From a virus, in the IMG/VR virus record IMGVR_UViG_3300035698_010154, positions 12,835 through 76,834 of that record: 64,000 nt of DNA. One strand, given 5' to 3'. Both the position numbers and the translations under genes were made by a program. Shown in pieces: positions 1 to 64,000 of the stretch (position 1 is its first letter; every line of letters begins with the position of its first letter). The notes beneath the pieces are model-generated. The model had not been told where the DNA came from. It saw nothing but the letters and a program-made list of their open reading frames with translations, and made no database searches.

Positions 1-132
1 GCAGGATCATATACAATAAATACAGCTAATGATGATATTACTGAAAATGATTTATTAAGAATAGATATAGATTCTGTAAGTACGACACCACCAAAAGGAT
101 TATTAATAACAATGGGATTTAGTATTCCATAA
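1..132 (+). CDS. 3' end of a truncated gene, probably a virion structural protein
   Basis: Open frame from base 1: AGSYTINTANDDITENDLLRIDIDSVSTTPPKGLLITMGFSIP*; lies upstream of tail genes. Confidence 0.45.
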   Translation, partial: AGSYTINTANDDITENDLLRIDIDSVSTTPPKGLLITMGFSIP

Positions 133-145
133 AAAGTAAAAATTA

Positions 146-153
146 TATAAATA
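146..153 (+). promoter_or_regulatory. T4-type late promoter TATAAATA
   Basis: Exact gp55 consensus in an intergenic region; gp55 is encoded in the window. Confidence 0.65.
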
Positions 154-219
154 GAATATAGAAACAATAAAAATAGAATATAGGAGGACAGGGCCGACGG
201 GCCTTGAAAAGGTACCTTG

Positions 220-248
220 TTTACTTTTTCTCACTCCTACAGTATAAT
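220..248 (+). promoter_or_regulatory. Sigma70-like/T4 early-type promoter
   Basis: (G)TTTACT-N17-TATAAT upstream of an AAGGAG RBS. Confidence 0.55.
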
Positions 249-271
249 AAATCTAACAAGGAGATTTTAAA

Positions 272-684
272 ATGAAAATATGCTGGGACAATTTAGAAGT
301 AGAATAAGATCATTAAAAGGAATTCAAGATGGTGAATGTAGATTATATTGTTCAGAGAGTTGCAAGCATGAATGCTCTATATTCAACAAATCACCAGAAA
401 CATTGATGAAAGAAGATGCTGTTAAATCTGGAAGATTATCATGGTTAGAACTAGGTAGAGAAGTTCAACCAGAATTAAGGCAAATGGTGTTAGATCGAGA
501 TGATTATCAATGTATTAAATGTGGATCAAAAGAATCATTACATTGTCACCATATAGAAGGCATTAGATGGGAGCCTCTGATGAGCGCAGATATTGATATG
601 TGCGTAACATTCTGTAAATCTTGTCATAAAGCAGTACATAAATTACCAGATTGTGGATATCATGATATGATGTGTGTAGTTTAA
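272..684 (+). pseudogene. HNH homing endonuclease, probably internally deleted/frameshifted
   Basis: RBS-preceded ATG at 272 reads MKICWDNLEVE*; HNH domain (RDDYQCIKCG..LHCHHIEG..CKSCHKAVH) lies in another frame (280..684). Confidence 0.6.
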
Positions 685-750
685 TAACAAAAATAAATAT
701 TTATACCTTCGAATATCATTGGTATAAAACGAACAAGGAGATTAATTTTT

Positions 751-1287
751 ATGGCATTTTCAATCAATAGTTTTAAGGCAAATTTTGGGGAAGGCGCAAA
801 AAGTAATTTGTTTTATTACAAGCCTCAATTTCCGCCTGGTGTTGCAGAAATGACACCAGACCAAGCCATGTATCTTGTTAAATCTACGCAGTTTCCATCT
901 ACTACACTTGATGAAACTGTATTAAATTGGCAAGGAATGGATTGGAAGATTGCTGCGAAGCATACATATAGTGATATAACAATAACATTTAATGTTGACT
1001 ATAATGCAAAAATAAGAAAGCTATTCGAAGATTGGTCAAACAAAGCACATGATCCTATAACTAATGAAAGTGGATTGCATAGTGATTACCAAGCTGACCA
1101 GATTTTACAGATGCTCGGCTATAATGGGACTGTTATCTTAGAGGCTAAGCTTGTGCATGCATGGCCCAAAGAAATAAGCCAAATAACTCTAGATTATAGT
1201 TCTGCCGAGATAAGTTCATTTGATGTAACGTGGGCATATGCTTATCATTTACTTTCCTACGAGGCAACTGGTGGTAACGTGTTCTAA
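751..1287 (+). CDS. T4 gp19/gp54-family tail tube or tube-initiator protein
   Basis: STQFPSTTL, WSNKAHDP, AWPKEISQITLDYS, FDVTWAY motifs; adjacent to gp26-like gene. Confidence 0.8.
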   Translation: MAFSINSFKANFGEGAKSNLFYYKPQFPPGVAEMTPDQAMYLVKSTQFPSTTLDETVLNWQGMDWKIAAKHTYSDITITFNVDYNAKIRKLFEDWSNKAHDPITNESGLHSDYQADQILQMLGYNGTVILEAKLVHAWPKEISQITLDYSSAEISSFDVTWAYAYHLLSYEATGGNVF

Positions 1288-1299
1288 TGAACGCTTTTG

Positions 1300-1347
1300 G
1301 GAGGTATACACTGGAATCCAATAGAATCAGCAGATATAGATATGTTG
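1300..1347 (+). pseudogene. Relic fragment of a second HNH endonuclease
   Basis: Translates GGIHWNPIESADIDML, matching EGIRWEPLMSADIDMC of the 280..684 HNH. Confidence 0.6.
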
Positions 1348-1391
1348 ATTTACGATGTGCAGCATAAATAAAATGTAAGAGGAGAATATAA

Positions 1392-2171
1392 ATGGTGGAA
1401 GAAGTAGAAGAAAAAGTAAAGGTAAACCCGAAGTTCGTCAATTATTTGAACATATATGAGTTCGAAACAACGTTGCCGGGATCTGGTCAAGTTGTAAAAT
1501 TCAAACCACTTACTACCGGTCAGCTCAAAAAACTTCTTGTTTACGAAAACGAGACTAGCATAATCATACAAGAAGAAGCAATTGATAAATTGATAACATC
1601 ATGTGTTGTTAGTGAAAATTTTGATATAGATGAACTGTTTCTACAAGATCGATTCTTTCTGTTGATAGAGATAAGAAAAAAGACAAAAGGTGAAAAGTAT
1701 TCATTTACATTCAAGTGCCCGAAATGTGGATCTCAAATAATCAATGACATAGATCTTGATAGCATGCCGGTGACGACAACATCACCGGATATAGATCATT
1801 CTGTAATGTTGACAGAAGACATCGGCGTGACTCTAAACTATCTGAAAAGAAAAGACTTTAAACTTATATCTCAATTCCTTGATGTTGATGAAAAAAGAAC
1901 TGAAACTCAAATAAACTCAGGCATCCAAACAGGACTATTTGCCGCCGGAATAGAATCGGTTGCCTCACCAGATGGAATAGAAGAGGACGTTGATATACAG
2001 AGTAAAATATATTTGATTGAAAACGTACCAACATCTGGTTATGAAGTAATAAAAAATTGGTATGAAGATAATGATTTTGGTATAGATATGAGTGTAAGTG
2101 TTGCTTGTATAAATGAGCAATGTGGATATGAAAATACAGAAGATATACCAATGGGGGATTTTTTTTTATAA
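1392..2171 (+). CDS. T4 gp26-like baseplate hub assembly protein
   Basis: LPGSGQVVKFKPLT, IRKKTKGE, CPKCG, C-terminal GDFFL; baseplate synteny. Confidence 0.8.
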   Translation: MVEEVEEKVKVNPKFVNYLNIYEFETTLPGSGQVVKFKPLTTGQLKKLLVYENETSIIIQEEAIDKLITSCVVSENFDIDELFLQDRFFLLIEIRKKTKGEKYSFTFKCPKCGSQIINDIDLDSMPVTTTSPDIDHSVMLTEDIGVTLNYLKRKDFKLISQFLDVDEKRTETQINSGIQTGLFAAGIESVASPDGIEEDVDIQSKIYLIENVPTSGYEVIKNWYEDNDFGIDMSVSVACINEQCGYENTEDIPMGDFFL

Positions 2172-2176
2172 TTCTA

Positions 2177-2365
2177 TTGTACAGTAGTGGTAAAGGGCTA
2201 ACAGGTATTATAGAAGATCAATTTTACTTATCACATAAATCCCACATATCATTCTCAGAATCACAGAACATGGCTGATTTCGAAAGAGAAGCTTGTGTAT
2301 CATTACTTATTAAAACCATAGAAGAAGAATCTAAGCAATACCAAAAAGCGACGAGCAATAAATAA
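2177..2365 (+). CDS. T4 gp51-like baseplate hub assembly protein
   Basis: Small ORF after gp26 with SFSESQNMADFERE motif. Confidence 0.65.
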   Translation: MYSSGKGLTGIIEDQFYLSHKSHISFSESQNMADFEREACVSLLIKTIEEESKQYQKATSNK

Positions 2366-2409
2366 AAGTCACGCTTAACTATATTATAGTTAAAGGATAT
2401 GGAGCAGTG

Positions 2410-2446
2410 AATCTCAAGGACTTTGTATGTCCTTGAGATTTTTGCT
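2410..2446 (+). terminator. Intrinsic terminator
   Basis: Perfect 12-bp stem AATCTCAAGGAC/GTCCTTGAGATT with 7-nt loop, then a T-run. Confidence 0.7.
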
Positions 2447-2474
2447 TTAGGAAGAGTGAGTGAGTAGGTTATAA

Positions 2475-2482
2475 TATAAATA
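2475..2482 (+). promoter_or_regulatory. Late promoter TATAAATA
   Basis: Exact consensus about 40 nt upstream of the 2522 ORF. Confidence 0.7.
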
Positions 2483-2521
2483 ATGATTTACAATGTATAG
2501 CAATATTAATGAGGTTAAATA

Positions 2522-4402
2522 ATGTCTCCAACTCCTATTGAAAATATAGATAAAAACATTCAAAAGCTTGTCAGAAATATGGTTGTTAATGACGATAAAG
2601 TAGAAAATGCTGTTGATGATGTAGTTGATGCTGTTGAAGAACAAACAGAACAAACAGAAGAAAATTCTAAAAATTTTATGACAACTATTAAAGGAATTGG
2701 CGGGATGTTTAAAGATATTGGTGGTGGTATAAAATCATATTTTCAAAAAATGTATAGCGCCATATCGGGGCATCTAAGAGAAATATTAGGGCCTGTTGCA
2801 GAAGCATATGATTTTATGAAAGATACATTTAAAGGATTTTTTGATTCGATGAAAAGTGTATGGAAAACTTTGTTTATTAATACTGGTATTCAACAAAAAT
2901 TCATGGGTGATCTATTTAATGTTTTTAGAAGAAAAGAAAAGAAAGATGCTAGAGAAGGTGGTAAAGTTAAAAGAGTATTTCTGGGATTATTTGGAACATT
3001 AGCAGTATTGATTGGTATCGCAGTTGGTGCTCTCTTTGGTCTTGTTAGTAAGCCAATGCTGCTTATTAGTAAACTTTTGCCAATAAAAACAATAGGGAAA
3101 ATATTAAAAGCATTACCAGTAGTAGGAAGATTTTTTAGAAGAGTTGGTGTTTTTCTTTGGAGAATAAAGAAATACGGAAGAAAATTTATTAAAGCGGCAT
3201 CAAAGTTCAAAATATTAGGGAAGCTTTTTAAAGGATTCGCATTTGGATTTAAATGGATAGCATGGCCACTTATTATAGGCATTGCTCTATTTGATACCAT
3301 AAAAGCTTTTTTTACAACCGAAGGTGATGTGGTTACAAAACTTAAAGCATCAATGAGATCTGCTTTTGATAGTTTATTTGGATTTCCAATAGAACTAATA
3401 GGCTGGATAACAAATAAACTTTTTAGTCTATTTGGTATTAAAATCGATGCTACACAAAAAATTAAAGATTTTTTTCATTCAGTTATTGGTTGGGTTGTAG
3501 AAGAAGCTGTTAAACTATTCAAAGATCCTAAAAAATACTTTACAGATGTAATAGAAAGTATTAAAAAAATATTCTGGGATATGGCAACATGGATAAATGA
3601 TCGGGGAGGATTTATAATCGAACCAATTACCTCGTTCTTCAAATCAGTTGGAGAGTGGTTTACTAACATTGGTACATCTATCAAGAGTATTTTTACAGGT
3701 AGTGGCGATAAAGTAGAAGCAGCCAAAGCAATTCTATTAGGAATATTCGATACTTTATTTGAATTTCCATTAAAAGTACTGGGATGGCTTCCTAAAAAAA
3801 TACTAGGATTTTTTGATATTGATATTGATCCTGGTCAATTTGTAATTGATATGTTTCATAATATTATAAGTACTGTAGTTAATTTTGTGGTTGGATTATT
3901 TAAAGACCCCGGTAAATATATAGCTGCTTCAATGAAAATAGTAGAGAACGGTTGGAAAATTGTTACAGATAAAATAACATCTATGTTTGATTTTGTGAAA
4001 GGATTTTTTATAGATTTAGTTGATTATTTTAAAGAGTTCTTTACTATAAAAAATATAGTAGGCAAAATAAAAAGTGGATGGAATAATTTATTTGGAGAGA
4101 GCGATGAGGAAAATAAACAACTTACTCCAATGCCTTCTCCTTCTAGTGTTTCAGATGCTGTAAATGGACTTGAAAAACAAAAATTTATGAACAAAATGGG
4201 TCAATCTGAAGAAGCAACACAAACACAAAAAATAATTAGTAAGAATATAGATGATATGATAAAAGTACTTAAAGAAGGTAATAAAGGTGGTGGAAACAAT
4301 GCTATGTTGTTACCTGGTGGTGCTTATGGTGGCACTGGAAGAGAACCTATAGTAGATGAAAATGAAGCCTATGGATTAAACATGGCGAACCACTATAACT
4401 AA
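2522..4402 (+). CDS. Putative tape-measure / gp29-like protein
   Basis: 626 aa, amphipathic helical with periodic W/F, hydrophobic segments, internal duplication (FGFPIELIGW / FEFPLKVLGW); baseplate context. Confidence 0.55.
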   Translation: MSPTPIENIDKNIQKLVRNMVVNDDKVENAVDDVVDAVEEQTEQTEENSKNFMTTIKGIGGMFKDIGGGIKSYFQKMYSAISGHLREILGPVAEAYDFMKDTFKGFFDSMKSVWKTLFINTGIQQKFMGDLFNVFRRKEKKDAREGGKVKRVFLGLFGTLAVLIGIAVGALFGLVSKPMLLISKLLPIKTIGKILKALPVVGRFFRRVGVFLWRIKKYGRKFIKAASKFKILGKLFKGFAFGFKWIAWPLIIGIALFDTIKAFFTTEGDVVTKLKASMRSAFDSLFGFPIELIGWITNKLFSLFGIKIDATQKIKDFFHSVIGWVVEEAVKLFKDPKKYFTDVIESIKKIFWDMATWINDRGGFIIEPITSFFKSVGEWFTNIGTSIKSIFTGSGDKVEAAKAILLGIFDTLFEFPLKVLGWLPKKILGFFDIDIDPGQFVIDMFHNIISTVVNFVVGLFKDPGKYIAASMKIVENGWKIVTDKITSMFDFVKGFFIDLVDYFKEFFTIKNIVGKIKSGWNNLFGESDEENKQLTPMPSPSSVSDAVNGLEKQKFMNKMGQSEEATQTQKIISKNIDDMIKVLKEGNKGGGNNAMLLPGGAYGGTGREPIVDENEAYGLNMANHYN

Positions 4403-4425
4403 AGAGAAGGAGTAAGTAAAACAAT

Positions 4426-5628
4426 ATGCCAAAACGCGGCGGGATGTCAATAGAGAAGGGTTTCAATAGAGATGTGAATTCATCAGCAAACGAGTTCGCA
4501 TTTAAAGGAAATACTCTTATTAGAAATCCAGACTTTTCTCCATATACAACTTGGAAAAATGCTCTTTGGGTTCATATGGTGCCATTAAAGTTAGAGAATC
4601 AAAACTCTGCTGATAGGGGTGGATCAATTTCTATTGGTGGTGAGAACAGACCTACTTTTGCATTTTTAGCCCCTACAGATATATCAGAAAATATAAGTCA
4701 TTCATGGGAAGGATTTGATTCTATTCAATCGAGATTAATGGGTAAGATTGTTGCCGGTGCTAAATTATCAAATGAGCTTAAAGCTGTTGGTAACACATTT
4801 GCAAATATTAAAAAATCTATAGAAGGTGATAGTAAAAAACCTGGTGTATCCACTACAAGTGCCTTTGATTCTGCATTGCGTGCTGCTGGAAAAATGGCCG
4901 GAACAAATGTTCCTAAATTTAAAGTAGATACTCCTTTAAGATATATGGATTCTGGTAGAAGAGAAATAACTATGGAATTTATATTGATGGCATCGAGTAA
5001 AGATACAGGTAGAATAAAAGAAGGTGATAGTATAAAACGAAGTGTAACGGATGTTGTTCATGATCTAATGATGTATTCATCACCTGCCATAAAAGATAAC
5101 AATAGTACTGAATATGAATTTCCTTATATATGGAGACTTGAAACATCACCTAATAACTTTCTACTATATGAGTTCTGTGCCTTAATTTCTGTACAGCCAA
5201 CATGGAGCGCTCCTTATATAGATGGATATCCGTCTAATTGTAAATTAACACTTACATTTAAAGATCTATCACCGCTCTTTAGAACAACAATTGCTCACGG
5301 TTCCTCAGTTAATGTTATTGATAATACGAATACTGCCGAAATGTCTAATGCAGAATGGTTGGCAACATTCGAAGAACTAAAACCAACAGTCACGACACCT
5401 GATCTGATTAAAGGATTAATGGATGCTCGCACAAAATTAAAACGAACAACAGCAATATACGATTCTCTTTCATCTGGTAATGAAGAAAGTGTACTTAGAT
5501 ATTTTGCTAGTCAAGCCGAAGATGTTGCTAGAAGAGGTATTACTAGTGATGTTCAACAAACTCTTGCCGGTGGTATTCCTGGTCTAGCCAAGGTGACTCC
5601 TGTTATATCAATTTATCCAAGGCTATAG
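4426..5628 (+). CDS. Putative baseplate tail-tube cap (gp48-like)
   Basis: ISHSWE, RREITMEF, ALISVQPTW, GYPSNCKLTLTFKDL tube-fold motifs; position. Confidence 0.55.
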   Translation: MPKRGGMSIEKGFNRDVNSSANEFAFKGNTLIRNPDFSPYTTWKNALWVHMVPLKLENQNSADRGGSISIGGENRPTFAFLAPTDISENISHSWEGFDSIQSRLMGKIVAGAKLSNELKAVGNTFANIKKSIEGDSKKPGVSTTSAFDSALRAAGKMAGTNVPKFKVDTPLRYMDSGRREITMEFILMASSKDTGRIKEGDSIKRSVTDVVHDLMMYSSPAIKDNNSTEYEFPYIWRLETSPNNFLLYEFCALISVQPTWSAPYIDGYPSNCKLTLTFKDLSPLFRTTIAHGSSVNVIDNTNTAEMSNAEWLATFEELKPTVTTPDLIKGLMDARTKLKRTTAIYDSLSSGNEESVLRYFASQAEDVARRGITSDVQQTLAGGIPGLAKVTPVISIYPRL

Positions 5629-5883
5629 CTATACTAGGAATAGATCTTCTTCCAATTGATAATCATTATATAATTTAAATCGCATATAATAGTATTTTAA
5701 ATCATCAGTATATAATTTTACTTGATTACCATCAGCATATTCTATCGACATATAAGTAGTATTTGAATATAATTTATCTAATTTATCGGTATGGGATTTA
5801 ATCAACCAAGCATTGAATTTAATTTCATTCAAATCTCTTAATACTACTTTATCTCCGGGTTTAAATCTATTTCTATTGCTCAT
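5629..5883 (-). CDS. Small hypothetical protein, paralog of 5880..6215
   Basis: FKPGDKVVLRDL start, C-terminus LEEDLFLV. Confidence 0.6.
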   Translation of the reverse strand: MSNRNRFKPGDKVVLRDLNEIKFNAWLIKSHTDKLDKLYSNTTYMSIEYADGNQVKLYTDDLKYYYMRFKLYNDYQLEEDLFLV

Positions 5884-6215
5884 ACTAGAAACAACTCCTC
5901 TTCTAGCTCAAATCCATCAAACTGCTCTTTATATAATTTTAATCTAAAGCAATATACCCCACCAATCTCATTAAATTTCCACTTACTCCGCTCAGGATAA
6001 AAATTTAGAAAATTACCATCTATTCTTTTAACTGTTATATATTCTAAATTATGAAGATACATGTATTCTTTTATATTTTTATAGTTGACATTGTTAGCTA
6101 TCGTGCCACGCATATCCGGATTGCTTCTAATAAAGGAGCGTACTTCACCTAACTCTCGTAATACGACTCTATCACCAATCTTAAATGGATTATTAAACCT
6201 CTTATCTTTTGCCAT
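5880..6215 (-). CDS. Small hypothetical protein, paralog of 5629..5883
   Basis: FKIGDRVVLREL, C-terminus LEEELFLV; 4-bp overlap with its paralog. Confidence 0.6.
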   Translation of the reverse strand: MAKDKRFNNPFKIGDRVVLRELGEVRSFIRSNPDMRGTIANNVNYKNIKEYMYLHNLEYITVKRIDGNFLNFYPERSKWKFNEIGGVYCFRLKLYKEQFDGFELEEELFLV

Positions 6216-6299
6216 ATACTACTACCTATACACCCCATACCTAACTCAATTTATTTACATACACCTTTAATACAATATTACACCTTTATATATACCTAT

Positions 6300-6328
6300 A
6301 TAGTATCATAAATTATCTAGATTGTAAA
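6300..6328 (-). promoter_or_regulatory. Early-type promoter for the minus-strand genes
   Basis: Reverse complement TTTACA-N17-TACTAT. Confidence 0.5.
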
Positions 6329-6404
6329 TGCTAAAAGTCAAATTTCTTTTAGTATGCTGTGTAGTAGTATATAGAGAGAGAGAGAGATTATTTTTGTGTT
6401 TTTA

Positions 6405-6960
6405 GGTGTATAAGTAGTGGTATGCTGAATAATAGAGCATTTTTATATTTTGATAGGTGCGATTTGGCCCCCGGGCGGCGTAAAATATATTTTGTAGATT
6501 TTTTAGGTGTATAAGTAGTAGTATGCTGAATAATAGAGCATTTTTAGCTGGGGTGTAGGTGCGATTTGGCCCCTACAGGCGACGTAAAATATGTTTTGTG
6601 TATTTTTGTGTATAAGTAGTGGTATGCTGAATAATAGAGCATTTTTAGGTGTAGGTAGGTGCGATTTGGCCCCGGGCGGCGTAAAATATGTTTTGTAGAT
6701 TATATTTGTATATCACATTTACTATTCCGTAGTAGTAATAGTAGTAAGGTAAGTAGAGATTTTTTAGATGTATATAGCTGGTGTTAGTGCGATTTGGCCC
6801 CTATAGGCGTAAAAATATTTAGTAGATTATATAGTATATCACATTTACTATTTTGTGTATAAGTAGTGGTATGCTGAATAATAGAGCATTTATAGGCGTA
6901 TATAGCTGGGGTAGGTGCGATTTGGCCCCCTACGGGCGGCGTAAAATATATTTTGTAAAA
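6405..6960. repeat. Repeat family A, ~100-130-bp units
   Basis: GTGTATAAGTAGTRGTATGCTGAATAATAGAGCATTT x4 (contains ATGCT-N9-AGCAT dyad); GTGCGATTTGGCCCC..GGCGTAAAA x5. Confidence 0.9.
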
Positions 6961-7069
6961 TATAATCTATAAAATATATAGTATAAACTTGGGTTTGGGG
7001 TGTATTTGGATCATGATTTTGCCACTATTTTTGCCACTAGCGAATTTTCTGTATAGTAGTAGTGGATTA

Positions 7070-7460
7070 CTAAAATCGGTAGGCGGCCAAAAATATTTCT
7101 ATTTACTAGTAGTGGGTAGGTAAATGTGTGTAGGTAGGTAGGTAGGTAGGTAGGTGGGTGTAAGTGTGGGTAAATGTGTGTAGGTAATAGTGTAAATCGG
7201 GCCGCCAAAAATTTCTATTTACTAGTAGTAAGTGAGTGGGTAAGTGGGTAAGTGGGTAAATTGGGCCGCCAAAAATTTTTATATTATAGTGGTGTACAAG
7301 TGAGTGTAGGTGGATAGGTAAGTATACTGAGTGTGCGAATGTGGGTAGGTAGGTAATAATGTAAATCGGGCCGCCAAAAATTTTATATTATAGTAGTGTA
7401 AGTGAGTACTGAGTAAGTGGGTAATAGTGTAAATTGGGCGGCCAAAAATTTTTATTTAAT
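7070..7460. repeat. Repeat family B with TAGG/GGGTAAGT simple repeats
   Basis: AAATYGG(G)CSGCCAAAAAT x5 near 7073, 7194, 7258, 7363, 7431. Confidence 0.85.
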
Positions 7461-7535
7461 AGTAGTGTAAGTGTGTAAGAGTACTGAGTGACTGTTCAAA
7501 TATGGTAGAATCAAATTACGCCCCTATGCCAACAA

Positions 7536-7655
7536 AATTGCCCAATTCGAGGCACTTTGTCCCCAATTCTTGTAGTTTACCATACTTTGAACCCCCAATT
7601 CTTGTAATTTGCCCAATTCAACCCCCAATTCTTGTAATTTGCCCAATTCAACCCA
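7536..7655. repeat. Repeat family C (CCCAATTC)
   Basis: Perfect 30-bp tandem ACCCCCAATTCTTGTAATTTGCCCAATTCA at 7591..7650 plus partial copies. Confidence 0.9.
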
Positions 7656-7969
7656 CTTTTCTATAATTACAACATATATATTGTAAAAATCGGCATGCGT
7701 ACAACATATATATTGTATATATTCTCACTATGGCGCACGCTACATAGAGCGTACCTACCTACACTTGACCAGATATAGTAAATAATCGCCTCAAATAATG
7801 AGGCGAAGTAGGTGGTGGCGTTTTGTGTATATGTGTGTATGTGTATGTGTAGGTGGTGGCGGCGAAGTAGGTAAATATATAGACATTGTGTATATGTGTA
7901 TGTGTATATGTATGTGTAGCGAATAGAGTAAGGTAGGCATGTAGGTGGGGGGTAGGGGGTGACAATAGG

Positions 7970-8052
7970 TAAAGCGCTATGTAGGACAATGGGTAAAATT
8001 ATGTAGGACAATATGAAGCGCTATGTAGGACAATATGAAGCGCTATGTAGGA
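7970..8052. repeat. Repeat family D
   Basis: AAGCGCTATGTAGGACAATATG-like tandem units, about 4 copies. Confidence 0.85.
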
Positions 8053-8085
8053 GAGAGAGATATATATAGGGTGGGTGTAAGGGTG

Positions 8086-8250
8086 CGGCTCCAGGGGGGA
8101 CGTGAAATCGGGGTTATATGGCTCCAGGGAACGTGAAATCGGGGTTATATGGCTCCAGAACGTGCGAAACGGCTCCAGAACGTGAAATCGGGGTTATATG
8201 GCTCCAGAACGTGCGAATCGGCCCCAGGGAACGTGAAATCGGGGTTATGC
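8086..8250. repeat. Repeat family E
   Basis: GGCTCCAG(GG)AACGTGAAATCGGGGTTATAT-like tandem units. Confidence 0.85.
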
Positions 8251-8499
8251 GAATGTGATGCACTTTATCTTGGATTTTCTGGGCCTGCAAAAAAGGAGAG
8301 GGAGAGGGAGAGGGAGAGATATAGTGAATAGGGTGTGGGTGCCTCTATTAGTGTAATTGAATGTGAGACATTATGGGTGGGATTTTCTGGGCTCACAAAA
8401 GGAGCATTATATTAACTACCACTTTGTGGTATACTACTACTCGCTTATACTGGGTAGTAATAGTAAGTAATATACTACTATGTAGGTAAGTATATCAAA

Positions 8500-8770
8500 T
8501 TATATTACTTATGCTTATATAACTTATGATGTTATATATCTTATAATGTTATATGATCTTATATGCCTTGATGTTATGCTTATATATCTTATAATGTTAT
8601 ATGATCTTATAATGTTATATATCTTATATGCCTTGATGTTATGCTTATATTACTTATAATGTTATATTATATGATCTTATGCTTATGCTTAGTAGTCTTT
8701 CTTTCTTTCTCTCTTTCTCGTGTCATAACAGTAGTAGTAGTAATCTTATGCTTATGCTTATGCCTACTAT
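8500..8770. repeat. AT-rich short-period repeat family F
   Basis: Iterated TTATGCTTATA / CTTATAATGTTATATGATC units. Confidence 0.8.
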
Positions 8771-8817
8771 GCCTACTACTACCTATCTAAACCCACCTAC
8801 TACTACACCTCATAGTC

Positions 8818-9126
8818 TCATAGTAGTAGTAAATGGTATACCTTATATTTGATTTTGTTATATATAGTATCTTCTGCTTCATCTTTTGAATCGAAAATGT
8901 AGTTCTTTTTTATTGTATGCTCCAAATGTAGTCGCAAATCATTCTTATTAAGATATCCATACAGACCATAATCATGATTAGTATAATAACCCGGTAACAG
9001 ATTTAGTTCATCAATTGTACTTATTAAGTGAATATTATTACCATTTGATACCACTTCTAGATCCGAGAAATGGTTAGGCTGAAATGATGTATTGCGTATA
9101 TATTGAATAAGTTCATGAGTATCCAT
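8818..9126 (-). CDS. Hypothetical protein
   Basis: ORF with upstream AAAGGT RBS; part of a minus-strand cluster. Confidence 0.55.
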   Translation of the reverse strand: MDTHELIQYIRNTSFQPNHFSDLEVVSNGNNIHLISTIDELNLLPGYYTNHDYGLYGYLNKNDLRLHLEHTIKKNYIFDSKDEAEDTIYNKIKYKVYHLLLL

Positions 9127-9159
9127 ACCTTTATTTTATACCTTTATACCTTTATTTTA

Positions 9160-9510
9160 CTATACACCTTTACCTATACCTTTATTAATCTTTTTACGTT
9201 TTAAGTCTATCAGTTCAAAGAGGTGTCTATGTATTTTATATTTCAATATAGCCTTAGAATAGTATTTTATGGCTAGGTTTGAATAAGTGTTAGCAGTCTC
9301 AAGTTGTGAGTGTGTTGTGCAACTTTGAATTATTTTTACTACTCTTTTGATTATAGTATGATCTCTATTCATCATTTTATTCATTCCTCTACTACTACTT
9401 CTACTTATTAGAAATATTGTTATCATTATATCTACAATTGTCAATATGATAACTATTATATTATTGATATACTTACATATACAATACAGTATATCATGAT
9501 GTATTTTCAT
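9160..9510 (-). CDS. Hypothetical protein (true start probably the internal MNKMMNR)
   Basis: IIQSCTTHSQLETANTY segment; start uncertain. Confidence 0.45.
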   Translation of the reverse strand: MKIHHDILYCICKYINNIIVIILTIVDIMITIFLISRSSSRGMNKMMNRDHTIIKRVVKIIQSCTTHSQLETANTYSNLAIKYYSKAILKYKIHRHLFELIDLKRKKINKGIGKGV

Positions 9511-9642
9511 TGTTCAGTATTTTCATTGCTTGAGTGATTCGTTTTCTCAAACTCGGTGGTCTGATCTTATCCTCCTCCTGTGCTCTACTACGAGCGATTC
9601 TCCATCTATTCCTATTTAATAGTCTTCTAGCTGTTTTATATT

Positions 9643-9939
9643 TCATTTTATACTACCCTCCTCCTTCATAAGTTTTTCATTCATCATATTCTTATAGTTA
9701 TATTTTAGCATGTTTTTATCAGTAAATGGATTCCACTCTTCTATCTCAGTAACATTTATCTGTGTTCCCTTAAATGCTTGTATATCATACCATCTATTAA
9801 AATGAATATTCTTCTCTATCTTGAGGTTGTTATCATTTTTAAGAAGATCATGTATATTGATAACCTCCGTGGTCATGAATACAAGAATAATCGCGATGAT
9901 TATTAGCACAATTGAGTTAAGATTTTCATTCATACGCAC
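9643..9939 (-). CDS. Hypothetical protein with N-terminal hydrophobic helix
   Basis: GGAGG RBS; LNSIVLIIIAIILVFM. Confidence 0.55.
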   Translation of the reverse strand: MRMNENLNSIVLIIIAIILVFMTTEVINIHDLLKNDNNLKIEKNIHFNRWYDIQAFKGTQINVTEIEEWNPFTDKNMLKYNYKNMMNEKLMKEEGSIK

Positions 9940-10032
9940 TCACTCTACCTCCCTACCTTCTTTTTATTTACAAGTTACACACCAGTAAGTATAGATTTCA
10001 TGTACTTACTGGTCATTATCAAATATTATTAC

Positions 10033-10254
10033 CTATACACCCTTATATCCGATTTTTATCTTCTTAGTATTTACCTTTGGTTTTATCTCAAAATGTGATA
10101 AATTGTAACAACTCCTTGATTTGCCATCCCATACAGCCACATCATATGTAATATGATCATTTTCTCTTATATAGATCCCTGTTATAAACCCCACATTATC
10201 AAGATGAACAATTTCAACTTCTGTTCCGACTGGTACCACTTCAATTTGATCCAT
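10033..10254 (-). CDS. Hypothetical protein
   Basis: ORF with RBS; TTTACA-N17-TATTAT promoter upstream on the minus strand (~10287..10315). Confidence 0.6.
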   Translation of the reverse strand: MDQIEVVPVGTEVEIVHLDNVGFITGIYIRENDHITYDVAVWDGKSRSCYNLSHFEIKPKVNTKKIKIGYKGV

Positions 10255-10339
10255 ATTTACACCTTTATTTATACTTTATTTTCTTAATAATAACATAAAA
10301 AATATATTTTGTAAATGAACTTTGTTTTATACTTTTGTG

Positions 10340-10347
10340 TATAAATA
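10340..10347 (+). promoter_or_regulatory. Late promoter TATAAATA
   Basis: Exact consensus where the baseplate operon resumes. Confidence 0.7.
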
Positions 10348-10421
10348 TAAAAGAGAAAGGGTGTAGTTTTTATATAATATACAGGTGTCGGTAGTAGGGT
10401 AGTAGGGTAGGAGTGTAGGTT

Positions 10422-10805
10422 ATGGCAGTAACAAAGCTAAATACAACATATTATAGGAGTACAGAAGTCAAGCTGGGTAGTGTTAGTTCATTGAAACTAT
10501 ACCCTATATTTCTTGATGAGGATAGAGAGACAAAGTTCCTTAATCTCTTTAGATCATATCGACTGAATGAAGAAGTAATATCAGATGTTGTATTTTATGA
10601 TACTTACGAGGTTTCTAATGATGAGTTCTGGGACGATGTGGCCTTCAATGTTTACAATGATCCAGAGCTTTGGTGGATTGTCGCCATGGTGAATAATGTC
10701 GTTAACCCATTTGAAGAATTGAGCACCGGAGACAATCTGAAGGTTTTGAAAGAGAGCTATATCTACACGTTGATGACTGATCTTGAGCAACTCAGTCAAC
10801 TTTAG
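10422..10805 (+). CDS. T4 gp53-like baseplate wedge protein
   Basis: WDDVAFNVYNDPELWWIVAMVNNVVNPFEEL motif. Confidence 0.8.
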   Translation: MAVTKLNTTYYRSTEVKLGSVSSLKLYPIFLDEDRETKFLNLFRSYRLNEEVISDVVFYDTYEVSNDEFWDDVAFNVYNDPELWWIVAMVNNVVNPFEELSTGDNLKVLKESYIYTLMTDLEQLSQL

Positions 10806-10852
10806 AGAAGGTGTTAGGTATATAGGGTTTTAGGTAGTAGGTATAGAAAAAT

Positions 10853-11458
10853 ATGAGACTAACACAATACATAACAGAGTCAAATAAAACAGAAACAGAA
10901 AAGTTTATAGCCAATGTCAGAAAGGACTGTAAACCATGGCTATCAGCAATAAAGTCATTCAAGAAGAAAACTCTATATAGAGGATATAAAGGAAAGATAA
11001 TAGACAAGAAAAATGTTAGAACAGATAGAAAACCAACTGATATGTCTTCAAGTACACATGTGATATTGGATGATATGTTCTATGATAAATTTGGTTGGAA
11101 ACCCAGAAGTGAGGGTCTATTCGCGTCCTCTATAATTAGCACAACAAATCAATATGGTAAACCTGGCCTATGTTTTCCAATTGGAAAATTCAAATATATA
11201 TGGAATGAACATATAGATGATCTATATGCTCATATCTTACATGTTGGTATGATAGATAATGTTGATAACTATACAGATAAAAATTTAAAGAAATACATAA
11301 ACTCATCGTATACAGAAATAATGATAAAGTGTAAAAGCTATTACATCTTTGATTGTATATCATTGATCACATATTTGAAATTACGTGAATCTGAAAAATA
11401 TGGTGGATTATCTCTAGAAGATGGTTTCAACACTTGGATAGAGGAGAGTATTTTATAA
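10853..11458 (+). CDS. Putative head-packaged protein with possible ADP-ribosyltransferase fold; paralog of 50442..51077
   Basis: N-terminus MRLTQYITE; LYRG, RTDRKP, KFGWKPRSEGLFASS, TEIMIKCKSYY. Confidence 0.5.
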   Translation: MRLTQYITESNKTETEKFIANVRKDCKPWLSAIKSFKKKTLYRGYKGKIIDKKNVRTDRKPTDMSSSTHVILDDMFYDKFGWKPRSEGLFASSIISTTNQYGKPGLCFPIGKFKYIWNEHIDDLYAHILHVGMIDNVDNYTDKNLKKYINSSYTEIMIKCKSYYIFDCISLITYLKLRESEKYGGLSLEDGFNTWIEESIL

Positions 11459-11459
11459 T

Positions 11460-12761
11460 ATGAGCTTTGATGAAAAAGGCGACACAGCGGTTGATGAAGG
11501 AATATTTGCTGTAACATTAGTATTTAAAGATAAGATGATACAACTAGATACAGAAGACGTTATGGATCTGTATTTTATTGAAGATATCTTCAAATTCTCA
11601 ATGACAGGAAAACTCGTATTCTATGACAAGTACAACTTCTTAGAACTCGGCCCCTTTACTGGCAATGAACAGATACTAGTCACATATGGAAAAGAGACAG
11701 AGACAAGAATATTATTTGATATATGGAAGGTCAATGAAATATCAATGACACAAACAATGGACCCATCATCATTTGGAATGATAGAACTCTTTTTCGTAGA
11801 TCCTGGATTTCAACAAATCGCGTTTAGGAGATATAGTCGAGGGTGGGCTGAAGATACTAAAGTAGATAGTATCATGACTGATATATTCGATCATATGACA
11901 ACGCTCACCAGAGAGAGCACTCTTGAATATGAGCCAAGTGATACTATAATGACAAATGGGTTCGTAATGCCATATTGGACACCACAACAAGCCTTGACAT
12001 TTTTAATGAAACGAGCAAAAGGTAATATATCAGGAAATTCTGGTTATCTGTGTTATAATAATACACGAAATAACGCAATGACAACGAATCTATATACATT
12101 GGATTATTTACTCAATGATGAATATGGGAAAGCTGACCCAGATACATATGTATTCAGTAATAGGGATATATCAATTTCAAATAAAATATTGGAATGGACT
12201 ATATCCGGTACTGATAAGATGGCTCATAAATTTTTAAGAGGTGGGACATTCAGAGGATACAATTGGGATGATAAGAGTCTTATAAATACTGAATTAAAGT
12301 ACTCAGATGGTGTTGATAGTATGATAATGTTAGGTAAGAAAACGCTATTCCCAGATATGAGTGATTCAGCGTCAACGAATGAGAATTGGGGTGAGAGTGA
12401 AGGTGATATAATAAAGAATATATTCTATTCCGAATGGTCACAACGATACGCCTTACAGAACGTAGTGAACGTAACACTAAATGGTCATGAAAAGAGATTT
12501 GCTGGACAACTGATCGATATTCAATGGCCGAGTTCAGTTGAGCCCGCTGGTAAATTCGCTGGGTTCAACTTGTCCTATAAGGGTATGTATCTTATAAAGT
12601 CAATAACGCATTCTTTCATAGGTTCCCAATCTCAACAAGACCCATATTTACAGAAAGCCGTACTTATAAAGAATGGATATTCAGAACAAGAAGACGATTC
12701 TCTATATGACTCAGTTAAATGGAAACCATCAACTAGTAAAAATTCGATAGTGGGGATTTAA
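11460..12761 (+). CDS. Baseplate hub protein (gp27-like)
   Basis: FIEDIFKFSMTGKLVFYD; GMYLIKSITHSF; directly precedes gp5. Confidence 0.65.
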   Translation: MSFDEKGDTAVDEGIFAVTLVFKDKMIQLDTEDVMDLYFIEDIFKFSMTGKLVFYDKYNFLELGPFTGNEQILVTYGKETETRILFDIWKVNEISMTQTMDPSSFGMIELFFVDPGFQQIAFRRYSRGWAEDTKVDSIMTDIFDHMTTLTRESTLEYEPSDTIMTNGFVMPYWTPQQALTFLMKRAKGNISGNSGYLCYNNTRNNAMTTNLYTLDYLLNDEYGKADPDTYVFSNRDISISNKILEWTISGTDKMAHKFLRGGTFRGYNWDDKSLINTELKYSDGVDSMIMLGKKTLFPDMSDSASTNENWGESEGDIIKNIFYSEWSQRYALQNVVNVTLNGHEKRFAGQLIDIQWPSSVEPAGKFAGFNLSYKGMYLIKSITHSFIGSQSQQDPYLQKAVLIKNGYSEQEDDSLYDSVKWKPSTSKNSIVGI

Positions 12762-13342
12762 TGATAAAACACAAACTCAAAGATCTCATAAGAGATGATA
12801 CAAGGATAAGAGGTATATATCGTGGAGTAGTAGAGGCTGTCGATGATCCTGAAAGCGCTGGTCGTGTTCGTTGTAGAATACATGGACTACATACTCAAGC
12901 TGGTTCTCCAGATAATAGTTTATCAATAACTAATTTAGATGGTATACCAACAGAATACCTACCGTGGTGTGAACCGGCAATGTCAACAGCAGAGTTTGGT
13001 ACTGGGACTGGTATATTCGGTATTCCACAAATCGGTGCTCATGTGTTGATATTCTTTGAGAACGAGAATATACTGAACCCAATATATTTCGCAGGTGTCC
13101 CATCTAAAGCAGATTGGAACACAGACGCTGTTCCGGGTGTCTTTGTGTTCAAATTACCAGGTGGTCAATCAATAGAAATAGACTCAAATGAGGGTAGTGA
13201 AACAATGAAAGCTATACACAAAGGAACAGAGATTGAAATAGATAGTGATGGAAAAATAAATGTAACAGGGTCCGGAGATGCTGATATAACTGTAACAGGA
13301 AATTGTACAGTAACAACAACAGGAACAATTAATTTAAATTAG
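12761..13342 (+). CDS. T4 gp5-like baseplate spike (OB domain plus short beta-helix, no lysozyme)
   Basis: YRGVVEAVDDPESAGRVRCRIHGLH, LPWCEP, PQIGAHVLIFFE. Confidence 0.85.
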   Translation: MIKHKLKDLIRDDTRIRGIYRGVVEAVDDPESAGRVRCRIHGLHTQAGSPDNSLSITNLDGIPTEYLPWCEPAMSTAEFGTGTGIFGIPQIGAHVLIFFENENILNPIYFAGVPSKADWNTDAVPGVFVFKLPGGQSIEIDSNEGSETMKAIHKGTEIEIDSDGKINVTGSGDADITVTGNCTVTTTGTINLN

Positions 13343-13371
13343 TAGAGTGGGAGAAGGGAGAAGAGAAGAAT

Positions 13372-13674
13372 ATGGGATCATCAGTAGCAAGTATAGGAGA
13401 TAAAGGATTTGGAACATGTACTTGTCATGAAAGTCCTATACCATCAGTTGGGACAATAATCAAAGGCTCCCAAAATGTAATGATCAATGGAAAGTCATGT
13501 GCAAGAGTATCAGATAAAATTGTGTCTGGATGCGGGCATGTAAGCACAATAATCAAAGGAGCTAGTAAAACGCTAGCAAATGGATTATCAGTATCAAGAT
13601 TGGGTGATAAGTTTGCCAGTGGTTGTTATACAGGCACAATAATAAAAGGCTCTTCAAATGTGATAGCGGGGTAA
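13372..13674 (+). CDS. PAAR-repeat spike tip protein (gp5.4-like)
   Basis: GSQNVMINGKSCARVSD; GTIIKGSSNVIAG repeats. Confidence 0.85.
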   Translation: MGSSVASIGDKGFGTCTCHESPIPSVGTIIKGSQNVMINGKSCARVSDKIVSGCGHVSTIIKGASKTLANGLSVSRLGDKFASGCYTGTIIKGSSNVIAG

Positions 13675-13677
13675 AAT

Positions 13678-14256
13678 ATGAGTTTTAATGATTATGTGGA
13701 TGGAATGGTAAGTGAATCGGCAGCAATATCGGCTTCAATGAATCAACTGGATATACAGATTGCTGCATTAGTAATAGAGAGAGATGATATCATAGCTAAT
13801 GTGTTAACATCACCGGTATCGGCATCGGATGCTTATATAGATGCTAAGTTAATAGAAATTCAAGATGACAACCCTACCGAGTTGTTTGCAATTGTAAAAG
13901 GCGGTACATATGGGCATGATGATATTGATGGTAATCTTTCAGACTGGTTAATAAAGTATACTACTCCTTTGCATGAGCCGGTGGATGAAACATATATAAG
14001 TGGAGATATGCTTAATGGTACTGGATCTGCAGAAGACATATCCCAATATAACAGACAGGAAAGCCTAGCATACCCAATGGCTATAGATCATATATATAGA
14101 CCATTTACTGATCCCGATAATCCTAGTATTAATACTGTAGCGACATATGGTATACAAGCAAACATAAATTCATTGACAGAAGCTAAAACTATTTTAGGAA
14201 AAGATAAAGTAAAATTAGATGCTGCATATATCGCATATGAGCCACTTAAAACATAA
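13678..14256 (+). CDS. Hypothetical virion-module protein
   Basis: ORF coupled to the PAAR gene. Confidence 0.55.
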   Translation: MSFNDYVDGMVSESAAISASMNQLDIQIAALVIERDDIIANVLTSPVSASDAYIDAKLIEIQDDNPTELFAIVKGGTYGHDDIDGNLSDWLIKYTTPLHEPVDETYISGDMLNGTGSAEDISQYNRQESLAYPMAIDHIYRPFTDPDNPSINTVATYGIQANINSLTEAKTILGKDKVKLDAAYIAYEPLKT

Positions 14257-14300
14257 ATATAAGAGTATAGAGAGAGAGAGAGGAGAGAGAGATATAACAT

Positions 14301-14627
14301 ATGGCCTTTAAAAAATGTCCGGCATGTGGTATAATGCTAGGTTATAATAAGTTCGGTTGTAATAAGAGTAGAAAGGACAACATGCAACCATATTGTCGGA
14401 GCTGTATGAAGAAGGCAAGAAAGGCGAGTGCCAAGAAAGCTAAATCAAAAGAGTTGGCGAGAGAAAGACAAAAAAAATATAGAGAGAAAAAGAAATTAGT
14501 AAAAAATACGAGTATAAAAGAGACCCAGAAAGTAAAAGATTCCATCACTCCGTTATGGAAACACAATGAACCAAAGGATCACAGAATAACGTTGAATCCC
14601 TTACCAGTAAAGAGTAAAGAGGAATAA
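14301..14627 (+). CDS. Zn-finger basic protein resembling a homing-endonuclease N-terminus, no nuclease domain
   Basis: CPACG..NKSRKDNMQPYCRSC followed by a Lys-rich helix. Confidence 0.5.
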   Translation: MAFKKCPACGIMLGYNKFGCNKSRKDNMQPYCRSCMKKARKASAKKAKSKELARERQKKYREKKKLVKNTSIKETQKVKDSITPLWKHNEPKDHRITLNPLPVKSKEE

Positions 14628-14631
14628 AATA

Positions 14632-15012
14632 ATGGCAACAGAATATATTTGGTCAGATATAGATGCTGATATGATAAAGGATACGAGTGGTGACATAAAA
14701 AAAGGCACAAATGTTGACTCCATTCTTAACAGTCTGAAAAACATTCTAGGAACAAGTCAAGGAACACGAAGAATGATGCCAAGATTTGCCGCAGACATCA
14801 GAGGTCTTTTATTTGAGCCTCAAGACAAGTTAACAGCAAGGCTCTTAGGACAAAGGATTATTGATTCCATAAAATATTGGGAAGATCGCATAAGCATAAA
14901 TGGTATCGATATTCAACCAGACTATAGGCAAGGTCTGTATAATTGTAGACTACGATTTACTATTATTGGTTCAAGTATAGAAGAAGCAATTTCTTTTATT
15001 TTATCAAGGTAA
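14632..15012 (+). CDS. T4 gp25-like baseplate wedge protein
   Basis: SLKNILGTSQGTRRMMPRFAADIRGLLFEP; WEDRI. Confidence 0.9.
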   Translation: MATEYIWSDIDADMIKDTSGDIKKGTNVDSILNSLKNILGTSQGTRRMMPRFAADIRGLLFEPQDKLTARLLGQRIIDSIKYWEDRISINGIDIQPDYRQGLYNCRLRFTIIGSSIEEAISFILSR

Positions 15013-15071
15013 CTATCACAATATGCGATATACAGTTCAATATAATAAATATGAAAGAGAGAGGAAACATA

Positions 15072-16784
15072 ATGAGTACTTTAGTTCCGGATTATTTAGC
15101 ACTAGATTTTAATACAGTTATAGAGAAAATGAAAGAAGAGCTACAAAAAGATGGTACATTTAGAGACTATGATTATAGAGGATCTAATATATCAATCTTA
15201 ATAGAATTGATGGCATGGTTTGCTGATCAGAATAACTTTTTCTTGAACAAGATAGCGAAAAACGTATATCTCGAAACATCAGATATCTATGAATGTATTA
15301 ATAGGCTTGCCAAGCAGGTTGGATACAATGCAAAAGGGACAAGGAGTTCAAGAGTTACTCTTTCATGTGCCGTATCTGGACACCAGTCTGGATATACAAT
15401 AACTGTATTGCCATGGAAACAACTAGACTCTGGTAGACAAACAGATAGTAATGATCCAATATATTTCGCCACAACAGCAGCACAATCTATTACATTAACA
15501 AGTGATACCGGAACAATACCAGTTGTTTTACGACAAGGTGAAATCATTGATATAACAGGATATACTGGTGATGATCTTATAGATAATGAACTAGTATTGC
15601 CTTATAGTTATGCTTATGATGATGATGTGGATGATGATTACCCATCGATACAAGTTACTGTAAATAACGATATATGGACAAGAGTAACGGATTTCTATGA
15701 TGATATAACACCACTCTCGACTGATGATGTATATATGTTCATATATGATAGATATGAACGAAGTAAACTTGTCTTCAATTCAGCTAGAAACATTCCTACT
15801 TCTAGTGATACAATAACTATCAAATGTTTAGATTCACTAGCAACAGATGGTGATATAAATCAAGATATAGCAACAGATGAATGGACAATAATTGATGATG
15901 TGTTAGCTCAAAAAACTGTAGGTAATGTCGTATCTGATTTACCCAATTCTAGTTTAAGTCTATCAATATCAGCAGCATCAATAGGGGCCGCTTCTCCCGA
16001 GACAATTGATGAAATTAAAGAAAATTCACAATCTACTCTAAGAACACAATTCCGTAATGTAACAGCGACAGATTATAAAACATTCCTTACTGAGAGATCT
16101 GATATGGACGCCGCGAACGCATGGGGAGAACAAGACATATCACCATCCGGTGGGTCTATTGAAGAATACAACAAGATTCATTTATCAACAATACCAGCAA
16201 CATGGACGAATAGCACAATTTCCACAACTACAAGTGCATGGACTACTGATTGGAGTACATCGGGTAATATACTGATACCATTAGCATACTCAGAAACATG
16301 GACAGATACATTAAAAACATACCTAGAGTCAAGAAAGATGATATCAGTATATGAAGTATATGATCTACCGACTCTTGCGTATTTCTCTTTTGAGTTCTCA
16401 TGTAGAATAAAGAAAGTATTTACATTCTTAGACATATCAACTGACATAAAGAACAAATTGATATACTATTTCAGAGCATCGAATCATGAATTTGGTGAGA
16501 TCATAAGTTTTAATAATATAATTGACTATATAATTGACACAACACAGATTTCACCAACAAATAATTTCACAAATATTGCTGGAATAAGAAATCTGAATGT
16601 ACGTGATATAAATATTAGTATTACTATGAATGAACCTAATAGTACAACAACAACTTATCCATACTGGATTGAACAACCATATACTGGACGAGATAACATA
16701 TTGAGAAGAATTCAATTAGGGTATAATCAATTTCCTATTCTACAGTCTGATTCTGTATATATCTCTCAAGAGGAAATATTATAA
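15072..16784 (+). CDS. T4 gp6-like baseplate wedge protein
   Basis: LDFNTV, FRDYDYRGSNISILIELMA, ETIDEIK, RNVTATDY; start probably MSTLVP. Confidence 0.9.
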   Translation: MSTLVPDYLALDFNTVIEKMKEELQKDGTFRDYDYRGSNISILIELMAWFADQNNFFLNKIAKNVYLETSDIYECINRLAKQVGYNAKGTRSSRVTLSCAVSGHQSGYTITVLPWKQLDSGRQTDSNDPIYFATTAAQSITLTSDTGTIPVVLRQGEIIDITGYTGDDLIDNELVLPYSYAYDDDVDDDYPSIQVTVNNDIWTRVTDFYDDITPLSTDDVYMFIYDRYERSKLVFNSARNIPTSSDTITIKCLDSLATDGDINQDIATDEWTIIDDVLAQKTVGNVVSDLPNSSLSLSISAASIGAASPETIDEIKENSQSTLRTQFRNVTATDYKTFLTERSDMDAANAWGEQDISPSGGSIEEYNKIHLSTIPATWTNSTISTTTSAWTTDWSTSGNILIPLAYSETWTDTLKTYLESRKMISVYEVYDLPTLAYFSFEFSCRIKKVFTFLDISTDIKNKLIYYFRASNHEFGEIISFNNIIDYIIDTTQISPTNNFTNIAGIRNLNVRDINISITMNEPNSTTTTYPYWIEQPYTGRDNILRRIQLGYNQFPILQSDSVYISQEEIL

Positions 16785-16797
16785 GGAGAAATGAGAA

Positions 16798-18954
16798 GTG
16801 ACAAAATTTTCAGATAGTAACTGGTCTATTCTTGATGAGTATTTTAGAAGTACAACTGATGTTAGAACAGGCACACATAACTCATACCTTTATGCACCAA
16901 AACACACAATGGTAATGGAAGGTGGGACATATACAGAATTGTTCGAAGACAACTCAGATTATGGTTGGGTGGGTCATAATTTCACATCACCTACTGTAGA
17001 TGGTAATATCTTTACATTCACATATGAAGGAGTATCATCAACCAACTCATTAGCTAGCAATGTAACAACAATAACAAATGGATCTGATTTGTATTTTCGT
17101 AAAAGTTCATATTTCTATACATGGTTATTAAATAATAGTAGTAGTTATAGAGACTATCTCAACACAAATAAGAGATTTCTATACTTTGGTAAAATATGGG
17201 CATCATCAGAATCAAACAATACGTATTCAGTAGAATTTCAAGGATTGAAGGATCACATGCTGAGAGCGTTGCCACCTATAAACAGAACAACAGCAATGGA
17301 AGATTGGCTAAAAGCATACTTTGATGGAACTCATCATTCTATATATAATCTAACAAAGAATATATGGTCAATGAGAGATTCTAAAGAAATTGATATAAGA
17401 TTCTTAGAGTATATAGCGAATGAGTATGGTATAGAAATAAAGCATGATTTAACAACTGAAACAGCATTAAGAGAATGGGTTGATAATCTAATATACTTCT
17501 TGAAGAGAAAGGGCGATTATTCAACTATATACATTGTATATAAATTCCTTCTTACTAACACTACTAACACTTTGAATGTGTACGAAAGATGGCATGACTG
17601 GAATCTATCAGAATCATATAATACACCATTAAAAGCGGATTGGGACGATCATCATATTCTTGAATATTATAGTATTCAACCATCTGGCGCAGCGGGAAAT
17701 GATTATTATTTAAGATATGATCCAGATTTGTACCCTGTTTATACTGATATAGAACCAGCACCAGGTGCTACAGGTAATCCAATTCTATCACCTCACTATA
17801 AGGTAGAAATAGATTTAACATCTGAACCAATGAGCGATGATTATATAATAAATGAAGATATAATAGATGAGCTAATAAGATATTGGAATTATACAAAACC
17901 CGTATCAAGATATGTAACATATACTGAACTTCTTGCACCAGATGGCGTAATAGATGGTACAGATGTTGAAGAAATATCAACATATGATTCAGATGAAATC
18001 GCACATCTAACAACCCAGTTTACTGGCGCGCAGTACCTATCATCAGAACTATCATCTGCGGGATTTGGCGCCAATACATATGACCATAGAAATGTTGTTA
18101 GTTCTGATACATGGAATATTGTTCATAATATAGGGCCAAATGGAGTATTGGTTCAAGTCGAAGATACAAATGAAAGTGTAATGTTACCATTAGATATTGA
18201 AGAGTTGGATTCTGATACATTAGAGGTTTCATTTGTTTATGGTGTAAAGGGCAGAGCACTAATAGCAATGGCGGATTATCAAACAAGTTTTACTGTGTCT
18301 GATATGCCAGCCATTGAGGATCGCGTTGTTGGTTATGTGTTCGATGAAACAACTGGTTTGACGGCAGTCGATGATGAATCGAACTTTAATATCACATTAG
18401 AGGGATTCTCAGGAGATGATACACAATGGACGGGTAGTGGAGTAAAATTAAATGGTACTGATGAAAGGCTCAATCCTACTACAACCTACCCAGACTATTT
18501 TAATGCAAGCCATACAATAAGAATTAAATATATAGACAACGTAGACACATATTATGTTTTAGGTGGCACTGCAAATGCGTTTGGTGATGGAGTGTATTCC
18601 ATCACCAATTCAACTGGTTACTTAGCAGTAACTTGTAGACCCCCTACCTACTCAACGACCTTGGGCCATTGGGCATCATTGAATAACGATGTGTTTGACA
18701 ATGATGGTGAAGAACATGAATTGATAATTGTTATTGAGTCTGGGATTGATAGCGGAATCAGGTGCTATAAAGATGGGGAATTAATATCACCAAGTATTGA
18801 TGTTGGGTATACTGGTAATATGTCTGGTATCGATATGGCTACTTATTCTATGGATAATGTTTTCAAGTGGGGTGTGTTCCATAGCAATGGATTACATCTT
18901 CATTATTTTGACGGGACATTCAACTTAATTGAAATTTATAATACGATTGTGTAG
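16798..18954 (+). CDS. gp7-like baseplate wedge protein with C-terminal LamG/ConA-like domain
   Basis: FLEYIANEYG, YFLKRKG (gp7/P2-I-like), KPVSR; follows gp6. Confidence 0.6.
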   Translation: MTKFSDSNWSILDEYFRSTTDVRTGTHNSYLYAPKHTMVMEGGTYTELFEDNSDYGWVGHNFTSPTVDGNIFTFTYEGVSSTNSLASNVTTITNGSDLYFRKSSYFYTWLLNNSSSYRDYLNTNKRFLYFGKIWASSESNNTYSVEFQGLKDHMLRALPPINRTTAMEDWLKAYFDGTHHSIYNLTKNIWSMRDSKEIDIRFLEYIANEYGIEIKHDLTTETALREWVDNLIYFLKRKGDYSTIYIVYKFLLTNTTNTLNVYERWHDWNLSESYNTPLKADWDDHHILEYYSIQPSGAAGNDYYLRYDPDLYPVYTDIEPAPGATGNPILSPHYKVEIDLTSEPMSDDYIINEDIIDELIRYWNYTKPVSRYVTYTELLAPDGVIDGTDVEEISTYDSDEIAHLTTQFTGAQYLSSELSSAGFGANTYDHRNVVSSDTWNIVHNIGPNGVLVQVEDTNESVMLPLDIEELDSDTLEVSFVYGVKGRALIAMADYQTSFTVSDMPAIEDRVVGYVFDETTGLTAVDDESNFNITLEGFSGDDTQWTGSGVKLNGTDERLNPTTTYPDYFNASHTIRIKYIDNVDTYYVLGGTANAFGDGVYSITNSTGYLAVTCRPPTYSTTLGHWASLNNDVFDNDGEEHELIIVIESGIDSGIRCYKDGELISPSIDVGYTGNMSGIDMATYSMDNVFKWGVFHSNGLHLHYFDGTFNLIEIYNTIV

Positions 18955-19001
18955 ATATAGTAGCAGCACTTTATTACAATGATGTATAAGGAATTTAAAG
19001 T

Positions 19002-19754
19002 ATGACAGAAACATATGAACAAATAATAACACACAATTTATATTCAGCATCTGCAGCAACAGGTGTATTGTCACAATATTGGAATGATGGTTTTAGAATA
19101 TTACCGCATACAGTAGAAATAAATTCTAGTGATCAATTGACTGCAACATTTACCAAAAACGCAAGCGCATCAATGACTATAACAGCAGTTGTAAGAAAAT
19201 CAGATTACACACATGAGCAGACCGTGGCATCAACAACATGGGATATAAATCATAACCTAAATACGGATTCTTTAATAACTCAAACATTTTCATCCAATGA
19301 AGAGGTAATACCATTAACAATATCACATGATTTCAATGATACTGTTATAACATTTCCTGAGGCCATAACTGGCAATGCTGAGTTTATATGGGCTAGATCG
19401 GGTTTTAGTGTGCAGGAGTCACCTACTGATATTTCTGGTCTTACTCTATCGGTTTCAGCATCTTATTGGAAAGCTGGCACTGGATCATCGGACACTTGGC
19501 GCCCATTAGAAGAAAATGATATAGAGACAATGGCCACAAGTGGTAGTTTTATATCATATAGAGATAGTGATTCTGATCCAGATAATATGTTTATACTAGA
19601 ATTTGATATTTCTAAGAATGAAGATATAAATATAACAGAGATAGGTATTTTTAATGATGAGGATGAAATGGTGTTTTATACAGATTGTAGTCCTCTGTTT
19701 AAACCAGCAGATGTGACACTAAAATTATTTTATAAAATTATGAAATTTAGGTAG
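19002..19754 (+). CDS. Baseplate/fibre-attachment structural protein (likely continuation of the gp7-like gene)
   Basis: THNL/INHNL modules; ITEIGIFNDEDEMVFY motif. Confidence 0.55.
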   Translation: MTETYEQIITHNLYSASAATGVLSQYWNDGFRILPHTVEINSSDQLTATFTKNASASMTITAVVRKSDYTHEQTVASTTWDINHNLNTDSLITQTFSSNEEVIPLTISHDFNDTVITFPEAITGNAEFIWARSGFSVQESPTDISGLTLSVSASYWKAGTGSSDTWRPLEENDIETMATSGSFISYRDSDSDPDNMFILEFDISKNEDINITEIGIFNDEDEMVFYTDCSPLFKPADVTLKLFYKIMKFR

Positions 19755-19762
19755 GAGTTTAT

Positions 19763-20539
19763 ATGAGAATTCATTTTTGGCAATATATAGTAAATGATAC
19801 AGGAGTTCCACTAGAGAACGTGAATGTAAGTATATATCTTGCGGGCACAACAACAGAAGCGAGTATTTTTACACATCCAACAGATGGTAATTCAACAACA
19901 TCATTAGCAACAGCACAAACAACAGATGGTGATGGTTTTTTTGAATGTTGGTTCGGTGATGGATTAGAATGGGCCGGTGGTTATACAGCTAGTCAAAGAT
20001 TTAAAATCACATGGACAAGAGCCGGTCTATCGAATGGATCTATAGATAACATAAATGTATATCCAAATACTTATAGTGTCATAGAAACCGATTACACAAG
20101 TACAGATAAAGATATCAAGAATAAAATGATCAGTAATCAACTAGCCTATGATTGGGAGTCACATAAAGACAGTACATCATCAAGCATTCATGGATTAAAG
20201 CCTGTAGATTGGAATGACACAAATACTGATTATAATAAACTTGTAAGTAATAATGTAATGAACTATTTTTGGTCAGTTATAACAAATGCGGGTGCTGTAT
20301 CTATTGCCGCATCAGCCGCGGTTGTAAGAGAGTTCACAGCGACTTCATGGACAGCATCAGGTGGTGAGTATTATACAGACATAGATCATAACTTGAATAG
20401 AGACTATCCTGTTGTTTCTGTTTATAAGACATCGAATAGCAAGCAAGTAAACCCAACAGAAGTACAGTCCATATCAGATTCAGAAATAAGGATATGGATG
20501 TCAAGTGAAGAAGAACTCAATGTTACTATTATGGGATAA
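19763..20539 (+). CDS. Virion structural protein, paralog of 20556..21335
   Basis: HFWQY, KNKMISNQLAYDWE, DHNLNRDYP. Confidence 0.6.
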   Translation: MRIHFWQYIVNDTGVPLENVNVSIYLAGTTTEASIFTHPTDGNSTTSLATAQTTDGDGFFECWFGDGLEWAGGYTASQRFKITWTRAGLSNGSIDNINVYPNTYSVIETDYTSTDKDIKNKMISNQLAYDWESHKDSTSSSIHGLKPVDWNDTNTDYNKLVSNNVMNYFWSVITNAGAVSIAASAAVVREFTATSWTASGGEYYTDIDHNLNRDYPVVSVYKTSNSKQVNPTEVQSISDSEIRIWMSSEEELNVTIMG

Positions 20540-20555
20540 CAAAGGAATTTAGAAT

Positions 20556-21335
20556 ATGGCATTAAAACATTTTTGGTATACTCTTAAAAATGAAGACGGT
20601 GAGCCAATAATTGGTGATTCTGTACATGTATATAAAAATGGTACGAGTACACATCTAACCATTTTTGATTCTAACGAGGATGAGATAACACAGCCTCTCA
20701 CAACATCATCAATTGAACCATCCGGTGCATTTGATTTTTATGTAAAGGATGCAAACTCTGGTGGATACCTGCCTACACAAAAAATGAAAATAGTATGGAC
20801 TAGTGGTAGTATAGATGATTTAGATATATTTGAAGAGCTATATATAGTAGATGAAACGGATACCGGTACTATAAAAAATAAAATGATCAGTAATCAAATG
20901 GCCTATGATTGGGAAGAGCATATTTCATATACATTACCAGGAAATGCTGTTCACAGTTTACAATCAGTTGATAAAACAAATAATAACGTAGATCCTAATA
21001 AAGTAGTGAATAATAAGTTGATGAATGATATGCTTACATGGCCCACATCAGCCGCAACAATATCAATTACATCGTCTGGTGCTGTGATATATCCAATTTC
21101 TGTTAATACAAAAGGCGGTGTTGCTCCTGCATGGGCTGATACATTAGTAGCATCAGCAGGTGATTATTATGTTGAATTGAATCATGGTCTTAACACATTA
21201 TACCCAGCTCTGTCTGTTTGGAAGAAATCTAATAGAAGTATTATTATGCCATCAATGGTCGAGGCCATTGATGAGTTGAATATCAAGATATGGATAAATG
21301 AAGACATAGAGGCAGAGATATCATTAATAGGGTAA
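20556..21335 (+). CDS. Virion structural protein, paralog of 19763..20539
   Basis: HFWYT, KNKMISNQMAYDWE, NHGLNTLYP. Confidence 0.6.
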   Translation: MALKHFWYTLKNEDGEPIIGDSVHVYKNGTSTHLTIFDSNEDEITQPLTTSSIEPSGAFDFYVKDANSGGYLPTQKMKIVWTSGSIDDLDIFEELYIVDETDTGTIKNKMISNQMAYDWEEHISYTLPGNAVHSLQSVDKTNNNVDPNKVVNNKLMNDMLTWPTSAATISITSSGAVIYPISVNTKGGVAPAWADTLVASAGDYYVELNHGLNTLYPALSVWKKSNRSIIMPSMVEAIDELNIKIWINEDIEAEISLIG

Positions 21336-21342
21336 AAAGATT

Positions 21343-21696
21343 ATGCGACTTTCAAGATATATGGAGTATTCAGTAAAAGATAGTAACATCAATGAATTTA
21401 GATCATGTAAGATTCACTTGTCTAAGAAGGCTATGAACATCGAAAAGATACGATCCATAATGGAAGAACATGCTCTTGACATGAGTATAATAAACAAAAT
21501 CGAGAAAGAGAATAAGAAATTAAATATACTACAAAAAGGTAACATATTCATGGATTTTACAATTGATGAATCATCAAAGAGGATAGATCAAAAAATACAA
21601 GATAGATTGAAGATCAAGGTATTAGAGTTCAATGATGATTTGTGTGGGATTCAAAGAAAACTAGAAGAAGATTTAAGAAACTCGGAGGAGAATTGA
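21343..21696 (+). CDS. Hypothetical protein
   Basis: ORF in the late operon, N-terminus MRLSRYME. Confidence 0.55.
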   Translation: MRLSRYMEYSVKDSNINEFRSCKIHLSKKAMNIEKIRSIMEEHALDMSIINKIEKENKKLNILQKGNIFMDFTIDESSKRIDQKIQDRLKIKVLEFNDDLCGIQRKLEEDLRNSEEN

Positions 21697-21697
21697 T

Positions 21698-23092
21698 ATG
21701 AAGAGTCATGGACTTGACATGAATGGTGACATGAAGTTGGAGGTTGTGTCAACAGTACCAACATGGGCATCATCTTATGCAAGAAGATTAATATATGATA
21801 GTAATACGAGTTTGATCTACTATGGTGGTAGTTCTGGTTGGAAACAAGTTGTTGTTACTGATGATGCCCAAACACTTACTAATAAGACCATTGACACAGC
21901 TAGTAATACAATTACTATAAACGGGCCGGATATAAATTCCGGCACTATAACAAATGATAAAATATACTCATCCGCTGCAATTGATGGTTCAAAGCTAGCA
22001 GATGACAGCATAACAGATTTACAAATCAATGCATCCGCCAATATTAATGGTTCAAAGCTAGATGATAATAGCATACCAAGTGCTAAAATCGGAACCGACA
22101 CTATAATGAATAATAAAATAAACTCAGCCGCTGCAATTGATGGTTCAAAGCTAGATGATGATAGTATAATGAATCTACAAATAAACTCATCTGCTGCAAT
22201 TGATGGATCGAAACTGGATAGTGATAGTATAATGAACTTACAGATAAGTAATAGTGCCGCGATCTCAGGTTCAAAGATAGCAGATGACACAATAATGAAT
22301 GCTCAAATAAGTGATAGTGCCGTGATCTCAGGTTCAAAGATAGCAGATGATAGTATAAAGGATTTACAAATAAGTGATAGTGCCGCGATCTCGGGTTCAA
22401 AGCTAGCAGGTATAAAGGATTTACAAATAAGTGATAGTGCCGCGATCTCAGGTTCAAAGCTAGCAGATGATAGTATAAAGGATTTACAAATAAACTCAGC
22501 CGCCGCAATAGATGCCACAAAAATAGCAAATGGCACTGTAAGTAATACAGAGTTTCAGTTATTGAGTGGTATAACTGAAATTAGTCTATCAGCAACAATG
22601 GTAAACAATACAAATGGAAATGCCAACGTTTCCGATACTCCACTTAATATAGGAGGGAGTAGTTATGCTGTCATACCCAAAGAAATATGGAGACATATTG
22701 GCCCAACTGATGTTACAGGCCCATCCCCATATACTGCATGGACTGCTATAAATTCATTACCAGAATCCATAGATTATATAGTTGTAAGAGCTGTGAGTAC
22801 TGGATATACATGGGGTAAAGGATTTTCTTCTGCCGATCCGATTCATGCAAAGCTTTATATTAGACAATATGGTAGTTCAGCAAGTCCAAGTAATGCTAAT
22901 TTGGTTATATGGGATACATGGGATGGCACAAGATGGGGGAAATTCGCAAGTATAGACGAGATAACAATACCTTTATCGAGTAGTGATTATAGATTTGATT
23001 TATATTGGACTTCAGAATTCACAGAAGATCATGACGATGAGGGATTTGAAGTAGAATTTGAACTTATAGGATATGGGTATAATCCAGCATAA
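21698..23092 (+). CDS. Fibre-like protein 1 with 21-aa repeats
   Basis: Shared N-terminus (GxDMxGD..RRLxY); repeats such as DDSIMNLQINSSAAIDGSKL; C-terminal DYIVVRA..EITIPL..GYGYN. Confidence 0.65.
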   Translation: MKSHGLDMNGDMKLEVVSTVPTWASSYARRLIYDSNTSLIYYGGSSGWKQVVVTDDAQTLTNKTIDTASNTITINGPDINSGTITNDKIYSSAAIDGSKLADDSITDLQINASANINGSKLDDNSIPSAKIGTDTIMNNKINSAAAIDGSKLDDDSIMNLQINSSAAIDGSKLDSDSIMNLQISNSAAISGSKIADDTIMNAQISDSAVISGSKIADDSIKDLQISDSAAISGSKLAGIKDLQISDSAAISGSKLADDSIKDLQINSAAAIDATKIANGTVSNTEFQLLSGITEISLSATMVNNTNGNANVSDTPLNIGGSSYAVIPKEIWRHIGPTDVTGPSPYTAWTAINSLPESIDYIVVRAVSTGYTWGKGFSSADPIHAKLYIRQYGSSASPSNANLVIWDTWDGTRWGKFASIDEITIPLSSSDYRFDLYWTSEFTEDHDDEGFEVEFELIGYGYNPA

Positions 23093-23112
23093 AATAACAG
23101 GAGAACAAGTAA

Positions 23113-24480
23113 ATGAAAAGTCATGGATTTGACATGGTTGGGGATATAAAATTAGAGGTTGTAACAACAATACCAGAATGGGAATCAACCGATACCAGAA
23201 GATTAGTATATGCTAGTGATGTGGGTTTAATATATTATGGTGATAGTGCTGGTTGGGAACAAGTTGTTGTTACTGATGATACTCAGTTACTTACTAATAA
23301 GATCATTGATACAGCTAGTAATACAATTACTATAAATGGATCGGATATAAACTCTGACACCATAGTGGATTTACAAATAAACTCATCCGCCGATATAGCT
23401 GCTACAAAATTGGCTATTAACAGTATAATGGATTTACAGATAAGTGATAGTGCTGACATTAATGGCTCAAAGTTAGCAAATGATACTATATCAAATGCTA
23501 AATTTGAGAATAATAGTATATCAAACCTACAAATAAACTCGGTCGCGGCAATTGATGGCTCAAAGCTAGCGGACAATAGTATATATAATGATAAAATAAA
23601 TACAGCCGCGGCAATTGTTGGCTCAAAGCTAGCAGATGGTGGTATAACAGATTTACAGATAAACTCAGCCGCTGCGATTGTTGGCTCAAAGCTAGCAGAT
23701 GATAGCATAACAAACTTACAAATAAACTCAGCCGCTGATATAAATGGATCAAAGATAGCAGATGATAGCATAACAAACTTACAAATAAACACAGCCGCTG
23801 ATATAAATGGATCAAAGCTATCAGATGGTGGTATAACAGATTTACAAATAAGTGACAGTGCTGCAATCTCAGGTTCAAAGATAGCAGATGATAGTATAAT
23901 GAACTTACAGATAAGTAGTAGTGCCGCAATCTCAGCTTCGAAAATAGCAGATGGTTCGGTGAGTAATGCAAAGTTTCAACTATTGAGTGGTATAACTGAA
24001 ATCAGTAATGCGGCAACAATGGTCACCAATACAAATGGTAATGCTGACGTTTCGAGTCCTCCACTTAGTATAACCGTAGCTATAACACCAGATATTTATA
24101 CACACATTGGCCCAACAAACAGTACACCTGATTTATATCCCTGGACTGCTATGGATTCATTACCAGAATCAGTAGATTATATAGTTGTAAGAGCTTTCAG
24201 TAAAATGACCAGTCGTGATGATACCACTACTACCACAGGCACTATTTATGCTAAAAAATATGGTGCTATTAGTTCAGGAAGCTTAATTGTTTATAATCTT
24301 AGCTATCTACAAAATTACAATTATGATGATCCAGTAACACAAGCAAATGTAAGCGAAATAACAATACCTTTAGGTCAACATGCTAGTTACCCTAATACAT
24401 TTGATTTATGGTGGTCTGGGGACTTTACTAGTATGATATTTTATCTTGTAGGATATGGGTACAATCCATTTAGTTTATAA
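23113..24480 (+). CDS. Fibre-like protein 2 with 21-aa repeats
   Basis: Paralog of 21698..23092. Confidence 0.65.
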   Translation: MKSHGFDMVGDIKLEVVTTIPEWESTDTRRLVYASDVGLIYYGDSAGWEQVVVTDDTQLLTNKIIDTASNTITINGSDINSDTIVDLQINSSADIAATKLAINSIMDLQISDSADINGSKLANDTISNAKFENNSISNLQINSVAAIDGSKLADNSIYNDKINTAAAIVGSKLADGGITDLQINSAAAIVGSKLADDSITNLQINSAADINGSKIADDSITNLQINTAADINGSKLSDGGITDLQISDSAAISGSKIADDSIMNLQISSSAAISASKIADGSVSNAKFQLLSGITEISNAATMVTNTNGNADVSSPPLSITVAITPDIYTHIGPTNSTPDLYPWTAMDSLPESVDYIVVRAFSKMTSRDDTTTTTGTIYAKKYGAISSGSLIVYNLSYLQNYNYDDPVTQANVSEITIPLGQHASYPNTFDLWWSGDFTSMIFYLVGYGYNPFSL

Positions 24481-24518
24481 TGGAGAGAGACTAAGAAGAA
24501 AATAATAGGAAGGATCAA

Positions 24519-25943
24519 ATGAAATATTATGGAATAGATATGAGGGGAGATATCAAATTGGAGGTAATGGCAACATTACCAGCATGGGTATCATCCGCTG
24601 CAGATGCTAGAAGGTTAGTATATGCTACTGATACGGGCTTAATCCATTATGGCGATAGTACTGGATGGGAGCAAGTTATTGTTACTGATGATGCCCAAAC
24701 ACTTACTAATAAGACCATTAATACGCTTTATAATACAATTACTATAAACGGATCTGATATAAATGATAATACAATAACAAATCTACAAATAAACTCAGCC
24801 GCGGCCATTGATGGTTCAAAGCTAGCAGATGGTGGTATAATGGATTCACAAATAAACACATCTGCTGATATTGATGGCTCAAAGCTATATGTTCATAGTA
24901 TATTAAATGATAAAATTGAAACCGATACAATAATGAATGACAAGATAAGCCCAGTTGCTGATATAGAAGGCTCAAAATTGGCTAATGGAAGTATAACAAA
25001 CTTACAAATAAACTCATCCGCTGATATAGATGCCACAAAAATAGCTAGTAACAGTATAACAGATTTACAGATAAGTGATAGTGCCGCAATCTCAGGTTCA
25101 AAGATAGCAGATGATAGTATAATGAATTTACAGATAAGTGATAGTGCTGCAATCTCAGCTTCGAAAATAGCAGATGGTAGTATATCAAACCTACAAATAA
25201 ACTCAAGTGCTGCAATCTCAGGTTCAAAGCTAGCAGATGATAGTATAATGAACTTACAGATAAGTGATAGTGCTGCAATCTCAGGTTCAAAGATAGCAGA
25301 TGATAGTATAATAAATGCTAAAATAAGTGATAGTGCTGCAATAGATGCTTCAAAAATAGCAGATGGTTCGGTGAGTAATGCAGAGTTTCAATTATTGAAC
25401 GGTATAACAAATCTTAATAATTCATTAACAATGTTCGATGCCTCTACCTATAATCCGTTACAAGTAGCTCCCTGGAGTGCTGGGGGTGGTGGTCCTTATG
25501 TTAGAGAAGGGTCATGGACTATTGTTGGCCCAAATGATGTTTACTCTGGTTCTACGAATTATGAACACAATGCAATAAAATGGAACGCTCTAACATCATT
25601 ACCCGCACTAGTGGATTATATAGTTGTAAGAGCTGTAAGTTTTGTAGACTTTACAGACGGCGAACCTTATAGTGATCCGGTGTTTTATGTTTCTGTTAGA
25701 AAAACTCATACTGACGAAGGAAGCGTTGTTAGTTATTATACTGCTGATAAAGAGAGTAATCATTATAATACACAGGCAAATGTAAGCGAAATAACAATAC
25801 CTTTAGGTCAGATCACCAGTTATCCTAATTCATTTGAGGTATATTGGCATTCAGACTGGGGTAATGATGATACTGATTATGCTGGAGAGATTCTTATGGA
25901 ATTTTATCTCATAGGGTATGGGTATAATTCAGCATTAGTATAA
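24519..25943 (+). CDS. Fibre-like protein 3 with 21-aa repeats
   Basis: Paralog of 21698..23092. Confidence 0.65.
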   Translation: MKYYGIDMRGDIKLEVMATLPAWVSSAADARRLVYATDTGLIHYGDSTGWEQVIVTDDAQTLTNKTINTLYNTITINGSDINDNTITNLQINSAAAIDGSKLADGGIMDSQINTSADIDGSKLYVHSILNDKIETDTIMNDKISPVADIEGSKLANGSITNLQINSSADIDATKIASNSITDLQISDSAAISGSKIADDSIMNLQISDSAAISASKIADGSISNLQINSSAAISGSKLADDSIMNLQISDSAAISGSKIADDSIINAKISDSAAIDASKIADGSVSNAEFQLLNGITNLNNSLTMFDASTYNPLQVAPWSAGGGGPYVREGSWTIVGPNDVYSGSTNYEHNAIKWNALTSLPALVDYIVVRAVSFVDFTDGEPYSDPVFYVSVRKTHTDEGSVVSYYTADKESNHYNTQANVSEITIPLGQITSYPNSFEVYWHSDWGNDDTDYAGEILMEFYLIGYGYNSALV

Positions 25944-25958
25944 CAAGGCGGTAAATAA

Positions 25959-26876
25959 ATGGAAAATTATGGAATAGACATGAAGGGAGATATCAAAGTA
26001 GAAGATGTCTCACCACTACCAACATGGTCAGCATCAGATGAGAGAAGAGTTGTGTACTCATCAAATGAGGATAAAGCTTATTATGGATCTGACTTGAAAT
26101 GGGAGCATATGATCAATAACAATTATTATAATAGTGAGCATAATAAGGGATGGTATAAAAGGCCGCATTTTGAGTATATGGGTAGTAATGTTATAGACAT
26201 ATATCCGGGCGCATATCACCATGATGGCACCACCGAGCAAATGGTTTACTGGAATGACAAACTAACATTTACTATGGGGCCGGTTGGTTCAAACTCAAGT
26301 TCAGATACTTTAAATGCTAATGAATGGCAATATATTTATTTAAGTGATCAACCCATTGTTGCTAATGCATCGGCAGAACTTAATGCCTCATGTTTTATTA
26401 ATTCAGCAACTCATCCATCTCTTGATAATAGTGGAAAGGGTATTTATTATAGTACTTCAAGACTTATATTTGCTGTATATACAGATGCATTTGGTAATAT
26501 TGTGGAGTTCTTTCAATGTGGGGATTTTATACAATGGACTGATCAAATATTAACCAGCGCGATTGGGCTGATCTCAACTTTATGGGTTGATAAACAAATG
26601 ATTGTCCCAATAATCACAAATATAAATATAAGATCACAATTGAATTTACAGCATATTGGTAATTCTTCTGGTTCCAATTCGTTATATTGGAGAACAAATG
26701 GGCAGACCGCATCTACAGGATCATTTATATGCACTACTGGTAATAATGAAATAAATTATATGAGTTTAAACGCTTGTTCAGATGACACAACAGGTAAAAT
26801 AGAATTAAAACAATATGGTGGAAGTAATGATGTTAGCGCATGGGCAAATGGTTGGTATTTACCATTTGGAATGTAA
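25959..26876 (+). CDS. Fibre-like protein 4 (same N-terminus, no repeats)
   Basis: YGIDMKGDIKVE..PTW..ERRVVY; paralog of 26898..27821. Confidence 0.6.
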   Translation: MENYGIDMKGDIKVEDVSPLPTWSASDERRVVYSSNEDKAYYGSDLKWEHMINNNYYNSEHNKGWYKRPHFEYMGSNVIDIYPGAYHHDGTTEQMVYWNDKLTFTMGPVGSNSSSDTLNANEWQYIYLSDQPIVANASAELNASCFINSATHPSLDNSGKGIYYSTSRLIFAVYTDAFGNIVEFFQCGDFIQWTDQILTSAIGLISTLWVDKQMIVPIITNINIRSQLNLQHIGNSSGSNSLYWRTNGQTASTGSFICTTGNNEINYMSLNACSDDTTGKIELKQYGGSNDVSAWANGWYLPFGM

Positions 26877-26897
26877 TCAACTAATGGAGAATAATTA

Positions 26898-27821
26898 ATG
26901 GATAATCATCAAATAGATATGAAAGGAAGCATTCAAATAGAGAGTGTTTCAGCATTACCAACATGGACATCATTAGACGAAAGAAGAATGATATATGCGG
27001 CTGATGTCGATAAAGTGTATTATGGATCTAGTACAAAATGGGAGAGTATCCTTAATAGTAGTTATTATATTAGTGGGCATAACAAAGGATGGTATAAAAG
27101 ACCATATTTCAGATGGGTTAGTAGTACTACTATTGAGATATATCCAGGCGCATATCACCATGATGGAACTACTGAGCAAATGGTTTACTGGAATGACAAA
27201 TTAACGTTCCAATTGGGTTCTGGTGGTTCCAATGCAAGTTCGGAAAATTTAGGATCATCACAATGGCACTATATTTATTTAGATGATGCATCTATTGTTA
27301 GTAATGCTTCTGCAGAGCTTGATGAAACATGCTTTGTTAACTCAACAACCAATCCAACACTTGAAGACACAGATGGATGTGGTATATATAATAGTACATC
27401 AAGATTAGTGTTTGCTGTGTATACTGATGCAGATAATAAGATTAAAGAGTTCTTTCAATGTGGTAATTTTATACAATGGGCTGATCAAATACTTGTATTT
27501 AGTAACAGCATTACAACTTCATGGGCAGACCTAACAATGATTGTCCCAATAGTCACAAATGTAAATATAAGAACGCAATTAACATTGTGGAATATTGGTA
27601 ATTCTTCTGGTTCCAATTCATTATATTGGAGAACAAATGGGCAGACCGCATCTACAGGATCATTTATATCAAAAGTTAATCTTAATGATACAATATATAC
27701 TGTTCTAAATGTCTGTGCAGACGACACCACAGGTAAAATAGAAATGAAAATAGATACTGGTACTGTAGGTAATAGTGTAAACGCATATACGAATGGTTGG
27801 TATTTGCCAGAAGGAATGTAA
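26898..27821 (+). CDS. Fibre-like protein 5
   Basis: Shares YPGAYHHDGTTEQMVYWNDKLTF and NGWYLPxGM with 25959..26876. Confidence 0.6.
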   Translation: MDNHQIDMKGSIQIESVSALPTWTSLDERRMIYAADVDKVYYGSSTKWESILNSSYYISGHNKGWYKRPYFRWVSSTTIEIYPGAYHHDGTTEQMVYWNDKLTFQLGSGGSNASSENLGSSQWHYIYLDDASIVSNASAELDETCFVNSTTNPTLEDTDGCGIYNSTSRLVFAVYTDADNKIKEFFQCGNFIQWADQILVFSNSITTSWADLTMIVPIVTNVNIRTQLTLWNIGNSSGSNSLYWRTNGQTASTGSFISKVNLNDTIYTVLNVCADDTTGKIEMKIDTGTVGNSVNAYTNGWYLPEGM

Positions 27822-27829
27822 TTTTTATG

Positions 27830-27858
27830 TTTACATTTAGTTAATTATAAGTTATAAT
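27830..27858 (+). promoter_or_regulatory. Early/middle-type promoter for gp55
   Basis: (G)TTTACA-N17-TATAAT. Confidence 0.7.
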
Positions 27859-27897
27859 AATTATAGTTAATTATAGTTAATTTGAAGCTGGAGATAT

Positions 27898-28356
27898 ATG
27901 GAATTTAGAGACAAGAAGGAAAGGTACTATATAAGGAACAAAGATTTATTACCAGAGATAATAAAATACAAAGATAGTGGGGATATTGGTGAAAAGTTAG
28001 GATTGATGATACAGCGAATAGCTATCAATTATTCTAACAGAGGCAATTTTGCTGGATACACATGGCGTGAAGACATGGTATCCGAAGCTGTTTTGATCTG
28101 CTTTAAATACATGCATAACTTTGATCCAGAGAAACAGGCTCGACCCAATCCATTCTCTTACTTTACAACAGTAATACACAATGCCTTTGTTAATTATATA
28201 AAGAAGCAGAAGAAGCATAGTGATATAAAGGATGTGTGCTATAAGAACTATCATTTGATTGATGAGGAAAATGAGTTCTATCACTATGCCGTAAAGGGTA
28301 TAGATTATCAAGTAATGAGAAGGAATGATATAGTCAAAAAAAAGAAAAAGAAATAA
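27898..28356 (+). CDS. gp55: Late-transcription sigma factor (T4 gp55-like)
   Basis: NFAGYTWREDMVSEA, NFDPEK..NPFSYFT..HNAF; precedes gp47. Confidence 0.9.
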   Translation: MEFRDKKERYYIRNKDLLPEIIKYKDSGDIGEKLGLMIQRIAINYSNRGNFAGYTWREDMVSEAVLICFKYMHNFDPEKQARPNPFSYFTTVIHNAFVNYIKKQKKHSDIKDVCYKNYHLIDEENEFYHYAVKGIDYQVMRRNDIVKKKKKK

Positions 28357-28359
28357 AGG

Positions 28360-29352
28360 ATGTGTATGAAGAAAATTGTGATGTTAGGAGACACACATCT
28401 CGGAATATACAATGATTCCGAGGTGTGGCATAATGTAACAAAAACATTATTCAAAGAAATTCATGACTATTGTATAAAGAACGATATTGATACTATAATC
28501 CATGGCGGAGATTTTTTTCATAATCGTAAATCCACCAATACCAAGACATTAAACACCGCGCTAGAAATAGCCGAAATACTCTCACCACTCAAAGTTAACA
28601 TAATCGTAGGCAATCACGATACCTTTTTTAAAAATAAAATCCAACCAAATTCATTACAAATATTTCAAAAACATAATAATATAACAATAATAGATAAACC
28701 AATAAAAATTAATGACATTCTATTAGTTCCGTGGAACGCAGATTTTAATGATATTGAAGCAAAGTATTGTTTCGGCCACTTTGCCATCAATGGATTCAAT
28801 ATGAATGATAACTATGTTTGTGATAAAGGATTAAAAGCATCAATTTTCAATAAATTTGAATTAACATTTTCATCACATTTTCATTTACCCTCAAGGCAAA
28901 AAAATATAATATATCTTGGTTCACCACTTCAGCAGACATTCAATGATGTTGGTGGTGAAAGAGGGTATTATACATTTGACAATGGTGATTTAGAATTTAT
29001 AGAGTTCACTAAATATCCTCACTTCATAAAGGTGAACGCTAATGACAAGATATCAAAGGAGGTGGTGAGTGGTAACATAGTACGACTTATATTCACAGAG
29101 GACTATGGTGAAGGTAAGAATCAGCAAATAGTAGATAGTGTACTAAGCAAGACACCACTGCAATTGCACGTGGACTTCAAAATATCAAAAGAGGATTCTG
29201 ACAAATACCAAGGAGAGGTAGACATTGGTATGCTAGACCACAGCGAGGTTATGGTAAGCTATATATCGGATTATGAAACACCTAAGCACATTAATAATGC
29301 AGTACTAACTAAAATGATGTTAAAATTTAAAGAAGAGGCTCATGACTTATGA
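28360..29352 (+). CDS. gp47: Recombination endonuclease subunit (T4 gp47, Mre11/SbcD-like)
   Basis: GDTHLG, GDFFHNR, GNHD, SHFH, YLGSP metallophosphoesterase motifs. Confidence 0.92.
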   Translation: MCMKKIVMLGDTHLGIYNDSEVWHNVTKTLFKEIHDYCIKNDIDTIIHGGDFFHNRKSTNTKTLNTALEIAEILSPLKVNIIVGNHDTFFKNKIQPNSLQIFQKHNNITIIDKPIKINDILLVPWNADFNDIEAKYCFGHFAINGFNMNDNYVCDKGLKASIFNKFELTFSSHFHLPSRQKNIIYLGSPLQQTFNDVGGERGYYTFDNGDLEFIEFTKYPHFIKVNANDKISKEVVSGNIVRLIFTEDYGEGKNQQIVDSVLSKTPLQLHVDFKISKEDSDKYQGEVDIGMLDHSEVMVSYISDYETPKHINNAVLTKMMLKFKEEAHDL

Positions 29353-29531
29353 ACTATAGACGAATAAATATAAATTTAACAGAAAGAAATTGGTGTTCCT
29401 TTAGCGGAGTTTGTAAGAAAGATGTATGTACGACAAATGATTTATGTAGACATTGTAAGTATAAGACACTTATTGATATACCGAGAATGATAGATAAAAA
29501 TATGGAATTAATTAGGAAAGAGGCATAAGAG

Positions 29532-29882
29532 ATGGCTATAGCAACAGAATCAACATCATGGAGCAATGGATTTGTTCAATGGACAGACCCAGCAACAGAA
29601 TCAACATCATGGAGCAATTCATTTTCTGATGGATTTGTTCAATGGACGGACCCAGCACAAGAACTACGTGATGAACTAAACAAAAATAAGAAACACATAG
29701 ATTTTCTGTATAGAATAATCTATAAGCTTATGACTGATATCGTTATGAGGGTTGATATAACAATTAGTGATTCTTTAAAAGCCGAGTTACGGATCATGTT
29801 CAAACAAATTGATCACCTTGAGGGTAAGGAAAATTTGCCAGAAGATGATGGTTTTATAAAAAGTAAAGAAATGATGATATGA
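29532..29882 (+). CDS. Hypothetical protein with N-terminal tandem duplication
   Basis: ATESTSWSN..GFVQWTDPA occurs twice. Confidence 0.55.
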   Translation: MAIATESTSWSNGFVQWTDPATESTSWSNSFSDGFVQWTDPAQELRDELNKNKKHIDFLYRIIYKLMTDIVMRVDITISDSLKAELRIMFKQIDHLEGKENLPEDDGFIKSKEMMI

Positions 29883-29884
29883 TG

Positions 29885-29913
29885 TTTACATTTTTCACCA
29901 AAAATTGTATAAT
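29885..29913 (+). promoter_or_regulatory. Early/middle-type promoter
   Basis: (G)TTTACA-N17-TATAAT. Confidence 0.7.
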
Positions 29914-29947
29914 TAGACATTATTAAAATTGTTGAGAAAGGAGAAAT

Positions 29948-40009: not shown

Positions 40010-41533
40010 TCAAAGGGTGCAGCCCTCAAAGACACACCCTTTGAGTGATGCCGGGGAATAGGATTGACCGCTATCGGTAATTCCACGAAGTGGATGAGGA
40101 TACTCATACGGAGTGTACCACAATTCCCAGATATCAGTTGGTGTGCATTTATATAGATTGCCAGAAATTGGGCTTACAGGACTCGCGCCAATCATCCCTG
40201 TCAAGTCGCTGCATGATTGATCTGTTACCCAGTATCCTACCCCCGTTGCGCAACTCCACGGAGTAGGTAGAGCAGATCCGCATCCAACCCCACTTGTACC
40301 ATCAAAAGCTGCGTCATAATTAAAAAACTCTGTATTCTCTGCTAATTCAAGCGGGTCGTTTGCTGTTGTTGTTGTTCGATTTTCATAGTCCATCGGAACG
40401 CCAACTTCAGCCCCACCAACATTAACAGCCCCGGTTTTTAGTGCTCCGGAAACAGACACACGATTATTTATAAAATACGAGTCATGAACTTTCTGACAGA
40501 TACAAGCATCGGTGCAAGTTTGGCGAGTAGTGCCTTGATCCTCGACACACCTTCCCACTGGATTTGTGTCTGACGTTGCTAAGTCGCTCCATTCTTCCCA
40601 AATAGAAAACCCACCACTTGATACTAAGACGTTGTTTAAATAAATATTCTTCCCGCCACGAACTTTAGAACCTACACTTGGGCCGGTAGCGGCAAAATTG
40701 TTTCCATACACTTCTGTTATTTGAGGCCCATATATAAAACCCAGTTGGTTTCCGTGTGTTTCAACGTAAGTATCGCCCCCATTTAAAGAACCAGTAACAG
40801 TATTATATCGTACTACATATCCGTAACCCTCATTCCCGCCACCGCAGATCAATCCAGGCCCACTAAACGAAAACGTATTATCTTCAATGTACCAACCCGA
40901 TCCGGAGCCGAGCGTCATTCTGTCGTTTGTAAATGCAGCATGACCGACACCGTCTGGATAGCTTGCATTAGAATCTGCAAGGGTGTTGCTATAAAATACG
41001 CCATGGACGTAACCATCGACCTCAACCGCCCTGTGGATATTAGTAAATTTATTGTGATGGATTTTCACTCGTTTAATGGGAGGGGTACTAAGGTTTGTAA
41101 TATCAATCCCGTATTTATAGCTCATCCTGGCATTACCGACAAACGTAATCCCCGAGACTTCAAAGGTTCCAGAATCAGCAAGTGAGTCGGTGTTAGCAAT
41201 AGCCGTAACGTCCGGTGTGTACTCAAAGAACCCTTCGCCGGTTGAGTTGTCAGTGAAGTTAAGCGTCAAGAATGTGACATCAATACCAGCACCTTGAATT
41301 ATGCAATCTTTTGTTATTGGAATCCCTGTCGTAAACGCACAATCTCCAGTAGCGCAATCAGGGATTATAATTGTATCACCATAGTCTAATATGTCCACGC
41401 AATCCTGAATATCTGTTTGTGATGCACTTGCACATGTAAGCGTAGGAGAGGCATCGGTACAAACTGCAAAAGCTCCATCGAAAGAAGGAATGAATATTGA
41501 CAACAAAGCTATTAAGACAAGCGTTTTTTTCAT
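40010..41533 (-). CDS. Secreted right-handed beta-helix (pectin-lyase-like) protein
   Basis: Signal peptide MKKTLVLIALLSIF..AFA; IHHNKF, IEDNTF, VRYNTV, EVYGNNF repeats; YTPYEYPHPL tail. Confidence 0.6.
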   Translation of the reverse strand: MKKTLVLIALLSIFIPSFDGAFAVCTDASPTLTCASASQTDIQDCVDILDYGDTIIIPDCATGDCAFTTGIPITKDCIIQGAGIDVTFLTLNFTDNSTGEGFFEYTPDVTAIANTDSLADSGTFEVSGITFVGNARMSYKYGIDITNLSTPPIKRVKIHHNKFTNIHRAVEVDGYVHGVFYSNTLADSNASYPDGVGHAAFTNDRMTLGSGSGWYIEDNTFSFSGPGLICGGGNEGYGYVVRYNTVTGSLNGGDTYVETHGNQLGFIYGPQITEVYGNNFAATGPSVGSKVRGGKNIYLNNVLVSSGGFSIWEEWSDLATSDTNPVGRCVEDQGTTRQTCTDACICQKVHDSYFINNRVSVSGALKTGAVNVGGAEVGVPMDYENRTTTTANDPLELAENTEFFNYDAAFDGTSGVGCGSALPTPWSCATGVGYWVTDQSCSDLTGMIGASPVSPISGNLYKCTPTDIWELWYTPYEYPHPLRGITDSGQSYSPASLKGCVFEGCTL

Positions 41534-41880
41534 GGAGTTTCCACCGTTGTTAATGCTATATTTTGATAATGAACCTTATCACCACTCAAGCCTGATTTTA
41601 TTGTTAGAGCAATACCAACAGCCCAGTTCAAATGATCCTTATCTTCATCTAACTTCTTTCTAGCTCTATGTCGCCTTAGATCCACAAGTAGGCCCAAGCT
41701 GAACTCCTCACATTCATAAATATGTGGAATATATGGAACATCATCCTCTTGATTATTTATAAAATCTTGTACTTCTTGAAGAGTCGGTGTCCAGTAGTAT
41801 GAGTCCGTTGGTAGTGTCCAATATAATTCAGGCCATTGCTCTTTTATTTTTTCTTTGATTTCACTAAATTTCACTCTCAT
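41530..41880 (-). CDS. Papain/transglutaminase-like protein, possibly C-terminally truncated
   Basis: YECEEFS and HYQNI motifs; ends abruptly where GC-richer DNA begins. Confidence 0.45.
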   Translation of the reverse strand: MRVKFSEIKEKIKEQWPELYWTLPTDSYYWTPTLQEVQDFINNQEDDVPYIPHIYECEEFSLGLLVDLRRHRARKKLDEDKDHLNWAVGIALTIKSGLSGDKVHYQNIALTTVETP

Positions 41881-41887
41881 ATATATC

Positions 41888-41895
41888 TATTTATA
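41888..41895 (-). promoter_or_regulatory. Late promoter TATAAATA on the minus strand
   Basis: TATTTATA on + strand, 7 nt from the 41880 start codon (near-leaderless). Confidence 0.45.
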
Positions 41896-41942
41896 TTATT
41901 TAGCCAAAAATTTGTTTACATTATTCATTTTTTATGATAATA

Positions 41943-41950
41943 TATAAATA
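41943..41950 (+). promoter_or_regulatory. Late promoter TATAAATA for gp16-prkA
   Basis: Exact consensus before the GAGG RBS of gp16; a GTTTACA box lies just upstream. Confidence 0.7.
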
Positions 41951-41968
41951 ATTCGAGAGAGGTATTTT

Positions 41969-42400
41969 ATGGAAATCGACCGACAAAATTTAGAAGAAGA
42001 ATTTGATATGGAGGGTTTTAATAGTGACGTTGAAAACTTAGAGCCGGTAAATCCAAATGATCCAGAAAAAGTTATCAAATCGAATATAGAAAGAGCAGAA
42101 AGGGTGCTCGATATTGTAGAAAATGAATTACAAAGAGGGAATATTACGCCACGTATGGCTGAAGTCGCCGGGGTACTTATAAACGCCGTTACGGCGTCAT
42201 CGAAGGAACTCATAGCCGATAAGAATTATAAACTCTATTTACAAACTCGGCGAGATAGTATACAATATAAATACGATGAATTAAAATGGAAGAAAAACAA
42301 GAAGGAACAGCCGGTTAATCAGAACTTGATTATCGCGAACAGAGAGGATATACTTAAAATAATTGGCAAAGAAGAACCAAAACAAATTATAGAAAAATAA
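41969..42400 (+). CDS. gp16: Terminase small subunit (T4 gp16-like)
   Basis: TPRMAEVAGVLI motif; NQNLIIANREDIL; size. Confidence 0.75.
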   Translation: MEIDRQNLEEEFDMEGFNSDVENLEPVNPNDPEKVIKSNIERAERVLDIVENELQRGNITPRMAEVAGVLINAVTASSKELIADKNYKLYLQTRRDSIQYKYDELKWKKNKKEQPVNQNLIIANREDILKIIGKEEPKQIIEK

Positions 42401-42422
42401 TAAGTGCAGAAAGGAAATAAAA

Positions 42423-45400
42423 ATGATTAGTAACAGTTATAGTGATTTTAGTGAAATAATTGTCAAACAAAAAAGTGAATCAAAGCCTTTTAAACAATGG
42501 GAAGGAACAATTCTAGACTATCTAAAATTGGTAGATGAGGACAAAAGTATTGCAGACTTTGCATCAAGCCGAGTTTATAATATGATGATGGAGTCAGGAA
42601 CAGAAGAAGTAGATCGATCTCTATTAACTCAAGGATATGATGATCTCGTAAACTACAACTTTTTCAATGATAAGTTGTATGGCATCAAAGAACCCATACA
42701 TGATATGCTGAAATTTTTGAAGGCCGCATCAAGGCGAACAGAAACAGGTAAGAGAATTCTGTTACTCGTTGGCCCTGTGAGTTCTGGTAAGTCCGAAACA
42801 GTCAAACTTATCAAAAAGGGCCTTGAAAAATATGAGAAAGATAAGTATGCCATCAAGGACTGTCCTATTCATGAGGAACCATTACATGCAATCCCAGATG
42901 ATGATAGAGCATTCTGGGAAGAACGACTAGGACGGAAGATTGAAGGAATGTTATGCCCTAAGTGTCAGCAAAATATTGATAAGAACTATACCAATGATGG
43001 TATTGTTCAATGGGATAGTATTCCAGTAGAAAAGATCAGTATTTCGGAGCAACGAAGGGTGTGTATTGGTACGTTCCAGCCTTCTGATCCAAGTTCACAG
43101 GATATTACTGAACTCATTGGTCGAGTTGATACTGCTAAACTATCAAAGTTTGGTGAAACTGATCCAAGAGGTTATAAGTTTGATGGAGAGCTGCAGGTGG
43201 CAAATGGTGGTATGATTGAATATGTAGAGCTTCTAAAAGCTGATATCAAGTTTCATTATGTTCTTATCACAGCCGCACAGGAACAACTTATCAAGTCGCC
43301 TGGTTTTCCACAAATGTACATCGATACATTGATCACTGCTCACAGTGTAGTTGGTAATACACCAATACCATATAGAAAAAATGGACAAGTTTATTTTTCA
43401 ACAATAAAAGAAATGACTGAAAAAAATGATACAGGCATAGAAGTTATTGCTGTTAATATGGATACAAAGAAACCAGAGTGGACTTGGGTTAATTCTTTTT
43501 ATTCGCATCCATTTACTGGTAAGTTAATAACGTCTATACAAAAGAATGGCTTTGTGGAAACAACTCATAATCATTCTATATACTCAACAGATTATGAAAC
43601 ATTTTATCCAACAGAAATGAAGGATATGCTATGCTTAAGAAGTATACCACAAACAGAAAAGATTAATGAATTTCATATAGATTTACCATCTCATTGTGAA
43701 AATAACAATGGAATTGGTAGAGTATCTGATGTGGAAAAATATCAAGGTAATGGTCAATACAGAAAAAATACTGTATGTACATATTATGATGATACTGAAA
43801 AAATTAAATCATTATTAAAACTAATGGCTTGGTATATAACAGAAGGACATTTAGTTAAAGGTAATGTAGAAAAAAGATCGTGTAATGAGGTAGTTATTAG
43901 CAATCAAGATTTAACTGAATTAACAGAATTAAAGAATATTGTTGAAAAACTATCAAATCATTCACCATATCTACAAGACAGAAGTAAAGAAGATGATAAA
44001 ACTAGTAGATTAAGATTGAACACATATATATGGAAATCCATTATGGAATATAATTGTGGTAAATATTCTATCAACAAAAAAGTTCCAGATTTTGTTTTTG
44101 GTCTATCTGATAAGTTGAAGAAATATTTTATTAATGAGTTAATCAAGGGTGATGGATTTGGTAATATAGATGATAAGTTTGGTTATACAACAGTATCTAA
44201 AATGTTAGCTTCTCAATTTACATTTCTTTTATCACAAGTTGGTATAGATTTTAGTGTATATACTGATCATACATCATCTGGTAAAAGATATTTCCAGATT
44301 CGTAGAAGAAATAGTATTAGAAACGATATTAGCGTTAATAAAATTGAAGAGTATGATGTTGAAAATGAAATAGTGTATGATATTGAATGTGATGGAAATC
44401 ATTCATTTACTGGTGGTGTTGGTAATGTTGTATGTCATAACACGAATCAGACTGAGTTTGATTCATTCAGAGCAGACAAGAAAAACGAGGCTCTGCATGA
44501 TAGAATGTATATCGTCAAATGGCCTTACAATCTGAGGGTTGATGATGAAATCAAGATCTATGAAAAGATGATCCGCGAGTCTGACTTTAATGACATCCAT
44601 GTAGCACCTGGAACTCTAAAGGTTGCCGCTCAATTCGCAATCTTGACAAGGCTCTACAAAAGTACGAGTGTATCGTCCTTGATCGAAAAAATGAACATTT
44701 ACAATGGTGAGATCTCAGAAGAGTTCAAGAAAACAGATGTTGATTTGAAACACTTGATCGAAGAAGGTCGCAAGAATGGTGAGGGCATGTCCGGTATTTC
44801 TCCACGGTTCGTTATTAACGCCATGAACATAGCACTTGGGCAGAAAGAATCAAAGAACTGTATCAATGCTATTGATATCATCCGTGCCTTGAGAGATAAC
44901 TTTGCACATCACATTGGAATCGCAGAAGAAGACATTGAAAATTATGTCACTATGTTGATTGGTAGTAAAGATTCTGTATCAGCAAAGTATAAGGAATTCG
45001 CAATGAAGGAAGTTAACATGGCGTTCTTACACGCCTATGAAGAGCAAGCCGAGTCATTGTTTGAAAGGTACATGATCAATGTTGAGTCATTCTGTAAAAA
45101 GGAACAAGTACAAGATTCGATCACAGGTGAATACGGTGATCCTGATGAAAAGGTTATGCGGTCTATTGAAGAACTGATCGGTGTTCCTCAAGAGGGCAAA
45201 GAGACGTTTAGAAATGGTATCTTTGTCTATAAGGCTGACTTCCTTAGTAGGGGTGAGGCATTTACCTATAATGACTACGATCCTATCCGTGATGGTATCG
45301 AAAAGAAACTCATTTACGATCTGAGGAACGTTGTATCATTGTCTTTGACGGACTCAAGTTCAACGAATCCAAAATCCAAGGCTAAACGAAATCGAGCAGT

Positions 45401-45488
45401 GAAGACACTTTTGAAAAAGGGTTACTGTGAAAAGTGTGCAAACACGTTGCTGTCCTTCATCGGTGAAACCATTCGCCGAGATACCTAA
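42423..45488 (+). CDS. prkA: PrkA/YeaG AAA+ family protein containing an intein
   Basis: Walker A GPVSSGKS, CPIHEEPL, FDGELQVANGG, EALHDR, GMSGISPRF; 655 aa after intein removal. Confidence 0.92.
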   Translation: MISNSYSDFSEIIVKQKSESKPFKQWEGTILDYLKLVDEDKSIADFASSRVYNMMMESGTEEVDRSLLTQGYDDLVNYNFFNDKLYGIKEPIHDMLKFLKAASRRTETGKRILLLVGPVSSGKSETVKLIKKGLEKYEKDKYAIKDCPIHEEPLHAIPDDDRAFWEERLGRKIEGMLCPKCQQNIDKNYTNDGIVQWDSIPVEKISISEQRRVCIGTFQPSDPSSQDITELIGRVDTAKLSKFGETDPRGYKFDGELQVANGGMIEYVELLKADIKFHYVLITAAQEQLIKSPGFPQMYIDTLITAHSVVGNTPIPYRKNGQVYFSTIKEMTEKNDTGIEVIAVNMDTKKPEWTWVNSFYSHPFTGKLITSIQKNGFVETTHNHSIYSTDYETFYPTEMKDMLCLRSIPQTEKINEFHIDLPSHCENNNGIGRVSDVEKYQGNGQYRKNTVCTYYDDTEKIKSLLKLMAWYITEGHLVKGNVEKRSCNEVVISNQDLTELTELKNIVEKLSNHSPYLQDRSKEDDKTSRLRLNTYIWKSIMEYNCGKYSINKKVPDFVFGLSDKLKKYFINELIKGDGFGNIDDKFGYTTVSKMLASQFTFLLSQVGIDFSVYTDHTSSGKRYFQIRRRNSIRNDISVNKIEEYDVENEIVYDIECDGNHSFTGGVGNVVCHNTNQTEFDSFRADKKNEALHDRMYIVKWPYNLRVDDEIKIYEKMIRESDFNDIHVAPGTLKVAAQFAILTRLYKSTSVSSLIEKMNIYNGEISEEFKKTDVDLKHLIEEGRKNGEGMSGISPRFVINAMNIALGQKESKNCINAIDIIRALRDNFAHHIGIAEEDIENYVTMLIGSKDSVSAKYKEFAMKEVNMAFLHAYEEQAESLFERYMINVESFCKKEQVQDSITGEYGDPDEKVMRSIEELIGVPQEGKETFRNGIFVYKADFLSRGEAFTYNDYDPIRDGIEKKLIYDLRNVVSLSLTDSSSTNPKSKAKRNRAVKTLLKKGYCEKCANTLLSFIGETIRRDT
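43344..44441 (+). mobile_element. Intein with LAGLIDADG endonuclease in PrkA (366 aa)
   Basis: TAH|SVVGNTP..TTHNH..LMAWYITEG..LIKGDG..VVCHN|TNQ; AT-richer than the extein. Confidence 0.88.
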
Positions 45489-45495
45489 GAATCGT

Positions 45496-45503
45496 TATAA
45501 ATA
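45496..45503 (+). promoter_or_regulatory. Late promoter TATAAATA upstream of yeaH-spoVR
   Basis: Exact consensus just after the prkA stop. Confidence 0.6.
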
Positions 45504-45566
45504 AACACTCTTGACGATAATCTTACAGTTTCACCAATAAATAATGGGGGGAAGGAAAAAGATATA

Positions 45567-45854
45567 ATGTGTAAAGATAACGAAGAATATGAGGAGTGTG
45601 CTTCTGATGGGTTTGATTTCGGAAACGACAAGAGCAAGGCTCAAGTAGTATACGAGGACATAAGATCTATAATCTATAATTTTATTATGGTGTGCTTCTA
45701 TAAGATCAGAAGCACACCAGTTTATAGGTTTATTCATATCGGGTTTATGATTTTATGGGCTATGATATCATGGACGGTTGCATTAGGACAATATGACATA
45801 AAAATAATGGATGGTGAGGATGAGAACGTGATCTTCCACCTTCCAAGTATATAA
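45567..45854 (+). CDS. Hypothetical membrane protein
   Basis: Hydrophobic stretch FIHIGFMILWAMISWTVAL. Confidence 0.5.
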   Translation: MCKDNEEYEECASDGFDFGNDKSKAQVVYEDIRSIIYNFIMVCFYKIRSTPVYRFIHIGFMILWAMISWTVALGQYDIKIMDGEDENVIFHLPSI

Positions 45855-45871
45855 TAGAGAAAGGTGGAAAC

Positions 45872-47179
45872 ATGGGAATAATATATCATTCGGACTGGGA
45901 TTTATCAGATAAATCTCGAAAAGATACACAACGTCACCGGGAAAAGATTGACGATGCTATCCGTAGGAATGCTCGTGATGTTATTGGTGAAGAATCAATC
46001 ATTACTAAAAAAGGCAAGAAGACTGTAAGGATACCAGTAAGAGGATTGAAAGATTATCGTTTTGTTCATGGCCAAGGCCAAAGTGGTGGGGCTGGTCAAG
46101 GTGAGGGTAAGCCAGGTGATACAATTGCTAGACGGCAGAAAGAAGGCAAGGGCAATGGTAAACCAAAGCCAGGTAATGAAAAGGGTGCTGACTACATGGA
46201 AACAGAGGTTGACATTGACTATCTTCTAAAAATCATGTTTGAAGATTTGGGTCTACCTTATATTGAAGAAAAGACAAAAGCAACACAGGTCATACCTAAG
46301 GGCTGGAGATTCAAGGCCATATCGAAGAAGGGTATCCCACCAAGACTGCATAAGAAGAGAACAATGATCGAAACAATAAAGAGGAACATTGTTTTGGCTG
46401 CCGCGGTGATGGAAGATACAGGATGTGATGAAGAAACAGCCTACAAGGCACTGAACATGTCGTTCTGTGATCTGAATGACGCCGTTATGATAATTAGAGA
46501 AGATAGAGTCGATCCTGATGCATCGACAGATTTAGTCATAACAGATGATGATATGAGGTTCAAGAAAATCGAACAGATCATAGAGCATCATTCAAACGCA
46601 GTTGTTATTGCCATGATGGATGTATCTGGCTCTATGGATAGACGAAAGAAGTATCTTTGTCGAAGTCTGTTATTCTGGATGACTGAATTTCTAAAGAAAA
46701 CATACGAGCATGTTCAAATAAGGTTCATACAACATACCACAGAGGCTCAAGTTGTTGATGAGGATTCATTTTTCAATAAGGGTGAAAGTGGTGGTACTTA
46801 TTGTTATTCAGCATTTGAATTGGCTAACTATATGATCGATACAGAGTATCCAATAAACGAGTGGAACGTGTATTGTGTATACTGTGGTGATGGTGAAGAT
46901 TTTGATTCCGATAAAACAGTATCACACATACAAAAAATGCTAGATAAAAAAATTAACATGCTGAGTTATATTGAAATACTTATTCATGGTGATTATGGAT
47001 ATGGCGGATCTTTGTTAAATAAGATCAAATCGAAATGGAAGTTCAAAACTACAAGAATAAAGAGAACAGATTTCTTGAAAAATGAAGAGTTGAGATTTTT
47101 GTGTTCTGTAATCAAGGACAAATCTCACATTTGGCCGTGCCTGAAACATATGCTTTTTAAAAAGAAAGGTAGTAAATAA
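45872..47179 (+). CDS. yeaH: YeaH/YhbH (DUF444) vWA-domain protein
   Basis: RHREKI, Gly-rich GQGEG, MIDAS MDVSGSM, ESGGT, DGED. Confidence 0.92.
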   Translation: MGIIYHSDWDLSDKSRKDTQRHREKIDDAIRRNARDVIGEESIITKKGKKTVRIPVRGLKDYRFVHGQGQSGGAGQGEGKPGDTIARRQKEGKGNGKPKPGNEKGADYMETEVDIDYLLKIMFEDLGLPYIEEKTKATQVIPKGWRFKAISKKGIPPRLHKKRTMIETIKRNIVLAAAVMEDTGCDEETAYKALNMSFCDLNDAVMIIREDRVDPDASTDLVITDDDMRFKKIEQIIEHHSNAVVIAMMDVSGSMDRRKKYLCRSLLFWMTEFLKKTYEHVQIRFIQHTTEAQVVDEDSFFNKGESGGTYCYSAFELANYMIDTEYPINEWNVYCVYCGDGEDFDSDKTVSHIQKMLDKKINMLSYIEILIHGDYGYGGSLLNKIKSKWKFKTTRIKRTDFLKNEELRFLCSVIKDKSHIWPCLKHMLFKKKGSK

Positions 47180-47181
47180 TT

Positions 47182-49761
47182 ATGAATAAATCTGAGATGA
47201 ATAGATTGATAAAAGTTGAAGACAAGATCTACCAAATTGCTGATGAAATGAATTTGGAATATGTTCCCATTGAGTTTGACATCGTTCCGAATAAAAAAAT
47301 GATGGAACTCATGGCATACATAATGCCAGGTAACATCAGCAATTGGAAATATGGTAGGGATTATGAAAAGATCCGCACAAGATATGAGAAATCTGACAAT
47401 AATCTGCCTCTTGAAATGGTTGTAAATACTGACCCTTCAAGAGCATATTTAATGAAAGACAATACATTCGCCATTCAGGCACTTGTAATGGCTCATGTTG
47501 TAGGTCATGTTGCCTATTTCACAATGAATAGGCACTTTACACCTACTGATAAAGAAATCATAACAGTACTTACAGAGGCATCAAAGAGATTTAACAAGTA
47601 TGAAAGAATGTATGGTATTGATATAGTAGAAAAAACCATTGATGCCGCACATTCAATTATGTTTCACTCTTCACCATTTGATATGGAACTGGAAAGTGAA
47701 AAGCGTGAACGTATCTTCAAACAGTTGAAAAGAAAGTTCACTTCAACTGGTAATTCAGAGTTTGAGGATTTGATACCTTCGAACAAGCATAAGATTGAGG
47801 AAGATATAGAACTATTCAATAGAAATCTATGGATGAAATTAAGAGGACAATCACCTGTAGAACCAACAGAAGATCTATTGAGATACATAATTGATAACTC
47901 AAGAGCATTGGATGATTGGCAAAAAGACGTTTGTGAGATGATAAGGCAATTAGGTATATACTTCTGGCCCCAAATGAGAAGTAAATACTCAAATGAAGGT
48001 TTTGCTTGTGTTGTTCCGAATTCGCTTGTCATGACTGAAAATGGATTTGTAGAAATAGAACAAGCTGTTGAATATTGTAATAAAGTTGTTGGTATAAACG
48101 GCAGTCTAACAGAAATAAAGAATAGGTATGCTACAGATAAAATAAAGACTATTAAGATAGAAACAAATAGTGGTCTTATTCTTGAAGGTGCCGAATTACA
48201 TAGAATTCTAGTAAGTGATAATGGTGAAAAAGTAGATAAACATCTAAAAGATATAAAAATTGGTGATGAGGTTTTTATGTCAGTTGGTACAAATATATGG
48301 CCAGAAAAACAGGTAGAAATATCAGAAATAGATTCTATACTACAGAGACATCAATTTTCACGGACACAAAAAGTTACAATACCTAATAAAGTGAGTGATG
48401 ATTTATCATATTTTATGGGTTCTATAACAGCAGAGGGTACAATTCTGGATAGAGGTGTTTCTTTCACAAATCAAAATGATTTATATTTAAAGGATATTCA
48501 AGAAATAGTAAAAAATGAATTTGATAAAGATGTAAATATAATACAGAGAAAGGATAGCAATACAAAAGATATAAAAGTATATTCAACACCAGTATTAGAT
48601 TTCTTATTCCAATGTGGATTGACTAATAGTAAAAGTAATGGAAAACAGATACCTTGGTCTATTTTACAAAGCCCAAAGTCAGTAATGTCAAATTTTATTG
48701 CAGGATTTTTTGATGGTGATGGATGTGTGTATTATGATGGTAGATATGCGAGATCTTGTATATTTACAAGCAAATCAAAAAAAATGATAAGACAACTAGC
48801 TATAGTATTATTAAATTATGGTATTGTTGGAAAATTTGCAATAAATAAAAAAGAAGGATATGACGACTGTTATCAATTTGTTATAGCAAAAGGTGAATGT
48901 TTAAAGATATTTTATAATGAAATACCATTCAGAGATAATAAAAAAAGACTTCTCCTAAAGAAAGCAATTGATTCAATTAAATGGACATATCCAATAAAAG
49001 ATACTTGTAAAGTTATTAGTAAGAAATATGGTAAATCAATAAACTATGATTGGAGTATACCTGATGGAAAACATTATGTGGCTCAAGGATTTATAAATCA
49101 CAATACGTATACTCACGAAAAGATCATGTGGCGATTGTTCCAAGATGGTCTTTTAAATAAATCAGATCATGCTCAGTATAACTACTCCAATTCACTTGTA
49201 AAAGCCAAAAGTCCATTGTCATTGAACCCATACCTAGTAGGCTCTAAGATATGGGAAGACATCGAAGATAGATGGGATAAGGGACGATATGGTAGAGAGT
49301 ATGAGAACGTAACTAGTATCAAGGAACGTGACAATTGGGACACGAAGGCTGGTAAGGGCCAGGAAAAGGTTTATGAAGTATTAAGAACTTGCCAAGATTG
49401 GTTCTTTATGAAAGAGTTCCTAACACCCGATCTTGTGAATGATATGGACTTGTATATATATGCCATAAAAGATACTAATATCACTGAAGACTTCGTTGTT
49501 ACGCGGCACAAGGCAAAAGAGATCGCCGAGTTGATTTCAAATAGTTTCGTTCACAATGGAATCCCAAAGATTCAGATTATAGATGGCGGTAATGATGGGA
49601 AAATGCGAATAGAGCATGCATATGCAGGTGTACCATTGGAACCAACATACTGCAAGGAAACATTAAAACACATGCATTTCTTGTGGGGCGGTGATATCAC
49701 ATTGAAAACAAATGATGGGATAAAGGAAATGTTCTATACAGCAGCAAAGAAAGGGTCATGA
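47182..49761 (+). CDS. spoVR: SpoVR/YcgB family protein containing an intein
   Basis: WKYGRDY, EMVVN.DP..AYLM, AHVVGH, NEGFA|..|TYTH, LNPYLVG; 493 aa after intein removal. Confidence 0.92.
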   Translation: MNKSEMNRLIKVEDKIYQIADEMNLEYVPIEFDIVPNKKMMELMAYIMPGNISNWKYGRDYEKIRTRYEKSDNNLPLEMVVNTDPSRAYLMKDNTFAIQALVMAHVVGHVAYFTMNRHFTPTDKEIITVLTEASKRFNKYERMYGIDIVEKTIDAAHSIMFHSSPFDMELESEKRERIFKQLKRKFTSTGNSEFEDLIPSNKHKIEEDIELFNRNLWMKLRGQSPVEPTEDLLRYIIDNSRALDDWQKDVCEMIRQLGIYFWPQMRSKYSNEGFACVVPNSLVMTENGFVEIEQAVEYCNKVVGINGSLTEIKNRYATDKIKTIKIETNSGLILEGAELHRILVSDNGEKVDKHLKDIKIGDEVFMSVGTNIWPEKQVEISEIDSILQRHQFSRTQKVTIPNKVSDDLSYFMGSITAEGTILDRGVSFTNQNDLYLKDIQEIVKNEFDKDVNIIQRKDSNTKDIKVYSTPVLDFLFQCGLTNSKSNGKQIPWSILQSPKSVMSNFIAGFFDGDGCVYYDGRYARSCIFTSKSKKMIRQLAIVLLNYGIVGKFAINKKEGYDDCYQFVIAKGECLKIFYNEIPFRDNKKRLLLKKAIDSIKWTYPIKDTCKVISKKYGKSINYDWSIPDGKHYVAQGFINHNTYTHEKIMWRLFQDGLLNKSDHAQYNYSNSLVKAKSPLSLNPYLVGSKIWEDIEDRWDKGRYGREYENVTSIKERDNWDTKAGKGQEKVYEVLRTCQDWFFMKEFLTPDLVNDMDLYIYAIKDTNITEDFVVTRHKAKEIAELISNSFVHNGIPKIQIIDGGNDGKMRIEHAYAGVPLEPTYCKETLKHMHFLWGGDITLKTNDGIKEMFYTAAKKGS
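48007..49104 (+). mobile_element. Intein with LAGLIDADG endonuclease in SpoVR (366 aa)
   Basis: NEGFA|CVVPNSL..FMGSITAEG..FIAGFFDGDG..FINHN|T. Confidence 0.9.
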
Positions 49762-49791
49762 TAGAGAGAATAATAATATTAAATAGGTAAT

Positions 49792-49824
49792 AAAGGGGCG
49801 GATAATAAAAATCTGCCCTTTTTT
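49792..49824 (+). terminator. Intrinsic terminator after spoVR
   Basis: AAAGGGGCGGAT-loop-ATCTGCCCTTTTTT. Confidence 0.75.
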
Positions 49825-49837
49825 ATGCTCAAGGTTG

Positions 49838-49845
49838 TATAAATA
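49838..49845 (+). promoter_or_regulatory. Late promoter TATAAATA
   Basis: Exact consensus just after the terminator. Confidence 0.7.
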
Positions 49846-49858
49846 AGTATAAGTAATT

Positions 49859-50452
49859 ATGGATACAAAAGACCAATATATAGCAGCTAAAAAACGGTTC
49901 AGATCAACCACACATGGTTCTATGGGTATTCTTATGGAGAAGTATTCCGTGGAAAGAATGGTTGAGATAGGACTATATAAGTGCAGAGCCGCCAAAGAAC
50001 TACTGAGAAGGTATGATCACATTCTTGATGAATATTGGGGTGTAGACTTTTATCTTGAGCAAGAGTGGAGTATAGCAAGAGGACTATACCAGAAAGATTG
50101 GAATGATCTATATGGCTGGGCCTGTTATTTTATGATGTTCTTCAAAAGCTTTAGAGTACTGAATATGTCGAGCAAAGAAGCATCGGATAACTTTAAGTCG
50201 AGGGCGAAGTTTCCTGACTGGGTTCCATTTGACATGGTGTTCATTGATGCCGCGCATGATAAAGATTCTGTGAAGGAAGATATAGGATTGTGGATTGACT
50301 TGATCAAGCCAGGTGGTATCATATCTGGTCATGATTATGGCCAAGGCAGGCATCCAGAAACAGAGACAGCCGTTGATGAAATGCTAGGCAAAGAGAACAT
50401 AAAAACATTACCAGGATTTGTATGGTACATGGAGATACGTAATGAAGTTTAA
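49859..50452 (+). CDS. Class I SAM methyltransferase (Methyltransf_24-like)
   Basis: VEIG, FIDAAH, KPGGIISGHDY. Confidence 0.85.
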   Translation: MDTKDQYIAAKKRFRSTTHGSMGILMEKYSVERMVEIGLYKCRAAKELLRRYDHILDEYWGVDFYLEQEWSIARGLYQKDWNDLYGWACYFMMFFKSFRVLNMSSKEASDNFKSRAKFPDWVPFDMVFIDAAHDKDSVKEDIGLWIDLIKPGGIISGHDYGQGRHPETETAVDEMLGKENIKTLPGFVWYMEIRNEV

Positions 50453-51077
50453 AGAATACATAAATGAAGTCGATTTGGATTTCTCATCATCTTTGAGTTT
50501 TATAATTGATGATGATGTGGTTGATGCTTTATCTAAAAAGCTAAAGAAAGAATGTGCTCCATATCTCAAGGAAATGGGAAAGGGGCGTAAAGAAAATTGG
50601 TTATATAGAGCAACAGAGCATCAATTTGATATTTTTAAGAAATTCACACCTCGAACAAACAGAAAACCACGTAATACGCCAATTGAAATTCATACAATGA
50701 TGAATGATTTATTCAAAAAGAAATTTGGCTGGAAGGCAAGAAGCGAAGGAGTGTTTGCCTCTAGTGATATAGCTCAATTGGAATATGTATACGGTGATCC
50801 ATATATGTTCTTCCCTATAGGTAGTTATAAATATATTTATCATCCTACCATAAGAGATATATTCATGGATATGGACAATGGAAAAATAATTAATGCATAT
50901 GGATATGATGAAGAATTAGCAACAAAATACTTAAATAAAAATATACCAAAATATAAAGACAATAACCTACATCTAGCATACAAGAATGGTGTAGAAGTAG
51001 CATTTAAATGTAAATCATATTATCTGGTTAGAAGATTATATGAGGATGCATTGAAAAAAGAGTGGGGAATGGTGTAA
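50442..51077 (+). CDS. Putative head-packaged protein with possible ADP-ribosyltransferase fold; paralog of 10853..11458
   Basis: Start MKFKEYINE; LYRA, RTNRKPRNT, KFGWKARSEGVFASS, VEVAFKCKSYY. Confidence 0.5.
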   Translation: MKFKEYINEVDLDFSSSLSFIIDDDVVDALSKKLKKECAPYLKEMGKGRKENWLYRATEHQFDIFKKFTPRTNRKPRNTPIEIHTMMNDLFKKKFGWKARSEGVFASSDIAQLEYVYGDPYMFFPIGSYKYIYHPTIRDIFMDMDNGKIINAYGYDEELATKYLNKNIPKYKDNNLHLAYKNGVEVAFKCKSYYLVRRLYEDALKKEWGMV

Positions 51078-51080
51078 CTA

Positions 51081-51968
51081 ATGGCAATAAAATATGACTC
51101 TGTTTTTGTAAAACGCCCGGATGTAGAAATAGAATATACTCCAGAACATATTTCAGAATTACATAAATGTTCTAATGATATAAACTATTTTCTGAAATAT
51201 GTTAAGATAGTCAACCCAGATAAAGGTGAAATAAAATTCTCTCCTTATGATTACCAAGAGGACTTACTTAAAAAATTTAATAAAAACCGTTTCAATATAG
51301 TATTAGCAAGTCGGCAATCAGGAAAAACAAGTATAGTTGCTGTTTATGCATTATGGTACTCAATATTTCATAGTGACAAGAATATTGGTATTGTATCAAA
51401 TAAAGAATCATCAGCTAAAATGATCCTTGGAAGGTTGAAAAGGATGTATGAATGCTTACCTGTGTTCCTAAAGCCAGGCGTGCATGAGTACAGTAAGACA
51501 TTTATAACATTTGACAATCACACTAGAATACTTATCTCTGCTACATCACCAGACGCGTTCCGAGGTGAATCTATCAATCTTTTAATATGCGATGAGCTTG
51601 CGTTTGTGCCAAATAACATTGCTGAAGAGTTTTGGGCTGCTAATTATCCAACCATTTCAGCATCAACTGAAGCAAAAGTTATTATTATCTCTACACCACA
51701 AGGTTTATTTAATTTGTATCATAGAATATACTCACAAGCTGAAGCTGATATGAATAGTTTTGTTCATACTAGAATAGGATGGGAACAAGTTCCTGGTAGA
51801 AATGAAGAGTGGGCAAAAGAGCAAATCCAAAACCTTGGTATGGTTAAATTCAATCAAGAATTTAACTGCGTAACTGGTGATACATATATAGATGTTTATG
51901 ATACTAAAGAAGATGAAGTAAAAATAATCACCATAGAGAATCTTTTTGAAAATTTATATGGTTTATAA
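51081..51968 (+). CDS. gp17: Terminase large subunit N-extein (ATPase) plus 33-aa split-intein N-fragment
   Basis: SRQSGKT, ICDELAF, ISTPQG, FNQEFN|CVTGDTYI.. (Cys1 at 51867). Confidence 0.92.
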   Translation: MAIKYDSVFVKRPDVEIEYTPEHISELHKCSNDINYFLKYVKIVNPDKGEIKFSPYDYQEDLLKKFNKNRFNIVLASRQSGKTSIVAVYALWYSIFHSDKNIGIVSNKESSAKMILGRLKRMYECLPVFLKPGVHEYSKTFITFDNHTRILISATSPDAFRGESINLLICDELAFVPNNIAEEFWAANYPTISASTEAKVIIISTPQGLFNLYHRIYSQAEADMNSFVHTRIGWEQVPGRNEEWAKEQIQNLGMVKFNQEFNCVTGDTYIDVYDTKEDEVKIITIENLFENLYGL

Positions 51969-52164
51969 ACTTGAAAGAGATGATTCATTAATTTATATAG
52001 TAACTACAAATGAGAAAGCATTTAAAAGAAGAGTCAGGAGGTGGTGTTTTCCTTGCCACAAATTCTATCAAAGAGCATTTGTTAAGAAAATCGCTATTAA
52101 ATATAATGTTATACAACAATGTATATATAATATGTTAAAAGGAAGAACTTGGGCGGATGTTTAA
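51946..52164 (+). pseudogene. Degenerate free-standing homing endonuclease (GIY-YIG-like start, HTH end)
   Basis: MVYKL..IYIVTT..RR then IAIKYNV..IYNMLKGRTW; only 72 aa; overlaps both gp17 halves. Confidence 0.55.
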
Positions 52165-53248
52165 AATTAATAAAAGATATAAAATACTAACATCAAATGG
52201 ATATTGCAACTTTGATGGAATCAATATAATTAAATCTAGCAATATTATTAAGATTACTACTGAAGATGATATGGTGTTAAAGTGCTCTAAAGATCATAGA
52301 ATACTTACAAACAAAGGATTCATAACATCTGATAATATTAAAGTTGGTGATTATGTCTCTACAAAGAATGGGCATAAAAAAGTTATAGAAAAGAAAAATA
52401 TCGATGGTGATTTTATTCTATATGATCCTATAAATGTTGAAAATGATAATACTTATTATTCCAATAACATTATATCTCATAACTGCCAGTTTATTGGTTC
52501 GACTCATACTGTACTAAACACATTAACAATTGAGACACTCTTGACAGTATGGACTGAACCAAATTTTACTGATCTGAATGATAGGTTCAGGCTGTGGGAA
52601 AAACCAGAAGATCAATCTAATTATATAATGGGTGTTGATACAAGTAAAGGAACTGGTGAGAACTGGTCAACTATACAGATATTTAAAATGATGAGTATTA
52701 ACCCCGTTGCACTGGATCAAGTTGCTGTATTTGAGGATAACTTAACAGATGTATATGAGTTCTCAGACATAGTTGATCGTATTTCTATGTACTATAACAA
52801 TGCATATATTATGGTAGAAAACAATGGTGAAGGTGCCCCTGTTGTTCAAAGACTATGGTGGGAATTAGAGAATGAGAACCTTGTCAACACAGGATCTAAA
52901 GTAGCGAACCTTGGAATACGAGCAACAAGAACTACAAAGCCAAAAGCTGTTCTGTTAATGAAAAAACTTATAGAGGATGGTAGTGTAAAACTCAATGACA
53001 AGAACACTATAGAGCAACTGAGTAGCTTTATTGAAGAAGGTAATAAGTTCTTTGGTAAGGATAAAGCAGATGATCTAGTGTCTGCTCTATATTGGGCATT
53101 ATATATATTTCAGATGGATATACTTGACGAGGCAATGGGTTTTATAACAAAAAAAGATGAAGAAGCTGATATGTGGGGTGTGCTATCTGATATGGAAAGA
53201 CCAGAAGAAGATTGGAGTTGGTTAAATAATTCTGAAATTTACTCATAG
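52157..53248 (+). CDS. gp17: Split-intein C-fragment (109 aa) plus terminase large subunit C-extein (nuclease)
   Basis: MFKINKRYKILTSNG..YYSNNIISHN|CQFIGS; GVDTSKG, VENNG, DDLVSA. Confidence 0.92.
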   Translation: MFKINKRYKILTSNGYCNFDGINIIKSSNIIKITTEDDMVLKCSKDHRILTNKGFITSDNIKVGDYVSTKNGHKKVIEKKNIDGDFILYDPINVENDNTYYSNNIISHNCQFIGSTHTVLNTLTIETLLTVWTEPNFTDLNDRFRLWEKPEDQSNYIMGVDTSKGTGENWSTIQIFKMMSINPVALDQVAVFEDNLTDVYEFSDIVDRISMYYNNAYIMVENNGEGAPVVQRLWWELENENLVNTGSKVANLGIRATRTTKPKAVLLMKKLIEDGSVKLNDKNTIEQLSSFIEEGNKFFGKDKADDLVSALYWALYIFQMDILDEAMGFITKKDEEADMWGVLSDMERPEEDWSWLNNSEIYS

Positions 53249-53253
53249 ATTTA

Positions 53254-53261
53254 TATAAATA
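53254..53261 (+). promoter_or_regulatory. Late promoter TATAAATA for gp13 and possibly the downstream glycan cluster
   Basis: Exact consensus in an intergenic region. Confidence 0.7.
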
Positions 53262-53357
53262 ATAGAGTAAGGTAGGGTATAAAATAAGAGGACAGAGGGC
53301 AGCTCCCTTTGGTTGGGCACTCCTAATACCCAACATAATTAAAGAGAGGAAAATACA

Positions 53358-54191
53358 ATGGCAATAACAAAAATGGATCTAGCAGCTCATATTCGAAGAC
53401 GCTTAGGGGCGCCTCTTATTAAGGTGGAGCTGAGTAATGAACAGATATACGACACCATTGACTATGCTAGAGATAAGTTCATAAAGTGGGCTGTGGGTCA
53501 ATCAACAATTGAAACATTCTTTACATTAGCTCTATCAGCGGGACAAACAATTTATCCATTACCAACAGGTGTCACAGAAATGGTTCATTATAGTGATTCT
53601 GGTGGTGGTTCTGGTGGTGGTATAAACACATTATTTACAATAGATAACTTTATGTATAATAATGGTATGTATGAGGCATTATACAACACATCTATGAGTG
53701 GTGGATTTACGATTATGTCATATCACATTGCCAGAGATTTTCTAAAAACATTATCAAGATATACTCCAAGTAAGTATAATTGGAAACACCATAGGTTTAC
53801 CAATGAATTAGAAATACAGCCAGCACCACCAACAGGAAATGCATTAACTATAACACAAGATGGAACCGAATTCACCATTGATTCACCAGGATTTGTTCTA
53901 ATAAGAGCATATATGATGGAAGGAAGCACTCATGTTAGTGGATGGGCGAATGGCGATAGTGATACAAACTTTTATACAAGTGATTGGATTTTCGACTATT
54001 CTCATGCGATGTGCTTGGTAACACTTGGTCGTATTAGAAGTAAGTTCGCCAACTTTACATCCGTTGGAAATACTGGTATAAGCATGGATGGTGATTCATT
54101 AATAAGTGAAGGTAAAGAAGAAATAATGAAACTCGAAGAAACCCTAAGGCTTGAGGAAGTTTTTGAGGGCCTTGGAGTGGATATCGGGTGA
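53358..54191 (+). CDS. gp13: Neck protein (T4 gp13-like)
   Basis: RRRLGAPLIKVELSNEQI; WIFDY; GRIRSKF; SMDGDSLISEG. Confidence 0.88.
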   Translation: MAITKMDLAAHIRRRLGAPLIKVELSNEQIYDTIDYARDKFIKWAVGQSTIETFFTLALSAGQTIYPLPTGVTEMVHYSDSGGGSGGGINTLFTIDNFMYNNGMYEALYNTSMSGGFTIMSYHIARDFLKTLSRYTPSKYNWKHHRFTNELEIQPAPPTGNALTITQDGTEFTIDSPGFVLIRAYMMEGSTHVSGWANGDSDTNFYTSDWIFDYSHAMCLVTLGRIRSKFANFTSVGNTGISMDGDSLISEGKEEIMKLEETLRLEEVFEGLGVDIG

Positions 54192-54242
54192 TAGTATACA
54201 AAGCAACCAATAAAATGTGATAGAGAGAGGTAGGTAAGTTAA

Positions 54243-56786
54243 ATGATAAAAAATGTAACTAGTAGCATTAATCGTCTAGGAAAAATGTTAGAAAAAGAAT
54301 TGAAAGTGTTATCAAAAAATGATAATACGTTCAAGAGAGATCCCAAATCTCTCTTATTGAGTGTTTTATTTCATGATGATCATATACACCATATAGTACC
54401 TGGTGATGGTGAAGATAAAACAAGAATACTTCAATCTATATATGATGAGTATAAAAACATAATCAAAGAACAAGCAATACTCCCTCCAGTTGTAAAACCC
54501 ACAGTAGAACGAACACCAGATAATCCACGCAAAATTATATTCGGGCATCACAGGGCTTTAGGAGATTCATTAATGTTTACATCAGGCATACGTGACTTTA
54601 AGCTATTGTTCCCTGATATTCTAATAAATGTTGATAGCAGTCAACCTATGGTATGGGAAAATAATCCTTACATTGATAGATCATTGAGCAAAAATGATCC
54701 TTCCGTAGAATATTATAAGGTTGGGTATCCAATGATAGGCAACATCAACAACTCCCACATGCATTTCACATCAATGTTCCTATTTGATATGATTGCTATT
54801 GCTGACTTTCACGAACCGCTTCCAATGAACATAGGTGAATTCACTGCCATATTTGCTAATGGTAGAATTGGTGATCCTGCGCTTGGTGACATCAAAAAGA
54901 ATGCTGAGAATGCAAGAGAACCATTCATATCGTTTAGAGAAAAATATCATCAAATGTGTAAAGTGTTCGCTAGACAACGTGGTGATATACATCTTACAGA
55001 AAAGGAAAAGTCATATAACTTAATAAAGGATATATATGGTGTTGAAAAGTATTGGGTCATTGGGCCAGGTGGTAAAAGAGATTGTACTTGTAAGATATGG
55101 GATTGGAGAAAGTTTCAAGATGTTATAGATCACTTTGAAGGTAGGCTAAAGTTCGTTACCATAGGTAGGAGTGATCACCTTATAGAAAATCTTAATGGTG
55201 TTATTGATTTAACTGATAAGTTCAATAAAGACGTGCGGGCACTTCTGCCTCTAGTTTATCATGCAGAAGGTTGCGTAAGTGGCCCAAGTTTTCTAATGCA
55301 TCTTGCGGCTGCAATGCCACCAAAGTATCACAAAGATCGTAAACCATGTGTTGCCATATTTGGTGGCCGAGAGCCTCACATGTGGAGTGGTTATACCAAC
55401 CACCAGATATTACACTCAAATGGTATATACTCTTGCTGTGATAATGGCGGCTGTTGGAAAGCAAGAGTAGTTCCGCTTCAAAAAGATCCTAAGCACAATA
55501 AGAATCTTTGTAAATCACCTGTCAAAAGAGATGATAAGCATATTGCTGAATGTATGGATAACATTACATCACAGGATGTTATACGAGCAATAGAGAAGTA
55601 TTATGATGGTGATATATACAAATATGCGACTCAGGTAAAACCAACTGAATATTTTACTCAGCCAAATGAAGAATCAATAATATCAACACCTTCTATAGTC
55701 AAGCACACAAACAAAGAAATCAATGTTGTTGGCAATCTTAACTCTAAGGGTGGTGGGGAACAAAGCTTAGTAATGATCTCTACACTGTTGAGAAAGGCTG
55801 GTTGGAAGGTGAACTTGTATCCGTGGGGAACTGTGCATGAAAATTATAAAGACATAGAAGTAGAGCCATACTCATATAAAGAAGGTATGCTTGATAATAT
55901 GAAAGAGGGTCTACCACTTCTGTTTTATGCTAATGATTGTGTATGGGATTTTGATAAAACAGCGGAACCCGTTGTTGCTAAAAGTTCTTCTGTTATCATA
56001 GGTATAAACTTTGCCAATGGTTCACTAACAAAATGTAATTGGCTTGCTAAGTCTGGTAAGCTTCGAGCTGTGATATTCCAAAACACCGAGAAGAAGGATG
56101 AGTGGATCAGGGATGCCATGGGATTTGATAGCACACAACTTATTGTAATGTTTGGAGCAATAAATCTTGAAAGATTCCTAGAGGTGGCTCCTCAAAAGCG
56201 AGAGAAAGATCAGGACTTGATGATAATAAAAACAAGTCTATCGGACTATAGAAAATACGTTACGACCGAAACTGAAAATGGTGGAGATAAACAACATTTA
56301 TGGCAACACAACATAATCAAGGAAAACGATGTTAAGTTCTATGGCCGTTTACTGAAGGATACCAAAAAGACAAAATTTGCCTTCATGGTGGCTCACAAAG
56401 AATTAGTCAAGGCTTTTAAAGACGAGCCTCGAATGATATTTTATAAATGGAATCAAGTTGATGTTGGGAAATTTCTACAACAAGGCCATATATTCCTTTA
56501 CAGAACATCCAATCATTGGAGAGATCAATACCCAAGAGTAATGGCCGAAGCACTTGCCGCTGGCCTTCCATGTTTGGGAGAACCAAGAGATGGAACCAAA
56601 GATAGAATAGTTCCGGGTGACACAGGATTCCATTGTGTTGATTATGATGGATTCCTTTATGCTGTGAAGCTGTTACAGAGAAAAGAGGACTATAGGCACA
56701 AAATGGGAATGTATGCAAAAGAGTGGGCAAAAAAGAATCTTGATCCACGGATCTGGGTGAATGTTATAGAGGAGTTAGTATTATGA
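54243..56786 (+). CDS. Fused glycosyltransferase (GT9-like plus GT4-like)
   Basis: ALGDSL, KIWDW, SFLMHLAAA, CVAIFGG (GT9); GGGEQS, PRVMAEALAAGLPC, GDTGF (GT4). Confidence 0.8.
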   Translation: MIKNVTSSINRLGKMLEKELKVLSKNDNTFKRDPKSLLLSVLFHDDHIHHIVPGDGEDKTRILQSIYDEYKNIIKEQAILPPVVKPTVERTPDNPRKIIFGHHRALGDSLMFTSGIRDFKLLFPDILINVDSSQPMVWENNPYIDRSLSKNDPSVEYYKVGYPMIGNINNSHMHFTSMFLFDMIAIADFHEPLPMNIGEFTAIFANGRIGDPALGDIKKNAENAREPFISFREKYHQMCKVFARQRGDIHLTEKEKSYNLIKDIYGVEKYWVIGPGGKRDCTCKIWDWRKFQDVIDHFEGRLKFVTIGRSDHLIENLNGVIDLTDKFNKDVRALLPLVYHAEGCVSGPSFLMHLAAAMPPKYHKDRKPCVAIFGGREPHMWSGYTNHQILHSNGIYSCCDNGGCWKARVVPLQKDPKHNKNLCKSPVKRDDKHIAECMDNITSQDVIRAIEKYYDGDIYKYATQVKPTEYFTQPNEESIISTPSIVKHTNKEINVVGNLNSKGGGEQSLVMISTLLRKAGWKVNLYPWGTVHENYKDIEVEPYSYKEGMLDNMKEGLPLLFYANDCVWDFDKTAEPVVAKSSSVIIGINFANGSLTKCNWLAKSGKLRAVIFQNTEKKDEWIRDAMGFDSTQLIVMFGAINLERFLEVAPQKREKDQDLMIIKTSLSDYRKYVTTETENGGDKQHLWQHNIIKENDVKFYGRLLKDTKKTKFAFMVAHKELVKAFKDEPRMIFYKWNQVDVGKFLQQGHIFLYRTSNHWRDQYPRVMAEALAAGLPCLGEPRDGTKDRIVPGDTGFHCVDYDGFLYAVKLLQRKEDYRHKMGMYAKEWAKKNLDPRIWVNVIEELVL

Positions 56787-57613
56787 AAAACACAGGAGTT
56801 ATATACATTGCGGTAAACAAGAGAAAAGGAACGAATGATGGTAGAACTATACGAAGTCAATATAATCCTGCTGTGGTGTCAGCCAAGAGCGTCAAGGAAC
56901 ACATGCCATTCTTACACATAACACTCTTTACGAATTTGAAGATAGATGAGTTTGATGAAGCGTTTGACAATGTGGTAGAGGTTGGGGAAATCGAATCACA
57001 TCATGGTATATGGAAAAAGAAATGGGAATATATGTCACAATCACCATATGATATATCACTACACTTGGATGCTGATACATATATGTGTGAAGATTGCTCA
57101 GAGATATTACCACTAATGGATCATTTTGACATGTCGATACCATCATCACCACACTACTACTCTAGAAAAATCGGTGTTCCCAAAAGCTTTCCAGAACTAG
57201 CTGGTGGGGTTATATTATGGAAGAAGAACGACAAGACAGATAAGTTCATACAAGATATGATAAAGATGTTAGAGGATAGAAGACGATACTATACTGATGA
57301 ACCATATATAAGATACTTACTATATAATGGTGATCTAAGATACTCAGTACTACCGATGGAGTATAATTGTGTTTTGACTCATCCGGGATATCTGTTCGGT
57401 AAGATTAAGATAGCACATGGCCGTGTTGATCTTATTGAGAATGCTGAGATCATGAATAAAAATACAAACAAGAGAATATTCTCTGGTGAGACACTCTACC
57501 TTATGGATTCGGCTCAGAAATTTTTGACTGTAGTTGAAGAAATAAAGTATGGGCACTCTAAATATACAGGAGGCCCGAAAAAAATATATATTCCAGAGGG
57601 GGAAACATTTTAA
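56783..57613 (+). CDS. GT-A glycosyltransferase (GT8-like)
   Basis: SPYDISLHLDADT (DxD), GGVILW, LPMEYN. Confidence 0.75.
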   Translation: MKNTGVIYIAVNKRKGTNDGRTIRSQYNPAVVSAKSVKEHMPFLHITLFTNLKIDEFDEAFDNVVEVGEIESHHGIWKKKWEYMSQSPYDISLHLDADTYMCEDCSEILPLMDHFDMSIPSSPHYYSRKIGVPKSFPELAGGVILWKKNDKTDKFIQDMIKMLEDRRRYYTDEPYIRYLLYNGDLRYSVLPMEYNCVLTHPGYLFGKIKIAHGRVDLIENAEIMNKNTNKRIFSGETLYLMDSAQKFLTVVEEIKYGHSKYTGGPKKIYIPEGETF

Positions 57614-58590
57614 TGAAAAAAGCTATAGTAACAGGTGGTCTTGGGTTCATAGGATCACATCTGATCAGTATGCTGATGTCAAAGAACATAGAGTGTTATA
57701 TAGTAGACAACAAATCATCGAATGTTGTTCATACCATTGATGGTTGTGAGATACTTATATCAAACGTTGAGAGTTGTTTCAATCTCTTACCAAAGGATGC
57801 TGACATTGTATTTCATTTGGCTAGCTTTGTCGGGCCAAGTGGTATACTAGAGCATTGTGGTGAAATGGGTAAAACGATTGTCAATGATACATATGGTTTG
57901 GCAAACTTTTGTGTTGAGAACAATATGATGTTAGTGGATATATCAACCTCTGAAGTATATGGTCACAAGAGTCTACTGGATGAGAATTCGGAAAAAGTAT
58001 ATCCCGGTGAGTATGCTGTCAGGACAGAATATGCTGCCGCAAAAATGTTAGGTGAGATCATTACTGTGAACAAAGCCAAAGTAACAGATCTAAGATATCA
58101 GATCATAAGGCCATTCAACGTTGCTGGTGAAAGACAACAACCAGATGGTGGATTCGTTCTACCAAGGTTCGTTGTATCAGCACTCACAGATCAATCTATC
58201 ACTATATTTGGTGATGGTGAACAGGAGAGAGCATTTACTGATGTACAAGATGTATGTGATGCTATATGGGAAGTGATACATTATAAAGAAAACAATACAT
58301 GGAACATAGGAAATGCTGGCAATAGAACAACCATAAATGAATTAGCTGAAAAGGTCATAGATCACATAATAAAAAGATACCCATATAAGGTCTTTAATAC
58401 TGTTCATATAGATCCAAAGATTATACATGGTGAGTTATTTTCAGAAGCAGTTGATAAGATACCATACACAGCTAAAATGGAAGAACTTCTAAACTGGTAT
58501 CCAAAGGTATCTGTTGATAAGACAATAGAGGACATCATTGACTATTATGAACTAAGAATAAAAGATGGGTATGGATTCAAAACATGTTAA
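57613..58590 (+). CDS. NAD-dependent epimerase/dehydratase
   Basis: VTGGLGFIGS, STSEVYG, YAAAK, RPFNV. Confidence 0.9.
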   Translation: MKKAIVTGGLGFIGSHLISMLMSKNIECYIVDNKSSNVVHTIDGCEILISNVESCFNLLPKDADIVFHLASFVGPSGILEHCGEMGKTIVNDTYGLANFCVENNMMLVDISTSEVYGHKSLLDENSEKVYPGEYAVRTEYAAAKMLGEIITVNKAKVTDLRYQIIRPFNVAGERQQPDGGFVLPRFVVSALTDQSITIFGDGEQERAFTDVQDVCDAIWEVIHYKENNTWNIGNAGNRTTINELAEKVIDHIIKRYPYKVFNTVHIDPKIIHGELFSEAVDKIPYTAKMEELLNWYPKVSVDKTIEDIIDYYELRIKDGYGFKTC

Positions 58591-59135
58591 AAAATTTTCA
58601 TCAAGATTGGGCTATAATTGATTTACTTAGTGATTTTATCTTAACCCACACAAAAGGTGATATATTTGAAATTGGGTTCGGGAGATCGACAAAAATACTA
58701 AACAACTATGCTGTCCACTATAATAGAATACACTTTGTATGCGATATAAATGAAAAAAAGATACATGAGGCAACAGTAAAGCTTAAGAACTTAACCACAT
58801 ATAATGGTAAATCATTAGATTTTATAAAAACTCTATCTAACATATCAATTGCTATTGCAATGATAGATGGTGAACACAAATATGAAACAATTATAGAAGA
58901 GGTAGATTTTGTTCTTGAACATCTAAACAAGAATGGTGTTATATTTATACATGATACATACGCGCCTAGTAAAGATTGGATTGTTGATAGGTACTGTGGT
59001 GATGCCTACAGGGCTAGACAAGAATTAGAGAAGAGAGATGATTTACAAATATTTACATGGCCTTATGGTGCTAAAAATTGTGGATTGTCGATGGTTATGA
59101 AGAAAGAAGATAATAGACCATTCTATAGGGAGTAG
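58584..59135 (+). CDS. Class I SAM methyltransferase (Methyltransf_24-like)
   Basis: EIGFGRST, MIDGEH, GVIFIHDT. Confidence 0.8.
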   Translation: MLKNFHQDWAIIDLLSDFILTHTKGDIFEIGFGRSTKILNNYAVHYNRIHFVCDINEKKIHEATVKLKNLTTYNGKSLDFIKTLSNISIAIAMIDGEHKYETIIEEVDFVLEHLNKNGVIFIHDTYAPSKDWIVDRYCGDAYRARQELEKRDDLQIFTWPYGAKNCGLSMVMKKEDNRPFYRE

Positions 59136-59140
59136 AAAAT

Positions 59141-59848
59141 ATGGCAGGAAAAATACATTACTATGATACATACGATTTAAGAAAGTTTCTAAAGATTTCA
59201 CCATACTGCATTGACGGACTAGTTGACATAGGAGCGAATGTTGGCTCGGTGTCAATAATGGGTAGAATACTATTCCCAGCTGCGAGAGTGCTAGGATTCG
59301 AGCCATGTAAGGAAACATATAAAACTTTAGAGCGAAATATGCTGTATTGGAACATCGAGTCATACAACATAGCTATAGGTGATGGTAAACCTATGTGCTT
59401 CATACGAAGACAAAACAACGGATACCATAGATTCATAAGAGAAGACGAAAGTCAATGGGCACCAAAAGAACCAGAGTACTTTATAGATAGTATGTCACTA
59501 AAGCAAATGTTCGACACATATAAGTTGAATGAGTTAGAATCATATATCATAAAGATCGATACAGAAGGTGGTGAGCGTCATCTTCTTAATGATGAATCAC
59601 TCAACATAGTCAAGGGGAGTGTTCAATTTATGGCAGAACTACATAATGGGTTCGGTGGAACATTAGAAGAGTGGAATGATTGGGTTGGTGAGTTCAAAGA
59701 CACTCATGAATTGAGAATAGGGAAGTGGGTTGACAAAGGAACAAAATATAGAAGAAGTGTATATGTTCCGATTGATGAAATACCAGAATACGGTACTACT
59801 GAAATAATGTTAGTAAATAAAGAATGGATCACAAAATATAGGATATAA
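59141..59848 (+). CDS. FkbM-family methyltransferase
   Basis: DIGANVG, GFEP, IKIDTEGGE. Confidence 0.85.
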   Translation: MAGKIHYYDTYDLRKFLKISPYCIDGLVDIGANVGSVSIMGRILFPAARVLGFEPCKETYKTLERNMLYWNIESYNIAIGDGKPMCFIRRQNNGYHRFIREDESQWAPKEPEYFIDSMSLKQMFDTYKLNELESYIIKIDTEGGERHLLNDESLNIVKGSVQFMAELHNGFGGTLEEWNDWVGEFKDTHELRIGKWVDKGTKYRRSVYVPIDEIPEYGTTEIMLVNKEWITKYRI

Positions 59849-59850
59849 AA

Positions 59851-60501
59851 ATGGAATGGACACCTAACAAACAGCATATGTACAGAGAAACCCAAAAAGA
59901 ACTATTAGATGTGCAACGTAAAATACAATACATAGAAGACTTTGATGGTCTATACAATGAGGTATTTTGGGAAAAGAGATCTGTGAAGCCTTTCAACTAT
60001 TATGGTAAAGTGATAACAGAACTCTTTGAGATAAAATCTATGGTGGACTTTGGTTGTGGACTTGGGCCATATCTAATGGGCGCCATTGAAGGTGGTGCTC
60101 AAAAAGTTTGGGGATATGAGAAGGGGTATGAAGTTGGTAAGAAATACATGCCGAAAGAAATCGTTGATCGTATAGTATATGGTGATGTGGGTGAATTAAT
60201 ACATTGTGGCAAATGGGATTGTGCCTTGTCCATTGAGGTAGCAGAGCACTTGTTACCAGATGAGGTATCAATATATATGGAAAACCTTATAAACGCATCG
60301 AGTAGATTAATAATAATGAGCACATCACCAAAAAGAAGCATGTATCACTTTAACCCACAATATAAATCATACTGGATACATAGATTTAAAGAGTGTGGTA
60401 TTGAGTATAGTAGTATGAAAACATTAAAACTAGTAAATGCTCTAAAAAGTGTCAAGGCAAGAAGGTATTTAATAGATCATATAATGGTATTTGAAGTATG
60501 A
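59851..60501 (+). CDS. Class I SAM methyltransferase
   Basis: DFGCGLG, SIEVAEHL, HFNPQ..YW. Confidence 0.8.
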   Translation: MEWTPNKQHMYRETQKELLDVQRKIQYIEDFDGLYNEVFWEKRSVKPFNYYGKVITELFEIKSMVDFGCGLGPYLMGAIEGGAQKVWGYEKGYEVGKKYMPKEIVDRIVYGDVGELIHCGKWDCALSIEVAEHLLPDEVSIYMENLINASSRLIIMSTSPKRSMYHFNPQYKSYWIHRFKECGIEYSSMKTLKLVNALKSVKARRYLIDHIMVFEV

Positions 60502-61067
60502 GAAGATATATAGATGAAACAAATGGTATATGGAATCTGGAAATGGCATCAAGACATCATAGTTATGATCCTGTTCTAGCTGGTGCCATAAAATATTTGT
60601 ATAAGAACCCAAAAAGAGTAGCTGATCTTGGATGTGGAACTGGTAGGTATTGTAAGATACTAGAATCATTTGACTGGATTGTTGATGGATATGAGGGAAC
60701 AGAAAATATAATGGAATTGGGTATCTATGATAATATTTTCCACATAGATTTATCTAAACCATTATTACCCATTAAATATAACTATGACTTAGTTATGTGC
60801 CTTGAAGTAGGTGAGCATATACCCAAAGATCGAGAAGATACATTCATTGATAATGTTGCACAATTTGTCACAAAAGATCTAGTATTAAGCTGGGCGATTC
60901 CCGGTCAGGGTGGTAAAGGGCACTTTAATGAGAGATCTAATAAATATGTCATCAAGAAATTCAGAGAACGCGGACTATATGTGAAAAAGAGATGGTCTAA
61001 GGTACTAAGATACTATAGTACACTGCGTTGGTTCAAAAATACAATCATAGTCATGGAAAGAAAATAA
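60498..61067 (+). CDS. Class I SAM methyltransferase
   Basis: DLGCGTG, CLEVGEHIP, SWAIPGQGGKGHFNE. Confidence 0.85.
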   Translation: MRRYIDETNGIWNLEMASRHHSYDPVLAGAIKYLYKNPKRVADLGCGTGRYCKILESFDWIVDGYEGTENIMELGIYDNIFHIDLSKPLLPIKYNYDLVMCLEVGEHIPKDREDTFIDNVAQFVTKDLVLSWAIPGQGGKGHFNERSNKYVIKKFRERGLYVKKRWSKVLRYYSTLRWFKNTIIVMERK

Positions 61068-61687
61068 TGGGTATTGAATATCTTAGAAACTTTGAATTCG
61101 GGTCAGCATGGACAGTAATAGACCAACTAGCCCCTATAATTTTATCCAATGTTATGGGTTCTATTATAGAAATCGGTATGGGCAACTCAACCTTAATGCT
61201 CTTAAAACATGCCATTAAATATAATAGGTTTATGATGAGTTGTGATCGTAGCGATCAAATTGTTAATAGAATCAAAAATGCCATTGACAAACATGATCTG
61301 AATCATAAAAATCATTATATCCATCAATGTACTTCAACAATTTTTATAGAAAATCTAAAAGAAACACTATCAAAGAGTTGGAACCACGAACACTACACAC
61401 CTGCCATGATATTCATAGATGGCAATCACCACTATGAGAACACAAAAATAGAAGTTGATTACTTTTTAAGTATTCTACCACAAAATGCTATGATGTTCTT
61501 ACATGATACATACCCTCTAAAATATTACTATGAGGCCAAAATGAAACGTGGTGGTAATAAAGCCGACTCATATAAGATAAGACACTATTTAGAAAGCAAA
61601 GATGATTTATTCACATTCACATGGCCATATACAGCATCATATTGTGGTCTAACTATGGTCATGAAGAAAGATCCAACAAGACCTTAA
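61067..61687 (+). CDS. Class I SAM methyltransferase (Methyltransf_24-like), paralog of 58584..59135
   Basis: EIGMGNST, FIDGNH, HDT, FTWPY..CGL; start probably MGIEY. Confidence 0.8.
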   Translation: MGIEYLRNFEFGSAWTVIDQLAPIILSNVMGSIIEIGMGNSTLMLLKHAIKYNRFMMSCDRSDQIVNRIKNAIDKHDLNHKNHYIHQCTSTIFIENLKETLSKSWNHEHYTPAMIFIDGNHHYENTKIEVDYFLSILPQNAMMFLHDTYPLKYYYEAKMKRGGNKADSYKIRHYLESKDDLFTFTWPYTASYCGLTMVMKKDPTRP

Positions 61688-61700
61688 AGGGGTAATTTAT

Positions 61701-61883
61701 ATGATAGGGAAGATTGAATATAAAGATTTTACAGGATGGTCATGGGAATGCCCTACTTGTGAATGCGAAGTGGTAGAGGATGTTGATCCAATTTATAACA
61801 CGTTTGTATACTGTGATTACTGCGGTGAAGGCTTTTATCCTATAAAAAGTATCCTTGTCAAACACAACCACAAAAAGGAGTGA
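61701..61883 (+). CDS. Small zinc-ribbon protein
   Basis: CPTC, CDYCG. Confidence 0.55.
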   Translation: MIGKIEYKDFTGWSWECPTCECEVVEDVDPIYNTFVYCDYCGEGFYPIKSILVKHNHKKE

Positions 61884-61886
61884 GTT

Positions 61887-62771
61887 ATGGATTATAGACT
61901 GAGAGAGTTAAAAGATGGTTCAACAACAATAGACATAAAGGCTCTTTGCAAGGATATGGAAAAACTATGGTGGACGCAGTATGGCTCACAGTTCACCTAT
62001 TGGGACAAGAAGTTCACCTATGATAAGAAAGAGTTCAAATATAATAAGATTTCTCTTTGTACGAATGTGATGGATAGACTACATGATCTAAAACAAACGT
62101 TACCACAAAACATGAAAGACAACAAAGACTCCCCATATATTGAGTATGTTATACTTGATTATAACAGTACAGAAGACAATCCAGGTAAGTGGATAAAGGA
62201 CAACTATGCTGATATGATTAAATCTGGTGAGATGGTTTTCTTACAGGAACGGACTGTGAAAACTTATAGTATGTCCCACTCAAGGAATATTTGTTTCAAA
62301 ATGGCCACAGGTGATATAGTCATTAATATAGACGCTGATGGGTTCACTAATAAAATGTTCTGTACATTTTTGAACAAACTAGCTAATGAGCAACCAGAGA
62401 AAGCTATATTCACGAAGGGGAAGAGAATGACTAGAGGTCGCCTCGGTTTTTATAGGAATGAATTCATTAATATACTTGGTGGATATGATGAAAACATGGA
62501 AGGATATGGTCATGATGATAAAGACTTGATGTACAGAGCATGGCAAAGTGGACTCAAGATGATGTTCTTTGGTGGTGACTATTATAGAGCAGTAGAAGGA
62601 CACAAGAAACATCAATCAACCAACTATAAGAGACATTGGAAGATAACAGAGGCTCGGAACAAATTGATATCAATAGCAAATTTGATTGCTGGTGATCTCA
62701 AAGCCAACCAGGATCATCATTGGGGAAAGGCAAAAATTAGAAAGAACTTTGGAGAGTGGATTGAAATATAA
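61887..62771 (+). CDS. GT2/GT7-like glycosyltransferase
   Basis: LDYNSTE, SRN, NIDAD, GGYDENMEGYGHDDKDL. Confidence 0.85.
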   Translation: MDYRLRELKDGSTTIDIKALCKDMEKLWWTQYGSQFTYWDKKFTYDKKEFKYNKISLCTNVMDRLHDLKQTLPQNMKDNKDSPYIEYVILDYNSTEDNPGKWIKDNYADMIKSGEMVFLQERTVKTYSMSHSRNICFKMATGDIVINIDADGFTNKMFCTFLNKLANEQPEKAIFTKGKRMTRGRLGFYRNEFINILGGYDENMEGYGHDDKDLMYRAWQSGLKMMFFGGDYYRAVEGHKKHQSTNYKRHWKITEARNKLISIANLIAGDLKANQDHHWGKAKIRKNFGEWIEI

Positions 62772-63609
62772 CAACATATATGAAATAAGAGTATGGGGTC
62801 TAAAGCGATCAGGCAATCATGCCATAATAAATTGGATTGCATCAATGTTTGATGAGCCTGTATATTTCTTTAACAACTGTCGTCTATACAAAGATGCATC
62901 AGATCAAATATTCTGTAAATCAAGATTTGGTAGAAATGGAGACATTAATCATAAAAAATACTATGTAAGTAATGATGGGTATAGTTATAGAAAGAAAAAG
63001 AAAATTGCATACAAAATATATGACAAGTACTTAATCTATAGCTTTGAAAATATGGATATAAAGTTATCCAACACAATAACACATTGGGCTGGTGAGAGCA
63101 AATATAAATTCGATGTGTTGATTCTCAGAGATATATGGAACTGGATGGCAAGCTATGTATCTATAAACAATAGAAATTGTTTACCAGGAACACCATTGAA
63201 TGAATACAATCCAGAATATAAAGATGATCCATATGCCAAGTATATAAGCGGAGTAGGTTTCCTTGAAATTAAATATTTGTATGATATGTGGTATGAGCAT
63301 GCTAATGAGTGCATTGGTAATACAAATCATCTACAATATAATTTTGTACCAATTCTGTTCAACAATTGGATTACTGATGAAAAGTATAGAAAAAATATAG
63401 CATCAAAATTCAAACTAGAGAACAATGATGAAACATTAGAACATACAAGTTTTCCAGGTAGTTCATTTAGTGATGAAGAAGATAAAAATGTATTAGAGCG
63501 ATGGAGAAAATATGAGCACAGCACAGCATTTTGGACTCAATTATTAAACTGTAATGATGCAACAAACCTTTCAAAAAAAATATTCGGGAGATTAAAGAAA
63601 AGTGGATAA
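62761..63609 (+). CDS. Sulfotransferase-like protein
   Basis: GLKRSGNHAIINWI (PAPS-binding-like) and LRDIWNWMAS; start uncertain. Confidence 0.6.
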   Translation: MKYNNIYEIRVWGLKRSGNHAIINWIASMFDEPVYFFNNCRLYKDASDQIFCKSRFGRNGDINHKKYYVSNDGYSYRKKKKIAYKIYDKYLIYSFENMDIKLSNTITHWAGESKYKFDVLILRDIWNWMASYVSINNRNCLPGTPLNEYNPEYKDDPYAKYISGVGFLEIKYLYDMWYEHANECIGNTNHLQYNFVPILFNNWITDEKYRKNIASKFKLENNDETLEHTSFPGSSFSDEEDKNVLERWRKYEHSTAFWTQLLNCNDATNLSKKIFGRLKKSG

Positions 63610-64000
63610 ACTAAACATATATGATAGTAACCACCATTCCTATCAAATCGCAAGAATGATCATCGACAACAATTATAAACGATTTGCTGAGGTTGGTATA
63701 TGGCAATGCAGAACATTGAGTAGAATATTAAAGAGCAATGCTAGTGATCAAATAGAAGAATACTGGGCAATAGATAATTTCGATCATGTTGAGAGTGGAT
63801 ATCATAGAGAACTAAGCAAAGAAGTATGGGATAGTGCATACGCTCAAGCGTGTGGGCACATGATACACAACCAATCACTAAAAGTTCTAAGAATGAAATC
63901 TGTAGACGCTTGTAAGTTATTTGAAAATGAATACCTAGATATGGTATTCATCGATGCGTCTCATGATTATGATGCAGTGGTTGAAGATATAAAATGTTGG
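63602..64000 (+). CDS. Methyltransf_24-like methyltransferase, truncated by window end
   Basis: AEVGIW..LDMVFIDASHDYDAVVEDIKCW; paralog of 49859..50452. Confidence 0.75.
   Translation, partial: MDKLNIYDSNHHSYQIARMIIDNNYKRFAEVGIWQCRTLSRILKSNASDQIEEYWAIDNFDHVESGYHRELSKEVWDSAYAQACGHMIHNQSLKVLRMKSVDACKLFENEYLDMVFIDASHDYDAVVEDIKCW

Follow-up and report, generated by a model that had tools for sequence, protein, structure and literature searches.

In six bacteria, the genes with which each of YeaG, YeaH and YcgB is most cofit are the other two (10.1101/072470). When E. coli starves, a largely non-specific breakdown of cytoplasmic proteins provides amino acids and ATP, and this breakdown requires YeaG (since renamed SpdA); this result covers yeaG only, not yeaH or ycgB, and YeaG was identified as a requirement, not as the protease itself (PMC13684143). 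Annotations of the three genes exist for Thermus phage phiYS40, and the paper on Ralstonia phage RsoM2USA lists them with no analysis of function. Because the triad is carried by Thermus phages of several types (phiYS40/TMA, phiLo, MN1 and Lalka), by RsoM2USA and by metagenomic megaphages of roughly 600 kb, its presence in phages was already on record, and its proteins have PHROG families. The description of the triad as an undescribed phage system in the original prediction is only partly supported: its carriage by phages was known, but no functional study of any phage copy was found in the literature searched.

The window, a 64,000-nucleotide stretch of a salt-lake T4-like phage contig, contains prkA, yeaH and spoVR between a gp16-like small terminase gene (terS) and the large terminase gene terL (gp17); all features given below are on the plus strand. 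The predicted location of the triad inside a terminase locus was confirmed by Pfam family matches (E values of 1e-88 to 1e-104 for the three products) and exact ORF positions. terS (41969..42400, 143 aa) was assigned by synteny and by matches to phrog_445 and phrog_735, "terminase small subunit", in 8/8 members of its family (best E 1.6e-5); the window's own copy matched PHROG small-terminase families at E 0.0025, and hhalign gave a colinear alignment with S-PM2/C48C1 cyanophage gp16 (E 6.7e-4). It lies 5′ of prkA in nearly all related loci, and prkA starts 22 bp past its stop, so that both the spacing and the gp16 assignment of the original prediction are correct. prkA (yeaG/spdA homologue, 42423..45488) encodes a 1021-aa precursor (655 aa once spliced; PF08298 at 4e-104, PF06798 at 2e-64), yeaH (45872..47179) a 435-aa DUF444, vWA-type protein (PF04285 at 2.5e-93, full length) and spoVR (ycgB homologue, 47182..49761) an 859-aa precursor (493 aa once spliced; PF04293 at 3e-88, PF24755 at 1e-10). 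A 95-aa ORF between prkA and yeaH (45567..45854), predicted to encode one transmembrane helix (hydropathy peaks at residues 54-74), is kept only in the nearest relatives (L006/L008, 73%; L007, 47%) and gave no match in family searches. Between spoVR and terL, the segment 49838..51077 is variable cargo whose genes only the nearest relatives have, namely a methyltransferase-like gene (49859-50452; PF13578 at 2.8e-10, phrog_11975) and a 219-aa ORF (50418-51077); terL, starting at 51081, is thus two genes beyond spoVR, as had been claimed. Most clade members have terL directly after spoVR, and a gene for a gp13-like neck protein (head-tail adaptor; 53358..54191, phrog_211 at 1.9e-20) lies downstream of terL across the whole clade.

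PrkA keeps the Walker A motif GPVSSGKS, the sensor-1 Asn and 101 of the 118 positions conserved among cellular homologues, and matches PDB 9xip (E 1e-112) via an intein-free relative. The MIDAS residues of YeaH (D250, S252, S254, T309 and D340) are conserved, as are the SpoVR family invariants H105, H109, E150, E272, H279 and H446. A model of an intein-free SpoVR relative (pLDDT 88) gave no match with Foldseek; with VIA-align, zincin metallopeptidases made up nearly all of the top 50 matches, whose Z values ran from 12.2 to 6, where values up to about 13 are possible by chance for helical models. H105-x3-H109 is on one helix of the model and E150 on a later helix; because the motif is HVxGH, not HExxH, SpoVR is without the canonical catalytic Glu. 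SpoVR models as a zincin-like fold with a putative metal-binding domain.

The three genes had been called intact, and each is a single open frame, but prkA and spoVR need intein splicing. The PrkA intein (43344..44441; 366 aa, aa 308-673) has a LAGLIDADG endonuclease domain, Ser1, a terminal HN and Thr+1, and is inserted in the sensor-1 motif at AH|TN; in the PrkA alleles without an intein, from 12 close relatives and about 75 wider ones, the flanks meet precisely at the predicted splice site. The SpoVR intein (48007..49104; 366 aa, aa 276-641; LAGLIDADG domain, PF14528 at 1.6e-18) has Cys1, a terminal HN and Thr+1, and follows the invariant NEGFA motif, a site also occupied in two other phage loci (L135 and L176) and three Chloroflexota loci (L028, L074 and L083). 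PrkA inteins were found at three different insertion sites among the loci compared. To reach ordinary protein size, each precursor is predicted to have to lose its 366-residue LAGLIDADG intein, which sits at an invariant motif; no report of PrkA or SpoVR as an intein host was found in the literature searched. terL (51081..53248; Terminase_6N and Terminase_6C matches, HINT fragment) is split by a lopsided split intein, with a first piece of N-extein and 33-aa intein N-fragment (51081-51968), a 188-nt gap containing a 72-aa ORF, and a last piece of 109-aa intein C-fragment and C-extein (52157-53248), the junctions being NQEFN|C... and ...SHN|C; the gene is uninterrupted in L005, L008, L009 and others. 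The PrkA and SpoVR inteins, the 95-aa ORF, the terL split intein and the overlap of TATAAATA with a sigma-70-like element were four features absent from the original prediction.

Phage genomes were searched for the triad and its linkage to gp16 and gp17, and trees were built against cellular homologues, as had been proposed. At least 313 IMG/VR contigs encode a related PrkA; the order terS-prkA-yeaH-spoVR-terL was present in nearly all of the best 80 of these, and with gp13 added the order recurs in 12 close relatives plus about 75 other viral contigs, so that triad and terminase genes are linked across this clade. The PrkA, YeaH and SpoVR trees each recover the phage proteins as a monophyletic group with support 100, which has a stem of 0.77-1.0 substitutions per site and nests in no sampled cellular lineage, the best PrkA identity to sampled cellular proteins being 42-45%; the PrkA of RsoM2USA clusters with E. 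coli YeaG, and that of phiYS40 is alone on a long branch. dN/dS was 0.042 for PrkA and 0.060 for YeaH, versus 0.07-0.12 for terL, which indicates purifying selection on the triad at least as strong as on terL; dS was saturated, with dN at 0.07-0.11. Identical pieces bridging gene and intein junctions were present in salt-lake metagenome runs from separately filed studies. In the sister T4-like lineages L200 and L201 (terL 45-57% identical), terS adjoins terL without the triad, which was also absent from 57 more distant T4-like loci. The triad is a genuine module, inherited vertically within a large clade whose members are uncultured T4-like phages. That the phage keeps the whole triad, as originally proposed, and keeps it functional is supported by synteny in about 80 contigs, single clades, dN/dS of 0.04-0.06 and retained motifs, and the trees, synteny and bridging pieces contradict the idea that the triad is chimeric, was recently acquired from one host lineage or is missing from related phages.

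Late control had been suggested from TATAAATA at 41943 and 45496 and a terminator after spoVR, all of which are present. The composite promoter 5′ of terS (41915..41950) consists of a sigma-70-like TTTACA-N17-TAATAT followed directly by TATAAATA (41943-41950); this layout is also found in L007, L008, L009, L013 and L014, and the element is conserved in near relatives as TTTACA-N17-TAtAAT with TATAAATA immediately after. The second TATAAATA (45496..45503), 8 nt past the prkA stop and 63 nt before the 95-aa ORF, is replaced by CATAAATA in the nearest relative, and the exact motif was found in 12/66 prkA-yeaH spacers; a third copy (49838) lies between the spoVR terminator and the methyltransferase-like gene. 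Over the whole window TATAAATA was not enriched (22 found, 14.9 expected), but 7 of the 14 plus-strand copies were intergenic (about 20% of the sequence) versus 2.2 expected. The intrinsic terminator after spoVR (49792..49828) combines a U6 tail with a hairpin (49792-49822; 12-bp stem) of dG -16 kcal/mol and z -4.2, and a hairpin with a T-run occupies this position in L005, L007, L008, L009-L011, L013 and L014. The terS-prkA spacer showed no terminator. The predicted unit extends from the composite promoter to the hairpin terminator, and the triad is probably co-transcribed with terS; no RNA sequencing runs containing the stretch were found. Late control is only partly supported: TATAAATA before terS is conserved in near relatives, but a sigma-70-like element overlaps it, the wider clade has the exact 8-mer in no more than 22 of its 58 distinct upstream regions, and some relatives have a terminator and a sigma-70-like promoter between prkA and yeaH.

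Our preferred reading, with a probability of roughly 0.4, is that the phage expresses its own version of the cellular YeaG/SpdA starvation-proteolysis/stress module, which would act on the host proteome. PrkA, with its reported ATP-dependent protease activity, would be the AAA+ ATPase part, YeaH its vWA/MIDAS partner and SpoVR the part with the modelled zincin-like metal-binding domain. Together they would turn over or remodel host cytoplasmic proteins during infection, and the amino acids and energy freed would go to virion synthesis, especially in nutrient-starved hosts; the terminase-operon position would be an inherited insertion site giving co-expression, not a sign of a packaging role. 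The strong family matches, synteny, trees, selection, retained motifs, intein-free alleles joined at the predicted splice sites, independent acquisitions in other phages, junction-bridging metagenome pieces, the cofitness and YeaG/SpdA literature and the modelled SpoVR fold support this reading. Counting against it are the rigid terS-terL position across the clade, which would also fit a packaging role, the HVxGH motif of SpoVR, the empty Foldseek search and Z values within the range possible by chance for helical models, the restriction of the starvation-proteolysis result to yeaG, and promoter evidence made ambiguous by the sigma-70-like element overlapping TATAAATA.

A possible though rather unlikely alternative is that the triad serves as a regulatory switch, through kinase-type activity or limited, targeted proteolysis instead of bulk proteolysis, pushing the host into, or holding it out of, a stationary-phase/dormancy programme and thereby allowing infection to be completed. 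YeaG was originally reported to be a Ser/Thr kinase, a conserved signalling pathway was proposed for YeaG, YeaH and YcgB (Price et al., 10.1101/072470), B. subtilis PrkA controls sporulation entry, and mutant phenotypes vary between species, as expected of a regulator. However, a B. subtilis PrkA study found ATP-dependent proteolysis and no kinase activity, loss of yeaG in E. coli lowers the turnover of most cytoplasmic proteins (PMC13684143), and SpoVR models as a peptidase-like fold.

The original prediction also offered a late assembly or packaging remodeller; this would be a MoxR-like AAA+/vWA machine maturing head, portal or terminase. AAA+/vWA pairs are chaperones in MoxR systems, and virtually all clade members have the triad between terS and terL, where it is probably co-transcribed with terS. 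This role is nonetheless improbable: the terminase link is confined to this clade, with the triad away from the terminase in phiYS40 and RsoM2USA and missing from L200, L201 and the 57 more distant loci, PrkA matches AAA_PrkA only and no MoxR family in Pfam, and the motifs of the triad proteins are still those of cellular homologues, whose function needs no phage. In cyanophage S-PM2 the gp16-gp17 interval contains unrelated small genes, and the gap therefore tolerates cargo. Degradation or sequestration of host defence or abortive-infection proteins would fit the repeated acquisition of the module by unrelated phage lineages, and removal of host effectors by a protease-like activity is possible in principle, but with no PADLOC defence-model match, no anti-defence genes in the neighbourhood, and a cellular module that has a housekeeping stress function and no known immunity link, we consider it very improbable. 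A non-functional passenger or assembly artefact (phage-host chimera or decaying recent transfer), suggested by the metagenome assembly and approximately 32% completeness (CheckV) of the source contig and by Enterobacter phage LAU1, in which yeaG at the record edge resembles host carry-over, is refuted by the order conserved in about 80 independent viral contigs, the monophyletic long-stemmed clade, saturated dS against low dN, and the junction-bridging pieces.

Compared with the cellular yeaG(prkA/spdA)-yeaH(yhbH)-ycgB(spoVR) module, the phage triad has the same three families with full-length domain matches, the gene order of most of the 63 cellular loci holding all three, and the Walker A, MIDAS and SpoVR invariants; it differs in its place in the terminase operon of a lytic-type T4-like phage, in a PrkA at most 42-45% identical to sampled cellular PrkA, in inteins in two of the three genes here and in small ORFs between prkA and yeaH. 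The Thermus, RsoM2USA and megaphage triads are likewise phage-borne and clustered, but belong to other phage groups, are separate acquisitions not beside the terminase, and have proteins only 25-35% identical to the window's. The PrkA and SpoVR inteins share all class-1 hallmarks and the homing endonuclease domain of canonical LAGLIDADG inteins, and differ from known inteins in the SpoVR site common to phages and Chloroflexota and in the three PrkA sites; the terL intein resembles the natural, atypically split AceL-TerL and GOS-TerL inteins in its short N-fragment, long C-fragment, Cys1, terminal HN and Cys+1. FtsH/Lon-type proteases combine an AAA+ ATPase with a peptidase-like domain (in FtsH, AAA+ plus zincin) and MoxR-vWA chaperone pairs combine one with a vWA/MIDAS partner, a likeness that concerns the possible mode of working, not family membership; the phage triad differs from both in having three separate proteins, a PrkA of its own AAA+ family (PF08298) and a SpoVR without HExxH.

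The three open reading frames predicted as a complete PrkA-YeaH-SpoVR triad were recovered at exactly their predicted positions, with strong family matches. prkA (yeaG or spdA; 42423-45488, 1021 aa) matched PF08298 (E 4e-104) and PF06798 (E 2e-64), yeaH (yhbH, DUF444; 45872-47179, 435 aa) matched PF04285 (E 2.5e-93, profile positions 5-417 of 418), and spoVR (ycgB; 47182-49761, 859 aa) matched PF04293 (E 3e-88) and PF24755 (SpoVR_C, E 1e-10). The genes are adjacent and co-oriented, in an order shared with most of 63 cellular loci and with about 80 loci from viruses; prkA and yeaH are separated by orf95 (45567-45854), a 95-aa ORF that has a single hydrophobic helix. PrkA has an N-terminal AAA_PrkA domain (PF08298), whose match is split in two by an intein, and a C-terminal PrkA domain (PF06798); its Walker A motif is GPVSSGKS (residues 117-124, K123 and S124 invariant) and the sensor-1 Asn is kept. 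Each of the YeaH MIDAS residues (DxSxS...T...D; D250, S252, S254, T309 and D340) is kept in 90% or more of 85 homologues. SpoVR keeps H105, H109, E150, NEGxA and H279, and of 72 positions that cellular homologues conserve it retains 54. A 692-residue 'Serine protein kinase' in PDB entries 9xip, 9xiq and 9xir (30 chains in the three entries) was matched by phage PrkA at E 1e-112; a literature search found no paper for 9xip. Sequence searches found no solved relatives of YeaH and SpoVR.

The PrkA and SpoVR precursors are ~370 residues too long, and alignment to intein-free homologues located one 366-residue insert in each. The PrkA insert (aa 308-673) starts with Ser, ends with His-Asn, is followed by Thr and lies within the AH/TN sensor-1 motif, while the SpoVR insert (aa 276-641) starts with Cys, ends with His-Asn, is followed by Thr and directly follows the invariant NEGFA motif. 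A LAGLIDADG endonuclease domain was present in both (PF14528, E 1.6e-18 in SpoVR and 1.6e-4 in PrkA), matches to the Intein_splicing profile were below the Pfam cut-off, and empty sites in close relatives join at exactly the predicted splice points. Because of these terminal residues, endonuclease domains and empty sites, the inserts were classified as class-1 inteins with a homing endonuclease; the predicted mature PrkA and SpoVR would be 655 and 493 residues long. The SpoVR site after NEG[FW]A was also occupied in two phage contigs (L135, L176) and three Chloroflexota/Ktedonobacterales genomes (L028, L074, L083), which suggests one homing-site family crossing the virus-cell boundary. The PrkA family has two further sites, making three in one protein family: one after an SDP motif in phage contigs L168 and L169 (about 6650-8250), the other after VEMLK, adjoining Walker B, in Ktedonobacterales genome L083. 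For the family as a whole, the inteins mark functionally critical motifs, sensor-1 in PrkA and NEGxA in SpoVR.

The large terminase gene terL (51081-53248) has the features of an atypical split intein that would splice in trans: a 33-aa N-fragment starting with Cys1 ends the first ORF, a gap of 188 nt follows, and a 109-aa C-fragment ending in His-Asn, then Cys (HN/C), opens the second ORF. A 72-aa ORF (51946-52164) occupies the gap. The terL of related locus L007 is split likewise, and those of L005, L008, L009 and most others are uninterrupted. Such a lopsided layout has precedent among metagenomic TerL genes.

The source contig (IMG/VR, 76.8 kb, CheckV completeness ~32%), of which the window covers bases 12835-76834, was assigned to a distant T4-like phage by its genes for a baseplate wedge, gp46/gp47-like SbcCD, UvsX, a gp13-like neck protein and the large terminase; TerL is ~44% identical to cyanophage gp17, and the same DNA is present in salt-lake metagenomes. 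As predicted, terL lies two genes beyond spoVR, and a gp16-type gene lies 22 bp ahead of prkA. The latter is a 143-aa ORF (41969-42400), unmatched when default thresholds were applied. Each of the eight family members nonetheless matched the small terminase profiles phrog_445 and phrog_735 (best E 1.6e-5), and the ORF is colinear end to end with cyanophage gp16 (hhalign E 6.7e-4, at a probability of only 27%); on these two grounds it was accepted as terS. Its AlphaFold model is all-helical and of low confidence (pLDDT 56), too poor as a structure-search query. A 219-aa ORF directly before terL was rejected as the small terminase, since it is missing from most clade members and the 143-aa ORF is conserved and matches the terS profiles. 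A methyltransferase-like gene and this 219-aa ORF (phrog_11975/15932, unknown function) fill 49859-51077, and only the nearest relatives have them between spoVR and terL. This gap makes a second place where the cargo varies.

Upstream of terS, three co-oriented minus-strand ORFs of 130 aa (with weak zinc-ribbon hints), 507 aa and 116 aa occupy 39608-41880, and gave no match at E <= 0.01 in Pfam, PHROGs or PADLOC. This block has a G+C content of ~41.5% (34% in the remainder of the window) and is missing in all related loci, and metagenome contigs part from the window sequence at 41934-41945; it looks like a strain-specific cassette inserted just upstream of the terS promoter. Several small unannotated ORFs lie at 38072-39253, one of which (38760-39053) matched DUF551 (E 9e-6).

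A YeaH scan of IMG/VR yielded 12 contigs, 52-82% identical, all with the order terS-prkA-yeaH-spoVR-terL-gp13. When a PrkA alignment served as the query, at least 313 viral contigs were confirmed, and this gene order recurred in almost every one of the best 80. For terL, relatives were gathered with an alignment query, a single-protein scan having reached only very close relatives. Contigs with a terL more than roughly 60% identical to that of the window carry the triad, and in two contigs at 45-57% identity terS adjoins terL with no triad. Of the T4-like loci whose available sequence upstream of terL reached 3 kb or more, 59 in all, only two had any triad gene, and both belong to this clade.

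Trees of PrkA, YeaH and SpoVR with 51-74 cellular homologues each placed the phage clade on a single branch (support 100), with stems of 0.77-1.0 substitutions per site and nested in no sampled bacterial group. In the PrkA tree, Ralstonia phage RsoM2USA grouped with E. coli YeaG and Thermus phage phiYS40 stood alone on a long branch. This topology indicates that the clade captured the module whole, once and long ago, and that captures elsewhere were separate. Against the nearest relative, dS was saturated and dN was 0.07-0.11, giving dN/dS of about 0.04-0.06 for PrkA and YeaH versus 0.07-0.12 for terL. Identical contig pieces from separately filed salt-lake metagenome studies bridge the prkA/orf95, orf95/yeaH, yeaH/spoVR and spoVR/next-gene junctions, and likewise the intein boundaries; the joints 48513 to 51264 and 48927 to 50390 were disregarded because they had only 20-21 letters on one side. 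The phage search proposed with the original prediction thus showed the triad linked to gp16 and gp17, and the trees against cellular homologues gave one phage clade. A phage-host chimera or a recent transfer, two of the refuting outcomes named there, is contradicted by synteny, clade boundary, trees, selection and assembly. The module appears clearly to be both functional and old in this phage clade.

PrkA was found in 17 of 50,697 GenBank phage records: Thermus phages of several types, four ~600-kb megaphages, RsoM2USA and one Enterobacter record. Bacillus phages, too, encode YeaH-like proteins. No carrier among the GenBank phages is T4-like or has its triad next to the terminase, and megablast of 42000-50000 against GenBank phages gave no match. 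The full module has been captured separately by no fewer than three or four phage lineages. The idea of an undescribed phage system therefore stands in part: the literature search found no study of the function of any phage triad copy, but the genes are already annotated in phiYS40 ('SpoVR' and 'serine kinase'), listed with guessed roles in the RsoM2USA paper and represented by PHROGs families for all three proteins, labelled unknown function.

Late control of the module was likewise upheld only in part. T4-type late promoters consist of TATAAATA at -10, without a -35 element, and are read by a gp55-type sigma. TATAAATA occurs at 41943 and 45496, as predicted, and a third copy lies at 49838. 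The copy before terS is kept in eight loci with protein identities as low as 55%, but in the same loci it sits directly after a conserved TTTACA-N17-TAtAAT, a good sigma-70-type promoter, and in the wider clade the exact 8-mer was present in only 22 of 58 distinct upstream regions. The predicted terminator after spoVR was found as a hairpin with a 12-bp stem (dG -16 kcal/mol, z -4.2) followed by U6. Since no hairpin was found between terS and prkA, co-transcription of these genes is likely. One subclade (L009 at 8783-10000, also L010 and L012-L014) has 1.2 kb with five or six ORFs of 60-85 aa separating prkA from yeaH; ahead of these ORFs, and still within the prkA-yeaH spacer, come a hairpin terminator and a sigma-70-like promoter close to consensus (TTTACA-N17-TATAAT with TG). 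Because of the overlapping sigma-70-type promoter, the 22 of 58 8-mers and the subclade promoter, sequence alone does not decide the timing and would be compatible with late expression, early expression or both.

In six bacteria, each of the three cellular genes has the other two as its best cofitness partners (10.1101/072470). B. subtilis PrkA uses the lysine of Walker A to bind and hydrolyze ATP and shows ATP-dependent degradation of casein, and K108A showed that this lysine is needed for both ATPase and protease activity (PMC9512850). E. coli yeaG, tied to starvation-induced global proteolysis only in October 2026 and renamed spdA, is needed for a largely non-specific cytoplasmic protein degradation that feeds new protein synthesis (PMC13684143). 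As the best reading, we infer that the phage brings its own copy of a stress-proteolysis module, which acts on the host proteome in infection. A bolder form, to which a probability of roughly one in five was assigned, is that PrkA, YeaH and SpoVR make up one three-part ATP-dependent proteolytic machine converting the host cytoplasmic proteome for virion production. PrkA would be its AAA+ motor, YeaH its vWA/MIDAS adaptor and SpoVR a non-canonical zincin-like peptidase, and this whole clade of T4-like phages would deploy its own machine, breaking down host cytoplasmic proteins for the amino acids and energy that virions need.

The part proposed for SpoVR was drawn from a model of the intein-free homologue L006:11444-12925 (pLDDT 88). 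In a VIA-align wide structural search, nearly all of the top 50 chains were zincin metallopeptidases, the top match being DUF885 (Z 12.2, rmsd 3.4 over 190 residues) and others M1, M3, M32, M2 and M4 (thermolysin), at Z values that helical models can attain by chance. H105-x3-H109 is carried by the helix that follows the beta-sheet; E150 belongs to a helix further on and may supply the third ligand. The motif is H-V-x-G-H rather than the HExxH of zincins, with no Glu after the first His and V106 at least 90% conserved. Foldseek of the model against PDB returned nothing at E <= 0.001, the SpoVR profile gave nothing above chance level against PDB sequences, the ESM Atlas yielded no usable neighbor, and the literature searched made no mention of a zincin-like SpoVR domain with HVxGH. 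Because of the missing Glu, the Foldseek result and the Z values within reach of chance, the peptidase idea was treated as a lead only; the model offers a testable idea for the site of the peptidase activity.

Three other readings were weighed. The most likely of these is a signaling switch on host dormancy, one of the two roles originally proposed. The other proposed role, a packaging or assembly chaperone, ranks second: the triad sits between the two terminase genes, a position that under host-proteome degradation would serve only co-expression. Counter-defense is the least likely, and PADLOC gave no defense-family match for the triad and its neighbors.

The yeaG-yeaH-ycgB genes are among the most widespread poorly understood bacterial gene sets. 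Capture of the complete module by several phage lineages, and its retention under strong selection in the terminase operon of one large T4-like clade, suggest that the three proteins are a self-sufficient unit benefiting a virus. The phage triad provides a small form of the system that does not depend on the host and can be put to the test. The module is of interest for its spread and tight conservation in the clade, for the newly made connection with starvation proteolysis and for the hypotheses that can now be tested. It also hints at a form of phage auxiliary function so far unexplored, the recycling of the host proteome.

The triad is not a new kind of system. The likeness to MoxR-vWA chaperones in the original prediction did not hold at the family level, as PrkA matches only AAA_PrkA among the Pfam AAA+ families, though a vWA partner is present; the resemblance to MoxR-vWA systems is functional only. 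If the three-part proteolytic machine is real, it would be the protein counterpart of T4 host-DNA recycling, and productive infection of starved cells could follow.
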